Below are positions 1 through 64,000 of a stretch of 64,000 nt of DNA, piece after piece. The notes under the pieces were generated by a model. The model did not search any database and was not told the DNA's origin. It worked only from the letters and a program-made list of their open reading frames with translations. Where the stretch lies: positions 1-64,000 of the IMG/VR virus record IMGVR_UViG_3300027754_000047. One strand, 5' to 3'. The number at the start of each line of letters is the position of its first letter. Within the stretch, counting starts at the first letter, position 1. A program made the translations under genes and the position numbers. The stretch is from a virus.

Positions 1-3000
1 TGCTACTTGACCTTTGAGGTCTCCGTTTTGATCTATAATAATCTGCAAATAATCGGGGTCAAAAGCTGCAACTTGTCGAGCTGAGGGAGTAGTTTCTGTG
101 TCTCCATAAGTTTGGCTAGAGCCGTTGGCGCCAGTAGATACTCGAACATCCGCTGCAACTAACGTAGAATTGCGAATAGCTGTTAGCGAGAACTCCCCGA
201 TAAGTACGTTTCTATCTCCTGCAGTAGAAAGCAAGGCTTGACGAGATTCTCCTTGGTCATCGCTACCTTGCTCTCCCTGCGGCAACGAATCAATCATTAC
301 GTTAGGTCGAGTTATTACTAGGTTTGCCGTACTTTGATTCCAAGCAAAATACTTACTGTCTTGTAGCACAGTTACTGTAGCGTTAGTTGAAAACTGGCCT
401 GCAGGAGTAGCAGCTACTTGTTGCGCAAACCATCTATACGAACTATCTATAATGAACGCATCATCTGCAGTATTAGCGCCTAGTACTGGAATTTCTATAA
501 ATACATTACGCCCAACGGTAGCCCTATACGAAGCAATTCTAATTCTTAATTTGAGTCGGCCGGATAATGAGCTGGGCGCTAAAACTTCAGAATTAGCGTT
601 AATAAGCTGTACAGCAAAGTTACCCGTACCGACAATAAACGCAGCACTAGCTACAGTGTAGATTCCCGCTAAAGGCGCATAATTAGTACTAAAGGTGTGT
701 TTAACTCCACTCTTTATAGGAATGAAAGAAAACATTGCATCCGAGGAATGAACGTGCTGCGTGGTTGCAGTAGCCTGGCGGCCTACAATAGCTGCGTTAA
801 AACCAAATTCTGCATTGCTACTCGCCCTTGCTGCATATTCTGCGTCGTCTATGACAGCTAAGTGGTTACTGCTGTAGATGGGGCTTAAGCCAACCTCATT
901 AGTATGGCTTACGCTAGATTCTATTCGAGCTCGAGTTGGTCTCGTTGTATTTAACTTAGGATAGTTGAAGTCCGTGGCTACCGAGATTGGTACTGTAGTA
1001 GCTAAGGCTTGGTTGTAGTTATGGCGAACCAAAGTACTAGCAATCATTAAACGTTTATTAGGACTACTGGTACTAAGCGTACGACTGTCAGCAACAGTAG
1101 CTCCAGTAGCTAAATCGTAAGTGCCGGTAGCACTCATGCGGCTTACAAATGTATTGTTGTTCGGAGGAAAATCTGTACCACTGTTGGACTCGTAGTTAGT
1201 GGTAAATTTAGTTACGTCGGCTCCTATTGCTTTATAGCCCGAAGTAGATTTAACTACACTTGAGGTATTTAAATTAGAAGCCCTGAATAGCAACACAATA
1301 CTAGGAGAGGAAACAGTATTGTCAGGGTAATAATCGCCGTTTATTAAACCTAGAGTTGAGTGTAAGCGAGCACTCAGTTGCGCAGTGTTTGTGCTTCCAG
1401 GGTTTACTACCACTACAGTAGCACCAAAAACATTATGGCTGTAGTAGACTGGAGTATCTGCAATACTAGGGGTGCTACTAGATGACGCAATAGGAACAGG
1501 ATATCTAACCTGCTCTTGCAATTTAATTGGATAAGTTACGTCTTGCAAGCCCGAGAACATAAACGCACGAGCAGAATGGCATAACGCTGTTATTGTTGCT
1601 ACGCCTAATGTTACTACTGAGATGTGGCCAGGATCAAATCCATTACTGCTTGGTACGTTGGCCTTAAGCTCAACGATAGGGGGAATGCCTAAGATTAAGG
1701 GAGTTAACTTAAGAATGCCAGAGCTTGTAGCGCCTACGCAACTAACTTCGACTAACGCAGTAGTAGCTAATTCAAACTTAAGGCCGAGGATTGCTGCTGG
1801 AGCATCTAAAAGCCCAGTAACAAACACCGGAGTAGCTGAGTTGGTTAGTGTAAACTTAATGCCTAAATTTGCTGCTTGGCTAGTTGATTTAGCAGCCAAC
1901 TCAGCAGCCACTAAGCCTAGATTTAAGTTACTGGTTTTGTGGTTTAGCTTAGGCGTAATAACCTCATTGGTTATTGTAAACTTAATGCCTAAATTAACAG
2001 ACCCTGTTGCGGCTGTTAAGGGGTACCAAGCAGCAGTTTCCAGAGCTACTGGTGCCGGATGGATTACTATTAAGTTTGGATTTGTTAAATCACGATAGCT
2101 AACAAGCGCCAGCGTAATACTATTACTAGGCACCTTAAGCGTTTGCAGTACCACAAAGCCGGCTGCTGGATCCAGATTACTAGAGCTTACTGTTGGTACG
2201 TTGCTTACTGCTTGTACGCTGACGGCTACTAGTTCTTTAGTTACTAAAGCAGGCTGACCAGTTACCGCTACTGCTGCTATAGTTACGCTGCCTGCACTAG
2301 CCAGTAACAACGGGGTTAAAGCTAAGCCTACAAGCTTAACATCTAATTTAGGTGTATTTGACGTTACATTGCCTAGCGGTACAGGCCTAAGTAATGTAGG
2401 GGCACCGATTACAGCCTGTAATACCGGAGTAGGAATATTGATGAACTCAAACTTAAGCCCTAAATTGCTGCCAGCTAAAAAACAAACTGGAGCAGCGGTT
2501 ACGGCTGTTAATTCCTTAGTGCCTAAATCAGGAATACTACTAAGTAACTTAGCTTGTAATACTTGAGCAGCTGCTTCAAATTTAACTGCTAACGGCTTAA
2601 CTGAGGTAACTAAGCCCAGTAAAGAAAGGGGAACTGCTGCAAAATCCTTTGTTTGCAGTTCGGGTTTGCTTAGCTGAATTGCAGCTACTAAAGTTGGAGG
2701 GCTAACTAAAGCTAACGGAATGCAAGGTAAGTTTGGTGTGTTACTAACAGCCTTAGGTACTAAGGTTACTGCTGTTAATTCCTTAGTGCCTAAATCAAAT
2801 TTGCTTAGCTGAATTGCAGCTACTAAAGTTGGAGGGCTAACTAAAGCTAACGGAATGCAAGGTAAGTTTGGCGTGTTACTAACAGCCTTAGCTACTAAGG
2901 GTACTGCTGTTAATTCCTTTGTTTGCAGGTCAGCAGTGCTTACTGAGCCAAGTAATAAAAGCGGAGAGCTAACTAAAGCTAACGGAATGCAAGGTAAGTT

Positions 3001-4272
3001 TGGTGTGTTACTAACAGCCTTAGCTACTAAGGGTACTGCTGTTAATTCCTTAGTGCCTAAATCAGGTTTGCTTAGCTGAATTGCAGCTACTAAAGTTGGA
3101 GGGCTAACTAAAGCTAACGGAATGCAAGGTAAGTTTGGTGTGTTACTAACAGCCTTAGGTACTAAGGTTACTGCTACAAAATCCTTTGTTTGCAGTTCGG
3201 GTTTGCTTAGCTGAATTGAGGCTACTAAAAGCGGAGGGCTAACTAAAGCTAACGGAATGCAAGGTAAGTTTGGTGTGTTACTAACAGCCTTAGGTACTAA
3301 GGGTACGGCTGTTAATTCCTTAGTGCCTAAATCAGGAATACTACTAAGTAACTTAGCTTGTAATACTTGAGCAGCTGCTTCAAATTTAACTGCTAACGGC
3401 TTAACTGAGGTAACTAAGCCCAACATAGAAACCGAAACTGCTGCAAAACCCTTTGTTTGCAGTTCAGCAGTGCTTACTGAGCCAAGTAATAAAAGCGGAG
3501 GACTACTTAAAGCTAACGGAATGCAAGGTAAGTTTGGCGTGTTACTAATAGACTTAGCTACTAAGGGTACTGCTGTTAATTCCTTAGTGCCTAAATCAGG
3601 AGTGCTACTAAGTAACTTAGCTTGTAATACTTGAGCAGCTGCTTCAAATTTAACTGTTAATGGCTTAACTGAGGTAACGGAGCCCAGTAAAGAAAGGGGT
3701 ACTGCTACAAAATCCTTTGTTTGCAGTTCAGCAGGGCTTACTAAGCCAAGTACTAAAAGCGGAGGGCTACTTAAAGCTAACGGAATGCAAGGTAAGTTTG
3801 GCGTGTTACTAACAGCCTTAGGTACTAAAGTTACAGTAGTTCCTAATGGCCTAGGCACCAAGAGTGTAATAGAGTTAGTACTAGCGATAGCCGCTACCGC
3901 TACTGCCTGAAACTCCTTGGTAAACAGATTAGGGTCAGGAGAGTTGACAATAGCTTTATGGAGATTGTTTACTGAGCCAAGTACTAATGGAGTTAACTTT
4001 AGGTTAACTACAGCTGTAGTCGTGGACTTAGTTACTACTGCAGGAATACCAGACCACCCAACCAGAAACCCGTTGGTTGTAGTATTAACGGATAAAGTGG
4101 TGCCTACAGCTTCTGCTAAGCTTAGCCTTAATGGGGCTAAGAAGAATTTACCGTCTACAACCGTAGTAACGGCTTTTGGCGCTGCGCTAACAGGCAGCGT
4201 AAGCAGCGGGATAATAAGCTCGCCTGTACTGACTGCCGATACAATTACTGGACACGTATTAAGATTAGGCAT
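1..4272 (-). CDS. Large repeat-containing putative virion/fibre protein (>=1424 aa, runs off the window edge)
   Basis: ATG at 4272 (MPNLNTCPVIVSAV...). The stretches I translated, including the last codons at position 1, are open; the ORF track omits it, consistent with no stop in the window. Rich in T/A/V/P/L with internal tandem modules; lies directly downstream of the RCC1-repeat gene. Confidence 0.8.
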   Translation of the reverse strand, partial: MPNLNTCPVIVSAVSTGELIIPLLTLPVSAAPKAVTTVVDGKFFLAPLRLSLAEAVGTTLSVNTTTNGFLVGWSGIPAVVTKSTTTAVVNLKLTPLVLGSVNNLHKAIVNSPDPNLFTKEFQAVAVAAIASTNSITLLVPRPLGTTVTLVPKAVSNTPNLPCIPLALSSPPLLVLGLVSPAELQTKDFVAVPLSLLGSVTSVKPLTVKFEAAAQVLQAKLLSSTPDLGTKELTAVPLVAKSISNTPNLPCIPLALSSPPLLLLGSVSTAELQTKGFAAVSVSMLGLVTSVKPLAVKFEAAAQVLQAKLLSSIPDLGTKELTAVPLVPKAVSNTPNLPCIPLALVSPPLLVASIQLSKPELQTKDFVAVTLVPKAVSNTPNLPCIPLALVSPPTLVAAIQLSKPDLGTKELTAVPLVAKAVSNTPNLPCIPLALVSSPLLLLGSVSTADLQTKELTAVPLVAKAVSNTPNLPCIPLALVSPPTLVAAIQLSKFDLGTKELTAVTLVPKAVSNTPNLPCIPLALVSPPTLVAAIQLSKPELQTKDFAAVPLSLLGLVTSVKPLAVKFEAAAQVLQAKLLSSIPDLGTKELTAVTAAPVCFLAGSNLGLKFEFINIPTPVLQAVIGAPTLLRPVPLGNVTSNTPKLDVKLVGLALTPLLLASAGSVTIAAVAVTGQPALVTKELVAVSVQAVSNVPTVSSSNLDPAAGFVVLQTLKVPSNSITLALVSYRDLTNPNLIVIHPAPVALETAAWYPLTAATGSVNLGIKFTITNEVITPKLNHKTSNLNLGLVAAELAAKSTSQAANLGIKFTLTNSATPVFVTGLLDAPAAILGLKFELATTALVEVSCVGATSSGILKLTPLILGIPPIVELKANVPSSNGFDPGHISVVTLGVATITALCHSARAFMFSGLQDVTYPIKLQEQVRYPVPIASSSSTPSIADTPVYYSHNVFGATVVVVNPGSTNTAQLSARLHSTLGLINGDYYPDNTVSSPSIVLLFRASNLNTSSVVKSTSGYKAIGADVTKFTTNYESNSGTDFPPNNNTFVSRMSATGTYDLATGATVADSRTLSTSSPNKRLMIASTLVRHNYNQALATTVPISVATDFNYPKLNTTRPTRARIESSVSHTNEVGLSPIYSSNHLAVIDDAEYAARASSNAEFGFNAAIVGRQATATTQHVHSSDAMFSFIPIKSGVKHTFSTNYAPLAGIYTVASAAFIVGTGNFAVQLINANSEVLAPSSLSGRLKLRIRIASYRATVGRNVFIEIPVLGANTADDAFIIDSSYRWFAQQVAATPAGQFSTNATVTVLQDSKYFAWNQSTANLVITRPNVMIDSLPQGEQGSDDQGESRQALLSTAGDRNVLIGEFSLTAIRNSTLVAADVRVSTGANGSSQTYGDTETTPSARQVAAFDPDYLQIIIDQNGDLKGQVA
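2495..3830 (-). repeat. In-frame coding tandem repeats (132/135-bp modules)
   Basis: GCTAACGGAATGCAAGGTAAGTTTGG starts at 2711, 2846, 2978, 3113, 3248, 3512 and 3776 (spacings 135, 132, 135, 135, 264, 264). Encodes SNTPNLPCIPLAL, with a second module VKFEAAAQVLQAKLLSS present three times. Confidence 0.9.
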
Positions 4273-4275
4273 GGC

Positions 4276-7200
4276 TTAAGTGTTGCAAATAAATAATGCG
4301 AATTTTAAGCCTAAGTTAGGCGCAATGGTAATTAGCTTTAAATCACAAGCAGGGGAATTTACTTTTAATTCTTTAGTAATTAAATTAGGAGTAGTCGTAA
4401 GTAGAGTGCCGTTAGGTTGACCTGGAAAACGCAGCATTTCGAATTTCAGTCCTAAATAAGTAGGCAGCGAGTTGGTAGCTAACTTAGCCGGAATAATCGG
4501 CGGAGCGGTTGGAGCCCCTAAGTCTATGATTGCGGTGTTAATTATAAAAGCAGCAGGCGGGAAGGAGTATAACGTAGGCGCCAGCATTGTACCAGTAACT
4601 ATGTCATTAAGTATGGGCCTGTTGCGCACCAAACTAAATACTGATTTAAAATTAGCAGTTAGATCTCCTAAGATCTTAATGGCAGGATTACCTATAGGCT
4701 CAAAAGTGGGCAGGACATTCAGTATGTTAGCTACTATTTCTGGGTTACCACTGGGGCCGTATTTACGAGTACCGCAAATAAATCGACTATCTGCAGGATA
4801 GCTAACAGGCTGCTGCCGGCCGGCTAGGCCGCTGGTACCGAGATTGAAATCGTCTAGCGTAGAATCCAGCAAGCAAGGGCAACTTTTTTCTAGTTGTAAG
4901 TCCGAGGCGTTGGTTGAGACGCCTGTAAAGGCAAAATAGTCCGCTTGGTAACTAGGGCCGTCCACACCTGCACCAGTCCAGATGCCTGCCTTACGGCGAC
5001 CATAAACCACCATAGGGTATGGGCCATCATCCACCTCAACTACCAACTCTACGTCAAGGGTTAGGTTAACGTAATTGGGGGGTGAAGGCGCGGTGCCGTC
5101 GGTAATTACCACGGTTATTGGAGTTTGGTTAAACTTAAGTAAAGCTGCCGCCGTCGATGCATCTCGGTAACTCCAAGTGTTAAAAATGCTGTTAGTAGTG
5201 GTAGTAATAATAGTGCTACACGCCGGGTAACACCCCGTACGGCTATTAGCAGCAGTAATAGTCGTGCTTGTTGGAGGTATAGGGTAAAGAAAATTCCCAC
5301 TGTAAGCGGCAGTATCTACAGGCAGGCTTCCTACCGGTACCGGCATTAGGCCTGCTTCAGTGTAGGTTTCCTTAGTACCAATATAAGTGTAGGCAGTATT
5401 TGGATTAAATCGATCAGAAAAAACAAAGGTAGAAGTCGTTACCGTTGGGTCGTGCAGATTGGTGCCTTTTATTAAAGTAGCGGCTCCCGCCGTCCGTTGT
5501 AATAAATAAGCGACAAGCCAATTGTTCTGCTGGTATTGTATGTTGACTTGCCAATTGTTGAAGTTTACAGGCACGGTATCTGCATTGGCAGCACTGGCTG
5601 TAAAGGTTAATCTGACGTCTAGGCCTCTAATTCTATTTGCAAACTTAGTTGTAGGTACCACAAAGTTAAAGGTTTTAGCATTGCTAGTAGTAAAATTTAA
5701 GGGTGTATTACCCTCTGTAGAGCTGAAGCTGTGAATCTTTATGGGATCTGTAACTGCAGTGTAAGAAGCGCCACAATAAACCTTGGCGGACTTACTGAAG
5801 ATTCTAGGCACTATTGGAGTTAAGGTGCCGTCTTTTAAAATACGTTCTGGGCCTGCTGTTTGGCCTTCGCAACCGTAACCTGTAATCGCTAGTTTATTTA
5901 CCCGGCGGCGATCAAATCTAAATCCAGCGTTAGGGGTATCAAAGTAATTAACGTAATTAGCGCTGGTGGTTAAATGGCCGTCGATTGCTACTTGGTTGTA
6001 GTCGGTTATTGATGAGTTAAACAACACGGCAGTAGTCGTAGCTCCTGCGTCATAATCCGTGATGTAATCGTAATTGTTTTGAATTTCTAAGCTTAACGGC
6101 CCGTGGTATTCTTGTAAATGATTAATACGCTGATTAGCGTTCGTAGCTTCAGCCGCTGTGGTGCAACACTTCTTAAGCTCAGCAGCTACAGTATCAAAGT
6201 TAGTCCAAGGCATTCCGTAAGCTTGGGGAATCTTTGCAAAGGCTGTACCGTTTAAAACAGGGCTGCCTGTTAGGCTGGTTACTACCGTAGCGGGATACGT
6301 AGCTGGGTTAAAGCTAAACTTAGCTTGTAAGGCTTCTATAAGGTGCGAGCCTAAAGGTAGGCCTGGATTTGAGTAAACTAAAGGCTGTGCGTCTACGTCT
6401 GCTTCCACATTTGCTAAGTCACTGTGCATTAACCAACGGTAATCGCCGTAGTAGTTTACTGGAGCGGTTTGGCCGGCTATGTTACTTAAGCCTACGTAAG
6501 CTTCGGCTGGAGCAGCATCAGCAGCAGTAGCGTAGCCAGCAGGATTGCCTGTTACAGAGTTGTCGTAGCGAGTAATGGCGTGAGTATCTAAGTACCACAT
6601 GCCGTAAGCAGCACTGGCTAAGGCACTACCCCCCCAAGGAGTCGCGCCTGCACCGCCGCCTGCACCGCCGCCGCCGGATCCTAGGTTGTAGCCTCCGCTT
6701 AATAAACTAGTGCCATATTCTCGGCCGTCTCCTGCACCCCAAGCAACCAACACAGGTTGGTGGCTTTTCTTGGTGCTATGTAAGATGGAGCTTGGAACAG
6801 TAGGTCCAGTTATCGTGGTTGACAGTATTGACCCTAAGGCTGAGGCTATATCGGGTACTCCAGCTAAAGTATTTAAACTTTTAGCTATAGGCCAATCGCC
6901 AGTGGTGGCGGCCACAATATGCCCTAGCCCTGTTTTGAATCCGCTAAAAGGCAGCGTAGGTAATAAGCTTAAGTCTAAACTAGGATTAGAATTATTGTTA
7001 GCATATATACCATTTCCATCGATGGCTGGGACTATGGCCTTCCAAGCTACTGGGCGGTTGTCTGCGTTTACTACCACTACTGTACCAGACGAGCTTACAT
7101 GCAAACTACTCGGCACTACGTAATTAATAGCAACCGCAGTCGGAGTAGGAGTTCCTAGAGCTGCTGTAGCGCCGGTAGTGTCGTTAATCTTCCCATAATA

Positions 7201-10200
7201 GTATGAGCGGGTTTTAACCTTTAATGCGGTGTTACCTGCATACAGGTAGTCGGTACTATTGTCGTTAGTTTGCCTATTTCTACGAATAAAGCGAAAACCA
7301 GAATAAGGATTAAATACTTCTGGAAACCAGTTAATGTCGGACCCGGTAAAGAAAACCGATGCTTCAAAGTCAAAGGTACTGGCAGCTACTCCGTTAATTT
7401 GGAGATCAGCTACGTCACTAGGAGCCGGTTTTGATAGGTAGTAAGACTTTTGTAAATTCTTGATATAACCGATGTAACCTGTAAAGTCGGAACCCGGAGC
7501 TACATCTTTAACCTTAAACTTACTGATGCTTATAGGGCTGCCAGTCGGGTAACAGCAAATAGGATCGAAATTAACGTCGTAGTTATCGTCGTTATCATTG
7601 ACGGATGTTATGCCTATTATTTCATTGGTCGGAGTAAAGAATCCTCTATTTAACAAACTAAAGGCTCTAGGAGTGCCAACACCTTCGTCAAGTGGAAATC
7701 CTATTGTAGCATCAAACATACCCACTAGTGCAGCTCTGCTACCTGTACCTGCTATCTGCATGCAAGGATTGTCTGCAGCATTAAAACCAGTAGTGCCACT
7801 ATGCCCTAAGCCGGTAGGGCCGGTAACAGTTGCCATTCCGCCGAAAAGATTGGCCAACATAGTAGGACTGGCTCGGCCCCAACTAACTACTCGCCCACTA
7901 GCTGAAACTTTCTGAATTGTAGTATAAGCATCGCCTCCAAGATCTGCTCGAACCCTGCTCATTGAATGCACTATTCCGTGCGTAGTGTAAGGCCCACAAA
8001 CTACTTTCTTAAAAGTTAAGTCTTGAAATGGGCGGTGGTTAGCGGTAGTCGCACCACCTTTGAAACGAGCCAACTGGACTTGCCAAGGATCTGTTGCTTC
8101 AGACGTTACCTCAGGCTCGGCAGGTAAGTGGTACTGATCCATACTCTGGCAGTGATGGGGATACGTAGGCAAGGATGGCTGATATTCGGTGTAACTAGTA
8201 CCCCACATAGGCCCAAGCTCGGTAGCGACTACGGAAGGGTCAGAGGATAAAGAATTCGGGTCGTAATTACGGTAGAGTCTACCTGCGTTTCCATAGACTC
8301 TACCTGCACCCACACACTGAATCTTTAACTTGCTATCTATCATGGCTGTGTGGAAGGCTCCTGCTGCTATGGTGCCCTTTAAAACCTTACCTGTAGGGTT
8401 GCTTAGGCCAAAACCCGCAGCAGTAACTTGCCCTACCGTTACGCCGGCGTGGTTCGTAACATTAGTAACGCTAACGCTACTGTACTCGTTACCGGACTCG
8501 TATATAGTGTCGCTGCTAGCATTCAATACTCCAGGTGGATTGTCCTCAGGCAGTGCTAGCATATTGTTAGTGCCAGCCTTAAATACGGATTGGCCGAAGT
8601 GAACGCTACGGCTAGCAACTCGTGCAGTTTGATCTGAGGCCGGAATAGGAGAGCTGCCTGCTGGCATTACGTAGCCGTTAGTAGAGCCTGCAATGGCGGA
8701 GTTGCCTGCGCCCCACACGTATATAGCTCCAGCTTGAGTACGAGCTACGCAATGGTAACCTCCTAAGGCCAGTTCGACTACCGGATCTGTTGGGGTAGTT
8801 GTATCAATTGCACCAGCAGAATTTACTAGGTTAATTGCTGCGGGTACTTCACATTGGTTATATTGATTGTTGCCCCAGCAATAAACTCGCCCATTAGCGG
8901 TTACTACTCCTACGTGGCCAGGTAAATTCAGGTAGCTGACGTGGGCTGCGTAACGCTCAGTTGACGTACGGGGATTAAAGCTATAGGGGTAAGAGCCAGC
9001 ACTAAAAACTGTGGTGACTCCTACCGTACCAATACTAGGGTCATCTACATAGCTTCGAGCTACATACTCCATTAGCTCTTCATCTAGGCCTGGAATCACG
9101 TAGCCTGGCAAGCCTTGAGCTTGAACCTGCGGGCCTACAGCAGCAGCTACGTCTACTATTCCTGCACCAGTAGTACTTAAGTAGTCCGTAAGCTTTACTG
9201 GCGGAATGCATTGCCCCCAACGGTTACTGCCCCATACGGCTACAGTATTATCGTGTACAGCTATTCCGTTGTAGGTACCTACTGCTATAAGATGGCCTCC
9301 TCCGCCGTGAAGATGGCTATCGAGCGCTAGCGAATTTGGGATGTTGTTTATTTTGTATAGGCTGTCTGCTGTAGCGCTTTTAGGGTCAACTCCTAAGCCC
9401 ATGTTCCAGGCACTGCGCCAATCTACACTACGAGGCGGAGCATGAATAAGCTTACTCGGAACTTGATGCTCCGCAGGAATAAGGTCTCCATGGTAAGCGC
9501 TAAACATATACTGTAAGCGGCGGGAAACACTTTCCAACAATACATAGCCGTACTGAGTAGCCTTTATATCTTCATAAGCAAGCCAACGTTCAGAATCTAG
9601 TGGGTAGGTGCTAGACCATAAAGCCTTAGTTTGAATAGCATTGCCAGCAGGCCGAGAAGTCTCAGAAGTAAGATTTGGGTAATAGCCTAGCGGCGGACGT
9701 ATTACCGGAGTGACTGCGTTACTTGGAGTACTTTCAGTAATCCTAAACCTAAAGTAATCGCCTAGATCTGGTACGTAGGCGTTTGCTGCGGTAAGTACTC
9801 CGCCTAAGATTTTGTCTTGGTTGTTTAAGGCTAGGTAGGTAACTAGCGGATTGCCCAATGAGGTTTTAGTTGCGTAGGTGGCAAAACACTTAATACTAGC
9901 TGTATTAGCTGTTATAGCTCCTACTGCAGTATCTCCTAGTACGTACACTTCTGGACAAGTAGGACTCTGAGTGAAACCGGGTAGCAGTCTATTTACCGTC
10001 GTATGCCTACCTAACGAGATACTGGTAAGTGGTAAATCTCTACCTAAAGGTACACCCACAGCTGAGCAACTGTTAGCGCTAGTAAAGTTTTTAATCGCAG
10101 ACCCTAGAACCCCATTAAGCTCAGTAAATACAGGGGTTAAGGTTAAGCTTACGTTAAAGGCGGGATTGATAGCCCCTGCTGCAGTATTGAGGGCTAGTTC

Positions 10201-10809
10201 GCCTGGTTTGTTAGTAAAGTTGCAACTAAGCAGTTGGGTGTTAGCAGTACCTGTAGCCAAGAAGTGCCCGTACTCATTAAAATTACTAATAAGGTTAGGG
10301 TATCTAAATCCAGTGTTATAGAACTCGTAATAGTTTAACGGGTCACTTGCCTGCTGGGCATTACCACCGATAGTAGGCTCGGCGACAGCTTGTTTTAACT
10401 GCAGAATGGATTGAGGAATACCATTTAAAAGAATATTTCTTAATCCGCCATAGGGCTTTAGTACAGGCACTGGAGTAGCATAATCTTCAGTGTAGCGTCC
10501 GCCAAGAATTCTATTAGCGTAGGCTGCTTCTATTATTCGGACTCGGTTGCCGCTAAATGGCAATAGGCGGGAATGCTTTTCCCGGACTAGTAGATGTTCC
10601 GGACCTGCTATTACGCTTGTAATTTCAACGCTAGTATCCAAGCCTAGGGTTTTAGAACTGCAGTTGATGTAGGCAGGAAAAACCCCAGGGCAAGGTACCG
10701 TAACCCCGTAACCGGAACCAGGGGTGGAGTCTAATTGACCAGAGCCTAATGGGCTGCTGGTGCCAGCGTAGGCACCAGCATTAGCAGCGGCAAGTAACAC
10801 TACCGGCAT
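4276..10809 (-). CDS. Giant RCC1/BLIP-II-like repeat protein, probable tail or receptor-binding protein (2177 aa)
   Basis: RCC1-type blade motifs VAVWGSNRWGQC, GRVYCWGNNQYNQC, LALGGYHCVARTQAGAIYVWG, IAAGAFHTAMID and VVCGPYTTHGI, separated by long insertions. Confidence 0.7.
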   Translation of the reverse strand: MPVVLLAAANAGAYAGTSSPLGSGQLDSTPGSGYGVTVPCPGVFPAYINCSSKTLGLDTSVEITSVIAGPEHLLVREKHSRLLPFSGNRVRIIEAAYANRILGGRYTEDYATPVPVLKPYGGLRNILLNGIPQSILQLKQAVAEPTIGGNAQQASDPLNYYEFYNTGFRYPNLISNFNEYGHFLATGTANTQLLSCNFTNKPGELALNTAAGAINPAFNVSLTLTPVFTELNGVLGSAIKNFTSANSCSAVGVPLGRDLPLTSISLGRHTTVNRLLPGFTQSPTCPEVYVLGDTAVGAITANTASIKCFATYATKTSLGNPLVTYLALNNQDKILGGVLTAANAYVPDLGDYFRFRITESTPSNAVTPVIRPPLGYYPNLTSETSRPAGNAIQTKALWSSTYPLDSERWLAYEDIKATQYGYVLLESVSRRLQYMFSAYHGDLIPAEHQVPSKLIHAPPRSVDWRSAWNMGLGVDPKSATADSLYKINNIPNSLALDSHLHGGGGHLIAVGTYNGIAVHDNTVAVWGSNRWGQCIPPVKLTDYLSTTGAGIVDVAAAVGPQVQAQGLPGYVIPGLDEELMEYVARSYVDDPSIGTVGVTTVFSAGSYPYSFNPRTSTERYAAHVSYLNLPGHVGVVTANGRVYCWGNNQYNQCEVPAAINLVNSAGAIDTTTPTDPVVELALGGYHCVARTQAGAIYVWGAGNSAIAGSTNGYVMPAGSSPIPASDQTARVASRSVHFGQSVFKAGTNNMLALPEDNPPGVLNASSDTIYESGNEYSSVSVTNVTNHAGVTVGQVTAAGFGLSNPTGKVLKGTIAAGAFHTAMIDSKLKIQCVGAGRVYGNAGRLYRNYDPNSLSSDPSVVATELGPMWGTSYTEYQPSLPTYPHHCQSMDQYHLPAEPEVTSEATDPWQVQLARFKGGATTANHRPFQDLTFKKVVCGPYTTHGIVHSMSRVRADLGGDAYTTIQKVSASGRVVSWGRASPTMLANLFGGMATVTGPTGLGHSGTTGFNAADNPCMQIAGTGSRAALVGMFDATIGFPLDEGVGTPRAFSLLNRGFFTPTNEIIGITSVNDNDDNYDVNFDPICCYPTGSPISISKFKVKDVAPGSDFTGYIGYIKNLQKSYYLSKPAPSDVADLQINGVAASTFDFEASVFFTGSDINWFPEVFNPYSGFRFIRRNRQTNDNSTDYLYAGNTALKVKTRSYYYGKINDTTGATAALGTPTPTAVAINYVVPSSLHVSSSGTVVVVNADNRPVAWKAIVPAIDGNGIYANNNSNPSLDLSLLPTLPFSGFKTGLGHIVAATTGDWPIAKSLNTLAGVPDIASALGSILSTTITGPTVPSSILHSTKKSHQPVLVAWGAGDGREYGTSLLSGGYNLGSGGGGAGGGAGATPWGGSALASAAYGMWYLDTHAITRYDNSVTGNPAGYATAADAAPAEAYVGLSNIAGQTAPVNYYGDYRWLMHSDLANVEADVDAQPLVYSNPGLPLGSHLIEALQAKFSFNPATYPATVVTSLTGSPVLNGTAFAKIPQAYGMPWTNFDTVAAELKKCCTTAAEATNANQRINHLQEYHGPLSLEIQNNYDYITDYDAGATTTAVLFNSSITDYNQVAIDGHLTTSANYVNYFDTPNAGFRFDRRRVNKLAITGYGCEGQTAGPERILKDGTLTPIVPRIFSKSAKVYCGASYTAVTDPIKIHSFSSTEGNTPLNFTTSNAKTFNFVVPTTKFANRIRGLDVRLTFTASAANADTVPVNFNNWQVNIQYQQNNWLVAYLLQRTAGAATLIKGTNLHDPTVTTSTFVFSDRFNPNTAYTYIGTKETYTEAGLMPVPVGSLPVDTAAYSGNFLYPIPPTSTTITAANSRTGCYPACSTIITTTTNSIFNTWSYRDASTAAALLKFNQTPITVVITDGTAPSPPNYVNLTLDVELVVEVDDGPYPMVVYGRRKAGIWTGAGVDGPSYQADYFAFTGVSTNASDLQLEKSCPCLLDSTLDDFNLGTSGLAGRQQPVSYPADSRFICGTRKYGPSGNPEIVANILNVLPTFEPIGNPAIKILGDLTANFKSVFSLVRNRPILNDIVTGTMLAPTLYSFPPAAFIINTAIIDLGAPTAPPIIPAKLATNSLPTYLGLKFEMLRFPGQPNGTLLTTTPNLITKELKVNSPACDLKLITIAPNLGLKFALFICNT

Positions 10810-10817
10810 TTTTTACC

Positions 10818-11102
10818 TTAGAAGATGGTTGGTATGACTCGGTGCACTGTGGGGGCTACAACGGGTGCCGGTGTTGGTTCCGCGATAACTACAGGTGCTG
10901 CTACAGCCATGATCACGAAATCTGGTTCGCCATCATCCTTTGGCGTTGGTTCCGTAACTACAAGGGCTTCAATTTCCCCTGCGTCAACTACTTCAACTAC
11001 TTCAACTACTTTAATTTTCCCTGCGTCAACTACCTCGATGCTTGAATCGTTAGTAGTAAAGGTTGGGTCTGTTAGTTTGTTCCGCCAATTTTTATTATGC
11101 AT
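10818..11102 (-). CDS. Hypothetical acidic V/P-rich protein
   Basis: ORF with AGGAG RBS and an internal EVVDAG(K/E)I duplication. Confidence 0.6.
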   Translation of the reverse strand: MHNKNWRNKLTDPTFTTNDSSIEVVDAGKIKVVEVVEVVDAGEIEALVVTEPTPKDDGEPDFVIMAVAAPVVIAEPTPAPVVAPTVHRVIPTIF

Positions 11103-11196
11103 AGTGGTTCTCCTAAAAGTATAAAGCCACCTTAACGCTAAGGTGGCTTTATTATAGCTTTATTTAGCTAATATAGCTATATTGCCGTTGGGGCTA

Positions 11197-11343
11197 TCAC
11201 TTATTCCAAGGAAGCTTAGGCTTCATCCAAGCCCATACCGAGGTACCAAAGAACGTACCAGCGACGAACATAAGGACGGTCCAAGAAATAAGGCCAATGG
11301 TGTTAGTGACGAATCCGGTAAAGTCTGCGAGTAAGTTAATCAT
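11197..11343 (-). CDS. Small membrane protein, holin-like (48 aa)
   Basis: Hand translation MINLLADFTGFVTNTIGLISWTVLMFVAGTFFGTSVWAWMKPKLPWNK; AAGGA RBS; hydrophobic body and basic tail. Too short for the ORF track. Confidence 0.6.
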   Translation of the reverse strand: MINLLADFTGFVTNTIGLISWTVLMFVAGTFFGTSVWAWMKPKLPWNK

Positions 11344-11346
11344 AGT

Positions 11347-11745
11347 TTAGTCCTTTTTGATGCAGTTTTCTAAATCTTGCCGTAACGTATTGTTTTCTTT
11401 ACTGAGGTAGGTGCAAGTCTTTTCTAACTCATCGTTTCTGCGCTTTAGGAGCTCAATTTCTTGGCCCATGTTTAAGTTTCGAATTTTCATTTCTGCTAGG
11501 TCTAGTTCAAGCCTTGCATTGCCTTTTGCTAGATTTTCTGTTTTAAGCTCTAAGGTAACCATTGCTTGTTGTAAGCGATCAGTCATTCTTAGGGCTACAT
11601 CAATCAAAGCTACATCACTTTCTGCTCGAATCTTTTTAGCTTCAGCCGTGGTTTTCTTTCTATTAAATATTGCATTGAGTGCGGCGGTAATTACTCCGCC
11701 TGCAATCAAGGCTAATAACAACTCTAAACCTTTGGTAGTATCCAC
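11347..11745 (-). CDS. N-terminal TM anchor plus coiled-coil protein
   Basis: LLLALIAGGVITAALNAIF followed by a basic patch and heptad repeats; AAGGAG RBS. Confidence 0.7.
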   Translation of the reverse strand: MDTTKGLELLLALIAGGVITAALNAIFNRKKTTAEAKKIRAESDVALIDVALRMTDRLQQAMVTLELKTENLAKGNARLELDLAEMKIRNLNMGQEIELLKRRNDELEKTCTYLSKENNTLRQDLENCIKKD

Positions 11746-11768
11746 GGCAATACTCCTTACCTATAGTT

Positions 11769-12401
11769 TTAGTCTAAGGTAATAGTAATTGCATTAGCTG
11801 CAAAAGTAGGCTGATCTCCAACACCTAGCGCTTTAGCCGTACTAAGCTGGCCGTAGGCAATAACGTGTGGCCTGAGTGCGGCGCCGGTGTTCTTTGTGAG
11901 AACGGAAGAGATAAAGAAGCCAACTGCTGCACCGGTTACTGCGACTGCGATCGTGCCAAAGTTAACTTGTGCAACTGGTAAAGTGACCGCTGCAAGGGTA
12001 CCGCCGTCGGCGGTGTTAGCCAAAGTGGCAGTAAATGCTTGTCTGGTGTAGCCGCTATCTATCAACTCAATCGATGCACCTGAGGTGCCGCCGCCGCCAG
12101 TTGGTACCCACGCGGTGCCAGCTAAGGTATTGGTGTTGGAGGTGATATTAACGTCGGCCATTGTTAGGACGGTTTGTCCGCCTACTGCGCCTGGGTGTGT
12201 TATTAGGCCCAAGTACAGTAGCTGCGCACCCGCTGTACTAGTGCCTAAGAATCCGCCGCCGGCAGCCAGAGTAGTGGTGGTGTCGCTGTTATACAACGAA
12301 CAGACTGTACCGCTTGCTGTAGCTACAGCGCCAGAACTAAACGGGGTTACGAAAATAGCTTTTAAAAGTTGACCGGCGACCATGTTTGGAAAACTGCCCA
12401 T
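11769..12401 (-). CDS. Putative virion structural (tail fibre-associated) protein
   Basis: G/T/A-rich; LYLGL...GYTRQA...QVNFGT...PTFAANAITITLD pattern typical of small phage tail proteins; AAGGAG RBS. Confidence 0.55.
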   Translation of the reverse strand: MGSFPNMVAGQLLKAIFVTPFSSGAVATASGTVCSLYNSDTTTTLAAGGGFLGTSTAGAQLLYLGLITHPGAVGGQTVLTMADVNITSNTNTLAGTAWVPTGGGGTSGASIELIDSGYTRQAFTATLANTADGGTLAAVTLPVAQVNFGTIAVAVTGAAVGFFISSVLTKNTGAALRPHVIAYGQLSTAKALGVGDQPTFAANAITITLD

Positions 12402-12507
12402 AGTGTTAGCTCCTTAAGGTTGAAGTGGTAATTTTACCAGGCAAAGGGATTAGCTGCAAATGTGTAATAGTTAAAGAAAGGCCTAGGGTTAGGGCTTTCA
12501 TATGTTA

Positions 12508-12954
12508 TCAGCTTGCTCGTTGCAAGCGTAAAGTACTGTATATGTTGCCGTTGATTTTGTCAAGCAGCCTAATTTGGCCATCGGGGTCAGTATAGTATAT
12601 TTCGTCAAAAAGTGTAGTGCACCAAGGCATACAAATGGCGCAAGGCCTAGCCATTCTAAGTTCGCCCTTGGCATTATAGCGCACGTTGATTAGAGTAAGC
12701 TTATTGCGTTCATTGCACTTAAGATATGCGTTTAATTCTGAGTGCTGTTCGCCAAAGCGGTAACCTAGGGCTGCAGCCTTAGGATGGCCCTTAAAGCTGT
12801 TATTACCTATGGCTACCACTTTACCTTTGCACAAGATGTAAGACACGTGTTTCTTATTGCGAGTAATGGCCATGCAAATAGGCTTAGCTAAAACTAAGTA
12901 CCTATTTAGCCAAGGATTTGCAGCTAAAGGATCCTGATAACAATTACCGGTCAT
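12508..12954 (-). CDS. Zn-dependent cytidine/dCMP deaminase-fold protein
   Basis: HSE (HxE) and RPCAIC (PCxxC) motifs, plus VVAIGNN. Confidence 0.75.
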   Translation of the reverse strand: MTGNCYQDPLAANPWLNRYLVLAKPICMAITRNKKHVSYILCKGKVVAIGNNSFKGHPKAAALGYRFGEQHSELNAYLKCNERNKLTLINVRYNAKGELRMARPCAICMPWCTTLFDEIYYTDPDGQIRLLDKINGNIYSTLRLQRAS

Positions 12955-13331
12955 CTAGGTTTTGGTCCAAATTTTTCGTGAATTACTCGGGTGACTGTGT
13001 CCAAACTTAAGGCAACGTTATTTGCCAGTTTAAGGTCTTTGGCCTCCATGTGCTCTTTTAATGCCTGCTGCATAAGATCCATGACTCCGGCAAATCGCCC
13101 TAGTAACTCAATCTGGGTAACGAGTTCCGCTAGAGTGGAAGGGTAGATACTAGCTGCCTGAACGGGGCCAAGTTCCAGATTATTGTAATACTGACTTAAG
13201 AGCTGCCCATGCGGGTGGTTCTTAGGCAAACAGATCTGGATTGCTTCGCTTACAACAGCCATAGTGTCTTTGACCGGTTTAGCTGCGTTAAGCTTCTTAG
13301 CCGCCTTCTTTTTGGTCAATGCCTTAGCCAT
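12951..13331 (-). CDS. Hypothetical protein
   Basis: ORF overlapping both neighbours by a few bases. Confidence 0.6.
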   Translation of the reverse strand: MAKALTKKKAAKKLNAAKPVKDTMAVVSEAIQICLPKNHPHGQLLSQYYNNLELGPVQAASIYPSTLAELVTQIELLGRFAGVMDLMQQALKEHMEAKDLKLANNVALSLDTVTRVIHEKFGPKPR

Positions 13332-13734
13332 GCTTTGTTTCCTCAGTTTTGGTGACTATTTGAATTATAACTACGCCGGGCTCAACAAAAGGTAACTGAG
13401 TTATTTGAATTATGCGCTCTGAGCCGCCTGGGTCAGGAAATAGCTGGTTTAGCGCATAATCAGGTCCACCTTCAAAATCAAAGTAAACCAGTAGGTTAGG
13501 AGCTTTAACCTCACTGCTAGCTCGAATGAATTCAGTTTGCCCTGCTACCTGATAGGTGTTTTCGCTAATTTTGGTAATGGTGCGCTTAACCCCATAGCGA
13601 GAATAAAATACTACGGGTGTGGTTATTTTATTTTTAGGTTTAAGTTTTTTAATCATTAGGCCGATATACCGTTTAAGTAAGATCTCCGTACGGTATTCCT
13701 GTATTTGGATCCGCATCTGGCCCGTCAGTTTCAC
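13324..13734 (-). CDS. Hypothetical phage protein (start uncertain)
   Basis: ORF with SRYG...FDFEGGP segment, in operon order. Confidence 0.55.
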   Translation of the reverse strand: MKLTGQMRIQIQEYRTEILLKRYIGLMIKKLKPKNKITTPVVFYSRYGVKRTITKISENTYQVAGQTEFIRASSEVKAPNLLVYFDFEGGPDYALNQLFPDPGGSERIIQITQLPFVEPGVVIIQIVTKTEETKHG

Positions 13735-13978
13735 TGCTAACTGCTGGTACTTGAGCTATTTGCAACTCCTTTAAAGTAGCATAAAACTCCGGCCCACTCA
13801 AGTGGGGGCTAAGTTTAATCAACAAAGCCTGGATATCAGCAGTAGCCTGCTTAACTTGTTGTACCAATTTTTTATTGCTTTCTTCTAAGCGTTCTATTTC
13901 TTTTACCAAATTCTCATTATTCAGCCGTAAAGCGCTTAACACAAAACTATTTGAACCGTTGTACTGAGTGTTGGGCAT
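13673..13978 (-). CDS. Hypothetical coiled-coil protein
   Basis: Heptad pattern; AAGGA RBS. Confidence 0.55.
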   Translation of the reverse strand: MPNTQYNGSNSFVLSALRLNNENLVKEIERLEESNKKLVQQVKQATADIQALLIKLSPHLSGPEFYATLKELQIAQVPAVSSETDGPDADPNTGIPYGDLT

Positions 13979-13999
13979 AAAAGTCCTTAAAGTTACTGG

Positions 14000-14488
14000 C
14001 TAAGCAAGCCACCACGACGGTGGGTTGCTATTTTTCCATACGGCTATCTTGCTTTTCTCTCCGATGTAATAGTTACGGTAAGCAACTACTGCATTACTAT
14101 GCTTATACTCCACGGGCATTGCTTGTGCAAATGGAGTCAATTCTCCATCGGGAGTACTCAGGGGATAATACTTGGAGAACCAAACAGCCATGGCTTCACA
14201 AGAATGTATTTTATTGTACCTTCGTGTGTATTCATGGCAGAGTTCAAGCGTGTGATCTGCCAACCACATGTAGTTCTCTTTGGTTTGCCTTGCCCATAGC
14301 GTGCAAGGATGATTGGCAAAAGCCTGTTTGTACAGATCAAACGGAATAGTATACACAGTAGGACTGCCGGATAGCCGATGATTAGTGGAGAGCATCTGAC
14401 AGCCCTCCACGATCATCTTCACCACATGCTTGTCGCATAGCATAACTGCTGCAAGTCTTGCATCAGGGTCGACTACAAAGATATTCAT
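14000..14488 (-). CDS. Pyrimidine-dimer DNA glycosylase (DenV-related) family protein
   Basis: MNIF...CDKHVVKMIVE..QMLST, NHPCTLW, EYTRRY.KIH and AYRNYY motifs characteristic of this phage/bacterial family. Confidence 0.7.
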   Translation of the reverse strand: MNIFVVDPDARLAAVMLCDKHVVKMIVEGCQMLSTNHRLSGSPTVYTIPFDLYKQAFANHPCTLWARQTKENYMWLADHTLELCHEYTRRYNKIHSCEAMAVWFSKYYPLSTPDGELTPFAQAMPVEYKHSNAVVAYRNYYIGEKSKIAVWKNSNPPSWWLA

Positions 14489-14661
14489 GGGTTTTCCTCC
14501 TCCTTCTTAAAGCAATCCCAACTACGAGATGCTGCAATTTCAACTGAGTTTTCCGCATTAAACATGGACATCAACCTGCACACTTCCCGCCGCGCCTCGT
14601 CGCGCTCAATGCGCAGCCGTTGGTTGTCCTCCAGAGCGGTGATTAAGTCTTGTTGAGTCAT
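14485..14661 (-). CDS. Small ERDEARR-WDCFK family protein (58 aa)
   Basis: Hand translation MTQQDLITALEDNQRLRIERDEARREVCRLMSMFNAENSVEIAASRSWDCFKKEEENP; GGAGG RBS; ATGA overlaps at both ends. Confidence 0.75.
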   Translation of the reverse strand: MTQQDLITALEDNQRLRIERDEARREVCRLMSMFNAENSVEIAASRSWDCFKKEEENP

Positions 14662-15194
14662 TGTGTTTCCTCCAGAAGACGGTTCAGTTCTGCAAACTGC
14701 GCAGCATACTCATTCTTCTGTGCTTCATTCCGCATCACATCAAATCCCGCCCTCTCCTCTTGAAGCCGTCCCCAACTCAGAGGCGGATACTGAAACTCAT
14801 GCTTCTTTATCCACTTCTCCCACTTCTTTTCAGCGACTCCCAACGACACGCCATACGCAGAGACGGAGATAGCCCCTAAGCACGACTGATCATACTGATC
14901 ATCCACTGAAGGTTCACCCTGCGAGTTCTCCTCGCAGATGTCGCAGCAAAGGCTATACACCGCACGGACGGATGAACAGACGGGAGAACGATAGAGGACA
15001 TCCCTTGCGGCGGCAACCTCTTCCTTGGTTGCCTTGCCGTCGAGGTAACGATTCACAACGGCGAGTTGCGGATTGACATCCCAATCAGCGAACTTGTTGG
15101 CGCGCCCGATGCACCAAAGCGTGAACTTGATCCGCACACCACGGGGAAGATCGTACAGCGCAGAGCGGAAATCGGTGTAAGTGAGCGTCTTCAT
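14658..15194 (-). CDS. Hypothetical protein (start MKTLTYTDF)
   Basis: Internal ATG at 15194 avoids overlap with the upstream gene. Confidence 0.6.
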   Translation of the reverse strand: MKTLTYTDFRSALYDLPRGVRIKFTLWCIGRANKFADWDVNPQLAVVNRYLDGKATKEEVAAARDVLYRSPVCSSVRAVYSLCCDICEENSQGEPSVDDQYDQSCLGAISVSAYGVSLGVAEKKWEKWIKKHEFQYPPLSWGRLQEERAGFDVMRNEAQKNEYAAQFAELNRLLEETQ

Positions 15195-15219
15195 GTGTCT
15201 GTTTCTTTCTTGTAGAGGT

Positions 15220-15597
15220 TTAGGCGTTTGAATCTTCACGCCATAGAGCGTGTCCGAAGTGAGCATCGGCGGTGCGGACATCCTGTCGTGCGGCATCTCG
15301 TTCGGCGAGAGCAGTCTTGAGTTCAGCACGAAGTCGCACAATCTCCGCTTCCATCTCGTCCGCATCATCTTGAAGCGCACGAATCGCTTCGTCCGAATCA
15401 GGGAATGGACGCTCGTCCTGATCTTCATCGACGGCGGCGACTACAGGTGCGACAAGCAGAAGTGCCTTTCGTGCAATCTCGTAGATGGCGAGATTGGCAT
15501 CGGTTGGATTCGAGTTGAACGCTTTATCGGCGTTGTCATAATCACGACGAGCAGCGGCAACAGGATCAATCATTTTGTTTCTTTCTTGTTCAGTCAT
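15220..15597 (-). CDS. Coiled-coil protein with a degenerate ERDAAR module
   Basis: Start MTEQERNK after AAGGAGG; C-terminal LAERDAARQDV. Confidence 0.7.
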   Translation of the reverse strand: MTEQERNKMIDPVAAARRDYDNADKAFNSNPTDANLAIYEIARKALLLVAPVVAAVDEDQDERPFPDSDEAIRALQDDADEMEAEIVRLRAELKTALAERDAARQDVRTADAHFGHALWREDSNA

Positions 15598-15638
15598 GGT
15601 GTTTCCTCCTTGAAGCAGTCCCATGGGGGCAACTTCAT
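15594..15638 (-). CDS. 14-aa mini-ORF MKLPPWDCFKEETP
   Basis: AAGGAG RBS and ATGA coupling to both neighbours; consists almost entirely of the repeated junction. Confidence 0.45.
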   Translation of the reverse strand: MKLPPWDCFKEETP

Positions 15639-15814
15639 GGTGTCTCCTTTGTAATCTTCTTTGCAATGTTGCTAAGGGTAATTAGAAATCCTTGAATCCC
15701 AACTGAAGTTAACGGAGATAATCCACAGTATCTGTTTAAAAATACAAACACACCTATATGAATTGCCACACCCACGCAAACAGCAAGGGTATAATACGAT
15801 ATTACTTTGATCAT
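15635..15814 (-). CDS. Small membrane protein (59 aa)
   Basis: Start MIKVISYY after AAGGAGG; two hydrophobic segments. Confidence 0.65.
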   Translation of the reverse strand: MIKVISYYTLAVCVGVAIHIGVFVFLNRYCGLSPLTSVGIQGFLITLSNIAKKITKETP

Positions 15815-16017
15815 GGTGTTTCCTCCTTGAAGCAATCCCATCCGCGCCGAATGGCTTCTTCTCTGCAATACTTTTCAAACTCACACACTTCCCGACGCGC
15901 TTCGTCGCGCTGCTCTGTGAGTCGCAGGCATTCTGCATTGTGCCGTGCAAACACCTCAACAAGGACCTCTTGTAATGACATAGTCGTGTCGGGGATATTG
16001 GTTTTGGGGGTAGTCAT
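15811..16017 (-). CDS. Small ERDEARR-WDCFK family protein (68 aa)
   Basis: MTTPKT...EQRDEARREVC...RRGWDCFKEETP. Confidence 0.75.
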   Translation of the reverse strand: MTTPKTNIPDTTMSLQEVLVEVFARHNAECLRLTEQRDEARREVCEFEKYCREEAIRRGWDCFKEETP

Positions 16018-16391
16018 GGTGTTTCCTCCTTGAAGCAATCCCACATATTATTACCTGCAATAGAATGTTTACTCACTAAAGGACCGTAGTACTTCCTAGT
16101 AGGACAAGACCTCTCCTCACAATACATACGCCGTGCCTCGTCTCGCTCTTTGATGAGTCGGGCAATCTCTAACCGCATTTCATCGTGTGCCTCTAGACTG
16201 TCCTTGAGGTCTTCCTTCAATGCTTTATTATTTAAGCAAACTCCCATGATTCCCATGTGATCTGCCCAAGGCACTCCGCACACTCCGCACTTTGGTGCGG
16301 GGATGGTATCTCCGTGATCGTTGTCCCCTAAGAAGTTAGGGTCATCTGTAAGGTCTTTAGAATTTGGGTCATACTCTGTTGGGTCTAGCAT
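16014..16391 (-). CDS. ERDEARR-WDCFK family protein with a CxxC...H...C N-terminal domain
   Basis: Start MLDPTEYD after AAGGAG; CGVCGVPWADHMGIMGVC; ends KERDEARRMYC...WDCFKEETP. Confidence 0.75.
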   Translation of the reverse strand: MLDPTEYDPNSKDLTDDPNFLGDNDHGDTIPAPKCGVCGVPWADHMGIMGVCLNNKALKEDLKDSLEAHDEMRLEIARLIKERDEARRMYCEERSCPTRKYYGPLVSKHSIAGNNMWDCFKEETP

Positions 16392-16404
16392 TGTGGCTCC
16401 TTCC

Positions 16405-16530
16405 TCACTTGTCAAACTCGTCATAATCGTCCTCTTCTTTGCAAGCAGGCATAAGTGCGCAGTACAGCCCATAAACGCACGCTGCAAGAGTTACAAGAGA
16501 AAGAATTACGCAAACGATGTCATAAGTCAT
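16405..16530 (-). CDS. Small membrane protein (41 aa)
   Basis: Hand translation MTYDIVCVILSLVTLAACVYGLYCALMPACKEEDDYDEFDK; ATGA overlap with the upstream gene. Confidence 0.55.
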   Translation of the reverse strand: MTYDIVCVILSLVTLAACVYGLYCALMPACKEEDDYDEFDK

Positions 16531-17084
16531 TGTAATACTCTCTTTCGGATTTCCTCAAGGGAGATTGGCGTGTAGTTGATTCGCTCAACACACACACTGA
16601 AGTACCTTGCATCAGGTTCGATTCCGTCTTCACCGTCTTGGCCATCAACCCTATTGACTACTTCGGCGTGAAGGTGAGCATGGATGTTTGTCATCCAGCA
16701 CTTTCGTTTTCCTCTCCATAGGCTGCCAGGGTGAATAGGAATATGCGATAGAATTTCATTATCGAGTTTATGTGTTGCTCGTACATCCCGAAAGTACTTC
16801 TCGTACTGCGGTAAAGTCAAAGTATCGTGATTGCCTTTGATAAGCACCTTGCTGCCATTAAGTGAGTGTAGAATTTTAAGATGATCTTTGTGGAATGCCA
16901 CATCACCCAGAACATAAACCTTATCCCCCTTCCGGACAGTATTGTTCCAACGCTCCACCATCGCCTCGTCGCCTTCTTTGGCGTTGGTAAATTCATGCCG
17001 CACTCTTACGCCATTACTCCTAATGAACTTGTAGGCGTTCTCATGCCCAAAATGCGTGCAACCTATTAGAAAGGTGGTGCTCAT
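16527..17084 (-). CDS. Calcineurin-like metallophosphoesterase
   Basis: (C)THFGH, LGDVA, KGNHD, LSHIP and HAHLH motifs. Confidence 0.85.
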   Translation of the reverse strand: MSTTFLIGCTHFGHENAYKFIRSNGVRVRHEFTNAKEGDEAMVERWNNTVRKGDKVYVLGDVAFHKDHLKILHSLNGSKVLIKGNHDTLTLPQYEKYFRDVRATHKLDNEILSHIPIHPGSLWRGKRKCWMTNIHAHLHAEVVNRVDGQDGEDGIEPDARYFSVCVERINYTPISLEEIRKRVLQ

Positions 17085-17287
17085 TTTATCTTCTTTTTTT
17101 CGTTTGAATTAAGAGCATGGTACGCATTGCATAGGCGGGAACTGCATTGATCTACACCATTCACCATATTATGTAGTTTTCTACTAGTTTCTTGTTCCTG
17201 CTGCCACAGAATAAAGAAGTCTAATAATACTTTTTTATGTTTGGCTCGCGCCTCTTCATAGGCGATCATTTTCTTTGATTTACTCAT
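17081..17287 (-). CDS. Hypothetical protein
   Basis: Short coupled ORF starting MSKSKK. Confidence 0.5.
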   Translation of the reverse strand: MSKSKKMIAYEEARAKHKKVLLDFFILWQQEQETSRKLHNMVNGVDQCSSRLCNAYHALNSNEKKKIK

Positions 17288-17438
17288 TGTGTTTTTCCTG
17301 GGCTTCAATTACTTCGTTTTGACATTGTTGCGCTGACGCAGTAAGTCTCTTAAATGTAAGAAGGTCTGCCTGGGAGAATCCAGCGACGTAGGTTGTAGCT
17401 ACAATTATTGATATAGTTGTCAGCAGCAGAGTGTTCAT
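17280..17438 (-). CDS. Small protein with a hydrophobic N-terminus
   Basis: MNTLLLTTISIIVATTYVAG. Confidence 0.5.
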   Translation of the reverse strand: MNTLLLTTISIIVATTYVAGFSQADLLTFKRLTASAQQCQNEVIEAQEKHNE

Positions 17439-17602
17439 AGTTGGCCTAACACGTAAAGGAACAATAAATTGTAGAGGACCAGCAGCCCAATGGAGGTCCA
17501 CTTTAGTCCTTGCTTCCACCTTATTACAGGTTGATACTGCATCAAACATAATACAGCTAAAGCGCTAGGCACTAGCACTAGGGGTAACAAGACGTTTAGC
17601 AT
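17435..17602 (-). CDS. Small two-TM membrane protein
   Basis: MLNVLLPLVLVPSALAVLCL and IGLLVLYNLLFLYVL hydrophobic segments. Confidence 0.5.
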   Translation of the reverse strand: MLNVLLPLVLVPSALAVLCLMQYQPVIRWKQGLKWTSIGLLVLYNLLFLYVLGQL

Positions 17603-17628
17603 AGGTGTTACTAAGAGGTCAGTAAGGT

Positions 17629-18045
17629 TCAAGTAAGGGCTCCACAAGGTATGGCGGTTCTAGAATCTGTTTCGGCTTCTTTTGCTGCGGTTATCTGTTT
17701 GATTTGCTTAGTGAACGCTTTTCCACCTCGCATCATCCAGGGCTCAATGGGTAAGTTCTTTAACCATTGTTCTGCTGTAGGCACAAAGCCCATATCTTCG
17801 AGTACGTGGTACTCTCCTATTGTTCTTACGGGCACTTTAACTCCGTCGGACTTACGCGTCAACGTAGTACCAAACACTTGTTCCAGTAGAAAGATTCCAA
17901 AGCTGGAATGTAAGATGGCTCGGTGGCGAACATCAGGCAAATGAGCCTTAGTCTGGTCAAACCAATCGTGTAAATGTTGGTAATCATCAGCGCAACCTCC
18001 AAAACGTTGGGCACTAGATAATGCATGATGATAAGGGTGGGCCAT
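17629..18045 (-). CDS. DUF6915-like protein
   Basis: MAHPYHHALSS..FGG..DY..LHDWFD.TK...D.RHRA.LH.SFGI signature. Confidence 0.7.
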   Translation of the reverse strand: MAHPYHHALSSAQRFGGCADDYQHLHDWFDQTKAHLPDVRHRAILHSSFGIFLLEQVFGTTLTRKSDGVKVPVRTIGEYHVLEDMGFVPTAEQWLKNLPIEPWMMRGGKAFTKQIKQITAAKEAETDSRTAIPCGALT

Positions 18046-18683
18046 TAAGTTTCTTCCTCTGGTTCCTGTGAGTTGCTGTAGTGGTGGGTGGTCAACAACA
18101 CATTATTTAGGGTTCCTGCTTCAGGGCCTAACAATGTAACGCTAAACAAATTATCGTATATATCTCCATCTCCCGCTCCTCCATCCGAGTTAAGCTCGTT
18201 GTAGAAGATCGTTGGGTCCAGATTATACTTATCAAAAATTGCTTGGCATTCTTCTTCAGTAGCCACTGTTAAAGTATTCGGCTTATCGTAGCCTGCTCTG
18301 AGGACCTTAACCTCCGTATTCTCTAAGTCGCAATTGTCGGTGCCGGACGAATAATAGCTTACTATTCGCCCTACCCCGTGCGCCATGCAGGCAATGCCTG
18401 TAAACAATAGATCCGCGTTAAGTTCAGCTCCGCGCAACATTCCCGTTAGTTCCAATAAAGCTGTAAATTCTTCATTGGAAAACTTGTTCTCAGAGTCATC
18501 CCCGCAAGGTAAGAATTGACTTAGCCTTGGGTCAGTTTTTATTAAGGTTGCCCTTAGCGTACTAAAATCAGAAAACCCTTCGTTAGAGACTCCAACCATG
18601 TTAATGTAAGCTGCAATGGCAGTTATTCCTTTTTGAGAATAACAATAGGCTGCCCAGCCTGGATGAAAAGATACTGCGGTCAT
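18045..18683 (-). CDS. Hypothetical acidic protein
   Basis: ORF coupled to the ligase and the DUF6915-like gene. Confidence 0.6.
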   Translation of the reverse strand: MTAVSFHPGWAAYCYSQKGITAIAAYINMVGVSNEGFSDFSTLRATLIKTDPRLSQFLPCGDDSENKFSNEEFTALLELTGMLRGAELNADLLFTGIACMAHGVGRIVSYYSSGTDNCDLENTEVKVLRAGYDKPNTLTVATEEECQAIFDKYNLDPTIFYNELNSDGGAGDGDIYDNLFSVTLLGPEAGTLNNVLLTTHHYSNSQEPEEET

Positions 18684-19789
18684 TCGTAATTCCTCAAAGT
18701 TACTCCAATTGGGAACCGTGGCACATTTCCATTAGTTAACCCCTGATACCTGACTGTTAGTAGTTTGCCAATAACAGTCTTAGGTGCCTTAAGGTAAGGC
18801 TTTAGTTTATCTAGTTCTCCCTCCATTTTACAAGAGAACTCCGCCCCGTTCTTAGTGACGCAGCGAAAGATAGCGCATTCCGCCATCTTGCCTCTGCCTG
18901 CTTCAACTCCAATGACGTCGAACTCAGCGTCATCAAACTCTTTAATCTTCTGCAGATTGTAAGAACGTTTATTCTCATACAGTGGAGCGGCATTCCGAAT
19001 CATTGCGCCTTCGTACCCGGCCTTACGGCACTTGGCGAAGTATTCAGTAACCCCCTCCTCATCCATAAGTATCGTGGCCACCAATACCAATGTTTTATTT
19101 GGCTTTAGCCTATCTCTTAGTTCCATGCGTTGTTTAAACCCATAGAACCCTACAGCCACATCATAGATGTGGTACTGCACTACCTCGTTACCTGCCTTGG
19201 GTTCCGTAGGCCTAACCAAACTAACGATTTCCTCAAACTTATCTTTGTAGGAGTGGTTGTACAGTTCTCCGTCAAAGTTAATGTCTTCTCGGCCAGCCCA
19301 TTGCCGTTCCAGCTCTGCAACTATGTGAGGCAAGCTAGTAATCTGCTTACGGGTTCGGGTCCACAAAGTACAAACTCCGGCCTGCAACATTGCAATGCAC
19401 CTAATGCCGTCAAGCTTAGGCTGAACGTATGCAGGGTAGGTGATCTTAGCTGAGTGCTCACTAAACTTGTGAGCCAGCATAGGCTCTAGGCCTCCCGTGA
19501 TGCAAGCATCTACCTTGCCTGCCTTGGTAGCCGCTTGAGTTTTGGTGTAGCCCTTTTTAAGCTTCTTTTCCCACTGAGCTTGGGCTTCTAATGCTGCTTG
19601 CTGACTAGCCGTTGTAGCGTTCTTCTTGCCTAAGTTCTTGCCCTCAGCAACAACATCAGTGGTTGCTTGGATCTTGCCGCCGACTTTGCCGTATTTTTTA
19701 TGTATAACGTTGTCGGCTGTTGATATGGTCCACTGCTGAACTGAGCCATCTTCATTCTTAGAATATAGGGTAGGTAGGACAGTAGTCAT
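18680..19789 (-). CDS. lig: ATP-dependent DNA ligase
   Basis: PMLA, motif I QPKLDGIR, FDGELY, YHIYD, GYEGAMIR, KRSYNLQKIK and the C-terminal OB-fold PRFP; WGR-like N-terminus. Confidence 0.93.
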   Translation of the reverse strand: MTTVLPTLYSKNEDGSVQQWTISTADNVIHKKYGKVGGKIQATTDVVAEGKNLGKKNATTASQQAALEAQAQWEKKLKKGYTKTQAATKAGKVDACITGGLEPMLAHKFSEHSAKITYPAYVQPKLDGIRCIAMLQAGVCTLWTRTRKQITSLPHIVAELERQWAGREDINFDGELYNHSYKDKFEEIVSLVRPTEPKAGNEVVQYHIYDVAVGFYGFKQRMELRDRLKPNKTLVLVATILMDEEGVTEYFAKCRKAGYEGAMIRNAAPLYENKRSYNLQKIKEFDDAEFDVIGVEAGRGKMAECAIFRCVTKNGAEFSCKMEGELDKLKPYLKAPKTVIGKLLTVRYQGLTNGNVPRFPIGVTLRNYE

Positions 19790-20001
19790 ATGGTTACCAC
19801 CTCAAATGTCGTCCAGCCGCCGCGCCGCCGTCGAATCTTCTTAGCTTCCATTTCCCCCTTTACCATTGCCAATGTCCTATATTTGTAAGGGCCAATTGTT
19901 ACATATGGCTGTGACTGCGCTTCGACAGTGAAGCGGTGGTAAATGGTAGTAATGTATCGATTAACTTCATGAATTTCTTTTTTTGTTTTCATTACGGTCA
20001 T
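19786..20001 (-). CDS. Hypothetical basic protein
   Basis: ORF with an ATGA overlap to the ligase. Confidence 0.5.
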   Translation of the reverse strand: MTVMKTKKEIHEVNRYITTIYHRFTVEAQSQPYVTIGPYKYRTLAMVKGEMEAKKIRRRRGGWTTFEVVTI

Positions 20002-20051
20002 TACATGTTAGGATCTGCACTCCTAGTGAGGCCAGATCGTGTTACTTTTTG

Positions 20052-20096
20052 AAAAACTACCCCGCTAGTTAGAGTACGCTTCTAACTAGCGGGGTA
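20052..20096 (-). terminator. Intrinsic terminator
   Basis: 16-bp stem TACCCCGCTAGTTAGA/TCTAACTAGCGGGGTA followed by a T-tract on the minus strand. Confidence 0.75.
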
Positions 20097-20121
20097 AATC
20101 GGAGGTAATAGCTGTGATCGG

Positions 20122-20361
20122 TTACCGTCGAGTAGAAGCCTTACAGCAGGCTTCCTTATCTTCTATAGCTTTCAATTCCGCTTCAAACTCAGCCAGGCTT
20201 GCGCTCATCTTTTCGAATTCACTCCAGACGTCTCGCATTTGGTGGCTGTCAATCAACTCTGCGAGTTGCTTTTTTGTATTCCAGTACATTACGGTCACTA
20301 CCGCAAAACCAGTAAGAGCCAAGAAAAATCCAACCAACGCGTAATTCAAGTCAAAATACAT
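20122..20361 (-). CDS. TM-anchored coiled-coil protein
   Basis: Start MYFDLN after AGGAG; ALVGFFLALTGFAVVTVMYW. Confidence 0.6.
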   Translation of the reverse strand: MYFDLNYALVGFFLALTGFAVVTVMYWNTKKQLAELIDSHQMRDVWSEFEKMSASLAEFEAELKAIEDKEACCKASTRR

Positions 20362-20505
20362 GTTACTCCTTAAGTAAAATACCAACGAAAGTCAGTCAAC
20401 CAAAACGATTGTAATTAGCTTAGCGAGGCTTCATCACCTAAATTCCTTGATTTCAATTCGGTCGAAGTGTTTGTCAGAATACTAACGCTAGAAAGAGTTG
20501 AAGTG

Positions 20506-21057
20506 TCATCGGTGGTGTCTGAGGTCGTCATACATCTTCAGCAGATCGTCATACTTCTTCTTGAGAGCATCACGGCCGTCCTTGATTCGGACTCCCTTGG
20601 CGAACTCATCGTAGTTCTCATCAAGGACGAAACGAATGGTCTTGACTTTGAGTTCCTTGCTGGCGAGTTCTTGTTGCCCTTGAATCAAGTCGAGAACGCC
20701 CTTCTTGTCCATTGTGGTTGAATCATCCCATTGACTGACCAGTGCTTTGACTTCCTTGAGTGTCTTGGCATCAATCAAAACTTGACGCAGAAGGTCGGAA
20801 TACTCATTCACTTGGTCTTTGCTGATTGGAGTGCGAATGAACTTCGGCGCTTTGGTATCGGTATCTGGATTGCCGCTTCCATCGGCGGAGAATCCTCCGT
20901 CGGCGCCAGCGCCTCCAAGTAGCCCACCAGGACGATTGACTTGAGTATCGCCAGATGGTGCGCGGCGACCACCAAGTCCCTCACCAGGTGGTGTGGGTGT
21001 GGCGAATGCGAGTGCCGAAGTTGCGACCAGAGCTGTTGCGATAAGTGTCTTAATCAT
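20506..21057 (-). CDS. Secreted protein
   Basis: Signal peptide MIKTLIATALVATSALAFA, Gly-rich linker, helical C-domain. Confidence 0.7.
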   Translation of the reverse strand: MIKTLIATALVATSALAFATPTPPGEGLGGRRAPSGDTQVNRPGGLLGGAGADGGFSADGSGNPDTDTKAPKFIRTPISKDQVNEYSDLLRQVLIDAKTLKEVKALVSQWDDSTTMDKKGVLDLIQGQQELASKELKVKTIRFVLDENYDEFAKGVRIKDGRDALKKKYDDLLKMYDDLRHHR

Positions 21058-21106
21058 TGTGTATTTCCTTGTTCAATGTATTGCTTGCAGTATTCGTGAA
21101 ATGCTT

Positions 21107-21301
21107 CTAAGGCTTCCTTGCTTGCATCGCTTCCTTTAGCTCCGGGGAAAGCATATGGGAGGCTGTTCGGTATCCTTTGAATTCTGTTTGAAGTCCAGAA
21201 TTAGCCTGGATTACTAACTCCTTAGCCAACGTCGTTACTTTCAATAACTCGGCCTTAAGTTCTGCAATCTCTTTCTTTAACTCTGCAATTTCTTCAGTCA
21301 T
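21107..21301 (-). CDS. Small coiled-coil protein
   Basis: EIAELKKEIAELKAEL heptads. Confidence 0.6.
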   Translation of the reverse strand: MTEEIAELKKEIAELKAELLKVTTLAKELVIQANSGLQTEFKGYRTASHMLSPELKEAMQARKP

Positions 21302-21636
21302 GGCTGCGCCCCTGTAAGAGGTGTTTCTGGGGTGTCAGGGGTTTCGGGCAGTTGGTACAAGCCCGTAAGAATTGCAGTCATCACAATCTTTCCTACCCCT
21401 CGAGCCCACTCTCGGTCTTGCTCTTTGCTGGCTTCTGAAAGCTCAGCATAAGGCACCAACAATCCAGCCCAACGATCTTTGCGAGCCTGGCTTATACCAG
21501 GTTCGCTCAATAGTAAAGCCTTTGCCCATTCCATCCACTGAACGTGTTCAAACTCAGCCAAGGCTTCCAAGATCCTCGGATCAATAAAAGGCTTGAGTGT
21601 ATGTTGCTCGGTTGTTTCAATTTCAACTGTTTCCAA
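21298..21636 (-). CDS. RyR-domain-like protein
   Basis: LAEFEHVQW...LLVPYAELSEASKEQDR matches the RyR repeat consensus. Confidence 0.65.
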   Translation of the reverse strand: METVEIETTEQHTLKPFIDPRILEALAEFEHVQWMEWAKALLLSEPGISQARKDRWAGLLVPYAELSEASKEQDREWARGVGKIVMTAILTGLYQLPETPDTPETPLTGAQP

Positions 21637-21638
21637 TG

Positions 21639-22220
21639 TTAATCCTTTTGTTCCAATTCAACTTTGTCGACGGAAGCCACAGCTTTGAGCACCAACTTTA
21701 TTGCGTGCTCAAAGTTTCCAAGTTCTGTTTCGGCGTTAGCCACTCTCAGCGTTAACGTAAAGTCTCGGCGTTTTTGCAAGTCTTTAATTAGACTACCAAG
21801 CATTTCTGCTGCATCGATTGCAGCTAAGGTAGACTCCTTATCGTAAGGGGTTGCAGGTGGCGAGTAACGAGCAATAACTTGCTCAATTTTTATGTCTTTG
21901 AGCTGTAAAGCCAACTGAGTTAGTTGAGCTCTAACGTAGTCCTCGTTTTTTGGTTTGGCTTTATCGCAAAAATGGCCACAGTCAAAGCCAAGGGCCCACT
22001 CAGTTGCCATCCCTCCTAAGCTTTTTGCTGAAGCTGAATAGGTTACCCCTCCGTGTACCTCAACCCCTACCACATCTTGATAAGGAACCCCATTTAATGG
22101 ATGCCCAGCAGGTAACAATACATACCCGCACAAGTGCCCTGCCCAGGGATTTCTCACCATTACGCAAGGATACCCAGTATCTTTGTCTATCCAGGTTATA
22201 TCTGTCGTTGCGCCTGTCAT
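21639..22220 (-). CDS. Conserved phage hypothetical protein
   Basis: HLCGYV, VHGGVTY and GFDCGH motifs; start MTGATT after AAGGA (the track start overlaps the tRNA). Confidence 0.7.
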   Translation of the reverse strand: MTGATTDITWIDKDTGYPCVMVRNPWAGHLCGYVLLPAGHPLNGVPYQDVVGVEVHGGVTYSASAKSLGGMATEWALGFDCGHFCDKAKPKNEDYVRAQLTQLALQLKDIKIEQVIARYSPPATPYDKESTLAAIDAAEMLGSLIKDLQKRRDFTLTLRVANAETELGNFEHAIKLVLKAVASVDKVELEQKD

Positions 22221-22302
22221 AGTTTTCCTTTTCTTGTTTTTATTTAGTACGAATGCCCAGGGGGGGACTTGAACCCCCATGCCGTTGAAGGCTGCGGATT
22301 TT

Positions 22303-23057
22303 CTTACTACTCCGGAATTTCTCCGGCCCTTTCGGTTGTAGTCTGGACTATATCTTCCCCTTCAACTAAATGGTCAGGGGTATCGTGCATAGTCTCTGAA
22401 CCTTCCACTTGCAACGTTTTCTCGTTGCTTAGCGGCTCGGCTGCTGATTGGCCAATTTCCCATATTTTTATAACTTTCACGGTCGCTGTTTCCAGCCACG
22501 TTGTAGTCATGGGAACTATAAGGCTATTCCAGCAATTCTCGATATTCTCAATCTTTGATTTCTCAAAGATGACTCTTTGACAATTCAAGAACCAATGGAG
22601 TCGGCCGTGCATCTTCCTGGTAATTACCAAGAGATTAGTTGAATCATTATTCTTAGGATTGGCGTCCATATGATGGACTACTTCATGGGTTTGAAGTTTT
22701 CTACCTAGAATAGATTCCGCTATTGCACGGTGCTTCCAAAGCTGGCCGGTTGCTTTAAACGATTCAGGATCGTACTCATACTGGTTTGTATGAACTCCTT
22801 TATCGCATAAAAGACTTCTACAAGCTTTGCAGAATAGAGCGGATCCTCTAGCCGCAGAGAAAACACAACTACATGCTTTACAAGACAAGGTATAGGAATA
22901 CCTGCCTTGAGTTTCAAAGCGCTGTTTAGCTGATTCTCTTTTGGTTAGTAAGTAACACATTCTGCAAAGCTTTCGACCGACTTGTCTTGGACTGTCACAT
23001 TTAGAACATATTAACATGGCGTTTAGTATAACGCGTCTGCCAGTAAGTTCAAAATCA
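22303..23057 (-). mobile_element. Group I intron (755 nt) in the tRNA-Leu anticodon (U^AA)
   Basis: U before the 5' splice site and terminal G. IGS GAGUC (22575-22571) pairs with exon GACUU, giving the U-G wobble. P2 AUCUUUGA-GAAA-UCAAAGAU; P AAUUGCUGGAA, Q AAUCAGCAG, R GUUCAGAGACUA, S AAGAUAUAGUCC; P9 hairpins. Confidence 0.92.
22307..23017 (-). CDS. Intron-encoded HNH homing endonuclease (236 aa)
   Basis: Four CxxC pairs, then HRAIAESILGRKL...VVHHMDANPKNNDSTNL...HGRLH. Confidence 0.85.
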   Translation of the reverse strand: MLICSKCDSPRQVGRKLCRMCYLLTKRESAKQRFETQGRYSYTLSCKACSCVFSAARGSALFCKACRSLLCDKGVHTNQYEYDPESFKATGQLWKHRAIAESILGRKLQTHEVVHHMDANPKNNDSTNLLVITRKMHGRLHWFLNCQRVIFEKSKIENIENCWNSLIVPMTTTWLETATVKVIKIWEIGQSAAEPLSNEKTLQVEGSETMHDTPDHLVEGEDIVQTTTERAGEIPE

Positions 23058-23140
23058 AAGTCCGCTGCGTCTGCCAATTTCGCCACCTGGGCCTAACTAG
23101 CTAGCACATAGTACTGCTAGTAGATTGAATTAGCAAGTAC

Positions 23141-23518
23141 CTACTGCTTAGTTTCATTTGCGGCCATGTACAGCAACAAACACTCCTCAAACGCGTGTAT
23201 CGTTGGTGCGAGTCCATCCACGTCGTTTTGGTACCCCTCATCTATGGGTATTCTGTCTGCTGCTTCCTTGTACCGGTCCCATGCGTTTACCAGCTCAGTG
23301 ATAGACTCATTTGTCACCAGCCTAGAATCTGCTGTATTAAATATGACCTGCTCAATGGGAGCTAAGCAGCTTATTAAGTATGTTTGTCTTTTTGCCAGCA
23401 GTTTTGTTGCCAGGTCCAAGATAGCGTATGAATTGCATAACTGGCAGTACGCCAATTCGCAAACTATCGAGTCACCCATTTTTGCCCTTTCTGTAAGAAA
23501 ACTTGTAAACGCGGCCAC
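23141..23518 (-). CDS. Hypothetical protein (start uncertain)
   Basis: ORF in operon order. Confidence 0.5.
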   Translation of the reverse strand: MAAFTSFLTERAKMGDSIVCELAYCQLCNSYAILDLATKLLAKRQTYLISCLAPIEQVIFNTADSRLVTNESITELVNAWDRYKEAADRIPIDEGYQNDVDGLAPTIHAFEECLLLYMAANETKQ

Positions 23519-23990
23519 GCGAAATTACGGGCATTTTCTTTAGCCCTTGCATTGCATTATTTTGCACAGCTGCAACGGCGAGTAACGCATCCACTGTTTT
23601 CTGCCACTCAGGCGGCCCAAGCAGAGCCGCAGTTGCAATTTTCTTGTCGCTATTACGTAGCCCAACCAACATGATGTAAGGGCCTGAGTAATCGTGGACA
23701 ACACCTAGATATAAGCTTAACCTATCCTGGCCAAGCTGGCTTATTAAATTGGCTGCGGTTAAGGCGTTGTATTGGTCGGTAAAATAATGACCAAACAAAC
23801 AAAAGTTATTAAAGTCAGCAACATCGATGTTGTCGTTAATCTTTTGAAACTCCAGCTTAATTCGCATTGCGCATTCATATAAGCCAACATCTAGCAGCCT
23901 ACACTCAGCTGCTAGATACTTAAAAGTTTTAACCAGTGCTGGCTGCAGCATGGCTATTGCTGCTTGTGCATCTTCTTTACTAGCTTTCAT
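23472..23990 (-). CDS. Hypothetical protein
   Basis: ORF in operon order. Confidence 0.55.
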   Translation of the reverse strand: MKASKEDAQAAIAMLQPALVKTFKYLAAECRLLDVGLYECAMRIKLEFQKINDNIDVADFNNFCLFGHYFTDQYNALTAANLISQLGQDRLSLYLGVVHDYSGPYIMLVGLRNSDKKIATAALLGPPEWQKTVDALLAVAAVQNNAMQGLKKMPVISRGRVYKFSYRKGKNG

Positions 23991-24071
23991 GTCTTTCTTT
24001 CTTGTTGGTTTGGGTGTTTGTCTGAATGCGGCGTGTGCGGAGTGCCTTGCGGTTGTGGATCAATCGAGCTC

Positions 24072-24308
24072 TCAGCGAAGGTATCGAGCCAACTCCTGAT
24101 AGAATTTGAGCTTATCGTCATCCGATAGAGAAGAAAGCCATTCATCTGCGGTTTGCGGTCTTGCAGCAATCTCAGCTAATTGCTTCCATTCCTCAAAGGC
24201 GATTAGATCGCCTTTACGCGCGAGCTGTTCAAGGTAATGGATTCTATTGCGCATGATGGTCTTTGCGTCTAGGTCTGGAACAACAGGAACAACAAGGAAA
24301 TGTGTCAT
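24072..24308 (-). CDS. Hypothetical protein with an RIHYLEQLARKGDLIAF module
   Basis: Shares a 46-nt identical segment with the upstream gene. Confidence 0.55.
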   Translation of the reverse strand: MTHFLVVPVVPDLDAKTIMRNRIHYLEQLARKGDLIAFEEWKQLAEIAARPQTADEWLSSLSDDDKLKFYQELARYLR

Positions 24309-24679
24309 AAATCGACCATGACTCCCGTAAAGGTGATGTCGGGCATTCGTCCAATGTCAACGACATCGTGATTTCCAGTCAAATACTTCCATTCTTGAAA
24401 GGCTATTAGATCGCCTTTACGCGCGAGCTGTTCAAGGTAATGGATTCTATCGCGAATAAGAGCTCTTCGGTTTGCTTCAGCTTGCTCTAAAGCTAGCATA
24501 TCTGCGTCATAAGAGCGGCGAATCGCTGCCCTTTCGCGTTCATGCTCGATGAAGAGGAGGATGAGGAGGATGAAGACGATGAGGATGATGAAGGTTTTGA
24601 TGAAGGTTGAAAGGACATCCGCCCAGAATTCACCCGATCCAAGACCAGCAATGAGATCAGCAATGATGGCGTTGGTCAT
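24305..24679 (-). CDS. Membrane protein with an RIHYLEQLARKGDLIAF module
   Basis: TM segment FIILIVFILLILLFI plus the duplicated module. Confidence 0.6.
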   Translation of the reverse strand: MTNAIIADLIAGLGSGEFWADVLSTFIKTFIILIVFILLILLFIEHERERAAIRRSYDADMLALEQAEANRRALIRDRIHYLEQLARKGDLIAFQEWKYLTGNHDVVDIGRMPDITFTGVMVDL

Positions 24680-25357
24680 TTAGTTTTCTTTCTTGATTAA
24701 AGAAGTAGGTGGAGTTAGCTTACCAGGCAAAGTAAGCATGCCGGCCTTACTGTAGGTCCGGTAATTCGACATATGTATATGCCTGGCTTGTAACGTTAAG
24801 GCTGGGTTGGAAACCAAATAACCTGCTGTTGCTGCCGTGTAGGCAATGCACTGATCACAACGGATTTGGCCCATTTCAAAGTTAGCATTGGTTATTTTAT
24901 TTTGGCCTTGCCAACTCCAAACGTCTTGGCTGTACTCCTTGTGCGGATCCAGCTGCCACACTTGGGAACAAGGCTCAACAAGTATGTACCGAGTAATGCA
25001 AAAGAAGTCATGGGTTTGCAACATTGTTGACAGTTTGCTAAAGGATTCCGTTAATACGATGTCGTTATTAAGCAGAACATGTACTGCCGTTGAATCAGTA
25101 TTTTTATTTGCCAAGTCGAAGAACTGTTGAAAGGTTGGTCGATTTGCAACTGAATGTATTGAAACCTTCTCAGCTAAAGCTGGAGCCAAATCAGCAACAA
25201 ATGCTTTAGCTGCTTGTGCTTCCTGGGTTAGGAACATGACTCTTGTTACCCAAGATCTGCCTACGTTGCTGCTTATGGCATACTTTATCTCTTCGACCCG
25301 CATGATTGCATTAGGCTTGTTGCTGGCGGGAACCCAGTAGTCAAGGTACAAGTTCAC
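24680..25357 (-). CDS. Putative GT-A-like glycosyltransferase
   Basis: RPTF, LLNNDI, SQDVW, GQIRCD, NP...H.H pattern of viral glycosyltransferase-like proteins. Confidence 0.5.
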   Translation of the reverse strand: MNLYLDYWVPASNKPNAIMRVEEIKYAISSNVGRSWVTRVMFLTQEAQAAKAFVADLAPALAEKVSIHSVANRPTFQQFFDLANKNTDSTAVHVLLNNDIVLTESFSKLSTMLQTHDFFCITRYILVEPCSQVWQLDPHKEYSQDVWSWQGQNKITNANFEMGQIRCDQCIAYTAATAGYLVSNPALTLQARHIHMSNYRTYSKAGMLTLPGKLTPPTSLIKKEN

Positions 25358-25380
25358 GTAGCCGCTCCTTGCTAATAGAT

Positions 25381-25752
25381 TTAACCAACTATATCAATGA
25401 GAGCCCTCATGTACTGCTCTACGTCAGCTACGTCTGGGTGGACTACAGCGAATGCAGTTACTTGCCGCTGCATTCGCATGCAGGCGTGTTGAGCCACTGG
25501 CGCACATTGAGTCCTTATGTTCTTCTCGTTGCTGATCCAACTACGAACGTTCTTGGCTGACCCAATGGCTGCACAGGGAAAGTCGTTTAAAAGCAGAATA
25601 CACAACGGCTTGAGTGCCGCTAAGTTTTCTTTATCCAATCTGCTGATTGCGCAGAATAAAGATCCTTCCAAGACGGCCTTAATACCATCTCCGGGGGGAA
25701 TTCCCAATAGCAAGTATCGCTCTAACGTTTCGATTGTCTGAACTGGAATCAT
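25381..25752 (-). CDS. Hypothetical phage protein
   Basis: ORF with RY...GIPPG...AVL segment. Confidence 0.6.
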   Translation of the reverse strand: MIPVQTIETLERYLLLGIPPGDGIKAVLEGSLFCAISRLDKENLAALKPLCILLLNDFPCAAIGSAKNVRSWISNEKNIRTQCAPVAQHACMRMQRQVTAFAVVHPDVADVEQYMRALIDIVG

Positions 25753-25981
25753 GTTTTTGCCTTTACGTAAGTGCCCATTTAATAGCTACGGAACAGTTAT
25801 TAATTAACATAACACAGCTATCATTTGAAGTAAAAAACTTTTTAGGGTTTAATAGATTCAAATGATAGCTGTTATGTTATGTGGCCCGTAGGCCTATGGT
25901 ATTTAACGTTTATTTTAAACAATTAACTCGAGTCTAAGTTAGTTGTTTAAAATAGTGTTAAAGGCAAATGGATATTGTTAA

Positions 25982-26055
25982 CGCATCTGGCTGGACTCGA
26001 ACCAGCGACCAGCGGCTTAGAAGGCCGCTACTCTATCCAACTGAGCTACAGATGC
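25982..26055 (-). tRNA. trnR: tRNA-Arg(UCU)
   Basis: GCATCTGTAGCTCAGTTGGATAGAGTAGCGGCCTTCTAAGCCGCTGGTCGCTGGTTCGAGTCCAGCCAGATGCG forms a cloverleaf with anticodon TCT. Confidence 0.95.
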
Positions 26056-26061
26056 TGTGGC

Positions 26062-26616
26062 TCAGTCTGCTTCAATCATTTTCATGGCGTCCCCAAAGCC
26101 TAAGCTGCAATGGCCATTGTACTGATACTCTTGGGCCAAGATTACAAGATTGGCTATTGAACTGCAAGCGCAGCCTAAGGAGGTCGGAGGATCCAACGGC
26201 TCAGGCAATTCGGTAAGCAGCCTAGTTCGACAAGCCAACACTTGCCCAAACCTGTGTTGCAGCTTTGGCCCTTTTAGGCCCTTGTGTAACAACAAGGCGG
26301 TCCAAAGTTCGGCCTCAAAGACCATACCTAGTAGCAATTTGCGGTACTGATCAAAGGCTTTAGCTCGACAAGTATCGCAAATTGCAGGTTGACTGTACCC
26401 GATACAAAACACTTTGCTGCTGTTTGGCTCTACCAGCTCTATTTTTCTTGTGGTTAGTACTACAGGCATAACCACTTTGTTATGGCAGGTGTCAAAGTAG
26501 CAGGGCTCCTTAACAGTTCCTGTAGGGCTGAGTTGTAACCTGCTTCGGATGTTTGTCCGGGCTATTTGGTATTCGATCACCATTGCGGTTAACGTCTGGC
26601 TAATTCCTTGAGTCAC
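26062..26616 (-). CDS. Hypothetical protein with Cys pairs
   Basis: ORF downstream of the promoter at 26735-26763. Confidence 0.55.
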   Translation of the reverse strand: MTQGISQTLTAMVIEYQIARTNIRSRLQLSPTGTVKEPCYFDTCHNKVVMPVVLTTRKIELVEPNSSKVFCIGYSQPAICDTCRAKAFDQYRKLLLGMVFEAELWTALLLHKGLKGPKLQHRFGQVLACRTRLLTELPEPLDPPTSLGCACSSIANLVILAQEYQYNGHCSLGFGDAMKMIEAD

Positions 26617-26734
26617 TTGATACTTACCTTTTTTTTCTTGCTTTTATGCTATGCCTCCTTGTAGGAGTAACATACATTGCATCAATTTTACCTCTTTTTA
26701 GGAGGCATCAATTGGTAGGGGTGTACGTCTAGTT

Positions 26735-26763
26735 ATATTAACGTATAAATGGGCTTAATTTAC
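26735..26763 (-). promoter_or_regulatory. Phage promoter motif GTAAAT-N17-TAATAT
   Basis: Matches the recurrent (C)TAAA(A/T)-N17-TA motif and lies just downstream of a terminator. Confidence 0.55.
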
Positions 26764-26819
26764 GATATAAGCTTGAGGTGTTTAAGGGTAAAATAGTTTA
26801 ACTTTAACCCCAATAAAAT

Positions 26820-26855
26820 AAAACCCCCAGCCAAAGTTTTTTGGCTGGGGGTTTT
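26820..26855 (-). terminator. Intrinsic terminator ending the virion-protein cluster
   Basis: AAAACCCCCAGCCAAA/TTTGGCTGGGGGTTTT stem. Confidence 0.8.
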
Positions 26856-26905
26856 GTCGTGATATTAACCAAACACTGACGGGAGATCTATTTAGTTCTA
26901 AAATT

Positions 26906-27151
26906 TTACGTAAGTCTGCTGCCAAAGGCTCCACCTAAGAGGCCACCAAGAAGCAGACCTGGCAGCGGCTTAGTCTCCTTGATTACTAAGTCAGATTTCT
27001 TAGCACGAAGTAGTTTAAAGTCTTCTGCATCAAGCTGCTCGTTATTGTTGACATCCAACTCATCCTGATCTCCAAGGAGCTCTTCTGCTACAGGAGTAGC
27101 AGCTGCTTGCTTTAAAATCATGTATTTAAGGTTGTTTGCAATTTTAATCAT
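26906..27151 (-). CDS. Small K-x-A leader protein with an EF-hand-like loop and Gly zipper
   Basis: MIKIANNL...LKQAA, LDVNNNEQLDAEDF, GLLLGGLLGG. Confidence 0.65.
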   Translation of the reverse strand: MIKIANNLKYMILKQAAATPVAEELLGDQDELDVNNNEQLDAEDFKLLRAKKSDLVIKETKPLPGLLLGGLLGGAFGSRLT

Positions 27152-27182
27152 AGTTGGTTCCTTTAAAGGTAACGGTTTTAAC

Positions 27183-27737
27183 TTATTCAGCTGTCATTTT
27201 GTCATAAGCCCTAAAAGGTACACTAGCCAACATCTTGCCGTAATTTGCGGCAGCTAAACCTGCCTGACCAATGGTTGTCGTGGTATCCGAGTTTCCGGAA
27301 CTAAGCAAATCGTTAAGGTAAGCGCCAAACGAGCCTCGACCGCTGAAGCGTTCGTCACCAGTTGCCATTAAACCACCAATGGTGTGGTCTAACTTGGTGT
27401 TACGGCCCTTAATTCCTGTACTCATACCTGCACCATAGTAGCCAGCTGCACCACCAGCACCGGCGCCTAGGAGGCCGGCAATAATTGCATTACGCTTCTT
27501 GTTCTTGTCATCGCTAGCAAAATACCCGCCGGCAGCGCCTGCGCCGCCGCCGAGCAATGCAAGTATAGCGGCAGCTGGAATTTTACCTGCTTCGGTAGCG
27601 CCATCGTAGGTAAAAGGAGCGTTCAGGTTGAGGGCATCAGGTACGCTGCCACCTTGGGGAACATCCATTGCTTGTTTGCCATAATTTGGACTGTGGGGTG
27701 CGTAGGCACTTTTTAAATTCGATGCGAGCTTAATCAT
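27183..27737 (-). CDS. Glycine-zipper putative virion protein
   Basis: MIKLASNLKSA leader; ALLGGGAGAAGG-DDKNKKRN-AIIAGLLGAGAGG hairpin. Confidence 0.7.
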   Translation of the reverse strand: MIKLASNLKSAYAPHSPNYGKQAMDVPQGGSVPDALNLNAPFTYDGATEAGKIPAAAILALLGGGAGAAGGYFASDDKNKKRNAIIAGLLGAGAGGAAGYYGAGMSTGIKGRNTKLDHTIGGLMATGDERFSGRGSFGAYLNDLLSSGNSDTTTTIGQAGLAAANYGKMLASVPFRAYDKMTAE

Positions 27738-27791
27738 AGGTGGTTCCTTTAACGGTAATAAGGTGGAGAGAGTAGTATACCTTATGTTTAA

Positions 27792-28400
27792 TTAATCGTA
27801 AAGTTTAATAGTGGGGGCAAGTTTAGGATTGGCTCTAAGTTTTTCCCTAGTTAGGCTTCGACCGAATAAACCGCCTAATAAGCCTACAGTGCCAGCTCCG
27901 CCTAAGCCCAACAAAGTGGCTGCCGCTATGCGGTTAAAAGAACTAGGTGGGCCATCAGCTAAGCCATACCCTAAGCCTGCTCCGCCTAGGCCTCCTAATA
28001 CAGCACTTATAGTGGCCCAGTTACCAAAACTAGCGTTTAGTTTATTTAACAGTTGTTTTTCGGTTTTACGAAAAGTGTTCTTAGCTTCTTGAAGTCTAGC
28101 TGCTTCTTGCCAATAAGCGTGGCCGGCCCCTAACTTACTACCTACACCAAAACCTAACACAGCGCCAGGTGGGCCTCCCATTAAGCCTCCAGCTACAGCT
28201 GCAGGTAAACCATAACCTGCCTGATATAGCGCTGAGTCTGCTAGTTCGTAAAGGCGTTGAGTATTAACAAAACTAGGCCCCAAGTGTTGCCGCTTAAGAT
28301 CATACTGATCATCTCGAAATAAAGACTCAGTAGAACTGGGAGTGGCTATTAACTTAGCCAACTCTACCGATGAATCTAGTAAGTTTTTTTCTTTAGCCAT
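27792..28400 (-). CDS. Glycine-zipper putative virion protein
   Basis: Several GxxxG hydrophobic segments. Confidence 0.7.
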   Translation of the reverse strand: MAKEKNLLDSSVELAKLIATPSSTESLFRDDQYDLKRQHLGPSFVNTQRLYELADSALYQAGYGLPAAVAGGLMGGPPGAVLGFGVGSKLGAGHAYWQEAARLQEAKNTFRKTEKQLLNKLNASFGNWATISAVLGGLGGAGLGYGLADGPPSSFNRIAAATLLGLGGAGTVGLLGGLFGRSLTREKLRANPKLAPTIKLYD

Positions 28401-29557
28401 CAGGGTGTAGCTTTAGCTTTTTGGAGTGCATTATAGGCTTCTAGTAAATGTGATTGATCTGCCCCAAAAAATTGTTGCATATATTGCCCGTACCTTGAGC
28501 CGCCAATCTCTTTTGCTTGGTCAGCCATGCGCTTGCCTTTAGCCCAGAAGCCAGCATCAGCCGGTAGGCTTGGGTGGTTTGCATTATACTCATCGATAGC
28601 GGCTGGCCCTTCAAGCCCTACAGATGTAGCCATGTTGACTCCTGCTTGGACTGCGCCTTTCAAGGGAGCTACCCACGGAGCACTAGTCAAAATACCGAGA
28701 CCTTGCCTAGCTGTAGTATAGGCGTCACTAGGCAGCACACTGGAATGCATAGTTTTAGCAAAGCCTTGATCTACGGGATTGGTACCGCCTCCGTCCCACG
28801 CATAATACTTAGGATTAAGAGCATAGTGCTTAAGCGACTCGAAAGCAGAGCCAAAAGTACCTTTAACAGCTATTCTAGCGGCCTCAGATTGAGACATTCC
28901 TTGCTGTACTAGTTGAGTTTCTAGTTCTTGCCGACGTTTATCCATTAAGTCGTACCCGTTTGCAGCATGGTGAGCTAGATCATTTACGGCAACCGCTGAA
29001 GTAGCAGTAAGAGCAGGAGTAACTACTCTTTTAGTTATATTTCCTGCCCTTGAGGTCCCTGTTAGGTTCCTAACTCGACCTGAATGAGGGGCAAATACAA
29101 AACGACCTGGCGGAGTATTAGCAACAGCTCTGACCGGAGTAGCAGCAAGCCGACCTGCTCCTCTAACTAATCTGGAGCCAGCGCCTAATGTGCCAGCGAC
29201 TAACGCCAATGCTGCGGGAGTATTACTAGCTATTGCTGGGGCAGCCACTATTCCGCCTGCGGCTCCGCCGGCTAAGCCAGCAACCCCTGTAGACAGGGCG
29301 GCTGCATCTAACAGTTTATCGTTCTGGTATCGTAGGGGAACCTTATTCGTCCCAGGTGCAGCATTTCTAACTCTACGCACAGTATCTAACCAAGTAGAAT
29401 CATCAGCATAATCTGAACCAACTCGACCACCTGACCAATAGTTTGCAGCACCTGTAAAAGGTTCTGCCAATTGATTACCAAAAGTAGACCACCAACCAGG
29501 CTGCTCGGCGGCTTGCTTAAGAACTAGGTTAATTAAGTTGTTGGCGAGTTTAATCAA
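28400..29557 (-). CDS. Putative virion protein, N-domain paralogous to 39235-40668
   Basis: TTG start overlapping the RNAP stop; MIKLANNL...LKQAA leader; FGNQLAEPFTGAA domain. Confidence 0.7.
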   Translation of the reverse strand: MIKLANNLINLVLKQAAEQPGWWSTFGNQLAEPFTGAANYWSGGRVGSDYADDSTWLDTVRRVRNAAPGTNKVPLRYQNDKLLDAAALSTGVAGLAGGAAGGIVAAPAIASNTPAALALVAGTLGAGSRLVRGAGRLAATPVRAVANTPPGRFVFAPHSGRVRNLTGTSRAGNITKRVVTPALTATSAVAVNDLAHHAANGYDLMDKRRQELETQLVQQGMSQSEAARIAVKGTFGSAFESLKHYALNPKYYAWDGGGTNPVDQGFAKTMHSSVLPSDAYTTARQGLGILTSAPWVAPLKGAVQAGVNMATSVGLEGPAAIDEYNANHPSLPADAGFWAKGKRMADQAKEIGGSRYGQYMQQFFGADQSHLLEAYNALQKAKATP

Positions 29558-32500
29558 CCCACTCCTCCAACTATTTTGACGGTATCCGTTGCGTCTATTT
29601 CACCTCGGTTAAACGCTCTAATAACGTCATCCTTGGTACGGAAAGATTTTACGTTGTTCTTATCGGCACCCTTACGGCTGGCTAGGAATAGCCCATATAA
29701 GAACTCGTTCTTGATAAAGTTGTGAGCCTTCATAGTGGAAGCCGATAACAAGTTCCTACTAGGCAACATGCGGTCGTAAGCTTCCTTTACAGCCCCTGCA
29801 CTACTAGGTACGTGTAAACGCATCTGATCGCCGTCGAAGTCAGCATTAAAACCTACAACGACTGAAGGGCTCATGCGCATGGTATTACCTGTAGTTAATA
29901 CCGGCTTGGCTGCCATGAAGTTGTATTTGTGTAGTACCGGAGCTCGAGTAATGAGTACCGGCCTTTTTTCCATTTCATACAACAAAGCCCTACGAGCTGA
30001 GTCGGTCTTATTTTCTACTTGCTTCATGGCCTCAATAGGACTAGAGCCAGCAGCAGTAAGGGCTCTAATAATGTACGGCCTAAATACTGTAAATGCCATA
30101 TCTTCTGGTACCCCAACGTGGTCCATATCCATTGATGGATCAGGTGCAATAACGGCATTACCTACCCCTTCGACCGTAGAAGACAAGACCTTGCGTTGAA
30201 ACATACTAAACTTAGGATTGGAACCTAGCAAATGGCGAATTAAACCATTAACGTTCTTTTGCTTTAACTTAGCTGAAGCTGGATCGGTTAGGCCTACAGT
30301 AGCTTTGACCATACGGTAAAGGGCTAGTTGTTCTTTACCTGTAGAATCTGCACCTAGTTCAGTTTGCAGTTCCTTTAAGTTACTATTCATTGAATAGAGT
30401 TCTTTGTAAAGGAAGTTCATATCTGCCACCATCTGCATAGAGCCGGTGTCAGTAATAGGTCGGAATCTAGGAGGCAAGACCGGCATGGAGTCCCACAAGA
30501 ATTCCGATGGGTCTATTTTTCTTTTAGCCATTCCGTCTAGGTAGGCTAACTTAGTAATAGCATTAGATCGCTTTTGGCCTTTAGCTGTAGCCATTTCTTT
30601 CTTAGCTGCAGCCTGCTGGCTAGGAATGTCGTAGTTATGTAAGTAGGCAGTAAGGCCAGCCATACCCTTGATACCCTTAACGTCTTCGCCGCTGACTACA
30701 GCTTCGAAATCCTTTTGGGTCAAGCCAGTTAAGGATCTAACTGCATCCTCCATTACCGGGTTAACTACTTTAGCTGCTAAAGGAAAATGCCCGAAGGAAG
30801 ATTGGTTTACGCCGAAGATCTTCTCGTCAAAGAAGCCGCCATCTACAGCTTTGCCGGTACGGAAGTCTATATCTTTGGGGCTCTTTACTTCACCACCAGA
30901 CATAGCCTTAACGTCTGAATTGGTCATACCGTAGATGTTAATGATGCCGCCTTGGCGTTGAACGTTTACTCCAGCGCCCTTAAGTTGAGCTACGAACTTA
31001 TCCCAAACAAATGGTACGGCTACGTTGGGTACTGGAGTGCCAGCTTTAACTGCTCGCCAGTACTCGTCGTTCTTTTGCCCTCTGATAAGCCTAGCATCCT
31101 TAAGGACTTCTATAGCACCGTGGGCTAATAGGGAGTTAACATCTGCAATACCAATACGCTTAGCGCCTTCGGAGCCTCCCTTTACTGGGGCTTCTTCATT
31201 AGAGTACCCACCGGTATCTCGGCCGCTCAACTTGCCTTCTGCTTGATGGTGCAAGTTCATAAAGTAGCGAGTACCGGTAAAAACGTTATCTATATTCTTG
31301 TTGAGTCTCGGATCAAATATAGTTTCTGTGTCTGAAACTCTAGCTTTTTTAAGTTCGGCTTGAGCGAAGTCAATAAGGGATCCGTCGATGAAAGCTGGCA
31401 TTTTGTACGGTACGCCGGTCTGGGCTGCCAACTTCCCCAATGCCGCTTCAACGGCTTGTACAGGATTAACCCGAGTGACAAGAGCCAATGGATTATAGAT
31501 AACTTCATAAGCTGCTCCTGCCTTATCTTGAGGCATATCACTATCTTCTATTACCGCAGAGATAACACCTTTATCTCCGTAACGCCCTACTAGCTTATCA
31601 CCAGCTGTCATAGGCTTATAGGATTTAATAGCAACTTGCCAACCGGTTCGGGTTGGAGTCACGTCGGTAACTACTCCAGGCTGAGAGTGTTCCCAAGTTT
31701 GAGCCCTATTCGTAAAACTAGGTCGAGATTTCTTCACTAAACCAAAAGTGTCAGACTTACGTTCTCCTACCCCTAAGATAATAGGATCGCCTGGATTAAC
31801 AACCGTGCCTGGTTTAATTACTCCGGTGCTATCCATTTGCTTTAGTTGGTCTTTGGAGTACTGCCCAGGAAACAACGAGATAAACTTGTTGTAATCAGCA
31901 GTATAGTCGTCCTTGTTGTCATAACCTACAGTGTACATATGCTCTGAAGACATCTTCTTCGCAGCACTAGCGGAAACAACTACTCCGTCTTCGAAGTTGG
32001 AACCACCTAGTTCCTCGTCGCCCCAAATCATATATGCTACTTTGAGGTTCTTACCCATAGCTAGGGCACCATTAGCGTCAGTATAGTTAGACTTAGCTAA
32101 TAACTGACCAGGCTTAACCTGATCTCCTAGTTTAACTCCAGCAGTATTGTGTATGTAGGTGTTGTGTACTAGTAGACCGCAATCTACTGCAAACACTTGG
32201 CTGCTGGCGACTTCGAAGTCATAGACATAGGCGGCAGGTTCAGCCTTAGTAATACTTACTACTGTATCCCACATAACGTCAGAGTCTGCCCAAGGCTTAA
32301 GCACTCCGGATTTAATGCGGTGCCGTTGTATGTAGCTTCCAGCAGTAGCAGTCTTGTAAACCGAATGAGGGGTTGTTGCCCCAGTGCCGGCATATGCCAA
32401 GACCCTACTAGCCTGAGTAACAGGGATCCCGTCGAACGTAGCAGCCCTAAAACTAAGGGAGGTTAAACTATTTAGCTTTTCGTTTCGGTCCTGGTAGCAG

Positions 32501-35500
32501 AACCAGGCTGCTAGTCTATTAATGTGGCTAGAGATTACTCTCAGGCCATAACTAGGATTCCAAGCTGCATTTTGGTGGAGCTTAGTCTTTGGCAGTGTGC
32601 AGAATATTCCTAGAGAGGCCAAAATATCTACCAGTCTATCTCTCATTAACAAACTAGCAGTCCAAGCTTGTAGCTGTACGGCTCCATTAGTATCTGAGTG
32701 TAAGCAACCATCTCCAGACATGTAGCCTTGGATTAGGCCCTTACGAAACTCTACTGAGCGGAGCATAGTTTGCTCAGAGGGAGCCTTAGCGCCACTACCG
32801 TGTCCAAACTCTTGCCGCAGCCAAGTAGCGGTTTGCTTACAGGTAAAAGAGGCTTTACCTGTACTAACAGCATTGACGTGAACTTTAAACCCAAGTGTAG
32901 TCAAAAGGATATTAAGCTCTGCTTGCCGAGCTGCTGGTTGAGCGGCCAGTACTACTAAGTTTGGCTGACTTGCAGGTATGTGGCCCTCTGCTAAGTATAA
33001 TCCTGCCAATAAGCCCCAAGCATGAGTATCGTGATCCATGGTGCTGCAGGCGCCTAAGGTCATTCCTACTACAGGCAGTCGAGTTACGCCTACCTCACAG
33101 TCAGCTGGATATATGGGCACTAACTCTCCGGAGTCTCCTAGCGTAACTAAGGAGTGATCCTCAGTAGTAACCACTTGACGGCCAGATAGTGTAGTAGTCA
33201 GCACCAGGCGCTTAGTGTTAGGGATCTTAGCAAACCCTGTGATAGGCTCCCAAGCTGCCGCCTTAGTGTCCAGATTAATGGATCTTATTAGATCCCCTGA
33301 CTCTTGCTGATAGTCTTGGGCGGCTACTTGCTGAATTACTCCAGTTGCTCGTTTGATCCAAACTTTGGTAGCTCCGGCAACACACTTACGGTTAAAAGGA
33401 AAGTTGTTGTACAATTCGTACCGCTTCTTATCCTTGCCGTGCTTAACCTCAATGTAGTCTGCTGTTACATCGGTAACCAAACCTGCACCTAAAGCCGCAT
33501 CTGCTCTTACAGCACCTAAATAGGCTGATACTCCATCTTCGAAAGATTTACCTTCAGCATCGTTGGGATCCAGAGCTTGCACTAATGGTGCTTCTGCTTG
33601 CTGTAAAGGTAACGCTTGAGTGAAGTACTTTGAACCCATTAATAAGCGGCCACCCTTAATACCGGAAATACCAGGTACTAGGTTGGAGTTTAAATTAAAC
33701 ATGTTGGCATAGCTTGGTACCTCGTACTGTACAGCCTCAGGCTCTACGTAAGAGATCTTACCATTAACCATAGCTCGTACTGGGTCGCCGGTTCGTAAAG
33801 CCCTAGCAAGCTCGCCTGGAAAAGCTACAACAGCATCGGTAACAGTTCTAGCAGGTATTTGTTCAATCTTACCTGTTTGGATATTCTTCATCTTAGAGTA
33901 GATCTGGCCGTCAGAACCCTTTAAAGCTCCAATGGTTAATCTAAGATCTACACCTACTTGAGAAGATTCTGGAGTGCGTACTGGATCAATAAAGCCTAAG
34001 TGACTTGGTTGAACGGAGCGGGTATCTACAGGAATACCGTGGGCAGCAGAACCAATACCACCTTCGCCGGTGCGAATGACTCTAAGGTTCTGATCCAGAA
34101 TTTCCATTGGATTAACTTCTTCAATGGGCGCACCTAAACCCGAACCCATTAACACTCCACTAAGTACCGGAGTAAACACGCCGTTTCTAAATGCTTGTAA
34201 ATTGCCTTTATTGGTAGCCTTAAAAAGGGCACCACGTAAAGCACCTCCAGCATCTTTAACTATTCGCTCTGCAAAGAAATCCTCAGGGCCATAGAAACGT
34301 TGATAAGTTAAGGCATCGCGATCATCTACATCTTCGCTGCCCTTTTGAGCATTCAAAACCTTTTGACTAGCTCTTAGTAAGGTGCTGCCGGTAACTCTAG
34401 TTAAGTCTTCTTCGTTTAACTGAATGTGATCATTGCTTGCCTCAAAGTTAAACATAGGCTCAGTTGATTTAACTGGATCCATTAAACCGTTTAAATCGTC
34501 AAAGCCTGCTACCTTTACTCCGACAGCTAATCTAAAGCCACCTGTAGGCTTAGGATCTAATAATAAACTGCGGCGAAACTGCTCTAGTTCCGGACAATCA
34601 ATATCGATGCACCATTCTCCGTTATTAGGAGGTAAGACCTGGCGAACAATATAAGTGAAGCGCCGGCCATTACCGCAAGTAGCTTCAAACTTAGACTTAA
34701 AAAGCTTCTTTAGCTTTTTAATTTCTTCAGAAGTAATTACCACTAAACGGCCTTTGTCTTCTACTGGCGAGATACCTGGAGCATTATCTCCGTCTCTTAA
34801 AGCGTAGTAGACTCCGGTAACCATACCTGCAGGTACGGTGATATAACCTTCGGATTCTAATTTAAGGGTACCCCTCATAGGCACCGCTGCAGTCTTAACG
34901 CGAGCTCCTAAAGTTCTAGCTACTACTTCTTTATTAAGCTCAGTGTTATATAGGGCTGTACGAATACCTTCATACAGGTCAGGCTCACTTATGCCACTAG
35001 ATGGATTACTAGTAAGCCGCTCATATATACGAGCAGCATCATAAGGAGATGATGCTCTATTGTTAGCAAAAATCTCTTTGCCCCAGCTACGCTCAAGTAC
35101 CTCGTCTGGTACTCCGTAAGCCTTAAGCATAGGATATAGTGGCGCAACTGATTGACCAATTTCGGTAACAAACTTACCGGTATCTGGCATGAAGGCAACT
35201 CTAAAGCCTCGACCCTTACCCGGTAAGGTATTAAAGTGAGCTTCGTATTCACCCGACTTACGCTTACGTACATAAGCGCCGGGCAACAACCTAGCTTGAT
35301 TGGCTACAGTGTATTCGCTGCCTGCGTTTATAAAAGTGCCTCTGTTGGTTAAGTAAGGCACTCGAGCTAAAGTTAATGATCTATCTGTCTTATCTAGTAC
35401 AGCTCCGGTGGCTATATCTCGCATAACCAGCTTACCCTTTAACGGGTAATACAAACTTTGATTCTGCATCAAGGCTTGCTGTTGCTCTTTTAAACTGTAA

Positions 35501-35691
35501 TCTTCCGACTTACCATAACGCAAGTCAGTCAACTCCACTCTGTAGCGGGTATTTTGTAAAGGAAACTTAGCTGCTACTGCAGTAAAAACATTATCAAAGA
35601 TGTTTTTACGTGTAGCTGTGTAGTCGCTAAAGCCTCTAAGAGTTGGAGCTTGTGGTTGGATTAGGGCGTTTAAATCGTCCTCAGTAGCCAT
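29554..35691 (-). CDS. Phage multisubunit-type RNA polymerase: beta fused to the N-terminal (catalytic) part of beta', intein-containing
   Basis: Beta motifs VPYLTNRGTFI, SHLGFIDPVRTPES, LMGS...QALPL, GKNLKVAYM, NFEDG, GDKLVGRYGDKGVIS and LHHQAEGK. Beta' motifs GFFDEKIFG, FGHFPL, PVLPPRFRP, PVLITRAPVLH and the catalytic FNADFDGDQM. Confidence 0.93.
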   Translation of the reverse strand: MATEDDLNALIQPQAPTLRGFSDYTATRKNIFDNVFTAVAAKFPLQNTRYRVELTDLRYGKSEDYSLKEQQQALMQNQSLYYPLKGKLVMRDIATGAVLDKTDRSLTLARVPYLTNRGTFINAGSEYTVANQARLLPGAYVRKRKSGEYEAHFNTLPGKGRGFRVAFMPDTGKFVTEIGQSVAPLYPMLKAYGVPDEVLERSWGKEIFANNRASSPYDAARIYERLTSNPSSGISEPDLYEGIRTALYNTELNKEVVARTLGARVKTAAVPMRGTLKLESEGYITVPAGMVTGVYYALRDGDNAPGISPVEDKGRLVVITSEEIKKLKKLFKSKFEATCGNGRRFTYIVRQVLPPNNGEWCIDIDCPELEQFRRSLLLDPKPTGGFRLAVGVKVAGFDDLNGLMDPVKSTEPMFNFEASNDHIQLNEEDLTRVTGSTLLRASQKVLNAQKGSEDVDDRDALTYQRFYGPEDFFAERIVKDAGGALRGALFKATNKGNLQAFRNGVFTPVLSGVLMGSGLGAPIEEVNPMEILDQNLRVIRTGEGGIGSAAHGIPVDTRSVQPSHLGFIDPVRTPESSQVGVDLRLTIGALKGSDGQIYSKMKNIQTGKIEQIPARTVTDAVVAFPGELARALRTGDPVRAMVNGKISYVEPEAVQYEVPSYANMFNLNSNLVPGISGIKGGRLLMGSKYFTQALPLQQAEAPLVQALDPNDAEGKSFEDGVSAYLGAVRADAALGAGLVTDVTADYIEVKHGKDKKRYELYNNFPFNRKCVAGATKVWIKRATGVIQQVAAQDYQQESGDLIRSINLDTKAAAWEPITGFAKIPNTKRLVLTTTLSGRQVVTTEDHSLVTLGDSGELVPIYPADCEVGVTRLPVVGMTLGACSTMDHDTHAWGLLAGLYLAEGHIPASQPNLVVLAAQPAARQAELNILLTTLGFKVHVNAVSTGKASFTCKQTATWLRQEFGHGSGAKAPSEQTMLRSVEFRKGLIQGYMSGDGCLHSDTNGAVQLQAWTASLLMRDRLVDILASLGIFCTLPKTKLHQNAAWNPSYGLRVISSHINRLAAWFCYQDRNEKLNSLTSLSFRAATFDGIPVTQASRVLAYAGTGATTPHSVYKTATAGSYIQRHRIKSGVLKPWADSDVMWDTVVSITKAEPAAYVYDFEVASSQVFAVDCGLLVHNTYIHNTAGVKLGDQVKPGQLLAKSNYTDANGALAMGKNLKVAYMIWGDEELGGSNFEDGVVVSASAAKKMSSEHMYTVGYDNKDDYTADYNKFISLFPGQYSKDQLKQMDSTGVIKPGTVVNPGDPIILGVGERKSDTFGLVKKSRPSFTNRAQTWEHSQPGVVTDVTPTRTGWQVAIKSYKPMTAGDKLVGRYGDKGVISAVIEDSDMPQDKAGAAYEVIYNPLALVTRVNPVQAVEAALGKLAAQTGVPYKMPAFIDGSLIDFAQAELKKARVSDTETIFDPRLNKNIDNVFTGTRYFMNLHHQAEGKLSGRDTGGYSNEEAPVKGGSEGAKRIGIADVNSLLAHGAIEVLKDARLIRGQKNDEYWRAVKAGTPVPNVAVPFVWDKFVAQLKGAGVNVQRQGGIINIYGMTNSDVKAMSGGEVKSPKDIDFRTGKAVDGGFFDEKIFGVNQSSFGHFPLAAKVVNPVMEDAVRSLTGLTQKDFEAVVSGEDVKGIKGMAGLTAYLHNYDIPSQQAAAKKEMATAKGQKRSNAITKLAYLDGMAKRKIDPSEFLWDSMPVLPPRFRPITDTGSMQMVADMNFLYKELYSMNSNLKELQTELGADSTGKEQLALYRMVKATVGLTDPASAKLKQKNVNGLIRHLLGSNPKFSMFQRKVLSSTVEGVGNAVIAPDPSMDMDHVGVPEDMAFTVFRPYIIRALTAAGSSPIEAMKQVENKTDSARRALLYEMEKRPVLITRAPVLHKYNFMAAKPVLTTGNTMRMSPSVVVGFNADFDGDQMRLHVPSSAGAVKEAYDRMLPSRNLLSASTMKAHNFIKNEFLYGLFLASRKGADKNNVKSFRTKDDVIRAFNRGEIDATDTVKIVGGVG
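32161..33384 (-). mobile_element. Intein (408 aa) with a LAGLIDADG endonuclease in the RNAP beta region
   Basis: N-terminal C (FNRK|CVAG), block B TTEDH, LAGLYLAEG and GYMSGDG, block F VYDFEV, terminal HN followed by Thr +1. Confidence 0.92.
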
Positions 35692-35702
35692 AAGGAATTA
35701 AC

Positions 35703-36557
35703 TCAAATCTCTACGATTTTATTTCCATTTGCATCTACTCTAATACCTACTCCGGACTCTAACGCAGTTGCACTTAAGTTCTTCTTAAGAATAGATTTAA
35801 GCGCTTTAACCTTTTTCTGCTCTACGTCATTCTCATTACGTCTACTCATTAAATAGCTAGTTAATGCTGCTAGGCCGGTGGCAGAGCCTAAAAGCCAAGC
35901 TGCACCAGGCACACTGACAGCTGGCCCATAATGGGTGTCTACTTCCCCTCCTATGTTGGTGTAAGGTGGACTAACAAGGGTGCCTTCGGATCTTTCTAGC
36001 TCTAGGTTATCGCCCCCCATCGAACTAGGCACAATTCCTGCTTGCTTGCGACTTAAATACAAATCATCTAATTGGCTTTGTAATGCAGATGTCTTTTCAG
36101 ACAACGCAGTTTCAAACTCTTGTTTAGCCTCGGCAAGGGTATTGTCTAGTTTATTTTTTCTATTACGATCAATATATTTCTTAGTAAAGTGGTAAGCTAA
36201 GAATCCGGGAGGCAAAACAGCTAACGGAGCCAACAACCCCCAAGTCAATGCATCACCGTAGCCTGCTGTTTTTGCTTGAATTGATTCTAGTTCAGGCTCT
36301 GCTGCTTCCAGTTCAGCCGGAGTTACTCCGGAGGCGGCTAGTAGCTTAGCTCTAACTGATTCCATTTCCCCAGGTGCAACATACTCGTCATTAACGTGGC
36401 GAGCTAAACCATAAAGCCCGGCAATACCTGCTCCTGTTAAAGCACTAATACCTGCCCAACGTAATAGTTCGTTAGCATTTACGCCTGCAGTCTTGGTAAC
36501 AGCTTTAGCTTGAGCCGCAGCCCATAAAGTAGGATTGGTAGGTGTATTTTGAGCCAT
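35703..36557 (-). CDS. Putative virion protein with hydrophobic helices and repeated K-x-A motifs
   Basis: KTAG twice and KQAG precede the hydrophobic domains. Confidence 0.7.
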   Translation of the reverse strand: MAQNTPTNPTLWAAAQAKAVTKTAGVNANELLRWAGISALTGAGIAGLYGLARHVNDEYVAPGEMESVRAKLLAASGVTPAELEAAEPELESIQAKTAGYGDALTWGLLAPLAVLPPGFLAYHFTKKYIDRNRKNKLDNTLAEAKQEFETALSEKTSALQSQLDDLYLSRKQAGIVPSSMGGDNLELERSEGTLVSPPYTNIGGEVDTHYGPAVSVPGAAWLLGSATGLAALTSYLMSRRNENDVEQKKVKALKSILKKNLSATALESGVGIRVDANGNKIVEI

Positions 36558-36611
36558 CTTATTTTACTCTACTAATAAAGTACATTACTCTTAAATATAC
36601 ATCGTTGCTAC

Positions 36612-37277
36612 TCAGTAACCGACCGTGCCGCCTGGCGGCATATTCATACTAGGTAGAATTGATTCTAAAAGTCCAGGTTCAGCAGGTTTAGCAGGTTCAG
36701 CAGGTTCAGCAGCGTAGCGATCGCCTAACATCTTAGCTCCAATACCTAAGCCGCCTCCAAGTAACGCATACAGGAGTGCGTTGCGTTTGCGGTTTTTTGG
36801 ACCAGATAGTAAGGCAGCTAAACCGCCGCCCAGTAATGCACCTCCGCCGCCATAGAGCGCCATATTGCTTGTGGAGCTGCTAGTAGGGTTTAAATAGCCT
36901 CGTAAGCTAGCTCGCCCAGCAGCTTCTTCCTCTTTAGTTTTAGCTGCGGCTGCGGCTGCTTCACCTTTAGTTTTAGCTGCGGCTGCGGCTGCTTCATCTT
37001 TCTCTCTAGTTGCTATTGCGGCGTTTTGTGCTGCGGTGATAGGGGCGAAAGCTTTTTGACGGGCAGCCTCTCTCTCTACTTCCCGTGCAGCCTCGTTTCT
37101 TATTTTGGCCTGGTCGTTTAGGGTTTTGCCTGGATTCTGTATTCTTTGAATTTCCGCTCTTTGAGCCTCTAGTATTGGATCTGTTGCATTTCCTTCTGGG
37201 CTAAACTGCTCAAGTGTCGGCGAGCCTAATCGGCGAGCGTACTTGGTAATTAAAGCATTTTGTAATCTAATATCCAT
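36612..37277 (-). CDS. Glycine-zipper putative virion protein
   Basis: MDIRL leader, EAAAAAAKTK tandem, GGGGALLGGGLAALL-GPKNRKRN-ALLYALLGGGLG. Confidence 0.7.
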   Translation of the reverse strand: MDIRLQNALITKYARRLGSPTLEQFSPEGNATDPILEAQRAEIQRIQNPGKTLNDQAKIRNEAAREVEREAARQKAFAPITAAQNAAIATREKDEAAAAAAKTKGEAAAAAAKTKEEEAAGRASLRGYLNPTSSSTSNMALYGGGGALLGGGLAALLSGPKNRKRNALLYALLGGGLGIGAKMLGDRYAAEPAEPAKPAEPGLLESILPSMNMPPGGTVGY

Positions 37278-37287
37278 ATTATTTTCC

Positions 37288-37668
37288 TTATACTCCTACC
37301 GGTTGTTGAGTAGGCATTTGCAGTATGTCCATGTCATACAAGTGTAAATGTAATTCTTCTGCAGGCACCTGAATCACGGCAAAATACCTGACCCAAGTAA
37401 TCCAGTTCTGCTCAGGTGCTACCCACTCGACTGTTTCACTAAACTCACACCAGCCTCGATCCCGCCACTTACATAAAACGTCAATAAGCTTATTATAGCT
37501 AATTAAACAATCGGGTTCCCAAAGCTTAAACTGCTTAGAGTTAAAGAAGGGGGTATCTTGGGCTTTACTACTTTCTGGGTCTGTATCTTTATAGATAGGC
37601 TGAGTGGTTCCGTAAAACGGAGGATCACTAATACCTACATGTTTAAAACTAAATTCATCGTTAATCAC
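37288..37668 (-). CDS. Hypothetical protein
   Basis: ORF within the cluster. Confidence 0.6.
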   Translation of the reverse strand: MINDEFSFKHVGISDPPFYGTTQPIYKDTDPESSKAQDTPFFNSKQFKLWEPDCLISYNKLIDVLCKWRDRGWCEFSETVEWVAPEQNWITWVRYFAVIQVPAEELHLHLYDMDILQMPTQQPVGV

Positions 37669-37688
37669 TTAATAGCCTTTTAATTCAT

Positions 37689-38051
37689 TTAGTCTACTGG
37701 GCGCTTGACTTGGTCTTTAGCGTTGCGGTATTTAGCAATCAATTGAATCTTCTTTACCTCGCCTAACGGATCATCCTCATCCCCAAGTATATCTCCAGTA
37801 GGGTCTAAAGCACCTTCTACTTGACCCATACCTTTAGCCGCTAAGCCTCCTGCTAAAGCACCACCGGCTAATAAAGTTAAGGCTGCTGTAGCTCCAACCC
37901 AGCCTACGCTTTTACCTATAATTTTTAAGGCACCCATAGCGTCTGCTTGCTTTTGAGGCAACGCAGCCAATAACTCCGACGGAGTATAGCCTAATTCGGC
38001 GGCTTTAGTACAAAAGCCTAATCTAAAAGATTGTAATTCCAAATCAACCAT
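37689..38051 (-). CDS. Glycine-zipper putative virion protein
   Basis: FRLGFCTKAAE, KQAD, LLAGGALAGGLA. Confidence 0.7.
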   Translation of the reverse strand: MVDLELQSFRLGFCTKAAELGYTPSELLAALPQKQADAMGALKIIGKSVGWVGATAALTLLAGGALAGGLAAKGMGQVEGALDPTGDILGDEDDPLGEVKKIQLIAKYRNAKDQVKRPVD

Positions 38052-38092
38052 AATTACAGTTCCTTAAAAATAAGATTCTACCAAAAGTACTA

Positions 38093-39235
38093 CTAGAATC
38101 CTAATTTACCTAAGTTTATCAAAGTACCTAAGGCTGCACCGGTGCCTTGTAACACGTTCTGCTCCATAGGGCTGACATTCATAAACAGCCCAATACCTTT
38201 AGCGGCAACAGCACCTGCAACGGCTCCAGCTCCAGCTCCAATAGCTGCCTTAGCTAGATCCCCTACGGTAAACCAAGGTCTACTACCAGTGTTAGCTGCT
38301 GCTTGCATCAATCCAGCAGCTTGTCCGTGATCTATATAACCGCTGTATAACTGCTCAGCAGCTAAATCTGCTAAATGCATTTTATTAATAGGCAAGTCTA
38401 AATTAATGAAAGCTGCTTTAACCGGAGCTGCAGGTAACGGTAAGTTATATGCTTTGTTCTGATATTGGGCTTTAAATGCCGCGCTATCTGCGTCGGAATA
38501 GGATTCATTAGGCCTTGCACTAAAGTTATTTATTTCTGCGAAAGTATTAGGTAGATTGGCTAACCAAGGAGCTCCCATTCCGGCCATAGCGGCAATACCG
38601 GCTAAGGCTCCACCCTTACCCTCAAACCGCTCAGGGAATAAATACTGCAGTATGGGAATACTCGCTAAACCTAAACCCGTTAAACCAGCTCCGGTAACTA
38701 GATTACCTAATCGTTGTTGATTAGCTCCGCTAACTCCTTCGTCGTACCAGACTCCAGGGCGGTAGCCTAAGTATTTAGGTAAATCTGCGCTAAAGGCTGC
38801 GTGCTTACTTAAATGGTAAGCAGCGGTTGCTGGGTAGGTTGCACTCCAAGGAGTTTGATTTTCAGCTGCTTCTCCCACTTCTTTGGTAGCATTAGTAAGG
38901 TCTGCTTTCATTTGGCTGGCTTGGCTTTTCATCTTAGAGTAGCTACCTTTACCTCCCCCTTTAAAATTAGCCATACCTCTACCAGGCCCCATAGCCTTTA
39001 ACTTAGCCTGCTTACTACCAATGGCAGTACCGTTAATAACTTGCTCAGGTAGGTGCATTCGAAAACCAGTAGGAGTATGAGTAACGCCAACTATGCCGTC
39101 AGCCTCAGAATCAACTATAAACTCGCTAGGACTCTGCATAATAAGTCCTCGCATAATTAAATGCTTTTTATCATAGTCCTTAGTATCTGAGTAAGCTTTA
39201 GCGTTTTTTAAATCTTTAAGTTTAGATTTAACCAT
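38093..39235 (-). CDS. Multi-domain glycine-zipper putative virion protein
   Basis: Domains delimited by KQAK, KHAA and KAAF; GxxxG helices. Confidence 0.7.
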   Translation of the reverse strand: MVKSKLKDLKNAKAYSDTKDYDKKHLIMRGLIMQSPSEFIVDSEADGIVGVTHTPTGFRMHLPEQVINGTAIGSKQAKLKAMGPGRGMANFKGGGKGSYSKMKSQASQMKADLTNATKEVGEAAENQTPWSATYPATAAYHLSKHAAFSADLPKYLGYRPGVWYDEGVSGANQQRLGNLVTGAGLTGLGLASIPILQYLFPERFEGKGGALAGIAAMAGMGAPWLANLPNTFAEINNFSARPNESYSDADSAAFKAQYQNKAYNLPLPAAPVKAAFINLDLPINKMHLADLAAEQLYSGYIDHGQAAGLMQAAANTGSRPWFTVGDLAKAAIGAGAGAVAGAVAAKGIGLFMNVSPMEQNVLQGTGAALGTLINLGKLGF

Positions 39236-40668
39236 TAAAGCGCTCCACTAGGTTTGGCGTCAGAGCCTGGTATTGATTCAAAACTACTAGGAGCTGTTTT
39301 GGCAGTATGGTAGGTTGAAGGAGTTGCAGCGGCTTGAGGAGCAAGGCCTACTCGATTAACAATAGAGTCGTGCAATGCCTGGGCTTTGGCAGGATCCTTG
39401 GCATACAACTCACTAAGTGTAGCGGTATACTGCTCAGGATGCAAAATTAACTGGCTAGCAAGTACGTAGTTAGGATCTGAGGGATTCCAGTCTTTAATAA
39501 CTTGAAGGCGTGGATCATTTGGATTTGCGTAATTTTCCAATTCGCTTTGAATACTAGCTACTTGAGCTTTATTTGCGTTAAAAGCTTTAGCTAGTTCTCT
39601 AGGATATTTCTGATCGCGATAAGACTTTCCTTGATAAGGATTTAAATTATTTAGGAAGTTTCCAAAGCGCCCTAATGTGTTAAAAATAGGCGATTGCTGG
39701 GCTCCGTAGGCATCAACCTGCGGCTGATACCTAGCATACTCCTCAGGATCGGAGGAGTTTGCTTGTGTATTTAATTCCTCAGTCTGTTCGGGAGTTAATT
39801 GAGATCGAATATCTCGTTCGTCAGGTTTTAGGCCGCCGAGGAAAGTGGAACCCACGAACCCAATAGGGCCTAAAGGAGAGACAGGAGTTCCACTAGCTAA
39901 CCCTTTAACTCCTTCAACGGCACCACTAAGCAAACTACCTGTATCTTGGTAAGCATCACTTGCAGAACCAATAGCATTACCCCAAAGATCTACTCCCATG
40001 CTGCCTGTTATGGCTGGAACCCCTAAATTAGTTACAGCTTTTTCCATGTTGCTACCAAAACCAGCTGCCTGATCCCATGGCTGCTTTAGGTATTGCATTA
40101 ACGCTCTAGGGTCTTGTATCCACTGCCTACCAGGGATTAATACATCTCTACCAAAGTTGTATGTGTTATTAAGAGCATTACGCCCTTGTTGAACAGCAAA
40201 GTTAACTGCTTGTTGAGTTCTAGGGTGATTGACCACGCCGGTTGCTGCTGTGGCTATAGGAGCCCCAAGCCTTACCGCTGTACCTGCTAGCGCTGATCCT
40301 GCGGCAGGTACAGCGTTAAGAGCGGCGCTACCCCCTGCTAACATTGCGGGCGCTGCTAAGGCGACGCCTGCGGCTCCGCCGGCTAAACCAGAAACGCCTG
40401 TAGATATGGCAGCAGCGTCTAACAGTTTATCATTCTGGTAATATAGGGGTTGCTTAGTAGTACCAGGTGCAGCGTTATTAACTCTACGGACAGTATCTAG
40501 CCAAGTGGAGTCGTCAGCATAGTCTGACCCAATACGACCACCTGACCAATAATGAGCAGCACCTGTAAAAGGTTCTGCCAATTGATTACCAAACGCAGCC
40601 AACGAACTAGGTGGGGCGGCTGCTCGTTTATTTAAAACAGAAAGAATGGGATACAGTCGAATATCCAT
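39235..40668 (-). CDS. Putative virion protein, paralogous N-domain to 28400-29557
   Basis: MDIRL...NKRAA leader; FGNQLAEPFTGAA domain. Confidence 0.7.
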   Translation of the reverse strand: MDIRLYPILSVLNKRAAAPPSSLAAFGNQLAEPFTGAAHYWSGGRIGSDYADDSTWLDTVRRVNNAAPGTTKQPLYYQNDKLLDAAAISTGVSGLAGGAAGVALAAPAMLAGGSAALNAVPAAGSALAGTAVRLGAPIATAATGVVNHPRTQQAVNFAVQQGRNALNNTYNFGRDVLIPGRQWIQDPRALMQYLKQPWDQAAGFGSNMEKAVTNLGVPAITGSMGVDLWGNAIGSASDAYQDTGSLLSGAVEGVKGLASGTPVSPLGPIGFVGSTFLGGLKPDERDIRSQLTPEQTEELNTQANSSDPEEYARYQPQVDAYGAQQSPIFNTLGRFGNFLNNLNPYQGKSYRDQKYPRELAKAFNANKAQVASIQSELENYANPNDPRLQVIKDWNPSDPNYVLASQLILHPEQYTATLSELYAKDPAKAQALHDSIVNRVGLAPQAAATPSTYHTAKTAPSSFESIPGSDAKPSGAL

Positions 40669-40722
40669 AGGGCTTCGTATTGTAACTGGAATACGGCTAA
40701 AATGACTGCTAAAAGGAACTAG

Positions 40723-40837
40723 GCCCTAAATCAAATGCCACGTTGCCTATACTATAGCACCTATATACACTTAGTATGGCTTAATAATTAGTATATATAG
40801 TGCTATAGTATAGGCAACGTGGCATTTGATTTAGGGC
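40723..40837. promoter_or_regulatory. Perfect 38-bp inverted repeat containing face-to-face promoter motifs
   Basis: Arms 40723-40760 and 40800-40837, each reading CTAAAT-N16-TATACT inward; lies between divergent gene blocks. Confidence 0.75.
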
Positions 40838-40915
40838 TCTCAGAGTATTTCTCTATAGAATAGGCAGTTAGCGGAGCAAGGTAAGCTTACATTAATTTGT
40901 GTTACAATTACCAGC

Positions 40916-41302
40916 ATGAAACCAGAATCCACCCCGTTCCTCAAGTTAGCAGAATTAATCGCTAGTGCAGCCTTGGAAGGTTGCGAAAAGGAGTATTCAA
41001 AGAAGACAGTTAAGGATCGCAGTAGTCGAGTTCAAGCTCGACGAGATATGATTCAGCGCCGAGGAGCTGCTGCAGTCAAGGGTAAGGATATTGAGCATAA
41101 AGATGGAAATCCTCGAAACAACAGTCCATCAAATTTAACCTTACGTAGTCGGGCAGCTAACAGATCTGACAACGGCCATCGTAAGGGTGAGCCGTACGCT
41201 AAGGCTAAGAAGGGTATCACTAACACTTACAAAAGAGCTATGGCTTTGCCGGGAGTATTATTTCGTTTAGCTACTAAGTTTGGAGGAAATAATGACAGCT
41301 GA
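40916..41302 (+). CDS. Small HNH-motif protein
   Basis: GKDIEHKDGNPRNNSPSNL...ANRS. Confidence 0.7.
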   Translation: MKPESTPFLKLAELIASAALEGCEKEYSKKTVKDRSSRVQARRDMIQRRGAAAVKGKDIEHKDGNPRNNSPSNLTLRSRAANRSDNGHRKGEPYAKAKKGITNTYKRAMALPGVLFRLATKFGGNNDS

Positions 41303-41726
41303 ATTGTGGTCGATGTTAGGCGGCTCCGTGGTAGGATTCTTATTTCGTTATTTAGCTGAGAAGCGCCAAAATGAAAAAGAACTATTTGAACGTTTAATTA
41401 AACTTAATCAAGCCACTACCGACAATTACAACGCAGCAGCCCAACGAGTGCCTGTAGATTTAGGTAAAAACATTAGACAGATTATTGTTTTGACTATACT
41501 GTTTGGCACTTTGATTGCTCCTTTTATCTTACCCTTTTTTGGGGTGCCTACTTTTGTAGAAGTAGATACCGTCACTCCTGGTGGCCCCTTTGGTTTAATT
41601 GCGTCTGTAGCTAAGAAGTACTTTGTAGAGATTAACGGTTTCTTGTATACTAGTGAGAATCGCCAGATCTTGGTAGCGGTAGTTGGTTTCTATTTTGGCT
41701 CAGCCGCAGCCTCAAATAAAAGTTAA
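41292..41726 (+). CDS. Holin-like membrane protein (about 3 TM)
   Basis: GGAGG RBS; MLGGSVVGFLF, IIVLTILFGTLIAPFILPFFG and VAVVGFYFG. Confidence 0.6.
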   Translation: MTAELWSMLGGSVVGFLFRYLAEKRQNEKELFERLIKLNQATTDNYNAAAQRVPVDLGKNIRQIIVLTILFGTLIAPFILPFFGVPTFVEVDTVTPGGPFGLIASVAKKYFVEINGFLYTSENRQILVAVVGFYFGSAAASNKS

Positions 41727-41737
41727 AGGAGTTTACT

Positions 41738-42037
41738 ATGCCTAATGTAATTACTTGGATCAAATACACCTTGAGTCACGCCTTTAGTAGTACAAGTCTT
41801 TTGTTATACTTAGTTTGTATCTTAGGTTTTTTGGCTGCTTGTAATGCTGCTCCGGAATTAGTTCCAGCCAGCCCGATACCTAACGTTGTTATTGAACGCA
41901 TTAAAGACAATATTGCCAACCCTGGCCCAACTACAAATAGTTACGTTTGGTTGTGGGTGTGGATTCCAGCAGTAGGCTTAGTAGGCACATGGGCAGTTAA
42001 GACTTTATTCTTTGCCAAGCCTAAAGCTGACGTTTAA
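41738..42037 (+). CDS. Putative lipoprotein with a C-terminal TM segment (u-spanin-like topology)
   Basis: Lipobox LAAC after a hydrophobic stretch; C-terminal VWLWVWIPAVGLVGTWAV. Confidence 0.5.
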   Translation: MPNVITWIKYTLSHAFSSTSLLLYLVCILGFLAACNAAPELVPASPIPNVVIERIKDNIANPGPTTNSYVWLWVWIPAVGLVGTWAVKTLFFAKPKADV

Positions 42038-42064
42038 CTTAACTCTTATTAAAAAGGAGTACTT

Positions 42065-42427
42065 ATGCAAATCTATAATCACTTACGCCCTCAGTTAGTA
42101 GCCAACATTAAACAAGCCTCATTGATGGGTATGGAGAATCCTACGGCAGGCGGAGTACTTGGCGGCTTGGGGGGTGCCGGCCTAGGTGCTGGCTTATTAC
42201 ACCTTTTAGCAGCTGATGATAAGAAGACTTTAATGAACTACTTAATGGCTGCCGGTGGTGGTGGTTTAGCTGGTGCCGGAGTTGGCGTCGGCGCAGGTAA
42301 GCTTAAAGATTCATTTGACTTTGTAGCTAAAGAAAAAGAACAAGGTAACGCTGACGGCGACTCTGGTACTGCTGCTAAACAGGAAACAGATAAAGCTAAT
42401 AAAGAACTAGAAGCAGCTAAAAAGTAA
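42065..42427 (+). CDS. Glycine-zipper putative virion protein
   Basis: NIKQAS leader and a Gly-zipper hairpin. Confidence 0.7.
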   Translation: MQIYNHLRPQLVANIKQASLMGMENPTAGGVLGGLGGAGLGAGLLHLLAADDKKTLMNYLMAAGGGGLAGAGVGVGAGKLKDSFDFVAKEKEQGNADGDSGTAAKQETDKANKELEAAKK

Positions 42428-42437
42428 ATCCTTTTAA

Positions 42438-42483
42438 TAGCTAAAAGAAAACAAGCCCCAAGGTTTTAACCTGGGGCTTGTTT
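42438..42483. terminator. Bidirectional terminator with a TTTAGCTA tail on the minus strand
   Basis: AAACAAGCCCCA/TGGGGCTTGTTT stem between convergent genes. Confidence 0.8.
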
Positions 42484-42502
42484 ATTATGTGATTATGGGT
42501 AT

Positions 42503-43960
42503 TCAGTCTCGCAACGCAGCAGGGCTGCGGCGGCGAATCTGAGGCACTTGTTGAACTTCTTCCGGCAAGTTGTACTCATGCGCTGCCACCTCAATGGCCT
42601 GGGCCAAGATAGTAGCAGCCTTTTCTCGCTCCGAGTTATGAGTCCTCGGTGCTCGGTTTACCAGCTTCAGCTGAAGGCGCATAGCCTCGAAGGCCTCCAT
42701 GATGTCCTCTGGCAACACCACGTTGCGGTCTGCTAGTTGAGCAAGAATAGCGGCTGCAACGCCGATCTGCACCACGGTGCTTGGGTTCTGGTGCCCGCAA
42801 GTCTGCAGCTTGTCTAACCAAGTGTTGGTGTCCACTTTGGTGGTCAAATTACAAACTCTACCCAACAAACGCAGGCTAGCTTCTGGAGCTAAAGGCTCCA
42901 TCTCAATCAAGCTATTCATTCTGCCTGGTCGAAGGAATACAGGCAGAATGCGCTCGGTATCGTTGACCGTAAAGATGGTCATCAACGAGCGACCCTTGGT
43001 GCTGACGCCGTCCAGGACGTTCGTCAAGTTGTCTTGGCGAATGGTACGCTCATCGTTCTCGGACTCCATCAAACGATTCACGTCTTCCACTACTAGGATG
43101 GCCGGTTCATACTGCTGAGCCCACTCGTTACCAAACTCAAGATCGCGAGCATCTTTGATGAAGATGCAAGTGATGCCTCGGCTGCTTGCTTCGGCCATTA
43201 CTGCATTTACCAAAGCAGACTTACCGGTACCGTAACCGCCAACCAACATGTGGTTGGATTGAAAACGGACTGCACCTGCTGCGCCCTTCAACACATCTTG
43301 CCGGCGCAAACGCTGCAAGATTTGCGTGTTGATTCGCTTCTCTGTTGCAGGGTTGAAGACCAGGTCTTCGAGGACTCCCTTGCAGTCCTCGTATTTTGCC
43401 ACGTGTCGCGCATGGTTGAAGGCAGTCCCTTCACCTCTACGGTAAGGGAACTCAATTGAAACAATCGTCCCCTTCACCTTAGAGTGAATGCCGGTTGCGA
43501 TGTTTCCTCGCAACGTTGCTTCAAACTGCTCCACAATGCGAGTCAACAGGCCAGGTGCTTTAATGCGCAACCGCAAGTAAGGCTCGTCTGTGTATTCTGC
43601 TTGCTCCAGGCTGGCCTGGATGCTTATGTTGTATTTTCCACCGTCTTCAGCAGAGACGACTTTTAATTCAATCCAACTGCCGATTGGCACTTGCACTGTC
43701 TGACCCTTATTTTGGATAGACAGTTTGCTTGCCCCTGCAGGGACTATCGGAACGCAATCCAACTGGTGGATTGTTGCCCAATAGCTTAGAAGGGCATCTT
43801 CGAAGTAAATGCCCGTCAACTGCACATATGTGTTGACCATTTCTTCTTGGCTGGCCACGTATGCCGCCAATGCTGCTGATGTTGCCTTCAGGCCAAAGCC
43901 TGTTGGCGCCTGAACCCCAATGTGGTTCGGGGTATGCTGCTGAAACTTGACTTCATTCAT
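42503..43960 (-). CDS. AAA+ ATPase
   Basis: Walker A GGYGTGKS, Walker B ILVVED, LDG, FTVN and RPGR. Confidence 0.85.
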   Translation of the reverse strand: MNEVKFQQHTPNHIGVQAPTGFGLKATSAALAAYVASQEEMVNTYVQLTGIYFEDALLSYWATIHQLDCVPIVPAGASKLSIQNKGQTVQVPIGSWIELKVVSAEDGGKYNISIQASLEQAEYTDEPYLRLRIKAPGLLTRIVEQFEATLRGNIATGIHSKVKGTIVSIEFPYRRGEGTAFNHARHVAKYEDCKGVLEDLVFNPATEKRINTQILQRLRRQDVLKGAAGAVRFQSNHMLVGGYGTGKSALVNAVMAEASSRGITCIFIKDARDLEFGNEWAQQYEPAILVVEDVNRLMESENDERTIRQDNLTNVLDGVSTKGRSLMTIFTVNDTERILPVFLRPGRMNSLIEMEPLAPEASLRLLGRVCNLTTKVDTNTWLDKLQTCGHQNPSTVVQIGVAAAILAQLADRNVVLPEDIMEAFEAMRLQLKLVNRAPRTHNSEREKAATILAQAIEVAAHEYNLPEEVQQVPQIRRRSPAALRD

Positions 43961-44016
43961 CTCGGATTTTTCCTCTGAAAAGACATTTTATCAATATCAA
44001 TATGAACCGCCTATGT

Positions 44017-44045
44017 ATATTAACCAATATTAGGGGCTAATTTAA
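44017..44045 (-). promoter_or_regulatory. Phage promoter motif TTAAAT-N17-TAATAT
   Basis: Sits between a terminator and the AAA gene. Confidence 0.6.
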
Positions 44046-44055
44046 CAAACATAAA

Positions 44056-44103
44056 TAGCTAAAGAAATAGCCGGGACCAAGGGTTTCCCCCTGATCCCGG
44101 CTA
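44056..44103 (-). terminator. Terminator with a TTTAGCTA tail
   Basis: TAGCCGGGA/TCCCGGCTA stem. Confidence 0.75.
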
Positions 44104-44112
44104 CGAAATGAA

Positions 44113-44409
44113 TCATTCAGCACAATGCACTAGCGAAAATGCTAGTGCATATGCAGCTGGCGCTGCCACCGGGGCCCAATAAGCCCTTACTTCGGTTATG
44201 ACATACACCATACTGGATCTCTTTCCATCCCGCAGGTGGTGCCTGTCCAAGATAACCTCATATCGATCATCCAGGATGTCGTCCAACCTGTCTGCTGTCT
44301 TTACCAACAACCCTAGCTTGCAGCAGGGAGACGCGCCCTGGTTGTTACCCACCGCTATGTAGCGGTGTAGTGGCTCCATCAATAGAAGCGTAGGCGTATC
44401 CGTTGTCAC
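44113..44409 (-). CDS. Hypothetical protein
   Basis: Probable GTG start overlapping the lysozyme stop, after GGAGG. Confidence 0.5.
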   Translation of the reverse strand: MTTDTPTLLLMEPLHRYIAVGNNQGASPCCKLGLLVKTADRLDDILDDRYEVILDRHHLRDGKRSSMVYVITEVRAYWAPVAAPAAYALAFSLVHCAE

Positions 44410-44822
44410 GGTGCCTCCAGTGCAGCCTGCACCTTGGCCCAATAACCCAAGGTAGCATTCTTGCGGTGCCCCTTAGGGCCGCCGTTATGCTGCCTTGCCA
44501 GCACTTCCATGCTCGCGTTCTTCGGCGCATAGCGCCGAAGGTAGGCCTTTACCACTTTCGTGGCGTAGGCCTTATCCTTACAATCGGCATACGTGCCGCC
44601 GATTGATTTGTCATACTGGGTCGCGTCAACCCAGTATGCCTTATGGATTTGGTAAGGCCCAATAGCCTTACCTTTGTCTCCGACCGCATTCGCGGGGTCG
44701 GCTTCGCCGCCAGTCTCCACCTGGCAAATGGCCTGGACTAATCGGTCCAGGTCGATGTCACTCACTTGCGCCTTCGCCTGGCTACAAGCCAAGGTAAGGA
44801 CAACCAATAAGATTCGGAGCAT
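44406..44822 (-). CDS. Secreted invertebrate-type (destabilase-like) lysozyme-fold muralytic enzyme
   Basis: Signal peptide; AICQVETGG, GDKGKAIGPYQIHKAYWVDA and LARQHNGGP. Confidence 0.8.
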   Translation of the reverse strand: MLRILLVVLTLACSQAKAQVSDIDLDRLVQAICQVETGGEADPANAVGDKGKAIGPYQIHKAYWVDATQYDKSIGGTYADCKDKAYATKVVKAYLRRYAPKNASMEVLARQHNGGPKGHRKNATLGYWAKVQAALEAP

Positions 44823-44863
44823 TTCGTTACTCCCTTTCTTGTTTGTTGTTTCCGTGCAAATCC

Positions 44864-45541
44864 CTACGGAACGTCCGTAGGGTTACAAATTTGTTGTTTC
44901 TTTCGCGGGGCGCGAATACGGCGCACGCAACCCTTACGCCATCTAGCAGCAGTTGCCTTGCCGTCAAGGTTAACCCAGCTGTAGCTATTATCTTGCGCTT
45001 GCACTGCTTTACCTACTTCCCGCAGGGCTTCGTTGCTAAGCATGCAAATGTATCCTTTGGACCCGTCGATTCTTACTGCAACTTGTTTTTGCATCAGGTC
45101 CTCAATGTACAAAGCCTCTAACACCCAGCGCTGGTCTGGGTAAAGGTGAGCTTGATCTAACAGCTCTTTCAATTCCTCTTTATGAGGAACCTTTTTGGCT
45201 TGAGGGTCCCAAACGCATTTTGTTTTCATTTCGCTCAGCACCTTAACTGCATCAAAAGACAAAAACTTAGGCCTAGTTCGGTAATGAGTTCCTTGCCTAC
45301 CGTAAGTTTTTCGTATTAGGTCCTTCACGCAAAAGATGCTTTTGCGGGGAGCGAAGCTTAAATCTTTACCCACCCCCATTAGTTGCATGATGGCGTCATG
45401 GGCTGCTGATTCCGCATCCACTAAGGGGTCGTCTACTCGGCCTACTCTTTTAAGGTACTTCCGGCAAAGAAAGCAGCTTATGCGAATAGCCTTTTTGATA
45501 TTAGCCTCGGAATAATCTGGGGCTTCTATTACTGCTTCCAT
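44864..45541 (-). CDS. Sigma70-family (FliA/WhiG-like) sigma factor-like protein
   Basis: Region-4-like LYPDQRWVLEALYIEDLMQKQVAVRIDGSKGYICMLSNEALREV; degenerate region 2 DAESAAHDAIMQL...FA...IFCVKDLIRK. Confidence 0.65.
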   Translation of the reverse strand: MEAVIEAPDYSEANIKKAIRISCFLCRKYLKRVGRVDDPLVDAESAAHDAIMQLMGVGKDLSFAPRKSIFCVKDLIRKTYGRQGTHYRTRPKFLSFDAVKVLSEMKTKCVWDPQAKKVPHKEELKELLDQAHLYPDQRWVLEALYIEDLMQKQVAVRIDGSKGYICMLSNEALREVGKAVQAQDNSYSWVNLDGKATAARWRKGCVRRIRAPRKKQQICNPTDVP

Positions 45542-45714
45542 TTGAGTACCGTTCTAGAGACTATGTACAGTCCTGCTAAAACAGTGCCACAAGTGATTAT
45601 GTAGCGGCCTGTAATTGCGTCGCCTTTTAGGGCTTCGATTACTCCTGCAGCTACGGGAGCTACGGCCACCCAGAACTCTGTAGTCCGAGTGCCTGATTTC
45701 ATAGTTGGGTCCAT
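45529..45714 (-). CDS. Holin-like two-TM protein
   Basis: KSGTRTTEFW followed by two hydrophobic helices ending Y.VSR..LK. Confidence 0.6.
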   Translation of the reverse strand: MDPTMKSGTRTTEFWVAVAPVAAGVIEALKGDAITGRYIITCGTVLAGLYIVSRTVLKWKQ

Positions 45715-45893
45715 TTGGAGCCTTACCGCGTTGCGGCATTAAGAGTGTATCTTATTGCCTAACTCGGCTATGAAAAGACCCCTTGATCCAATTAAGAATC
45801 AAAGGGTCCTTGAGGAGAAAGAAAGGGGCACTTAGGTTTAATCCCAAGTGCCCCCATTGGGGGAAAAGATGCAGTTGCCTTTTTCAAGGTGAA

Positions 45894-45967
45894 TGGACCG
45901 GGTGGGATTCGAACCCACGCCTTATCGATTATGAGTCGACGGCTCTAGACCACTGAGCTACCAGTCC
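45894..45967 (-). tRNA. tRNA with CAU anticodon (probably Ile2; elongator Met not excluded)
   Basis: GGACTGGTAGCTCAGTGGTCTAGAGCCGTCGACTCATAATCGATAAGGCGTGGGTTCGAATCCCACCCGGTCCA. The paired 1:72 and absence of three consecutive G-C anticodon-stem pairs argue against fMet. Confidence 0.9.
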
Positions 45968-46157
45968 AAGGTAAGGCTTTAACTAAGCTGCTGTTCATGG
46001 AATTCCAGGATTCTTTGGACTTTTAAATCCATAAGGCGTAAATCCCGGTCTTGTCGTAGGTTTTCTCTACGCTCTAGGGCAGCTTAGTTAAAGGGGTCAG
46101 GCTGAGGAGCGCTGTACTCAACTCAGCCTAATTCAGTACGATTGTTAGTCGTATATC

Positions 46158-46186
46158 ATTATAACCCGTTTATGCTAAATTTTTAG
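46158..46186 (-). promoter_or_regulatory. Phage promoter CTAAAA-N17-TATAAT
   Basis: Upstream of the structured leader and tRNA(CAU). Confidence 0.7.
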
Positions 46187-46192
46187 CTTTAA

Positions 46193-46414
46193 TTAGTCAG
46201 ATAAATCTTCATCTTCTATTAGCAATTCCAAATCTAATTCACTATTTTTATTTTGTAAATCAGGGAAACTAATGTTGGTACTCGTTTGGCTAGGCTTATT
46301 TGCTAAGTTATTGGAGTAATCAATCTGAGCTTGGGTGTAGTCTGATTGTTTAACGTATGAGGTTGACAGTATTGCCTTGTACGAAATTAGTGTTTCTTTT
46401 TTACGACGACCCAT
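46193..46414 (-). CDS. Hypothetical protein
   Basis: ORF downstream of the promoter at 46464-46492. Confidence 0.5.
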   Translation of the reverse strand: MGRRKKETLISYKAILSTSYVKQSDYTQAQIDYSNNLANKPSQTSTNISFPDLQNKNSELDLELLIEDEDLSD

Positions 46415-46463
46415 TTTGCACCTGTTAGCTAAATGAAGAGCTCTAATGAGTTCTTTCTAAGTC

Positions 46464-46492
46464 ATTATAACTTATTTTTACCGAATGTTTAG
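46464..46492 (-). promoter_or_regulatory. Phage promoter CTAAAC-N17-TATAAT
   Basis: Motif match in an intergenic region. Confidence 0.6.
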
Positions 46493-46496
46493 TGGC

Positions 46497-47156
46497 TTAA
46501 AGTTGCATAGTTTCGACAAAAGGATTGCCATCAATGACTACTCCACAAGCTATAATAGGCTTTTTAAGAAAAGCTGCACCGTATTGCATAGCCCAATGGT
46601 TGCGATCCACTCCGCAACCAATGTTCATACCCCATACTTTAGCTGTTGGCCCTGCTTGATACCAGACTCCACAAGCTGAGTGATAGTGCCCTAATACCGT
46701 AGATTGCATTCGCAACTTGGCTGCATTGAATGCGGGTTGTTGGCCTCCGGCTCCTTCGCCGTGGTAGTAGTAGACTCCGTCGATTTCAACGTTATCTACC
46801 CATTTCCAACTATGAGTGTCGTATAAGGAGTTGAACTCCTTTAAGTAAAGCCTAGGAATTCCTAGTTTAGCGTTTAATCGAAGTACTCTTAGATCATGAT
46901 TACCTACAGTTATGCTTGCTGTAGGGAATGCTTCGTATAGTTGTTTAACTTGCTTACAAGCCAAGTCGTATTCTAATGCTGCTCCAGGATTCTCTGGGTG
47001 CTTATCGTGAAAAGATATGCAATGATGGTCAACAACGTCTCCAATATGTACTACCTTATCTATACGCCAACGTTTAGCAACTGCCTTTAAAAAGGGAATA
47101 TATTTGCGATGCATGGCTGGGGCGTGGGTGTCCCCGATTACTAATACTCTGCTCAT
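46497..47156 (-). CDS. Calcineurin-like metallophosphoesterase
   Basis: GDTH, IGDVVD, GNHD, HG and GHYH motifs. Confidence 0.88.
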   Translation of the reverse strand: MSRVLVIGDTHAPAMHRKYIPFLKAVAKRWRIDKVVHIGDVVDHHCISFHDKHPENPGAALEYDLACKQVKQLYEAFPTASITVGNHDLRVLRLNAKLGIPRLYLKEFNSLYDTHSWKWVDNVEIDGVYYYHGEGAGGQQPAFNAAKLRMQSTVLGHYHSACGVWYQAGPTAKVWGMNIGCGVDRNHWAMQYGAAFLKKPIIACGVVIDGNPFVETMQL

Positions 47157-47250
47157 TTAGGCTCCAAAGTAAGTGGATACTGTCAACTTATTGTTAGCTA
47201 AGGGCGCAGAGTAAGCAGGTAAGGTACCGGTGTCAAGTTTAGGCTATTGA

Positions 47251-47286
47251 TAGCTAAAAGAATGTGTAGGGTGGAACCCCTACACA
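47251..47286 (-). terminator. Terminator with a TTTAGCTA tail
   Basis: TGTGTAGGG/CCCTACACA stem. Confidence 0.75.
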
Positions 47287-47342
47287 CTCCCTTTGATTGA
47301 ACCTGTAAACCCGTTAGCAAACAGGTTCAAGTCCAAGCCAGG

Positions 47343-47717
47343 TTATCGCATTAACATAATGCGATCATTAATGATTTTGATCTTGCGCTTGTTAACAAGC
47401 CTTCGTAGGCGTTGGCCGATTTGCTGGCGGCTGAGACCTGCCTCAACTGCCGCCAGGTATATTTTTTGTTTCAGTACTACTCCTTCGGGGTCGCTGAGCT
47501 CACGCACTATCTTTAGCACTCCTGCCTCCAGGGGTTCTCCTTCCTTTGCCTTTTTTGGAGGCTTTGGAGGTGAGAACAAAGACTGCTTGGGCCCATCCAA
47601 TGTGGGGCTAACTTTGATGTCTAGGCTCCAACCGGAGCCGACGGCCGCAGTGTGTAGGGCTTCGGCTAATTGTACAATCTCTTTCAGTCTGGCAAACGGA
47701 CCTTTTATATCTTTCAT
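47343..47717 (-). CDS. Hypothetical protein with a possible C-terminal winged helix
   Basis: Start MKDIKG; GLSRQQIGQRLRRLVNKRKI. Confidence 0.55.
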   Translation of the reverse strand: MKDIKGPFARLKEIVQLAEALHTAAVGSGWSLDIKVSPTLDGPKQSLFSPPKPPKKAKEGEPLEAGVLKIVRELSDPEGVVLKQKIYLAAVEAGLSRQQIGQRLRRLVNKRKIKIINDRIMLMR

Positions 47718-47823
47718 AACAACGGGTTTCCTAAAAGCCCTCGGTAGACGCGTACCTTGGGTAAAATGACAACCGCCCTTACACACTACAAGTATGCAAG
47801 GGCGGGGCGTCGAATGTTTGTTT

Positions 47824-48231
47824 TTAACCCACAAAGCGTGGGTCGTGGTGTTCCCAACGGCCAGCCATCTGCTGGACCTTCTCCGCAGGGCAACCGTGGG
47901 TGTTTGACCAGCTGTTTTCACAGTGTACAACGAATACACTGTAGCCATACTTAGCGGCCAAACTAAGGTACGCCTCGTAGTCTCGCCTCACTACTGAGGT
48001 GTTAGCTACGGCCAAGCGGGGCCAATCAGCCCTCATTGCAGTAGTCACTTGCTCTTCGCACCACCGATGAGCTAGACTAAGCTTGGTGTAGTCGAATAGG
48101 TACTCTCCTGTTTCGTTCAGGAAATACTTATCCGCCTCAAAGGCGGGGCACGACAAATCCAGTGAAGCAGCCAAGCTGCTTTTACCTGAACCGGGCAACC
48201 CTCTGATAACGTACAAGATCTTTTGATTCAT
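47824..48231 (-). CDS. P-loop kinase (AAA_33 / polynucleotide-kinase-like)
   Basis: IRGLPGSGKS, EADKYF, AHRWC, VANT and NTHGCP. Confidence 0.8.
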   Translation of the reverse strand: MNQKILYVIRGLPGSGKSSLAASLDLSCPAFEADKYFLNETGEYLFDYTKLSLAHRWCEEQVTTAMRADWPRLAVANTSVVRRDYEAYLSLAAKYGYSVFVVHCENSWSNTHGCPAEKVQQMAGRWEHHDPRFVG

Positions 48232-48303
48232 TTCTTCCTCCTTTTAGCTGTGCTTTAGGCTTAACGCAAACCTAATTTTTAATGGTAACACAGTTCACAT
48301 GTT

Positions 48304-48332
48304 ATATTCACACAATAGGTGGGCTATTTTAA
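48304..48332 (-). promoter_or_regulatory. Phage promoter motif TTAAAA-N17-GAATAT
   Basis: Immediately follows the terminator at 48333-48364. Confidence 0.5.
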
Positions 48333-48364
48333 TAGCTAAATAAGGACCCCGGTTAGGGGTCCTT
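48333..48364 (-). terminator. Terminator with a TTTAGCTA tail
   Basis: AAGGACCCC/GGGGTCCTT stem. Confidence 0.7.
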
Positions 48365-48385
48365 GGGTCTCAAAAGCCCCTGTGT

Positions 48386-48832
48386 TTAGCTACCAGACTG
48401 CACGAAGATCGTTTCTCCTGCAGCTCCCGCTGCCTTTCCTGCAACACCCGCCGTCTTGTCCACCGCCTCCTGAGGAGGAGCTTTCATTCCCTCATCGGCG
48501 GGCCGTCGGTCCCTATTGGCCTGGGACCGGGCCTTGTCGTCCTCTTCAGAATTCTTGGCCTTCTTCCTGTCCATCACTTCGTTCGCCTTGGCTTCCACCA
48601 TTGGGGTGGAAGCAACCAGCATGCCGAGCGCGGCGAAGGCCAACGTCGTGATCGTGGCCATGCCGTTGAAGCCGGCCACCACCATCGAGCGGGTTTCATC
48701 CATGGACCAAGTCCACGGAAATAACCAGCTTTCCCCGCTAGCAGGGACCAAAGCGTCTCCGCCGCCAATGGCAACGAAGAAGAGAATCGACACAACCGCG
48801 TAGGGCATAAAGCCCCAGAAGAACTTCTTCAT
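48386..48832 (-). CDS. Membrane protein (two TM, charged tail)
   Basis: Two hydrophobic segments; has its own promoter, leader and terminator. Confidence 0.7.
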   Translation of the reverse strand: MKKFFWGFMPYAVVSILFFVAIGGGDALVPASGESWLFPWTWSMDETRSMVVAGFNGMATITTLAFAALGMLVASTPMVEAKANEVMDRKKAKNSEEDDKARSQANRDRRPADEGMKAPPQEAVDKTAGVAGKAAGAAGETIFVQSGS

Positions 48833-48921
48833 TCGAAGTTCCTTTCCGGGGTATTACCCCTAGTAGTCGCTTACTTGTAGTCAGGATTACGCACCCAACA
48901 GCAAGTATCGCTACTTATATA

Positions 48922-48950
48922 TATATACCGCAAAAGGGGGTCTATTTTAG
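48922..48950 (-). promoter_or_regulatory. Phage promoter CTAAAA-N17-TATATA
   Basis: Near-identical to the copies at 50208, 50386 and 50769. Confidence 0.8.
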
Positions 48951-48979
48951 TCCCTCAATACTGTCAACCTTTAATAGCT

Positions 48980-49476
48980 AAAAAGAACGATCCTTATGGC
49001 CCCGAAGGGTGGCAAGGATCGTTCTATAGCTGTTGCGGTGTTTCTGCAGAAACCTTGACAACAGCTAGTTATTGTTCCGGAACCTCCGGGCATGGCTTAC
49101 TAACACCTCTTCGTCCTGCCGCAACCTACTGATCTTGTAGGTCGCTTTAGTTATCCCCTCGCAAGGGGGGCGGTTTACGAGGGACAACCCAACTCTCGTT
49201 GGATTTCTAGGTAGGCTCTCGTCCCCTAGACATACCCACTCCAGTTTTATTAGAGTAGGCTGTTAATAGGTCCCTCACAGGTATGGGACCAACCTTGACT
49301 AGCCTCCGTTGCCACGGGGCGCTGCTCTTTTGCCGAGCCAGCATTAAAGTCGAACCTAAATGGAGTGTACAGCTCCAGTGCTACCGGGGGTATTTATTCC
49401 GGTAAGCTGCTAACCCACCAGTTAGGTAGGTCATACGGTAGGTACCGTAGGGCCCTATATATTGCTATATAGAGCT
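48980..49476 (-). ncRNA. Candidate ~500-nt multi-hairpin non-coding RNA
   Basis: No ORF of 60 aa or more; bounded by the promoter at 49482-49510 and the terminator at 48975-49025; about 16 consecutive stem-loops. Confidence 0.7.
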
Positions 49477-49481
49477 TATGT

Positions 49482-49510
49482 ATTATACCCCAAAAAGGAG
49501 GTTATTTTAG
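49482..49510 (-). promoter_or_regulatory. Phage promoter CTAAAA-N17-TATAAT
   Basis: Motif match directly after the terminator at 49522-49562. Confidence 0.8.
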
Positions 49511-49521
49511 CCTTACCTTGA

Positions 49522-49562
49522 TACCTAAAAAAAGCCCCCCAACTCCTTGCGGAGTGGGGGGC
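49522..49562 (-). terminator. Intrinsic terminator (TTTAGGTA tail)
   Basis: GCCCCCC-ACTCC stem followed by T7. Confidence 0.8.
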
Positions 49563-49583
49563 ATCGTCCATGGTGGGGGGCCT

Positions 49584-50111
49584 TTAGCGGCTCCACCACC
49601 ATGCCAACTGATCAGACCATGAAGGATTGGTCAACCGCTGCACTCGCTGCTCGCTCGCAATCTGCTGTGCGATTGCAGCAGAGGTGGCCGATTTGTTTCC
49701 CATCGACGCCCTAACATGGATCGCCGCCGTCCACGCCGGGATGCGGACGTAGTCAATTCCAGCAGCCTGCGCCACCCACGCATCGTGGGTGGTTTGGACC
49801 GTCATGATTGCAGCGACGCCCAAGTCGGGCGTCACCTTCGTCGCCGCTTCTACAGCGGCGCAAGTGGAGGCTCCTGCCTCCACAATTCCTTCTGGGGTGG
49901 TGGTGCACTCCACCTTAAGATCCAGCTGCTTCTGCAGCTGCTGCTCTGCCTCACTCCAAGCTGCCTTGGTCTCCTGGATGGAGACCAGCATGGCTGCGGC
50001 CTTTGCCGCAACCTCCTCCGCCGTCGGCGCCTTAGCCGAAGGTGGAGTCGCTTGGCAAACGCCTCCGATGAAGAAGGCGATTGTACAAACGAGTGTTAGA
50101 AGAGTCTTCAT
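49584..50111 (-). CDS. Secreted Ala-rich protein
   Basis: Signal peptide MKTLLTLVCTIAFFIGGVCQA; AGGAGG RBS. Confidence 0.75.
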   Translation of the reverse strand: MKTLLTLVCTIAFFIGGVCQATPPSAKAPTAEEVAAKAAAMLVSIQETKAAWSEAEQQLQKQLDLKVECTTTPEGIVEAGASTCAAVEAATKVTPDLGVAAIMTVQTTHDAWVAQAAGIDYVRIPAWTAAIHVRASMGNKSATSAAIAQQIASEQRVQRLTNPSWSDQLAWWWSR

Positions 50112-50207
50112 GAGACTCCTCCTTTCCGGGGTATTACCCCTTTAAGCTGTTGTTGACAGTATGAGCGGTTACGCAACCCTCATTATCAGCTACAACAGCC
50201 TTAGGTA

Positions 50208-50236
50208 TATATACCTCAAAAAGGGGTCTATTTTAG
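50208..50236 (-). promoter_or_regulatory. Phage promoter CTAAAA-N17-TATATA (left arm of a 35-bp inverted repeat)
   Basis: 50205-50239 is the exact reverse complement of 50383-50417. Confidence 0.8.
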
Positions 50237-50244
50237 CCCTAAAA

Positions 50245-50368
50245 AGGCCCTTTTAGGCCCTTTTAGGCCCTTTTAGGCCCTTTTAGGCCCTTTTAGGGCT
50301 ATTGACAGTTTTAGGCCCTTTTAGCCCTAAAAAGCCTCTTTTAGGCCCTTTTAGGCTCTTTTAGGCCT
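50245..50368 (+). repeat. Tandem decamer (AGGCCCTTTT)n; origin or terminus candidate
   Basis: Five perfect copies at 50245-50294 plus degenerate copies, interrupted by TTGACAGT, between outward-facing promoters. Confidence 0.85.
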
Positions 50369-50385
50369 GTTGACAGTATTAGGGG

Positions 50386-50414
50386 CTAAAATAGACCCCT
50401 TTTTGAGGTATATA
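50386..50414 (+). promoter_or_regulatory. Phage promoter CTAAAA-N17-TATATA (right arm)
   Basis: Exact inverted copy of 50208-50236. Confidence 0.8.
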
Positions 50415-50420
50415 TACATA

Positions 50421-50740
50421 TGGCCGTTATAGCTATATATAAGAGCTTATCCATGTCGGAATGGCCTTTATAGCTATAACGAGCCAATATGTAGTAGTAC
50501 GTATTGGCAGTTGATCCCCCTCACCCCTTGCGGGGTGGTGCAGGTCGCTAACCCTAAGGGGGAGGCTATCCGGACAGGTACCTCCTACGGTGGGGCCTTA
50601 ACCCGACCTCCCCCCCGAAGTCTGGGGTCACGGTTGCAATGCGAAACCTCCACATGAAGGTGTGGAACACGGGAATCGCGCTTAAGCCTATTGGAAATAG
50701 GGTGAAGCAAAAACCCCCCTGAAATGGGGGCTTTTTTTTT
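50421..50740 (+). ncRNA. Candidate ~320-nt structured non-coding RNA
   Basis: No ORF of 60 aa or more between the promoter at 50386-50414 and the terminator at 50714-50745; multiple stems. Confidence 0.65.
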
Positions 50741-50768
50741 AGCTATTAAAGGTTGACAGTATTAGGGG

Positions 50769-50797
50769 CTAAAATAAGGCTCCTTTTGAGGTATATA
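50769..50797 (+). promoter_or_regulatory. Phage promoter CTAAAA-N17-TATATA
   Basis: Motif match after a terminator. Confidence 0.8.
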
Positions 50798-50880
50798 TAT
50801 ATGTAGAGGGTTTAGACCTAATTGATGGGTGTTCCATTAATTAGAAACAAACCCTACTACTACTCTTGAAAGGAGTAGCC

Positions 50881-51084
50881 ATGTCAATAGTTTGGCAGCC
50901 GTCCTTACGGCATCCCAAATTCCAGGTCGTAAAAGACCTGGTCTTTGGAATCGTGGGAACAATGGACGGATGGGAAACCTCCTCCATTACTACCACGGAG
51001 CAGGCAGAGGCCCTGCTCCAGATCCCGGGGTGTCCCTTTGAGCAGGAGCTCAAGGAGATCATCAAGAAAGGAGTGAGCCCGTAA
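50881..51084 (+). CDS. Small hypothetical protein
   Basis: AAGGAG RBS before ATG 50881; own promoter and a terminator at 51076-51100. Confidence 0.7.
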   Translation: MSIVWQPSLRHPKFQVVKDLVFGIVGTMDGWETSSITTTEQAEALLQIPGCPFEQELKEIIKKGVSP

Positions 51085-51112
51085 GGGCTTTTTTTAGCTA
51101 TTAAAGTACCTA

Positions 51113-52984
51113 TTACTGTGGAGGCATTCCGGTTGCTGGCGGAGCCGGTTGCCTAAGTTGGTCTTTACCTTGGTTACCTGCTTGCTGAGTAATCTGATCC
51201 AACATACCCTTGATGACAGCATGTAGGTGAGGGTCTTGGCTCTTAATACCTTCCAAGATCTGCCTACGTTGCGGACTGCCCAATGGAGCCGTAGCCATGA
51301 TTTCGTTAACTCGGCCTTGAGCATCCCCAAAGAAGCTTTCCAAGTCCTTACCTGCTCCTGCAGCCGTAGGCCCAGCTACGCCGTTAATAGGCATTGCTGG
51401 AGCGCCCATACCGCCACCGATATTTGGCCCACCTGGCATACCGCCTGCTCCTGCTTCCTGCCCTGGGGCTCCAATGAAGGCTCCTGGAGGCGCAGCCATA
51501 ATCTGCTCGTTTTCTTCTGCTTTGCGCATGCGTTCCATGTAAGACTTTTCTTCTCGCATCTTGAACTCTTGCTCGCTTTGGCGCTTCTTGAAGGTGTCCT
51601 TCCAATCCAAGCCGAAGAGGGTAAGTACGTCTTGTTCCGATGCGACGCCTTGCATCATCATCTGCAACATCATCATGCGGCGTTCAATGTCATCTGCATG
51701 AGTAGGTCGAGTCAAGTTAACTTCACAAGGCAACCAGTTTAGAATAGCGCTAATTCTGTCAACAATCCAAGTTAAGGCTCGTTGTAAGCCGCCTAGAAAG
51801 ATAGTTTCCCCTGCTTCAAATAAACGAGCAGCAAAAGGGGCTGTTTGAACACTAAGGGTCTTACGGTACAGTTCTACTGGAACGCCTAAGCCGTTTAAGA
51901 AGTCAGCTTGGGCTGCATCTAACAGTTGTGGAGTAACAAAGTTCTTACCTTCACCGCCTAATAGTTGGTAATTAACTGGAGTAGGTAACCATTGCCAACC
52001 AGTGGGATCTTTACGAGCTCTATCAATAGAGCGCATAACCTGAGAGCCGAAGGAGCCAATGTTTACCGACTGCATAAAGTCGCCATTGGCTCCAATAGAT
52101 GCCGGAGTAACCAAGCGAATAGGCAACATATGATCTAAGGCAATAGCTTCGTTATTGCGCTTAAGTATTTGGGCTAGGTATGCATCCCTAAAGCCTGCAA
52201 TTACCGGAGGCAAACCCCATTCACCCATTTTGATGTCGCTAAGGTTGCCAATGGAGATATGGTGCAACATGCCGTCAGCAAACTGAAACAAGCTACTAGC
52301 TCGCACAGCTTGAACAATACCCCATGGAGCTTCTTGTAAGTACTTCTTATTGCCGGCCTGAATCAAGGTTCGGTCTTGACTCGGTACTTCGTAGTAATAC
52401 TCAGGAATACCTCCGTATGGCTGGTTTACGATTCTAATCTGCCGAATTGGCCAACGCTTAATAGTGATCTTATTCTCTTCTAGTGTAGGTCGATCATCTG
52501 GATTAAGCGTTTGAACCTGCTTACCGCAACTAGCGCACTTGTAACTAAACCCAGTGCTTAGACTAAACTTATATTCTACGTTAGCAATAGGCCGAGCTGC
52601 TCCACACTCAGCACAAGTTAAAAAGCGCTTAAATGGAGCTAATACCGAGATACAAGAATTACCGTAGACCTTGATATCCCGGCCAATCAAAAACAACAGA
52701 GTTTTAATCTGTTGTTTTTCTAAGAGGAACTTCTTGTACTCCGCCGCCTTATCTTCATCCTTAGTAATCACGTTAAGGTCGGTGCCGGTAAAGTAAGAAA
52801 CTACGTATTCAATAGCTTGGGCAAAAGTTCTATTGCTGTAATACATAGCCTCCGCCATCTCAAATGATTCGTTTATGTTCGTAGGCATATGCAGGGATGC
52901 ATAGTCTAAGAACGGACTAGGAATACTATCTGAGTGGCTTAAAGCTCGGCGCTTGCTAAAGTCTGGCGTTGAAAAATCTGGCAT
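51113..52984 (-). CDS. Putative portal protein
   Basis: 623 aa; GRDIKVYGN, WGLPP and FLNGLGVP segments reminiscent of portals; inserted Zn ribbon (CAEC/CASC); G/P/Q-rich tail. Confidence 0.5.
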   Translation of the reverse strand: MPDFSTPDFSKRRALSHSDSIPSPFLDYASLHMPTNINESFEMAEAMYYSNRTFAQAIEYVVSYFTGTDLNVITKDEDKAAEYKKFLLEKQQIKTLLFLIGRDIKVYGNSCISVLAPFKRFLTCAECGAARPIANVEYKFSLSTGFSYKCASCGKQVQTLNPDDRPTLEENKITIKRWPIRQIRIVNQPYGGIPEYYYEVPSQDRTLIQAGNKKYLQEAPWGIVQAVRASSLFQFADGMLHHISIGNLSDIKMGEWGLPPVIAGFRDAYLAQILKRNNEAIALDHMLPIRLVTPASIGANGDFMQSVNIGSFGSQVMRSIDRARKDPTGWQWLPTPVNYQLLGGEGKNFVTPQLLDAAQADFLNGLGVPVELYRKTLSVQTAPFAARLFEAGETIFLGGLQRALTWIVDRISAILNWLPCEVNLTRPTHADDIERRMMMLQMMMQGVASEQDVLTLFGLDWKDTFKKRQSEQEFKMREEKSYMERMRKAEENEQIMAAPPGAFIGAPGQEAGAGGMPGGPNIGGGMGAPAMPINGVAGPTAAGAGKDLESFFGDAQGRVNEIMATAPLGSPQRRQILEGIKSQDPHLHAVIKGMLDQITQQAGNQGKDQLRQPAPPATGMPPQ

Positions 52985-53328
52985 TAGTTGTTTCCATCTT
53001 CCGGCAGATCAATTACTTTACCTATTAAACTTCTAGCAAATTCATTACCGCCTAAAACTGCCCAATCGTAGGCAGTTAGTTCGTCGTCATCTACAGCTTC
53101 AGGATCTAAAGTTGGGTTAGCAATAACGTGAAAAGCAATCAAGTAGCTTACAATGTTAGGCTTGCTGTAATAAGCCGCCATCATAAGTATATTTCGATTT
53201 CCCTTATCTTTTAGCTCTAACAGCCTAGGAAACCTATCTAATAGCCTGTTCAAGAGTACCAGGTCTTCTCCTAGTAAGGCTCCAATAAACAAAGGTACCG
53301 CTTCTTTAATGTTACTTACTATCTTCAT
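52984..53328 (-). CDS. Ankyrin-repeat protein
   Basis: DKGNRNILMMAAYYSKPNIVSYLI and DDDELTAYDWAVLGGN; start after AAGGAG. Confidence 0.7.
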   Translation of the reverse strand: MKIVSNIKEAVPLFIGALLGEDLVLLNRLLDRFPRLLELKDKGNRNILMMAAYYSKPNIVSYLIAFHVIANPTLDPEAVDDDELTAYDWAVLGGNEFARSLIGKVIDLPEDGNN

Positions 53329-53488
53329 TAACTTGCTCCTTAGATGGCGCCTTGCATTTACATCGACACTTAATACCACAAGTAGGTAGTTCTGGGATTA
53401 GTTCGTCTGAAGCAACCTTAATAGCCTTGTCGGCAAGAAACTCAGCTTCTACTATTCCTCGTTTAATAAACTCTGATTGGTTTTCCAT
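53312..53488 (-). CDS. Small Cys-containing protein (58 aa)
   Basis: Hand translation MENQSEFIKRGIVEAEFLADKAIKVASDEL...CGIKCRCKCK... Confidence 0.45.
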   Translation of the reverse strand: MENQSEFIKRGIVEAEFLADKAIKVASDELIPELPTCGIKCRCKCKAPSKEQVNEDSK

Positions 53489-53568
53489 AGCATTTTCCAG
53501 AAAGGTATTTGAAGTTTTACTTAAATCTGTTTTAATTTAAATTAGTATTTTTTATGAATAAATATTGT

Positions 53569-54234
53569 TTATTCCAACACCCTAAATATAAACGTTCGTT
53601 TGCGTTGTTGCGAATCGTAGATATCTATGTTCAAAACCTGACATACGTAGTCTTGCCCTTCATAAGTGCATACAAACTCAGGGGCATGTATTTTACCATC
53701 TTGGCCCAGTTGTGCTACTGGCGGAGTCCAGGCAGGAGCTTGAGTTCTGTCTAATATGGGGAGTTCTAAAAGCAGCCAAGCTGGAGTTTCTTTAACCTGG
53801 TTAGCAGGCTGGTATACTATGTTTGTGCATTCTAAGGCTAACCGGGCCCCATACCATTCAATTTCAATAATCTTTTTAGGTAAGGCTGTAACGGTACTTT
53901 GATAGTTAAAAGAAAGGCCCCGGGAGTCGTTAGACTCCTCGGGGCCCTTAATAAGGGCATTACTGCTGGATCCAACAAGGGGGGTGGAAGCAACAGTAAT
54001 AACGCCTCCATTTACTAGGGTCGGAGATTGCCCTAAGCTTATACTAAAGTTTCTTTTATCGGCACTAGGAGGTACGGGAATGCTTGCCACCTCCGCCCAG
54101 CCTTTTGAGTTATCTGTGAGCTGCACAATATTAGCTGCAACTGCAGCCGGCCCTTTACCCACCTTTAGGCCTAACGGCCTAGTGGTGGAAGCGGGGTTAC
54201 GTTTAGACGGTAGCGGTTTGTTTGAGGGAGTCAA
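53569..54234 (-). CDS. Hypothetical protein
   Basis: Low-complexity N-half and beta-rich C-domain. Confidence 0.6.
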   Translation of the reverse strand: MTPSNKPLPSKRNPASTTRPLGLKVGKGPAAVAANIVQLTDNSKGWAEVASIPVPPSADKRNFSISLGQSPTLVNGGVITVASTPLVGSSSNALIKGPEESNDSRGLSFNYQSTVTALPKKIIEIEWYGARLALECTNIVYQPANQVKETPAWLLLELPILDRTQAPAWTPPVAQLGQDGKIHAPEFVCTYEGQDYVCQVLNIDIYDSQQRKRTFIFRVLE

Positions 54235-55660
54235 CTAGGTCCTGATCTAAGCCCATTTCTTCTACATCTTGCTCAGTAAGCTCGTTAATAGGGGTATTGG
54301 TTAGTTTACTAAGTTTAGGCTTACATGCATCATATGCAAAAGTTTTAGAAACGCAACAAACAAGGTTAGGGCCTATAGCTATTTTTATAAAGTTAGGGTC
54401 TTGGTTGAGCGCAACCCCTGCGTTAATTATACCTATCCGGTTTTCTAAATCTGCTAGGGACATTAAGCCTAAGCTGTAACAAAGGGCAAGAGTCATATTA
54501 GATAAAGTAGCTCCTTCGCTGTCCCTCATATCTATGCTTTTAGAATCTAAATACACCTTTGTTGTATTCACCAGCAGTTTGTTATCAATTGGATTAAATT
54601 TTAAAAACTGACCGCTTTTGTCAAAACTAGGAGCTACTCCTAATAACAAGCACATCTTAGGGATTAGGTACACAGGGCTAGTGTGTAAAAGATCCAACTT
54701 CTTAACCTTGTAATCTATTGACCCCCACAAATTACAGTACGTGCCGTATTGTTGAGCTGCGTGAGTATCCGCAAAGAAAAGTTCTAGAACTTCCCTACAA
54801 CCAGCCAAAGCAGCTTGGCGATGCAAAATAGGAAATTTAAGGTCTATTTGCCTGGAAGCGTGGTGACTGGACTCTGTTCTATTTAGTAGCGATTTAAGGA
54901 CATGGTTAGCTATAGAAACCGCAGACTCTTGTATTTCAAACCAATGATGGTCCAAGGTGTAAGGCCAAATGGAGGTCTTTGAAGGCTTGCGCCATTTAAC
55001 CTCAACCCCTGGCTGGACATCCTTAGCAGATCTGCTTGCTTGAAAGCCAACGTGCCTGCTTACGTTTCTTGCTTGGTATGAACTTACTTGTGCGGCGTTT
55101 AAGTAGTTAAATGCCGTATCCACTCGGTCGGAGTAAGAGTAACGTACGTTTCCAGGCTTTTTATTATTACTGCCGTCCACAGACTGTAAGTCGTAACAAC
55201 TATTTGCTATTGCAGTTAGTAAGCTTTCATCTTGAGGTAAGTTTATGTAGCCCAGTAACCAAGCTTTCATGGCTTCTGTAAGCCGAACCTTCATTCCAGC
55301 AACCCCTCTAGTGCTTCTTGAGTTTCCGTTGTGTAGGTTTTTTCCGTGCGCCAACAACTTTAACATCTTTACTGTTTGGGGTAATAACTTTATTTGCCCC
55401 TTGAGCTCAGCTGCCGCCAAGGTAGTTGGATCTAAGATTACTAATCCGTTTAAATCTACCGGGATAGCTTGAGAAACTAAAACACAATTGTAGTAAGCCA
55501 ACACTCGGTTGTTTGCAACTATAGGTATAAATAACCCGTGGGTTTGACTTAAAAAGGGATTTGTACCTACTTGCGCCCACCAGGTATTAGGTTGGTTAAA
55601 GATCTGTTTAACGTATGGGGTGAACTTAAGTGCGGATTCAAAATCACAAAAATATTGCAT
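54203..55660 (-). CDS. Hypothetical protein (485 aa)
   Basis: Long ORF; no motif recognised. Confidence 0.65.
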   Translation of the reverse strand: MQYFCDFESALKFTPYVKQIFNQPNTWWAQVGTNPFLSQTHGLFIPIVANNRVLAYYNCVLVSQAIPVDLNGLVILDPTTLAAAELKGQIKLLPQTVKMLKLLAHGKNLHNGNSRSTRGVAGMKVRLTEAMKAWLLGYINLPQDESLLTAIANSCYDLQSVDGSNNKKPGNVRYSYSDRVDTAFNYLNAAQVSSYQARNVSRHVGFQASRSAKDVQPGVEVKWRKPSKTSIWPYTLDHHWFEIQESAVSIANHVLKSLLNRTESSHHASRQIDLKFPILHRQAALAGCREVLELFFADTHAAQQYGTYCNLWGSIDYKVKKLDLLHTSPVYLIPKMCLLLGVAPSFDKSGQFLKFNPIDNKLLVNTTKVYLDSKSIDMRDSEGATLSNMTLALCYSLGLMSLADLENRIGIINAGVALNQDPNFIKIAIGPNLVCCVSKTFAYDACKPKLSKLTNTPINELTEQDVEEMGLDQDLVDSLKQTATV

Positions 55661-55676
55661 ACCATTTACCTTTCTT

Positions 55677-55714
55677 GGTAGGGGTTAAGGGGACATTACC
55701 CCTTAACCCCTACC
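55677..55714 (-). terminator. Stem-loop, probable terminator
   Basis: GGTAGGGGTTAAGGGG/CCCCTTAACCCCTACC 16-bp stem. Confidence 0.6.
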
Positions 55715-55719
55715 GGCTG

Positions 55720-56955
55720 TTAGTCAACTTTTAAGGTGGTACCATAAGGAGCCACCACTGTACTGTTCATTACCCAAATTACATCGACATCCGGCTTAGC
55801 GCCGAAATCTCCGTACCCGTCGGTAAACATCACTACAACGTCTACATCTATTTTCTTATCTTTGATGTGTTGCATGACTGGAACAAAGGAGGTACCTCCA
55901 CCGCCTGTAACTGCTGGAATGGGTTCGTACGGCTTGACCCAGGTGGCCTTATGTACCGAATAGTCACACTCAATCAAATACAGATCCACCTTGTACAACC
56001 GTCGGATGGTATCCATTTCCGATATACCTGCTGCAATATCCTTGGGGCTCATAGATCCAGAAGTATCTATTGAGAATGCCAGTTTTGGCTTCTTTGCTCC
56101 AATACGACTAGTCAAGATAATGTCTTGGTAGAGGTAGCGTCTATTAGGTGGGGTAAAAGTGTGTCTATTACCTCGAGCTTGGCAAAAACGCTGCCGCAGG
56201 TAATAAGCCAAAACATCCTTCCAAGGAACCTTAGAAGTGTTAAGATTATCCACCATACGCTGCATAAATCCGGGGCAGTTACCAGCAAGTATACTTCTTG
56301 TAGCTGCTTCTAAGCCGGCTTCGGCCCATTCTTTTGCTCCTGCTGGAGCGTCTTCTGATCTTGGGCGCACGGCGACTCCTCCGTCGGTACCGTCGCTGCC
56401 ACCACAACCGCCTGAACTTCCTACCATGTCTCCTGCCTCGCCGTCAAAGGTTTTATATACTTTACCTTTACCTTGAGCCATTAGCCGATCGTATACTTCT
56501 TCAATGGTGATTTCTTCTGGTGTAACTATATTAAACTTTTGGGCTGTGCAGTAGTCTGTAAGGTCTAGTCTAATACCCTTATTAACAAAATGCCCATCTA
56601 GCATGTTATTGATTAAGATGTCCCCTGCAATGTTCCACACAAGTGGATCCCGGGCTCCTCTACGAGAAAAGTGCCCCAATAACAAATGCATTACTTCGTG
56701 GGCTAATACAAAATGCGTCATGCTTTCCGAGCAATTACTTATAAACTTTTCGTTGAAAGAAATGTCCCCTGCTGCATTTACGCAAGCCGTAGTGCAAGAG
56801 CTGTCGGCAGGAATTACCCGCATATTACATTTCTCTAACAAGAAAGCCCAGAACGGAAACTCTTGGTACATCTTGAACATGGTTTTGGTTAACTGCTTTT
56901 TAACCTGTTCTATGTTTACAGTAAGCTGAGTAGGTGTAACTGCGCCTGTTGTCAT
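55720..56955 (-). CDS. HExxH metallopeptidase-like plus VWA domain protein (DUF2201 type)
   Basis: LAHEVMH; MIDAS DTSGS, GGGGTSF and FTDG. Confidence 0.88.
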   Translation of the reverse strand: MTTGAVTPTQLTVNIEQVKKQLTKTMFKMYQEFPFWAFLLEKCNMRVIPADSSCTTACVNAAGDISFNEKFISNCSESMTHFVLAHEVMHLLLGHFSRRGARDPLVWNIAGDILINNMLDGHFVNKGIRLDLTDYCTAQKFNIVTPEEITIEEVYDRLMAQGKGKVYKTFDGEAGDMVGSSGGCGGSDGTDGGVAVRPRSEDAPAGAKEWAEAGLEAATRSILAGNCPGFMQRMVDNLNTSKVPWKDVLAYYLRQRFCQARGNRHTFTPPNRRYLYQDIILTSRIGAKKPKLAFSIDTSGSMSPKDIAAGISEMDTIRRLYKVDLYLIECDYSVHKATWVKPYEPIPAVTGGGGTSFVPVMQHIKDKKIDVDVVVMFTDGYGDFGAKPDVDVIWVMNSTVVAPYGTTLKVD

Positions 56956-57977
56956 TAAAGTACCTCAAATGGGGCCAACAAAGCTTTGTGCTTAGTGAGC
57001 CATTCTTTTGCTTCTGCTGATCGCATAACAGCCAGCATATATTTTTCATTTTGCTGGGAAAGTAGGCCTCCAAAGTACAACGAAGAAATCTCTGGGCGAA
57101 TGCTTAGCATAACTTTTGCCGCCTTACCGATTAAGGCAGGAGATTTAATAGCTCGGAAAAGCAAGTTAGACACCACTGCGTAGGTAAGCGATAGTTTATT
57201 CGGTCCATCTTCATACGTGGCAGTGCCGTCCAAAAGCTTATCAATGTCTGGGAGCAGCTTAACCTCATTGCAGTATTGCATAAACCAATTGGATGCACCT
57301 TTGCCCACAGCTCCTTCTATTGCAGCTCTGTCCATGATTCCATGCTTGAGCAACCGAGACACCATTGTCCAACCTCTAGGAGTAGGAAAATTGCCATACT
57401 CGTCTGTTGGGTCTGAGTAAAGGTGTTGCCCGGTGGTGCTGGCCATAAAGCCCAGTACGTGCTCATGGATGTCGTGGCCAATTGCCCAGTTACGCCATTG
57501 ATCAAATTCTGCATTCATTTCTAAGATAACAAAGCGGTTACGCAACGGAGCACTCAGCGGATTAACGTGAGCTTTGTGGCCGGACTTGTTACCACAAGCC
57601 ACGATCCACCAACCATCCCCTAGCTTATGTGGCCCGCAGCGACGGTCCAGGATGAATTGCAATGCTGCATTTTGAACAGACGGATCTGCCGTATTCAACT
57701 CGTCAAAAAGGATAATTCCCTTGCCGTCCTTAGGCAAGAAGTCAGGCTTAGCCCACTCAACGTTAAACTCTGAGCCATCTCCCTTGCGGTTGATAACAGG
57801 TAAGCCTCGCATATCAACAGGCTCTAACATGCTTAAGCGCACGTCTTTTACCTCGTCGCCACCTGCGACTTGTTTAATGATCTCGGATTTTCCAATCCCG
57901 GGGCCGCCAAATATTAAAAGCGGAATATTTGCTGTGCGGTATTCTTTAAGGGTTTCGATGTAATTCTTAGTAGCCAT
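56955..57977 (-). CDS. MoxR-like AAA+ ATPase
   Basis: GGPGIGKS, ILFDELN, ACGN, PLRNRF and TPRGW; paired with the VWA gene. Confidence 0.88.
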   Translation of the reverse strand: MATKNYIETLKEYRTANIPLLIFGGPGIGKSEIIKQVAGGDEVKDVRLSMLEPVDMRGLPVINRKGDGSEFNVEWAKPDFLPKDGKGIILFDELNTADPSVQNAALQFILDRRCGPHKLGDGWWIVACGNKSGHKAHVNPLSAPLRNRFVILEMNAEFDQWRNWAIGHDIHEHVLGFMASTTGQHLYSDPTDEYGNFPTPRGWTMVSRLLKHGIMDRAAIEGAVGKGASNWFMQYCNEVKLLPDIDKLLDGTATYEDGPNKLSLTYAVVSNLLFRAIKSPALIGKAAKVMLSIRPEISSLYFGGLLSQQNEKYMLAVMRSAEAKEWLTKHKALLAPFEVL

Positions 57978-58002
57978 AGTAAAATCAAAATCATTTCTTT
58001 AG

Positions 58003-58257
58003 TTAGTTAGTGTCCGGATAGTATGCAATATGGGATTGAGGAGTCCAAGCGCTAACGGGAATTACGTCGCCTTGAATGCACAAAAAGAAACAGTTGGCTG
58101 AATTGCCTTTCTTGCCTTCGTACAACAATACGAAGGCCTTTACCGCATCTATAGATTCAAAATCTATTACTTCAGGGGCATCGGCAGAGTCCGATATCTT
58201 GATCAGCTTATATGGGGTATTAATTGGAGCTGTAATTGGAGTTTTTTCTTTAGCCAT
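58003..58257 (-). CDS. Hypothetical protein
   Basis: ORF in operon order. Confidence 0.55.
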   Translation of the reverse strand: MAKEKTPITAPINTPYKLIKISDSADAPEVIDFESIDAVKAFVLLYEGKKGNSANCFFLCIQGDVIPVSAWTPQSHIAYYPDTN

Positions 58258-58699
58258 TGGAGCCTACCTCTTCAAGTTCAGGTTCCAAGGGCACACCTGC
58301 AACTTCAGCCAATATGAACTCACAGGAATTTAGGTAGCTGTTGGTATGAGCAACTTGACTCAAGAGTTGACTGATAGGACTAGGGTTTCGTGTGTTGTTA
58401 TAGGCTTGCAGTTCCAGGAATTGTTTGCCTATTTCGTCTTTTAACTCTATACCGGTGGTTGAGTCGTGCTTGCCATACTTGTACGCATTGGCGTGAAAGA
58501 AGCTTGGCTCCATTACTGCCATGCCAAATAGATTAGTTATGCGGTTTATGTGGTTTAAGTTTATGTCTGTATTTGATCCTGCAATTATCCGCTCAAAGGT
58601 ACCGGGATCTATTACAAATATCCTCATTAATTCTGGTTCACTAAAGACTCTTGTTGCTACAAGGCAACGTATAAAACTACTACAATAGGCCGTAATCAT
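58250..58699 (-). CDS. Hypothetical protein with a possible N-terminal HTH
   Basis: FSEPELMRIFVIDPGTFERIIAG resembles an XRE-type helix-turn-helix. Confidence 0.5.
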   Translation of the reverse strand: MITAYCSSFIRCLVATRVFSEPELMRIFVIDPGTFERIIAGSNTDINLNHINRITNLFGMAVMEPSFFHANAYKYGKHDSTTGIELKDEIGKQFLELQAYNNTRNPSPISQLLSQVAHTNSYLNSCEFILAEVAGVPLEPELEEVGSNG

Positions 58700-58796
58700 G
58701 GTTGCTCCGTTTAATTACTAAATTTATTACTTAAGTTTGATACATAAAGTAGGGGCCCCCATGGGGGCCCCTTATGTTTATCAAAGGCAAGACCTT

Positions 58797-59954
58797 TTAC
58801 AGTCCGCCACGTAGCCCCGGGTGAGTGTCCTTTACCTTTAGCGACTTTGGAAAGTTCCAATCAGAGCTGCCACTGCCACCCGCAGCTTTAGGCTCTACCA
58901 AAACCGACTCTTGCCTCTGAGTCGGTTTTGGTGTACTTTCTACGCTAGAGATATGGGTACCCAAAGAGTCCATAGCTGCCCATGCCGATGAGTCTGAATG
59001 AAAGCTGTCCACTGCCCTCGCGGCAATGAACACATCATATGGAGGAACTTGCAAGACTGCCTCCATATTATTCGGACTAATCGCCCAAGAGGGCGCTAAC
59101 GGCGTAGGTGTGCTACGCTTTTTCATGACGTACTTGACCGCTGCTGCCACTCCCAGCATTCCCGTAGGATCTGCAGCAATCTCCTGCTGCAGTGCTCGGA
59201 ATCGGGCGGGATTATCTTGATAGATGATTTCATACATGGCTTCCTCGCAACAACCCATTGTGCGATAAGCCCTTAACACATGCATCCCTGTTGCCTTTGC
59301 AGTCATCTCTTTGAATCTGCGAAACGCTATCGTGCCGCTAGGGCCATTGCCCGTTACCATGGCAAGCATCAACTTTGACCCCCAGCTGTCAAAGTCTGGA
59401 TCAACTTCAAACGGCACCCACACAACGGGTTCGTTTAACTGAAACGAACCGTAATCTTTTACAAGTGCAATTTTATGGAATCGATGAACTGCCGCTTGCA
59501 TAGGCGTAAGATTTTTGTTGATGTACCATACCTCGGCAAAACTTTTTGGCGCACTCTCGGCCATCATTTCCAAGTCTAACGAAGTTATCAACGCTCCGCG
59601 ATAGTGCCAGCTACCGCCTTGAAAAGCACTAATTTCAAGCTCTTCTTTTGCCGGCTTCCACGTTGTGTGGAATCCTTTATTACTATCGGGCACCAACGTG
59701 AGTTGGTGGTTTTCTACTACCCTCTGGTCGTCCGAGCCGTACAGCAGGGTAGAAACCATCAGATCCAGCTGACCAAAGGTTAGCCCGTAGTGTGGACGTT
59801 TATCTCCTTTAAGTTGATTGAGGCCTCCATAGCCCCTAGTTTTTATCGTCCTTGTACTCGTTATCGGCATCCATGCTCTCCTAATTGAAAAACCCAGTAT
59901 CCATGGGATGGTACTGGGTGCTGTTGTGGACCCTGTTTCCATATGTACGTACAT
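58797..59954 (-). CDS. Hypothetical protein (385 aa)
   Basis: Long ORF between the promoter at 59973-60001 and a hairpin at 58751-58772. Confidence 0.65.
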   Translation of the reverse strand: MYVHMETGSTTAPSTIPWILGFSIRRAWMPITSTRTIKTRGYGGLNQLKGDKRPHYGLTFGQLDLMVSTLLYGSDDQRVVENHQLTLVPDSNKGFHTTWKPAKEELEISAFQGGSWHYRGALITSLDLEMMAESAPKSFAEVWYINKNLTPMQAAVHRFHKIALVKDYGSFQLNEPVVWVPFEVDPDFDSWGSKLMLAMVTGNGPSGTIAFRRFKEMTAKATGMHVLRAYRTMGCCEEAMYEIIYQDNPARFRALQQEIAADPTGMLGVAAAVKYVMKKRSTPTPLAPSWAISPNNMEAVLQVPPYDVFIAARAVDSFHSDSSAWAAMDSLGTHISSVESTPKPTQRQESVLVEPKAAGGSGSSDWNFPKSLKVKDTHPGLRGGL

Positions 59955-59972
59955 ATTGAAATACCACTAAGT

Positions 59973-60001
59973 ATGTTAACGCAGGTATGCGGCTTATTTA
60001 G
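59973..60001 (-). promoter_or_regulatory. Phage promoter motif CTAAAT-N17-TAACAT
   Basis: Motif match upstream of the 385-aa gene. Confidence 0.55.
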
Positions 60002-60252
60002 CTGCTATCTATGTCCAGTTTTCGGCGTTCGCCCAGGTCTTCAAGGGTCAATTTGCCGTTGTCGGTTACCTTTAAGCGGTAGTAGCCTAAAAGTTTTCCT
60101 TTATTAGTAGTGGTACTAAGGACCAAAGCCAAAGCGTTACGGGCTTTACCGTAAAAAGCAGGCTCAACGGTAATAATGGCACCTCCTTCCCCTTGCGGGG
60201 AAAAGGAGGTGACAGCTTCCATAGGATCAGGTTCGTGTACTAATACTCTCAT
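59998..60252 (-). CDS. Hypothetical protein
   Basis: Coupled ORF. Confidence 0.6.
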   Translation of the reverse strand: MRVLVHEPDPMEAVTSFSPQGEGGAIITVEPAFYGKARNALALVLSTTTNKGKLLGYYRLKVTDNGKLTLEDLGERRKLDIDSS

Positions 60253-60899
60253 GAATTAGCCCTCATTTGTTTAAATAAGGCTAAAGCTTCCCCTGAGCCT
60301 GGGCCATTTTTAGCCACGTAGGTGCAGTGAAACGGAGGGCCGTTCTTAGTGTTTAAATACAACCTACCTGCAGGATTAGATGGTAGAAAAAAGGAGATAG
60401 TGATGAAGTCCTTTATTCCTACCAACTGCCTAAGCTGCAGTTTTACGGGATCTCGGACTAAAATAGCTTCTTCTTCACAGCCGTATAGAATCTTATTGCC
60501 TTCTTTATCTGTAGCCATCCATTTAGCGTTGTTTAGCCAACTACTAAAGCCTGCCCATTGATCGTGGGGTACTCCTTGTAAGTAACGACTCCAACCCGGT
60601 TCTGGTGGAATAAAGCCTTCAGGAGCTTCTACGTCTTCTATAAGCAAAGAACTAGGCAGTTCAAAATTAACAACGTCTAAAGGCAAGTTGAACTCACTAG
60701 CGTAAAGTTCAAACAGGTTAATAGGGATCCGTAAATACATATGCATAGTATTTACAAAAGCAAAGTGATACTGAACTTGATACGACATTAAGTCTGTATC
60801 AAGGCGTATGGTAGTTTCTTTAATTAAATCGCCACCCCTAGGGGTGATAATTTTCGTAGGTTGAAACAGCCTTAGTTTTGTAGGATCTGCAGATTCCAT
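60249..60899 (-). CDS. Hypothetical protein
   Basis: ORF in operon order. Confidence 0.6.
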   Translation of the reverse strand: MESADPTKLRLFQPTKIITPRGGDLIKETTIRLDTDLMSYQVQYHFAFVNTMHMYLRIPINLFELYASEFNLPLDVVNFELPSSLLIEDVEAPEGFIPPEPGWSRYLQGVPHDQWAGFSSWLNNAKWMATDKEGNKILYGCEEEAILVRDPVKLQLRQLVGIKDFITISFFLPSNPAGRLYLNTKNGPPFHCTYVAKNGPGSGEALALFKQMRANS

Positions 60900-60906
60900 A
60901 AGTACC

Positions 60907-61263
60907 TCATTCTACTCCCAGGCTAGGAGTGCTGCTGCCGCTCTTTGCAGCAGCTGCCATAGCTGCTGGGGCTTCCGCTTCTGCTGCTGCTGCTTCTGCT
61001 TCTGCTTCTTGCTGAGCCTTAAGCAAGATTAATTGAATGTTGTTATGAATAACTCGTAAAGAGCCTAAAGTATCCGATGCGTCTTCGCCGTTAAGAATAA
61101 AGCCTTGACTGCTGTCGTGGACAATTCCGGTAATGGTGCGCACCTTAGTGGTAATCTTCACCTCCAACAAATCGCTGCCCCCATTAGGGTTAGGGAGTCG
61201 GGTAAATGTTGTGCTTTCGTTGAGCAGGGCGATCTTTGGGGGGGTTTGTTGCGTTTGGGTCAT
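60907..61263 (-). CDS. Hypothetical protein with an A/E-rich tail
   Basis: ORF in operon order. Confidence 0.6.
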   Translation of the reverse strand: MTQTQQTPPKIALLNESTTFTRLPNPNGGSDLLEVKITTKVRTITGIVHDSSQGFILNGEDASDTLGSLRVIHNNIQLILLKAQQEAEAEAAAAEAEAPAAMAAAAKSGSSTPSLGVE

Positions 61264-61828
61264 AACCTTTTAATTCCTTGTAACTTGGAGTAAATCTTGC
61301 CGCCATATACACAGATAAGGCGTCATACACGTGTTCGTTTAAGCCTGCGAGTTCTTGGCCTCGTTTGCCCTTTATCCATCCTGTGAAGTCCGGGAATACT
61401 AATTTTACAGCATCTCGGACTTCATGCTTAGTAGCTAGTTTATTACCGGTTGCAGCGGCCTTCGCCTCAAAAGGGGTAACTAGTGTAGCCTTTATGTTTA
61501 AGCCTTGTAAGCAAGCACAAGCGGCCCCTCTTGCCACTGCCATACTTCTTGCAGCGCTGGCGGACTTAGATCCGCCAGTAGGGCATTCTATAAATATATG
61601 TGCCGGTTGGTGAAGCCTAACGGCATCAGCTATACCTACGGTTAGTTCGGTAGTGCGCCGCCATTCATCTGCAGATACCTTGATCCGACTGCTTTTAGCT
61701 TTTTCTGTGTGAATGGTATGGACGTGTAATAATTCGTCCACTCCTCCTGGATTAATACGAAGTACAGCAATACCTGTATTGGCTAAGGCTAGATCAAGGC
61801 ATACCACAATGGAAGGGCTTAATTGCAT
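61190..61828 (-). CDS. ruvC: RuvC-like Holliday junction resolvase
   Basis: CLDLALANTGIA, IFIEC, VTPFEAK...G...ATK.EV and HVYDAL. Confidence 0.82.
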   Translation of the reverse strand: MQLSPSIVVCLDLALANTGIAVLRINPGGVDELLHVHTIHTEKAKSSRIKVSADEWRRTTELTVGIADAVRLHQPAHIFIECPTGGSKSASAARSMAVARGAACACLQGLNIKATLVTPFEAKAAATGNKLATKHEVRDAVKLVFPDFTGWIKGKRGQELAGLNEHVYDALSVYMAARFTPSYKELKGYDPNATNPPKDRPAQRKHNIYPTP

Positions 61829-62299
61829 TTACTTATTGTTGTCGTCTTCAGCTTCGTTGTCAAGTTTGAAGTCAGTGTCTTTGAAAGGATTTATGTTGTT
61901 ATTAGGATCCGCTAAGAAAAACTTACTCATAATATCCTTGAAGTCACCTTTCTCTTTATCGTTAAGAGTAACTGTGTTCCAAGCAGCCGGACCGTATGGG
62001 CCAAAGAAATGAATCGGATTTGTTGTTTGAATCTTAATGGTCTTTTCTTCAACCGGAGGCACTAAAATCCTGGCAAACTCCATTAAGGCCAAAGGATGCA
62101 CCGCCCCGTACAGTACCGATGGAATTAAAGACACCCATTCTTCCATTTCATTTAACTCAAATCCCACATACACCTTAGTAGGACCTAGTTGTTTTACATT
62201 TAGAATAACGCCGAGGATGCCCTCTTCGTTAATAGCAAGTTTATGCTTTACCAGCTCGTCAGTTAGTTCGCCGGCTAGGTAGTACTTAGGTTGAGTCAT
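61829..62299 (-). CDS. Hypothetical protein
   Basis: Coupled ORF. Confidence 0.6.
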   Translation of the reverse strand: MTQPKYYLAGELTDELVKHKLAINEEGILGVILNVKQLGPTKVYVGFELNEMEEWVSLIPSVLYGAVHPLALMEFARILVPPVEEKTIKIQTTNPIHFFGPYGPAAWNTVTLNDKEKGDFKDIMSKFFLADPNNNINPFKDTDFKLDNEAEDDNNK

Positions 62300-62799
62300 G
62301 TTAGTCCTTTGTGTAAAGTTCTAAGTGCTGTTTCTGCAGCAGTGTTAATAGGTGAATCCATGTATTGCTTTATGTTGCTAATACGAGCGGTGGCTGCTTG
62401 ATGCCAAATACGCAACAACACGTCTGCTAGGTTCTTTAAGACCCACGTGCGAGCTTGCCAAGAAAGACTTACAAAGCCAGAAGCTAAATAGGCTTCTTCG
62501 ATATGAATGTGGCTAAGGCCGTCCCGAGACAAGATATAGCGTAAGGCAGTTACTGCTCGAGCCATCTCTTCTTCTGAAATGTTGAGGGTCTTAGTAGCTA
62601 CCTCAGTATCCATGGTTTGAATCAACGTACACATACCTACAAACGCCCCAGGAACACAGTTAAGAATGTCGTGCTCTGGTACATATGAATCGTTTACTGT
62701 CCTGGACCCTATCGGATTGATGGACAACATATTCCTAGGGTCAAACGGCAGCGGAACATTAACTGGTACCGCTAAACTTCTTCGAAAATCTTCTGACAT
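62296..62799 (-). CDS. Hypothetical protein
   Basis: Coupled ORF. Confidence 0.6.
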   Translation of the reverse strand: MSEDFRRSLAVPVNVPLPFDPRNMLSINPIGSRTVNDSYVPEHDILNCVPGAFVGMCTLIQTMDTEVATKTLNISEEEMARAVTALRYILSRDGLSHIHIEEAYLASGFVSLSWQARTWVLKNLADVLLRIWHQAATARISNIKQYMDSPINTAAETALRTLHKGLT

Positions 62800-63701
62800 A
62801 AGTTTTTACCTCTAATGGTTAGTTCTGTGACTAAGGTTTTCATATCCCTACACGCTGCTACAGGGCGTGTAGCTCTGTAGCATTCATCATAGCCAAGTTT
62901 ACACTCTTGACAAGTTGTTGGTAAATTTCTTACACAAGGTTGCATACGTTCTAGCATTAGCTTCTTGTTGTATTGCTTTTGCTTAGGACTCGTCTTAAGC
63001 CAACTTACCAGTTCTGAGTCTACGTTATTTATGATTCTTTTGTATTTAGCGCCAGCTTCATAAGAGTAGCCAGGCCTATCGGCGCTAAGGTATACCGTTA
63101 CTTGGCACTGAACGCAACTTCTAATATCTGTTAAACCTTTAATACGCTTGTCTGCTCCCTTACGGGTAGTTCCTAGTATTCTAGATATTCGGCGTAGCCC
63201 TGCTAACGGCATTAAAACGTATACGACAAACCCAGCTGCAGGTCCATCGCTTAATTTTACCTTAGCGTACATGTCTTGGGTGCTGTTATCTCTAACTATG
63301 GCTAGTACAACACCAGGCATCCAACCTAGTTGCTCAGCCCTATTGTTAAATAAACTTACAGCTTGTTGAGTTACTAGCCGTTTATTGCCGGCAATTTGCC
63401 AGGCTAATAGATCTAAAGTTTTTACGTCCATTAAACAAAATAAGAAGTCTTGAGCTAAAGGGCGGACTAGGCTAGTGTCACATTCTAGTACTTCTGCTGC
63501 AACTCTGGTTACAGCCGCTGCAGTACTGGGAGTGATTATTGTTTGATTATACGGTCGGAGCAATCTAAACGCATGTTGGTACAACTCGTAAGCCTTAACG
63601 GGCTGATTGTACCTAGGGGTCTTAGGCGCCTTCCAATTGTCCGCTGTTATGGCTTTACGAGCCGGCCTATTACAGGCTAATACGGTTTTCTGCGGAGGCA
63701 T
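62772..63701 (-). CDS. Hypothetical protein with a C-terminal Cys cluster
   Basis: C..CQECKLGYDEC. Confidence 0.6.
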   Translation of the reverse strand: MPPQKTVLACNRPARKAITADNWKAPKTPRYNQPVKAYELYQHAFRLLRPYNQTIITPSTAAAVTRVAAEVLECDTSLVRPLAQDFLFCLMDVKTLDLLAWQIAGNKRLVTQQAVSLFNNRAEQLGWMPGVVLAIVRDNSTQDMYAKVKLSDGPAAGFVVYVLMPLAGLRRISRILGTTRKGADKRIKGLTDIRSCVQCQVTVYLSADRPGYSYEAGAKYKRIINNVDSELVSWLKTSPKQKQYNKKLMLERMQPCVRNLPTTCQECKLGYDECYRATRPVAACRDMKTLVTELTIRGKNLCQKIFEEV

Positions 63702-63717
63702 AAGGGCCCTTGCGGGT

Positions 63718-64000
63718 TTATTTCTTTTTATCTTCTAGTACTACTAAGATATCCGTAGAGCGCATAATTAGGTAGTCTGCAGGCATAGGAATCTCCATAC
63801 CTGCAAACGCACTAAACAACACTTCGTCTCCTACCTCAAAGGCAGGCTTAGGACCCTTTAGGTTAGTGCAAGGGCCTATCTTAATGACTGTGCCTCGTTT
63901 AGACTGGAAGTCCTTAGAGTCGTCAATTAATACAATCCCTGCTGCAGTAGCCTTAGGACGCTCCCACTTTCGTAGTACAACCCAGTCTTGTAAGGGTTGA
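63718..64000 (-). CDS. groES: GroES-like co-chaperonin (5' end outside the window)
   Basis: Hand translation QPLQDWVVLRK...TAAGIVL...RGTVIKIG...FEVGDEVLFSAFAGMEI...YLIMRSTDILVVLE. Confidence 0.88.
   Translation of the reverse strand, partial: QPLQDWVVLRKWERPKATAAGIVLIDDSKDFQSKRGTVIKIGPCTNLKGPKPAFEVGDEVLFSAFAGMEIPMPADYLIMRSTDILVVLEDKKK

Follow-up and report, generated by a model that had tools for sequence, protein, structure and literature searches.

A freshwater giant phage very probably carries a gene for a genuine, abundant and separately expressed structured non-coding RNA, which we call nc1. The phage is uncultivated and is represented by a record of 129,472 bp, estimated to be 73% complete; it encodes a multisubunit RNA polymerase of its own. 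We analysed a window of 64,000 nt, the whole stretch of DNA presented above. In lake metatranscriptomes, nc1 appears at depths well above those of the neighbouring phage genes, and it stands outside the RNA families described so far.

The RNA unit and its surroundings

The RNA unit is opened on the minus strand by a promoter and closed by an intrinsic terminator (Table 1), both lying where the original prediction had placed them. The promoter exactly matches a motif, CTAAAATA-N7-TTTTGNGGTATA, which occurs in five copies, all at 48.9-50.8 kb, compared with 0.00 (strict degenerate pattern) or 0.02 (looser pattern) copies expected by chance in the window. The same five copies are the only ones in the 129,472-bp record, and related promoter motifs were found downstream of the portal gene in relatives. 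The terminator, a strong hairpin with a U-run, closes the predicted fold. It is absent from a simple terminator scan because its hairpin has inner bulges; its T-run and AGCTA tail are common to the ends of other cassettes. Judged by the -10 box, transcription is predicted to start at A49476 or G49475, at the first stem.

The unit is separated from the genes on both sides. The terminator of the upstream cassette keeps upstream mRNA apart from it, and the downstream membrane-protein gene has its own promoter, so that the unit is not the leader of this gene. Neither of the two flanking proteins has relatives in viral_contigs. A tRNA-Met gene (identified by ARAGORN) lies approximately 3 kb from nc1 and the portal gene approximately 1.6-2.1 kb from it. 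A second unit devoid of ORFs is located at 50413-50745. Neighbours of nc1 further include a metallophosphoesterase and a P-loop kinase that weakly matches polynucleotide kinase (E 1.3e-4). An RNA-repair context was considered and dropped, neither RNA ligase nor RtcB having been found; the search for the T4 Rnl1 family returned zero matches, with zero matches for its controls as well.

An iteron-like tandem repeat at about 50240-50360, composed of some ten decamer copies between divergent promoters, is located 0.7-0.9 kb from nc1. A structured, strongly promoted non-coding transcript adjoining such an array might be a replication primer or origin transcript resembling ColE1 RNA II. We hold this to be very improbable: the direction of nc1 transcription is away from the repeat, an entire gene plus a terminator lie in between, the cumulative GC skew takes no turn around 49-50 kb, and primer RNAs are not expected to accumulate as stable free species.

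Coding capacity of the unit is negligible. The longest ORF has 45 aa, in agreement with the claim that none reaches 60 aa. Alternative genetic codes gain nothing: no ORF exceeds 45 aa under tables 11 or 4, and reading TAG as Q yields only frames of at most 95 aa, each of which needs one to three read-throughs. The leader GGGGTAATACCCCGGAAAGGA and a Shine-Dalgarno sequence precede both neighbouring ORFs, and the unit has neither. A decayed gene was rejected as well, since six-frame comparison of the unit with the rest of the genome and with 60 loci gave no protein similarity (best E 0.66). One or more very small proteins (up to 45 aa), to which the structure would be incidental, might still be encoded, as ATG or TTG opens frames of 40-45 aa in the unit and one 40-aa frame begins at 49093 with GAGGUG 10 nt upstream. 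This frame, however, crosses the terminator hairpin and reaches its stop only past the U-run, so that it could not be completed on a terminated transcript, and the deep RNA contigs stop where it starts. A normally spaced Shine-Dalgarno sequence is lacking in front of the 45-aa frame, whereas the leader of neighbouring cassettes is strong and conserved and contains GGAGG or AAGGA, and no similarity to any available translated sequence was found. Small proteins are thus a most improbable product of this unit.

Table 1. Coordinates of the RNA unit, its neighbours, matching RNA contigs and the ncA cassette of related phages. Depth is a single k-mer figure per contig.
Feature	Position	Strand	Basis or remark
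RNA unit as a whole	48975-49510	-	promoter and terminator on either side
Promoter CTAAAA-N17-TATAAT	49482..49510	-	exact copy of repeated phage cassette motif
Core RNA nc1, ~383 nt	49094..49476	-	deep RNA contigs, fold; start predicted from -10 box
CCGGA-GGU-UCCGG hairpin	49076..49093	-	in two of four RNA contigs (X5 to 49076, X10 to 49079); fold
Penultimate long hairpin UAGCUGUUG...CAACAGCUA, 3' trailer	49027..49067	-	MFE fold, arm-pair check
Intrinsic terminator: 12-bp outer stem and inner stem, U-run, AGCUA tail	48975..49025	-	last MFE hairpin (~49025-48985)
Terminator-like site	49537..49554	-	terminator scan and sequence reading; ends 175-aa secreted-protein cassette
175-aa secreted-protein gene	49584-50111		upstream cassette of RNA unit
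Promoter of next cassette	48924..48950	-	repeated-motif search, sequence reading
148-aa membrane-protein gene	48386-48832		downstream of RNA unit, has own promoter
nc1 contig	49093-49455		depth 304.8; listed flanking-gene contigs in same run 3.4-15.1
nc1 contig	49094-49446		depth 46.9; listed flanking-gene contigs in same run 2.7-4.7
nc1 contig	49076-49455		depth 26.8; listed flanking-gene contigs in same run 2.4-3.1
nc1 contig	49079-49466		depth 46.8; listed flanking-gene contigs in same run 2.2-4.0
ncA RNA cassette of related phages	L004:10335-10582, L008:4440-4692, L013:9947-10168, L041:1700-1960		defined in this analysis

Transcripts in lake metatranscriptomes

Four RNA runs, chosen for containing words of this stretch, were examined. 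They are filed under four study codes, all come from lake water sampled in 2017 and possibly belong to one campaign. Each of the four contains a contig of 353-388 nt that is 100% identical to nc1, spanning 49076/49094 to 49446/49466; such contigs show neither strand nor true ends. Depth of the nc1 contig is approximately 9-90 times that of the contigs of flanking phage genes in all four runs, although depth is a poor measure of expression. Pieces of the flanking regions with 0-6 other letters occur in the same runs, hence the phage was present there. Carry-over of DNA cannot produce this contrast in depth between nc1 and its flanks.

All four nc1 contigs finish inside 49076-49094, one of them with 23 adapter letters at 49093/4. 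The contig ends weakly suggest an abundant species of about 383 nt (approximately 355-390 nt) ending before the last two hairpins, rather than the RNA of about 500 nt originally put forward. A precursor cut into small RNAs, which had been offered as one possible role, is disfavoured by single contigs spanning approximately 350-390 nt. The hairpin at 49076..49093 may represent a 3' precursor or an alternative end.

Coverage varies along the region. Between 48975 and 49075, trailer hairpin and terminator are nearly without RNA cover (for the bin 48808-49041, 1.57 in run X3 and 0 in the other three), and 10-30 nt at the 5' end of nc1 lie outside the RNA contigs. The segment 50212-50913, comprising the second ORF-free unit and the repeat array, has no RNA cover in any of the four runs.

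Across the runs, nc1 shows no difference in 1,484 aligned nt. The listed flanking pieces show 16 differences in 5,660 nt; these differences are clustered, and the comparison covers the listed pieces and leaves aside seven more. We take this as a weak hint that nc1 varies less than its flanks. Its GC content, higher than that of the phage, is a second weak hint in favour of a separate RNA gene.

In operational terms, the unit is an independent non-coding RNA gene: it combines a consensus promoter and a terminator of its own with the lack of ORF, leader, Shine-Dalgarno sequence and protein remnant, and a discrete RNA, with predicted strand and ends, is represented by a deep contig in all four runs. 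The designation as a dedicated phage ncRNA gene is thus supported.

Predicted fold and search for relatives

The MFE of the RNA unit is -205.6, compared with -158.6 +/- 7.1 in shuffled sequences (z -6.65, none of 100 shuffles as good), which bears out the anticipated excess of folding. For the plus strand, z is -4.58. RNA from the minus strand appears probable from the orientation of promoter and terminator, from this asymmetry of folding and from the side on which the adapter lies, the meaning of the adapter being dependent on protocol. Among coding control windows (400 nt, n=19, 20 shuffles each), the mean z was -1.3 with sd 2.1, and 2 of the 19 reached z of -6 or lower, while the nc1 core itself gave -5.15 (20 shuffles). 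A GC-regressed scan of 319 windows placed two windows over nc1 at the 7th and 8th rank on the minus strand. The fold is unusual, yet not unique within the genome, and folding energy by itself is not decisive.

The MFE fold contains 13 hairpin loops, to which local alternatives from the MEA fold add two or three, so that the earlier count of about 16 stem-loops is fair; all 11 of the arm pairs named with it are present. In nc1, 65% of bases are paired. Its predicted loops are GCAA, ACCU, UAACU, AAUAAAUACCC, CUGUACA, GGCAAAA, GGCA, AUACCUGUGA, AUAAAAC, GAGA, UGCG and AAGAUCA, and several of the predicted hairpins bear tetraloops of GNRA or UNCG type. The abundance of G-U pairs, formerly read as a mark of the transcribed strand, fails as such an indicator: the MFE folds contain 16 for the minus and 17 for the plus strand, and such similar counts give no strand information.

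Repetition within nc1 is modest. CCUAC occurs in six copies, mostly in stems and not in loops, compared with 1.08 in shuffles; the count of the commonest 5-mer of a shuffle has its 95th percentile at 5 and its 99th at 7, so that six copies are a marginal excess after multiple testing. Internal repeats amount to one two-copy family of 21-nt direct repeats with 76% identity. An internal duplication was rejected as not significant, since the two halves align with a score of 28, compared with 22.2 +/- 4.0 in shuffles.

No known RNA family was recognized. With Rfam 15 (4227 models), the whole window at gathering thresholds yielded only two tRNAs and a group I intron, all outside the RNA unit. At E up to 10, the region 48800-49650 gave eight weak matches, the best with 20 bits against a threshold of 39; they fall on terminators and flanks, reach into the unit no further than its outer ends, and none lies in the RNA core. 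In particular, GOLLD, ROOL, OLE, RNase P, tmRNA, 6S, group I and II introns, ribozymes and phage packaging RNA were not matched there. This upholds the first reading, which had seen no signatures of RNase P, tmRNA, introns or tRNAs and had named GOLLD, ROOL and OLE for comparison. ARAGORN at default settings found no tRNA or tmRNA in the unit, and the Rfam tRNA model remained silent at E up to 10. A tRNA-like or tmRNA-like nc1 was rejected as noise, as thresholds of 70-85% gave only the mutually inconsistent calls 'permuted tmRNA', 'tRNA-Ala' and 'tRNA-Stop with intron'. The 3' end at 49093/4 reads ...GCC(A), with no acceptor or T-arm context.

Partner genes were considered as well. RVT_1 and TROVE had no match in the 129-kb record (73% complete), while their controls were matched in 3 and 2 known genomes. 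Within this record, nc1 is therefore apparently neither a retron/DRT-type ncRNA nor a Ro-associated Y RNA.

The search for homologues, suggested along with the original prediction, yielded none in related phage records or loci. There was no nc1 homologue by blastn among 50,697 phage records, by nhmmer in 27 portal-related loci (E up to 1e-3) or in 60 loci of phages with related portal genes (E up to 10), or by BLAST in five related virus records, two of them complete. The portal search of metagenome_contigs yielded 12 loci with a highest identity of 84%. One or two exact 22-mers of nc1 had no match in each of viral_contigs, metagenome_contigs and genome_contigs, in a scan that misses diverged sequence and may leave out the own genome or very near records. 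A covariance model built from the single sequence 49187-49322 (R2) matched only its own locus among five records and none of 22 loci. Since no homologue was found, no base pair of nc1 has covariation support and its conservation is not demonstrable. Full-text literature search found no description of this RNA or of the cassettes of this phage group, which is not proof of absence.

Such a singleton might be a functionless by-product, a remnant or captured GC-richer foreign DNA serving as cassette payload, which would accumulate only because a strong promoter, the 5' hairpin and dense structure shield it from RNases. Its absence from every relative examined, two complete genomes included, its place in a variable cassette array and its GC content (0.52, compared with about 0.45 for the phage) agree with this explanation, and abundance alone does not prove function. 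On the other hand, remains of an ORF, a leader or a Shine-Dalgarno sequence are lacking, the two 22-mers tried had no source in genome, metagenome and viral collections, and promoter and terminator are intact, with an exact match to the consensus. To produce the region's most abundant transcript for no use would be costly, and the invariance of nc1 beside varying flanking genes weighs slightly in the same direction. We consider a by-product unlikely.

Base pairing in trans offers another role: loops of nc1 might pair with host mRNAs, sRNAs or tRNAs, so that it would act as a regulator or sponge reprogramming the host. Phage base-pairing sRNAs of such kind are known, and nc1 is abundant and independent of any cis gene. 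Its complementarity to its own phage genome, however, stays at shuffle level, with a longest Watson-Crick run of 13 (12-13 in shuffles) and, with G-U allowed, of 18 (17-21 in shuffles). Typical base-pairing sRNAs are far smaller and less structured than nc1, with its 383 nt and 65% of bases paired, and we regard this role as quite unlikely.

Cassette array, possible function and comparison with known RNAs

Comparison with relatives revealed a variable array of cassettes in this region, to which nc1 belongs. Every cassette is self-contained, its payload coming with the common promoter, a 5' hairpin and a terminator that bears the shared tail. The payloads of other cassettes are small secreted or membrane proteins; that of nc1 is RNA. 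In four loci of related phages we defined a further RNA cassette, ncA, which resembles nc1 in promoter type, in the 5' hairpin at its start, in the lack of an ORF and in the T-run and AGCTA terminator tail. In L004, ncA occupies the place of nc1: the promoter of the homologous membrane-protein gene follows directly downstream of it. The two RNAs nevertheless differ in size (approximately 240 nt for ncA, approximately 383-500 nt for nc1), and the conserved ncA core GCCGGAAU...ACCGGUACGGGA...GGCAG...CCCGAAAUGGGUAAG, with its hairpins, is absent from nc1. When the whole window was searched, with filters off, by a covariance model of the four ncA sequences (R1), 20 matches had E values of up to 10. 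The best of them lies at 28858-28934 (E 0.018), and the nc1 strand of the unit contains none; nhmmer detected no similarity either. Two short colinear matches between ncA and nc1 (10 and 13 nt) are inside the shuffle range. These results led us to reject nc1 as a diverged ncA. In L013, there is also a hairpin-rich unit of 340 nt.

Our best overall explanation, put forward tentatively, is that nc1 is a stable, abundant cassette-borne RNA serving as a protein-binding decoy or scaffold. Transcription would begin at about 49476, with a stabilising 5' hairpin at the very start, and the transcript would fold into some 13 densely set hairpins, some of them capped by tetraloops. It would build up to levels far beyond those of the mRNAs around it, in the form of a species of about 383 nt, whose 3' end at 49093/4, upstream of the terminator, suggests 3' trimming back to a helix. 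nc1 would then act as folded RNA, neither via a peptide nor by pairing with other phage transcripts, and would most likely bind, then titrate or organise, one or more host or phage proteins in infection. Protein binding as such is a plausible mechanism, to which we give somewhat less than even credence. The model of a decoy or scaffold fits the extreme abundance, the fast-changing accessory region and the mildly over-represented ACCUAC/CCUAC element, present in six places.

Large structured RNAs are a rarity among phages, and the few known examples, such as GOLLD and ROOL, are remarkable RNA-only assemblies. nc1 is a singleton outside all described RNA families (4227 Rfam models), with structure and function as predicted here. 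It represents a portable, clean expression cassette, apparently expressed far above neighbouring genes in environmental RNA. Owing to cassette form, abundance and the lack of a family match, nc1 is directly testable in vitro without a cultured phage. There is some chance, on the low side, that nc1 founds a new class of large phage RNAs with high expression and that this clade of freshwater giant phages carries fast-evolving 'RNA morons' beside protein morons. Such a set would include nc1, the ncA family, the ORF-free unit at 50413-50745 and the 340-nt unit of L013, and its members would be self-assembling RNA particles or would counter RNA-targeting or RNA-sensing defences of the host as multivalent decoys. 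If relatives truly carry several different RNA payloads in the same cassette array, giant phages would hold, in their accessory regions, both RNA-based and protein-based tools for host takeover or counter-defence.

Self-assembly leads to the closest comparison. GOLLD and ROOL are described in a preprint as RNAs of phages or prophages, with unknown function and frequently near tRNA islands, which assemble via symmetric kissing loops; GOLLD exceeds 800 nt and its expression goes up during lysis (bioRxiv 10.1101/2024.12.08.627333). By the features given there, nc1 resembles them in being phage-encoded, several hundred nt long, densely structured and free of ORFs, with a tRNA gene nearby. An 'ornate' nc1 would form a similar RNA-only multimeric cage, and its abundance would reflect a structural, not a regulatory, role. 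Richness in tetraloops and very high abundance agree with this, as do two predicted 7-nt loops containing self-complementary sequences: the loop of the UGGAG/CUCCA hairpin has UGUACA, and that of the GCGACCUAC hairpin has GAUC. Palindromes in predicted loops are, however, not in excess (two 4-mers seen, about 2.4 expected; one 6-mer, 0.3 expected), and palindromic loops were rejected as dimerisation sites. Neither GOLLD, ROOL and OLE nor any other Rfam model was matched even at E up to 10, nc1 has less than half of the length reported for GOLLD, it has no known pseudoknots and no covariation-supported structure, and, unlike GOLLD and ROOL, it lies in a promoter-terminator cassette of a phage with its own RNA polymerase. 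A cage of this kind has a low probability in our opinion.

RNA anti-CRISPRs (Racrs) are phage ncRNAs that disarm a host system by mimicry (PMC10651486). Racrs are small solitary CRISPR-repeat mimics, whereas nc1 has no repeat units and the window no CRISPR-like array. The single two-copy repeat family of nc1 likewise sets it apart from RNAs built of repeats, be they type III antitoxins, CRISPR arrays or Racrs.

Stable RNAs encoded by phages also include RNAs C and D of T4, to which no function is assigned, and the phi29 packaging RNA, which is needed for the packaging motor; all of these measure approximately 120-175 nt. nc1 is much larger and, though located near a portal gene, differs from the phi29 RNA in not matching the phage packaging-RNA family of Rfam.

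CsrB and RsmZ, finally, are 'beads-on-a-string' RNAs of high abundance, whose hairpins carry GGA in their loops and titrate protein in a multivalent manner. Although GGA is found in no predicted hairpin loop of nc1 and Rfam gave no match, nc1 shares with them the series of hairpins and the high abundance, and protein titration is our working model for it.

An ORF-free cassette in a conserved kind of array

We read the gene order on the minus strand across 48700-49800. Between a secreted-protein gene with a terminator of its own and a promoter copy serving a membrane-protein gene lies a unit of about 500 nt with its own promoter and terminator and without any substantial ORF, as originally predicted (see table). 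The promoter motif CTAAAATA-N7-TTTTGNGGTATA occurs five times in the window, always within 48.9-50.8 kb (0.00-0.02 copies expected), no further copy exists in the whole record, and most of 27 related loci have less strict forms of it downstream of their portal gene. The RNA unit is therefore one cassette within an array of autonomous cassettes.

In both neighbouring cassettes the leader GGGGTAATACCCCGGAAAGGA and a Shine-Dalgarno sequence precede the ATG; the RNA unit contains neither. No convincing frame was found in it under table 4 or TAG=Q, and its six translated frames showed no similarity to the rest of the genome or to 60 loci (best E 0.66). That nc1, the core RNA of the unit (about 383 nt), encodes small peptides is thus very improbable. 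This leader consists of a small hairpin with the Shine-Dalgarno sequence after it and is placed at 48833-48870 and 50112-50150 (minus) before two unrelated genes; relatives carry analogous repeated leaders, which ORF lists show as recurring N-terminal 'peptides'.

The virus record comprises 129,472 bp, is estimated to be 73% complete and contributes its first 64 kb as the window, in which Rfam and ARAGORN identify two tRNAs. Four isolated phages of about 180-187 kb, three of Vibrio and one of Salmonella, have portals that share just 26-28% identity with that of this phage. Among the cassette genes or their neighbours at 44406-44822, 46497-47156, 47824-48231 and 52984-53379 (minus) are those for a destabilase-like lysozyme, a calcineurin-like metallophosphoesterase, a P-loop kinase (AAA_33, plus a weak polynucleotide-kinase match) and an ankyrin-repeat protein; kinase and phosphoesterase are kept in related phages.

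Features of the RNA unit, its surroundings and matching RNA contigs
Feature	Position	Strand	Remarks
Group I intron within coding region	22323-22591	minus	Rfam RF00028, 59.3 bits, above gathering score
Fused RNA polymerase beta/beta'-like protein	29554-35691	minus	2045 aa; intein-interrupted (LAGLIDADG domain)
Weak sigma-70 region-4 match	44864-45541		E 6e-4, under Pfam cut-off
Promoter of 148-aa membrane-protein gene	48950-48924	minus	followed by leader, Shine-Dalgarno sequence and gene
RNA unit terminator	about 49025-48975	minus	long hairpin, then U-run and AGCTA
RNA unit payload		minus	about 500 nt; longest ORF 45 aa
RNA unit promoter, CTAAAATAACCTCCTTTTTGGGGTATAAT	49510-49482	minus
175-aa secreted-protein gene	50111-49584	minus	own terminator 49554-49537
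Second ORF-free unit	50413-50745	plus	about 320 nt; identical promoter 50386-50412; hairpin and U9 terminator
Portal protein gene	51113-52984	minus
Hairpin-packed GC-rich unit	L013:11076-11414		about 340 nt; between promoter-like site and same-tail terminator
X3 nc1 contig	49093-49455		387 nt incl. 23 adapter letters; depth 304.8, listed flanking contigs 3.4-15.1
X4 nc1 contig	49094-49446		353 nt; depth 46.9, listed flanking contigs 2.7-4.7
X5 nc1 contig	49076-49455		380 nt; depth 26.8, listed flanking contigs 2.4-3.1
X10 nc1 contig	49079-49466		388 nt; depth 46.8, listed flanking contigs 2.2-4.0
Strongly folding coding window	18801-19200	minus	z -6.1 or -6.4
Strongly folding coding window	39501-39900	minus	z -6.1 or -6.4

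RNA in lakes and predicted fold

A word search with 48380-51110 returned 24 public runs, eight of them recorded as RNA, and the four best of these eight (X3, X4, X5 and X10; four study codes, lake water, 2017, possibly one campaign) were compared with 46000-53000. Each contains an nc1 contig, with no other letters in any of the four besides the X3 adapter. Flanking contigs, which span the genes for the portal and for the 175-aa, 148-aa and 201-aa proteins, attest to the phage in every run. DNA carry-over cannot be the source of the 9- to 90-fold depth contrast between nc1 and flanks, a contrast that is indicative and not quantitative, depth being one k-mer figure per contig and the runs having been picked by words of the same stretch. 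The expression of nc1 in nature is unusually well supported. A discrete RNA had been anticipated and was found, its abundant core apparently about 383 nt long and not ~500; the suggested precursor cut into small RNAs fits poorly, as single contigs bridging about 350-390 nt argue against complete dicing. That so abundant an RNA is a stable by-product without function we consider unlikely. Across the four runs nc1 shows no difference in 1,484 aligned nt versus 16 (clustered) in 5,660 nt of the listed flanking pieces, seven others being left out of the count, which is a weak sign of sequence constraint.

The 3'-side ends of all four contigs fall within 49076-49094, and the X3 contig runs into 23 sequencing-adapter letters at 49093; since the final adapter letter, T, is the same as base 49093, the junction lies at 49093 or 49094. 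This weakly hints that the RNA truly ends in ...GUAAGCC(A), which would be about 70-120 nt before the terminator is reached. Were the library dUTP-stranded, as is common, the adapter side would indicate a minus-strand RNA whose 3' end is 49093/4. On the 5' side the contigs stop at 49446-49466, leaving 10-30 nt to the start that the -10 box predicts (49476/5); assembled RNA contigs usually stop short of true ends.

The excess folding expected of such an RNA was found: the 506-nt transcript has an MFE of -205.6 kcal/mol versus -158.6 +/- 7.1 in dinucleotide shuffles (z -6.65), none of 100 shuffles folding as well, and the opposite strand reaches z -4.58. All 11 stems originally listed are present. 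The G-U pairs taken as a strand sign are uninformative, since the MFE structure has 16 on the minus and 17 on the plus strand. That structure is predicted to hold 13 hairpin loops, among them the GNRA- or UNCG-like GCAA, GAGA and UGCG, and to pair 65% of bases; across four choices of ends, modelled local hairpins are stable and long-range pairs shift. The fold is not unique in its own genome. Nineteen coding control windows (400 nt, 20 shuffles each) gave a mean z of -1.3 (sd 2.1), two of them reaching -6.1 and -6.4 versus -5.15 for the nc1 core, and when 319 windows were scanned with regression on GC, the two nc1 windows came 7th and 8th for the minus strand. Intergenic 40601-41000 is conspicuous on both strands in that scan.

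Search for relatives and other RNA cassettes

No Rfam model reaches threshold in the RNA unit; at E up to 10 its region gives eight matches, all far below threshold and lying on terminators or flanks or at most clipping the unit's outer ends. The lack of tRNA or tmRNA signatures noted originally was borne out, ARAGORN finding nothing in the unit at defaults and inconsistent noise only at relaxed settings. Homologues, from which covariation was to be read, were not found. Related loci with a cassette array of this kind were gathered from IMG/VR (27, portal identity 69-81%) and from JGI metagenomes (12, at most 84%); in none of them did nhmmer detect nc1 at E up to 10, nor did BLAST in five related records including two complete genomes (174.6 and 183.5 kb). 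A single-sequence covariance model of its five central hairpins recovered its own locus only, exact 22-mers (one or two per collection) were not found in viral, metagenome and genome collections, no relatives of the flanking 148-aa and 175-aa proteins turned up in the viral collection, and we found no description of nc1 in the literature. By these comparisons nc1 appears as a singleton within a fast-changing accessory region.

Several relatives carry a conserved ORF-free unit, ncA, of about 240 nt with promoter and terminator and no Rfam match (L004:10335-10582, L008:4440-4692, L013:9947-10168, L041:1700-1960). Of its 62 predicted pairs, 7 change in a compensatory way among four distinct sequences. 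At locus L004 it occupies the exact place of nc1, immediately before the promoter that serves the homologous membrane-protein gene. Membership of nc1 in this family was rejected, because the ncA core is missing from nc1 and from the rest of the window. The second ORF-free unit of the window gave no match to the ncA core model; its last 50 nt are similar to the ncA 3' end at locus L013 (score 39 vs 17 +/- 2 in shuffles). L013 also holds the unit of about 340 nt, with implausible ORFs only and no similarity to nc1. Given these three units, RNA payloads seem to recur across the cassette array.

All 19 specified letters of the 22-letter ncA core pattern CCGGAATNNNACCGGTACGGGA equal the reverse complement of the variable-arm/T-arm region of tRNA-Leu(UAA) genes in unrelated phages. 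Of 22 stretches matched by the pattern, about half are ncA copies and most others lie inside or beside tRNA genes, with tRNA-Leu confirmed at three of four loci checked; the core may be an antisense tRNA-derived module. In the window, about 10 tandem decamer copies (GGCCCTTTTA-like, about 50240-50360) sit between identical divergent promoters (50236-50210 minus, 50386-50412 plus) and form the most strongly self-pairing 400-nt window of the scan (z -5.4 to -5.6).

Possible roles and known systems

Evidently, nc1 is an RNA that is non-coding, strongly structured, very abundant and expressed from signals of its own, and the predicted dedicated ncRNA gene gains support from its promoter and terminator, missing ORF and RNA contigs. 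It would work as a folded RNA. Complementarity to the phage's own genome does not exceed chance, and base-pairing regulation of host RNAs seems rather improbable. CCUAC/ACCUAC occurs six times versus 1.08 expected, a figure above the 95th but below the 99th percentile of what the commonest 5-mer reaches in shuffles; most copies sit in predicted 5' stem arms. No significant internal duplication was seen, GGA loops and repeats were not found in nc1, and neither was a partner RNA ligase, reverse transcriptase or Ro protein, the last two sought across the 73% complete virus record. On these grounds we tentatively rank first a protein-binding decoy or scaffold; a replication primer is highly improbable. 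Next after the decoy or scaffold, and level with the functionless by-product, comes a self-assembling RNA like GOLLD or ROOL, which we likewise regard as unlikely.

Matching no described Rfam family, nc1 belongs by kind with the large structured phage RNAs that have no assigned function. GOLLD and ROOL are its nearest known counterparts; they are encoded by phages or prophages, frequently close to tRNA islands, have no assigned function either and assemble into cages made of RNA alone (bioRxiv 10.1101/2024.12.08.627333), but nc1 is not recognized by their Rfam models. Csr/Rsm sponges share its beads-on-a-string look, whereas their defining GGA loops are missing from nc1. With Racrs (PMC10651486), nc1 would have the role of a phage decoy RNA in common, but Racrs are small mimics of repeats.

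Follow-up and report, generated by a model that had tools for sequence, protein, structure and literature searches.

The window, the whole 64,000-nt stretch of DNA that was analysed, contains on its plus strand a cassette with its own transcription signals, whose cargo we tentatively read as a lineage-specific non-coding RNA, an 'RNA moron' that would act as a free RNA. According to this reading, the promoter P4 would start an RNA near 50420-50423, the 5' end of which would form the long hairpin common to its promoter class, probably a stabiliser against 5'-end-dependent decay. A second tight hairpin would follow, then roughly 200 nt of lineage-specific, G+C-rich cargo in which no frame is translatable, and transcription would stop at a hairpin-plus-U9 terminator near 50740, giving an RNA of about 320 nt. 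We infer that this RNA is made and useful; the signals, the class membership and the lack of both relatives and an ORF with a start signal are shown.

The unit sits in a variable array of promoter/terminator cassettes, most of which carry proteins, beside a portal-like gene of an uncultivated freshwater (lake) phage. This phage has its own multisubunit-type RNA polymerase, its relatives have genomes of 175-183 kb, and no lysogeny genes were seen in the portion of the phage examined. The content of the array region differs between related phages: the cargo of the unit is absent from 39 related loci and 5 whole records, the cassettes of which hold other cargo. A separate non-coding unit fits this context, because other ORF-free cassettes in the phage group are real RNAs. 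The initial annotation had proposed a second ncRNA at this place; signals and context are compatible with the proposal, but neither a homologue nor a fold signal in the core was found for it.

Promoter P4, GCTAAAATAGACCCCTTTTTGAGGTATATATA, lies at 50385-50416 (+), which confirms a promoter previously marked at 50386-50414 (+), and consists of CTAAAA, 17 nt and TATATA. It belongs to a phage-specific class with five copies in the 129,472-b record, all within 48.9-50.8 kb, and with further members in relatives. The cargo would thus have a promoter of its own directly upstream, and one identical to that of a transcribed gene: P4 matches the promoter of the 175-aa gene (50237-50206, minus strand) at 32 of 32 positions, with 0 substitutions, and is its exact inverted twin. 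The inverted repeat around the two promoters (52 nt, 92%) reaches the first ~18 transcribed bases. RNA contigs of the 175-aa gene from two studies have the same end, 50191, which is 15 nt beyond the twin promoter. The transcription start of the unit is predicted at 50420..50423 (+) from a distance of 6-9 nt past TATATA and from where the other cassettes start in an alignment. A search for sigma-70-type promoters gave no match at P4. A TTGACA word further upstream (50370..50375, +) is 33 nt from TATATA, which is not sigma-70 spacing, and is included in a direct repeat, TGTTGACAGTAT, that recurs at 50151, 50368 and 50751. A stem-loop in the promoter spacer, seemingly compensatory when judged by eye, was discarded, as it is present in only about one third of 27 distinct promoter strings.

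For three RNA runs (X3, X4 and X5), the contigs were compared with the window over 48300-51300, as was one DNA run (X2). No RNA contig in X3-X5 covers 50192-51018, a segment that comprises the repeat array, the unit and most of the 67-aa ORF, and such non-cover proves nothing.

At the other end of the unit, the expected hairpin-plus-U9 terminator was found at 50714..50740 (+), with an A5 tract, a C/G hairpin (stem 50716-50730) and U9 (T9 in the DNA); read on the minus strand, the site weakly resembles a terminator too. Cassettes of the P4 class end in terminator-like sites (9 found vs 3.3 in shuffles). A conserved terminator-to-promoter junction, AGCTATTAAAGGTTGACAGTATTAGGG (50741..50767, +), then leads to the promoter of the next cassette. 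The predicted terminating stem-loop appears to be joined to that promoter in a repeated junction, in that the order terminator, AGCTATTAAAG, promoter recurs at each cassette, junction and promoter form a direct repeat of 48 nt (90%), and the same junction is found inverted at 48941-48982.

This organisation resembles that of the PeSL cassettes described for the T4-type phages RB49 and phi1, in which a repeated strong promoter plus terminating stem-loop of ~50-100 bp sits between variable non-essential cargo in a region that is not the same in close relatives, and the modules are reshuffled when copies recombine (Arbiol et al., 2010; PMC2839356). The unit shares with PeSLs the repeated junction, cargo that differs between relatives and one two-cassette segment inverted between inverted copies. 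The PeSL promoters of that account, however, follow the host sigma-70 consensus, whereas the class of P4 does not and belongs to a phage with its own RNA polymerase; the PeSL cargo described there consists of ORFans, whereas that of the unit lacks a translatable ORF; and the PeSL phages were unrelated to this phage by the searches run. The morons of lambdoid phages are described as having their own promoter and terminator, as lying between conserved genes and as being horizontally spread (Cumby, Davidson and Maxwell, 2012; PMC3594210), and the unit is like them in being an independent transcription unit with a promoter and a terminator. As presented in that article, morons are protein-coding and expressed from prophages, whereas the cargo of the unit appears to be non-coding; protein-coding cargo of the PeSL or moron type was not found in the unit. 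If the RNA is real, modular cassettes known for orphan protein genes would also move non-coding RNA genes.

The recombination documented for PeSL cassettes (PMC2839356) also points to a different origin of the unit, which we regard as doubtful. The unit may be what was left by a PeSL-type exchange or inversion, with promoter, 5' hairpin and terminator kept around filler, and may be transcribed and still be functionless. Together with the 67-aa cassette it forms a small plus-strand island within ~60 kb in which the genes otherwise run on the minus strand; the island is flanked by inverted copies of promoter and junction, the arrangement that an inversion between inverted cassette junctions would leave, and in relatives all cassettes point one way. 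That promoter and terminator are fully intact argues against a recombination leftover, as does the compactness of the phage genome, in which just 8 stretches of 250 nt or more in 129 kb lack an ORF of 75 aa or longer. So does, weakly, a second DNA sample: the contig of run X2 has no substitutions over 228 nt (50400-50627; depth 2.7), the neighbors being equally alike.

The unit has no relative at any level, which is consistent with a leftover. With blastn, no homologue of the unit was found in INPHARED, the cargo was absent from 27 IMG/VR related loci, and 12 related metagenome loci gave promoter and junction matches only; a DNA search of 5 whole related records (2 complete) did not find the cargo either. 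Relatives of the 175-aa and 67-aa neighbors among viral contigs came without a homologue of the unit. Exact words of the unit led to no homologue in viral, metagenome and genome contig collections, in scans that detect near-identical copies only and from which records near the window's own may be excluded. The initial annotation had suggested an Rfam/Infernal search; no family of Rfam 15 reached its gathering score or E<0.05, and the three matches in the window lie away from the unit. The best match obtained with E up to 10 was to the Phe_leader model, on the terminator, with 27.8 bits vs a threshold of 55. The covariation test suggested alongside is impossible because no homologue was found. 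The large and ornate phage RNAs of Rfam (GOLLD, ROOL and others) are, like the unit, ORF-free promoter-to-terminator genes in large phages, but the unit is smaller than GOLLD/ROOL-type RNAs, has no conserved fold and falls below the Rfam thresholds. An orphan like this unit is not expected in the set of 10,006 candidate viral RNAs from IMG/VR described in PMC10690425, since the pipeline, as presented there, needs at least three distinct regions.

We then considered the structure of the RNA, for which all folds and unpaired probabilities are predictions. The 5' hairpin of the cassette (50421..50486, +; -30.2 kcal/mol, z -6.58) contains the 13-bp perfect stem previously noted at the start of the RNA (50425-50437/50469-50481; pair probability 0.99). 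Because five of five cassettes of the P4 promoter class begin with such a long hairpin, this stem is a generic feature of the class. The second hairpin, GCCAAUAUGUA/UACGUAUUGGC with a GUAG loop (50483-50508, +), is also present as drawn, with 11 bp, a probability of 0.99 and one U.G wobble, which would be a C.A mismatch on the opposite strand. The lineage-specific cargo proper (50510..50708, +; 59.8% G+C) holds four hairpins and three ACCUCC words. The hairpins CACCCC/GGGGUG (50522-50537, +; probability 0.46), CCACAU/GUGUGG (50650-50665, +; 0.99) and CCUAUU/AAUAGG (50687-50701, +; 0.84) were all located where the initial annotation had placed them. The fourth, GGAGG/CCUCC (50561-50585, +; 0.60), is the inner helix of a multibranch domain that had been proposed, and it stands, but the closing helix AGGUCG/CGACCU (0.27) is missing from both the MFE and the centroid structures.

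Comparison with shuffled sequence, another check named at the outset, gave a divided result. At full length the unit folds better than its shuffles (z -4.6), but the 199-nt core (50510-50708), taken without the 5' hairpins and the terminator, scores only z -0.67, and 50 of 200 shuffles fold as well. The full-length score derives from the 5' hairpin, the second hairpin and the terminator, and the opposite strand of the full unit folds as well (z -5.05). The ensemble of the core is diffuse, with an ill-defined centroid at -28 vs an MFE of -77.5, and its minus strand scores better than the plus strand (z -2.12). A core without fold signal, with the significant structure in generic parts of the cassette, is again consistent with a leftover; the hairpins at 50483-50508 and 50650-50665, which are not generic and have probabilities of 0.99, speak against it. 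The core test is weak either way, because the conserved cassette RNA of relatives (see below) also gives just z -0.18 in a shuffle test of the core type. In a G+C-adjusted comparison with the genome, 2 of 323 windows fold as strongly as the unit, both of them adjoining it. The plus strand is favored by three wobble pairs in tight hairpins and by the U9 tail.

The unit had been described as ORF-free, and in the window this holds: the longest ORF with a start codon (frame A, 50511..50657, +) has 48 aa, begins with TTG and is without a Shine-Dalgarno sequence. Neither an ATG nor a Shine-Dalgarno sequence was found in the unit, whereas the neighboring cassettes carry GGAAAGGAG-type sites. A second open frame (frame B, 50558..50722, +) runs for 54 codons from stop to stop, with its TGA inside the terminator loop. 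Frame A would join frame B if one base were added to the C7 homopolymer at 50610..50616 (+), and this run is one C longer in the contig of DNA run X2. That contig differs from the window by two indels, a 12-nt insertion after 50535, which keeps frame A open (to 50657), and one extra C after 50609, which joins A to B. Traced by hand, the two would fuse the frames into a 74-codon, TTG-start ORF ending in the terminator loop. Both indels leave the confident helices intact. The C-run polymorphism illustrates that an 'ORF-free' status can hinge on one base.

These observations bear on whether the unit is instead a small protein gene, broken or mis-assembled at the C-run, such that strains with one more C would encode ~74 aa that start with the TTG at 50511 and end with the TGA of the terminator loop, and the copy in the window would be a frameshifted pseudogene or contain a homopolymer error. 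We consider this rather unlikely. The joined frame would span the cargo, from 2 nt past the second hairpin to the terminator loop, and the 67-aa neighbor gene also terminates within its own terminator loop. In an array of mostly protein-coding cassettes, the G+C content of the cargo matches that of the neighboring protein-coding cargo (59.8% and 58.6%), and its G+C and GC3 (0.69, 0.63) are similar to those of the neighboring cargo genes. On the other hand, the missing start signals set the unit apart from the neighboring cassettes, and the codon-usage scores of the two frames, -0.35 and -0.15, are usual for non-coding frames that are open, 71% and 41% of which match or exceed them; among in-frame windows taken from real genes, the codon usage of the two frames ranks low, at the 6th and 14th percentiles. 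An initial codon-usage score had favored both frames, but its signal was gone once stops were ignored and composition was normalised. A fully open plus-strand frame over 225 nt is expected in about one in five random sequences with the base composition of the cargo, as estimated from base frequencies, and at a contig depth of 2.7 the X2 indels are possibly errors. Homologues of the putative protein were also lacking: six-frame tblastn against 39 related loci and the rest of the record gave a best E of 0.32, and two word-index searches, covering near lengths only, returned no protein relatives of frames A or B. Two weak phmmer matches from an exhaustive run were rejected, since they are tandem-repeat proteins aligned to a stretch of frame B outside the joined ORF. 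A search for a suppressor tRNA found none.

Returning to the non-coding reading, it is conceivable, if distinctly unlikely, that the C-rich/ACCUCC tracts of the RNA pair with G-rich, Shine-Dalgarno-like sequences, or that they titrate an RNA-binding protein. The C-rich sRNAs RsaE/RoxS and LhrC mask Shine-Dalgarno sites and carry their C-rich words in loops. The unit is like these sRNAs in having several C-rich words complementary to GGAGG, and the presence of three ACCUCC words (at 50580, 50606 and 50646) in 321 nt makes it the sole such window in the record. In contrast to RsaE/RoxS and LhrC, however, its C-rich words are predicted to be mostly paired and not exposed (unpaired 0.10-0.24 vs an RNA mean of 0.34), so that the folding does not back this guess, and a search of the record found no target.

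The position of the unit next to the decamer repeat had suggested a replication primer. Origin primer or activator transcripts of this kind are ColE1 RNA II and that of the T4 ori R-loop. Transcription that starts at P4 and leads away from the decamer array would then prime or activate replication. The array is phased at 10 bp, lies between divergent identical promoters and adjoins the unit, and the first 89 transcribed nt (39% G+C) are A+T-richer than the remainder. Nevertheless, the primer claim fared poorly, and we hold an origin transcript to be extremely unlikely. The cumulative GC skew reaches its extremes at ~13 kb and at ~98 kb and shows no inflection near 50 kb, although phage origins need not leave one; relatives have the cassettes but no decamer array at this place; the decamer resembles the CTAAAA element of the promoter and may be a site for the transcription machinery instead of an initiator; and the RNA would end at a strong terminator.

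A neighboring ORF-free cassette on the minus strand (49093-49455), which encodes an RNA of ~363-500 nt, provides a closer comparison. The unit is like it in promoter class, in being an ORF-free cassette of the same array and in having a related quasi-palindromic 5' hairpin. The neighboring RNA, however, is represented by RNA contigs in three studies (lake metatranscriptomes), with word depths of 305/47/27 vs 2-15 for adjacent genes, and has a well-defined core fold (z -4.87), whereas the unit has neither deep RNA-contig cover nor a defined fold. The cargoes of the two share no sequence (80 of 300 shuffles score as high).

The initial annotation had noted that the unit is complementary to the start of this ~500-nt RNA, and had suggested that it is a partner or regulator of it. 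The complementarity is real, extends with gaps to ~29 nt (50422-50450 vs 49479-49451) and is beyond chance, as its score of 14 was matched by none of 500 shuffles and by one of 490 genome windows; the isolated duplex would have -27.2 kcal/mol. It is nevertheless highly unlikely, in our view, that the unit is an antisense partner whose 5' ~30 nt pair with the 5' leader of the neighboring RNA and govern how that RNA is processed or how stable it is. Each of the two segments is tied up in a 5' hairpin of its own, and a co-fold keeps both hairpins, so that the heteroduplex is not favored over the intramolecular folds (ddG just -1.5 kcal/mol). In addition, the motif they share, UAUAGCNAUAUAUA, is a quasi-palindrome with a same-sense match as well, at 14 of 16 positions (by eye); part of the complementarity is due to this shared hairpin module. 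The rest of the record offers no other complementarity to the unit longer than 13 nt. In favor of a partner, 49479-49451 is almost exactly the part missing from the abundant contigs of the neighboring RNA; in two studies these begin at 49455, at a place where a DNA contig continues, a weak hint that a 5' end lies there.

Relatives carry a further ORF-free cassette RNA (L007 12340-12578, L011 4444-4680, L016 11951-12150 and L027 12656-12840), which is conserved and lies downstream of the portal homologue; in L007 a small ORF stands between the two. Its fold shows 6 doubly changed pairs, a number reached by 4 of 500 shuffles. The cassette agrees with the unit in its promoter class, its 5' hairpin, its terminator and the lack of an ORF in its cargo, but the unit was rejected as a member of this family: an nhmmer search matched 9 loci and nothing in the unit's own record, and the covariance model of the relatives' RNA, run with filters off on the strand of the unit, gave at best 4.3 bits (E 3.2). 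The unit shares with the relatives' RNA just a 13/14 word and a short AAAU-GG-AG motif (2 of 300 shuffles, in one of five comparisons).

In different lineages of the group, the array next to the portal-like gene would then hold three unrelated ORF-free RNA cassettes: the 320-nt unit, the ~363-nt neighbor and the family of ~175-240 nt in relatives. A fuller form of the 'RNA moron' reading, which we think unlikely as a whole, is that the unit is horizontally mobile and serves host takeover or anti-defence, and that its 5' end may, by pairing with the leader of the abundant neighboring RNA, set the 5' end of the latter. The unit is the weakest of the three cassettes, being an orphan with a core that lacks a fold signal, and the deeply covered neighboring RNA and the conserved RNA of relatives are better bench targets. 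If its RNA is real, the unit would be a new candidate for the very small set of phage regulatory RNAs that a phage transcribes with its own polymerase. In the relatives, the first promoter cassette reached on going downstream from the portal homologue is that of their RNA, and the unit would be there too if its segment were re-inverted.

Judged from its sequence, the ORF-free unit at about 50385-50740 (+) is a real and complete cassette, and all the sequence features listed for it in the initial annotation are present. Its promoter string (50385-50416) occurs in five copies in the record, all within 48.9-50.8 kb; the one at 50237-50206 (-) matches it letter for letter. The twin promoters form part of an inverted repeat of 52 nt (92%) that reaches about the first 18 transcribed bases. 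Between them, perfectly inverted as they are, lies an array of about 12 decamer units (AGGCCCTTTT; 50240-50382). Read on the minus strand, this decamer is GGGCCTAAAA, which resembles the GGGGCTAAAA element of the promoter itself. The terminator was called on both strands, with the U9 tract on the + strand. A long 5′ hairpin opens each of the five cassettes that have this promoter class (z -1.85 to -6.58), and the 13-bp stem of the target is therefore a part common to the class, not one specific to the target RNA; the class hairpin is probably a 5′ stabiliser. Downstream, a 67-aa ORF (50881-51084, +) has a good Shine-Dalgarno site and its own promoter (50768-50799); its TAA codon lies in the loop of its own terminator (51075-51112), and the ORF and the portal-like gene are convergent. 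We found no family for this ORF and no relative in the viral contig collection. After correction for G+C, no other 321-nt window in the record folds as strongly as the one starting at 50801. Two leaders, those of the 148-aa and 175-aa genes (48833-48915 and 50112-50201, both -), have a long 5′ hairpin design in common, and also an identical segment with a small hairpin and a Shine-Dalgarno sequence (AGGGGTAATACCCCGGAAAGGA).

The whole target unit folds at z -4.6 and its complement likewise (z -5.05); with G+C corrected for, 2 of 323 record windows fold as strongly, and both adjoin the target. Ensemble probabilities were 0.99 for the 13-bp stem and for the stems at 50483-50508 and 50650-50665, 0.84 for 50687-50701, 0.60 for GGAGG/CCUCC, 0.46 for 50522-50537 and only 0.27 for the helix proposed to close a multibranch domain. 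Once both 5′ hairpins and the terminator are left out, the remaining 199-nt core (50510-50708) has a diffuse ensemble and a z of -0.67, which 50 of 200 shuffles equalled; the other strand of the core gave z -2.12. By this core shuffle test, the proposed multibranch domain does not go beyond chance. The test itself is weak, giving z -0.18 for the conserved RNA of related phages and z -4.87 for the core of the deeply covered neighbouring RNA, whose centroid is well defined. We regard the structural claim for the core as weak. The core has a G+C content of 59.8%, similar to that of adjacent protein cargo. The one word count that stands out is its three ACCUCC words within 72 nt, a number found in no other 321-nt stretch of the record; all three are predicted to be paired.

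Parts of 48900-51100 were found in 24 sequencing runs, 8 of them RNA libraries. RNA contigs from three runs, belonging to three metatranscriptome studies, cover 49093-49455 (-), within the neighbouring ORF-free cassette (48975-49480), at word depths of 305, 47 and 27 as against 2-15 for adjacent genes. Two of these contigs begin at 49455, a point beyond which a DNA contig continues, and one ends at 49093 with extra adapter-like letters, which we take to be adapter; the neighbouring RNA would end ...GUAAGCCA. This RNA has no Rfam match. In two studies, RNA contigs of the 175-aa gene, whose promoter is the target promoter's twin, reach as far as 50191. It had been suggested that the target RNA may be a partner or regulator of the neighbouring RNA of about 500 nt. 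The 5′ ends are indeed complementary over about 29 nt, but co-folding gains only 1.5 kcal/mol; the complementary motif is quasi-palindromic, and each side lies inside its own hairpin. A role as replication primer seems unlikely: the GC skew offers no hint that an origin lies at 50 kb, and the decamer array is absent from the relatives' loci inspected. Both proposals are weak.

The cargo is, in our tentative reading, most likely non-coding. That it is a broken small gene seems to us rather improbable. Two open frames, A (50433-50657) and B (50558-50722), are offset from each other by two phases. A DNA contig from another run, X2, matches 50400-50627 with no substitutions and differs by a 12-nt insertion after 50535, which leaves frame A open, and by one extra C in the run at 50610-50616, which would join the two frames. 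The joined frame would have 74 codons, starting at a TTG that closely follows the second hairpin and stopping at a TGA inside the terminator loop, and the neighbouring 67-aa ORF likewise ends in a terminator loop. However, it has neither an ATG nor a Shine-Dalgarno site, the codon scores of the frames are typical of open non-coding frames, and searches for protein relatives of the frames found none; by our estimate, about one in five random sequences of the same composition would have a fully open frame.

Using the portal-like protein, we collected related loci, 27 from IMG/VR (69-81% identity) and 12 from metagenomes. Past their portal homologue, on its downstream side, these loci have the same promoter class, in uniform direction and with different cargo. 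The target was in none of the 39 loci, nor in five whole related records, and Rfam, INPHARED and exact-word scans of three collections returned nothing; it thus appears to be an orphan among the phages examined. That it is a leftover we consider unlikely, though conceivable. Four related lineages (L007-L010; L011/L033; L016/L036; L027/L028/L031/L040) have a different ORF-free cassette, for example at L007 12340-12578, L011 4444-4680, L016 11951-12150 and L027 12656-12840, and it is also found in L041. Cassettes lacking an ORF thus recur within this phage group. The relatives' cassette runs from promoter to terminator over 175-240 nt, downstream of the portal homologue, with a small ORF intervening in L007. 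Its RNA has an invariant CCGG-AAUNCCA-CCGG hairpin and an AAAU-GG-AG motif, and six pairs are changed on both sides, a number reached by 4 of 500 shuffles (slid controls, 1-3 pairs). It has no Rfam match, and the record studied here holds no member of the family; the neighbouring RNA contains CCGGAAUAAAUACCCCCGGUA, similar to the conserved CCGG-AAUNCCA-CCGG-UA hairpin.

In hyperplastic regions of T4-type phages, PeSL cassettes, junctions of a strong promoter and a stem-loop, separate variable orphan genes, and the junctions recombine, shuffling modules (PMC2839356). The cassette array fits this description, and that of morons as well (PMC3594210). It differs in its promoters, which are of a non-sigma-70 class in a phage that encodes its own polymerase, and in that the target cargo has no ORF. 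With few exceptions, the long ORFs are on the minus strand; the target and the following 67-aa ORF form a small + strand island. A flip of the segment between inverted copies of the junction would account for the island, whose right-hand junction is bridged by one DNA contig and one RNA contig.

The record (129,472 b; the window is its first 64 kb) is estimated to be 73% complete, and two related records of 174,569 and 183,468 b are complete. A 2045-aa ORF (29554-35691, -) encodes a fused RNA polymerase beta/beta′ with Pfam matches to Rpb2 domains 3 and 6 (beta-like) and Rpb1 domains 1 and 2 (beta′-like), and is split by an intein that carries a Pfam LAGLIDADG domain; a 225-aa ORF gave a sub-threshold match to sigma-70 region 4. 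The phage has two tRNAs and, within a minus-strand gene block, a group I intron (22323-22591, -; 59.3 bits, called at the Rfam gathering threshold). Just to the right of the target, the portal-like ORF (623 aa; 51113-52984, -) is 26% identical to the 'portal protein' of Salmonella phage Arash (tblastn, E 1e-46). Tandem repeats of about 310 nt on the minus strand at 127,900-129,472 of the record, beyond the window, appear to lie within a coding region, with units of about 100 aa. At 60180-60212, in a gap of about 300 nt between minus-strand ORFs, there is a long, perfect-looking hairpin, CACCTCCTT-CCCC-TTGC-GGGG-AAAAGGAGGTG, whose core, CCCCTTGCGGGG, is identical to 50524-50535 of the target.
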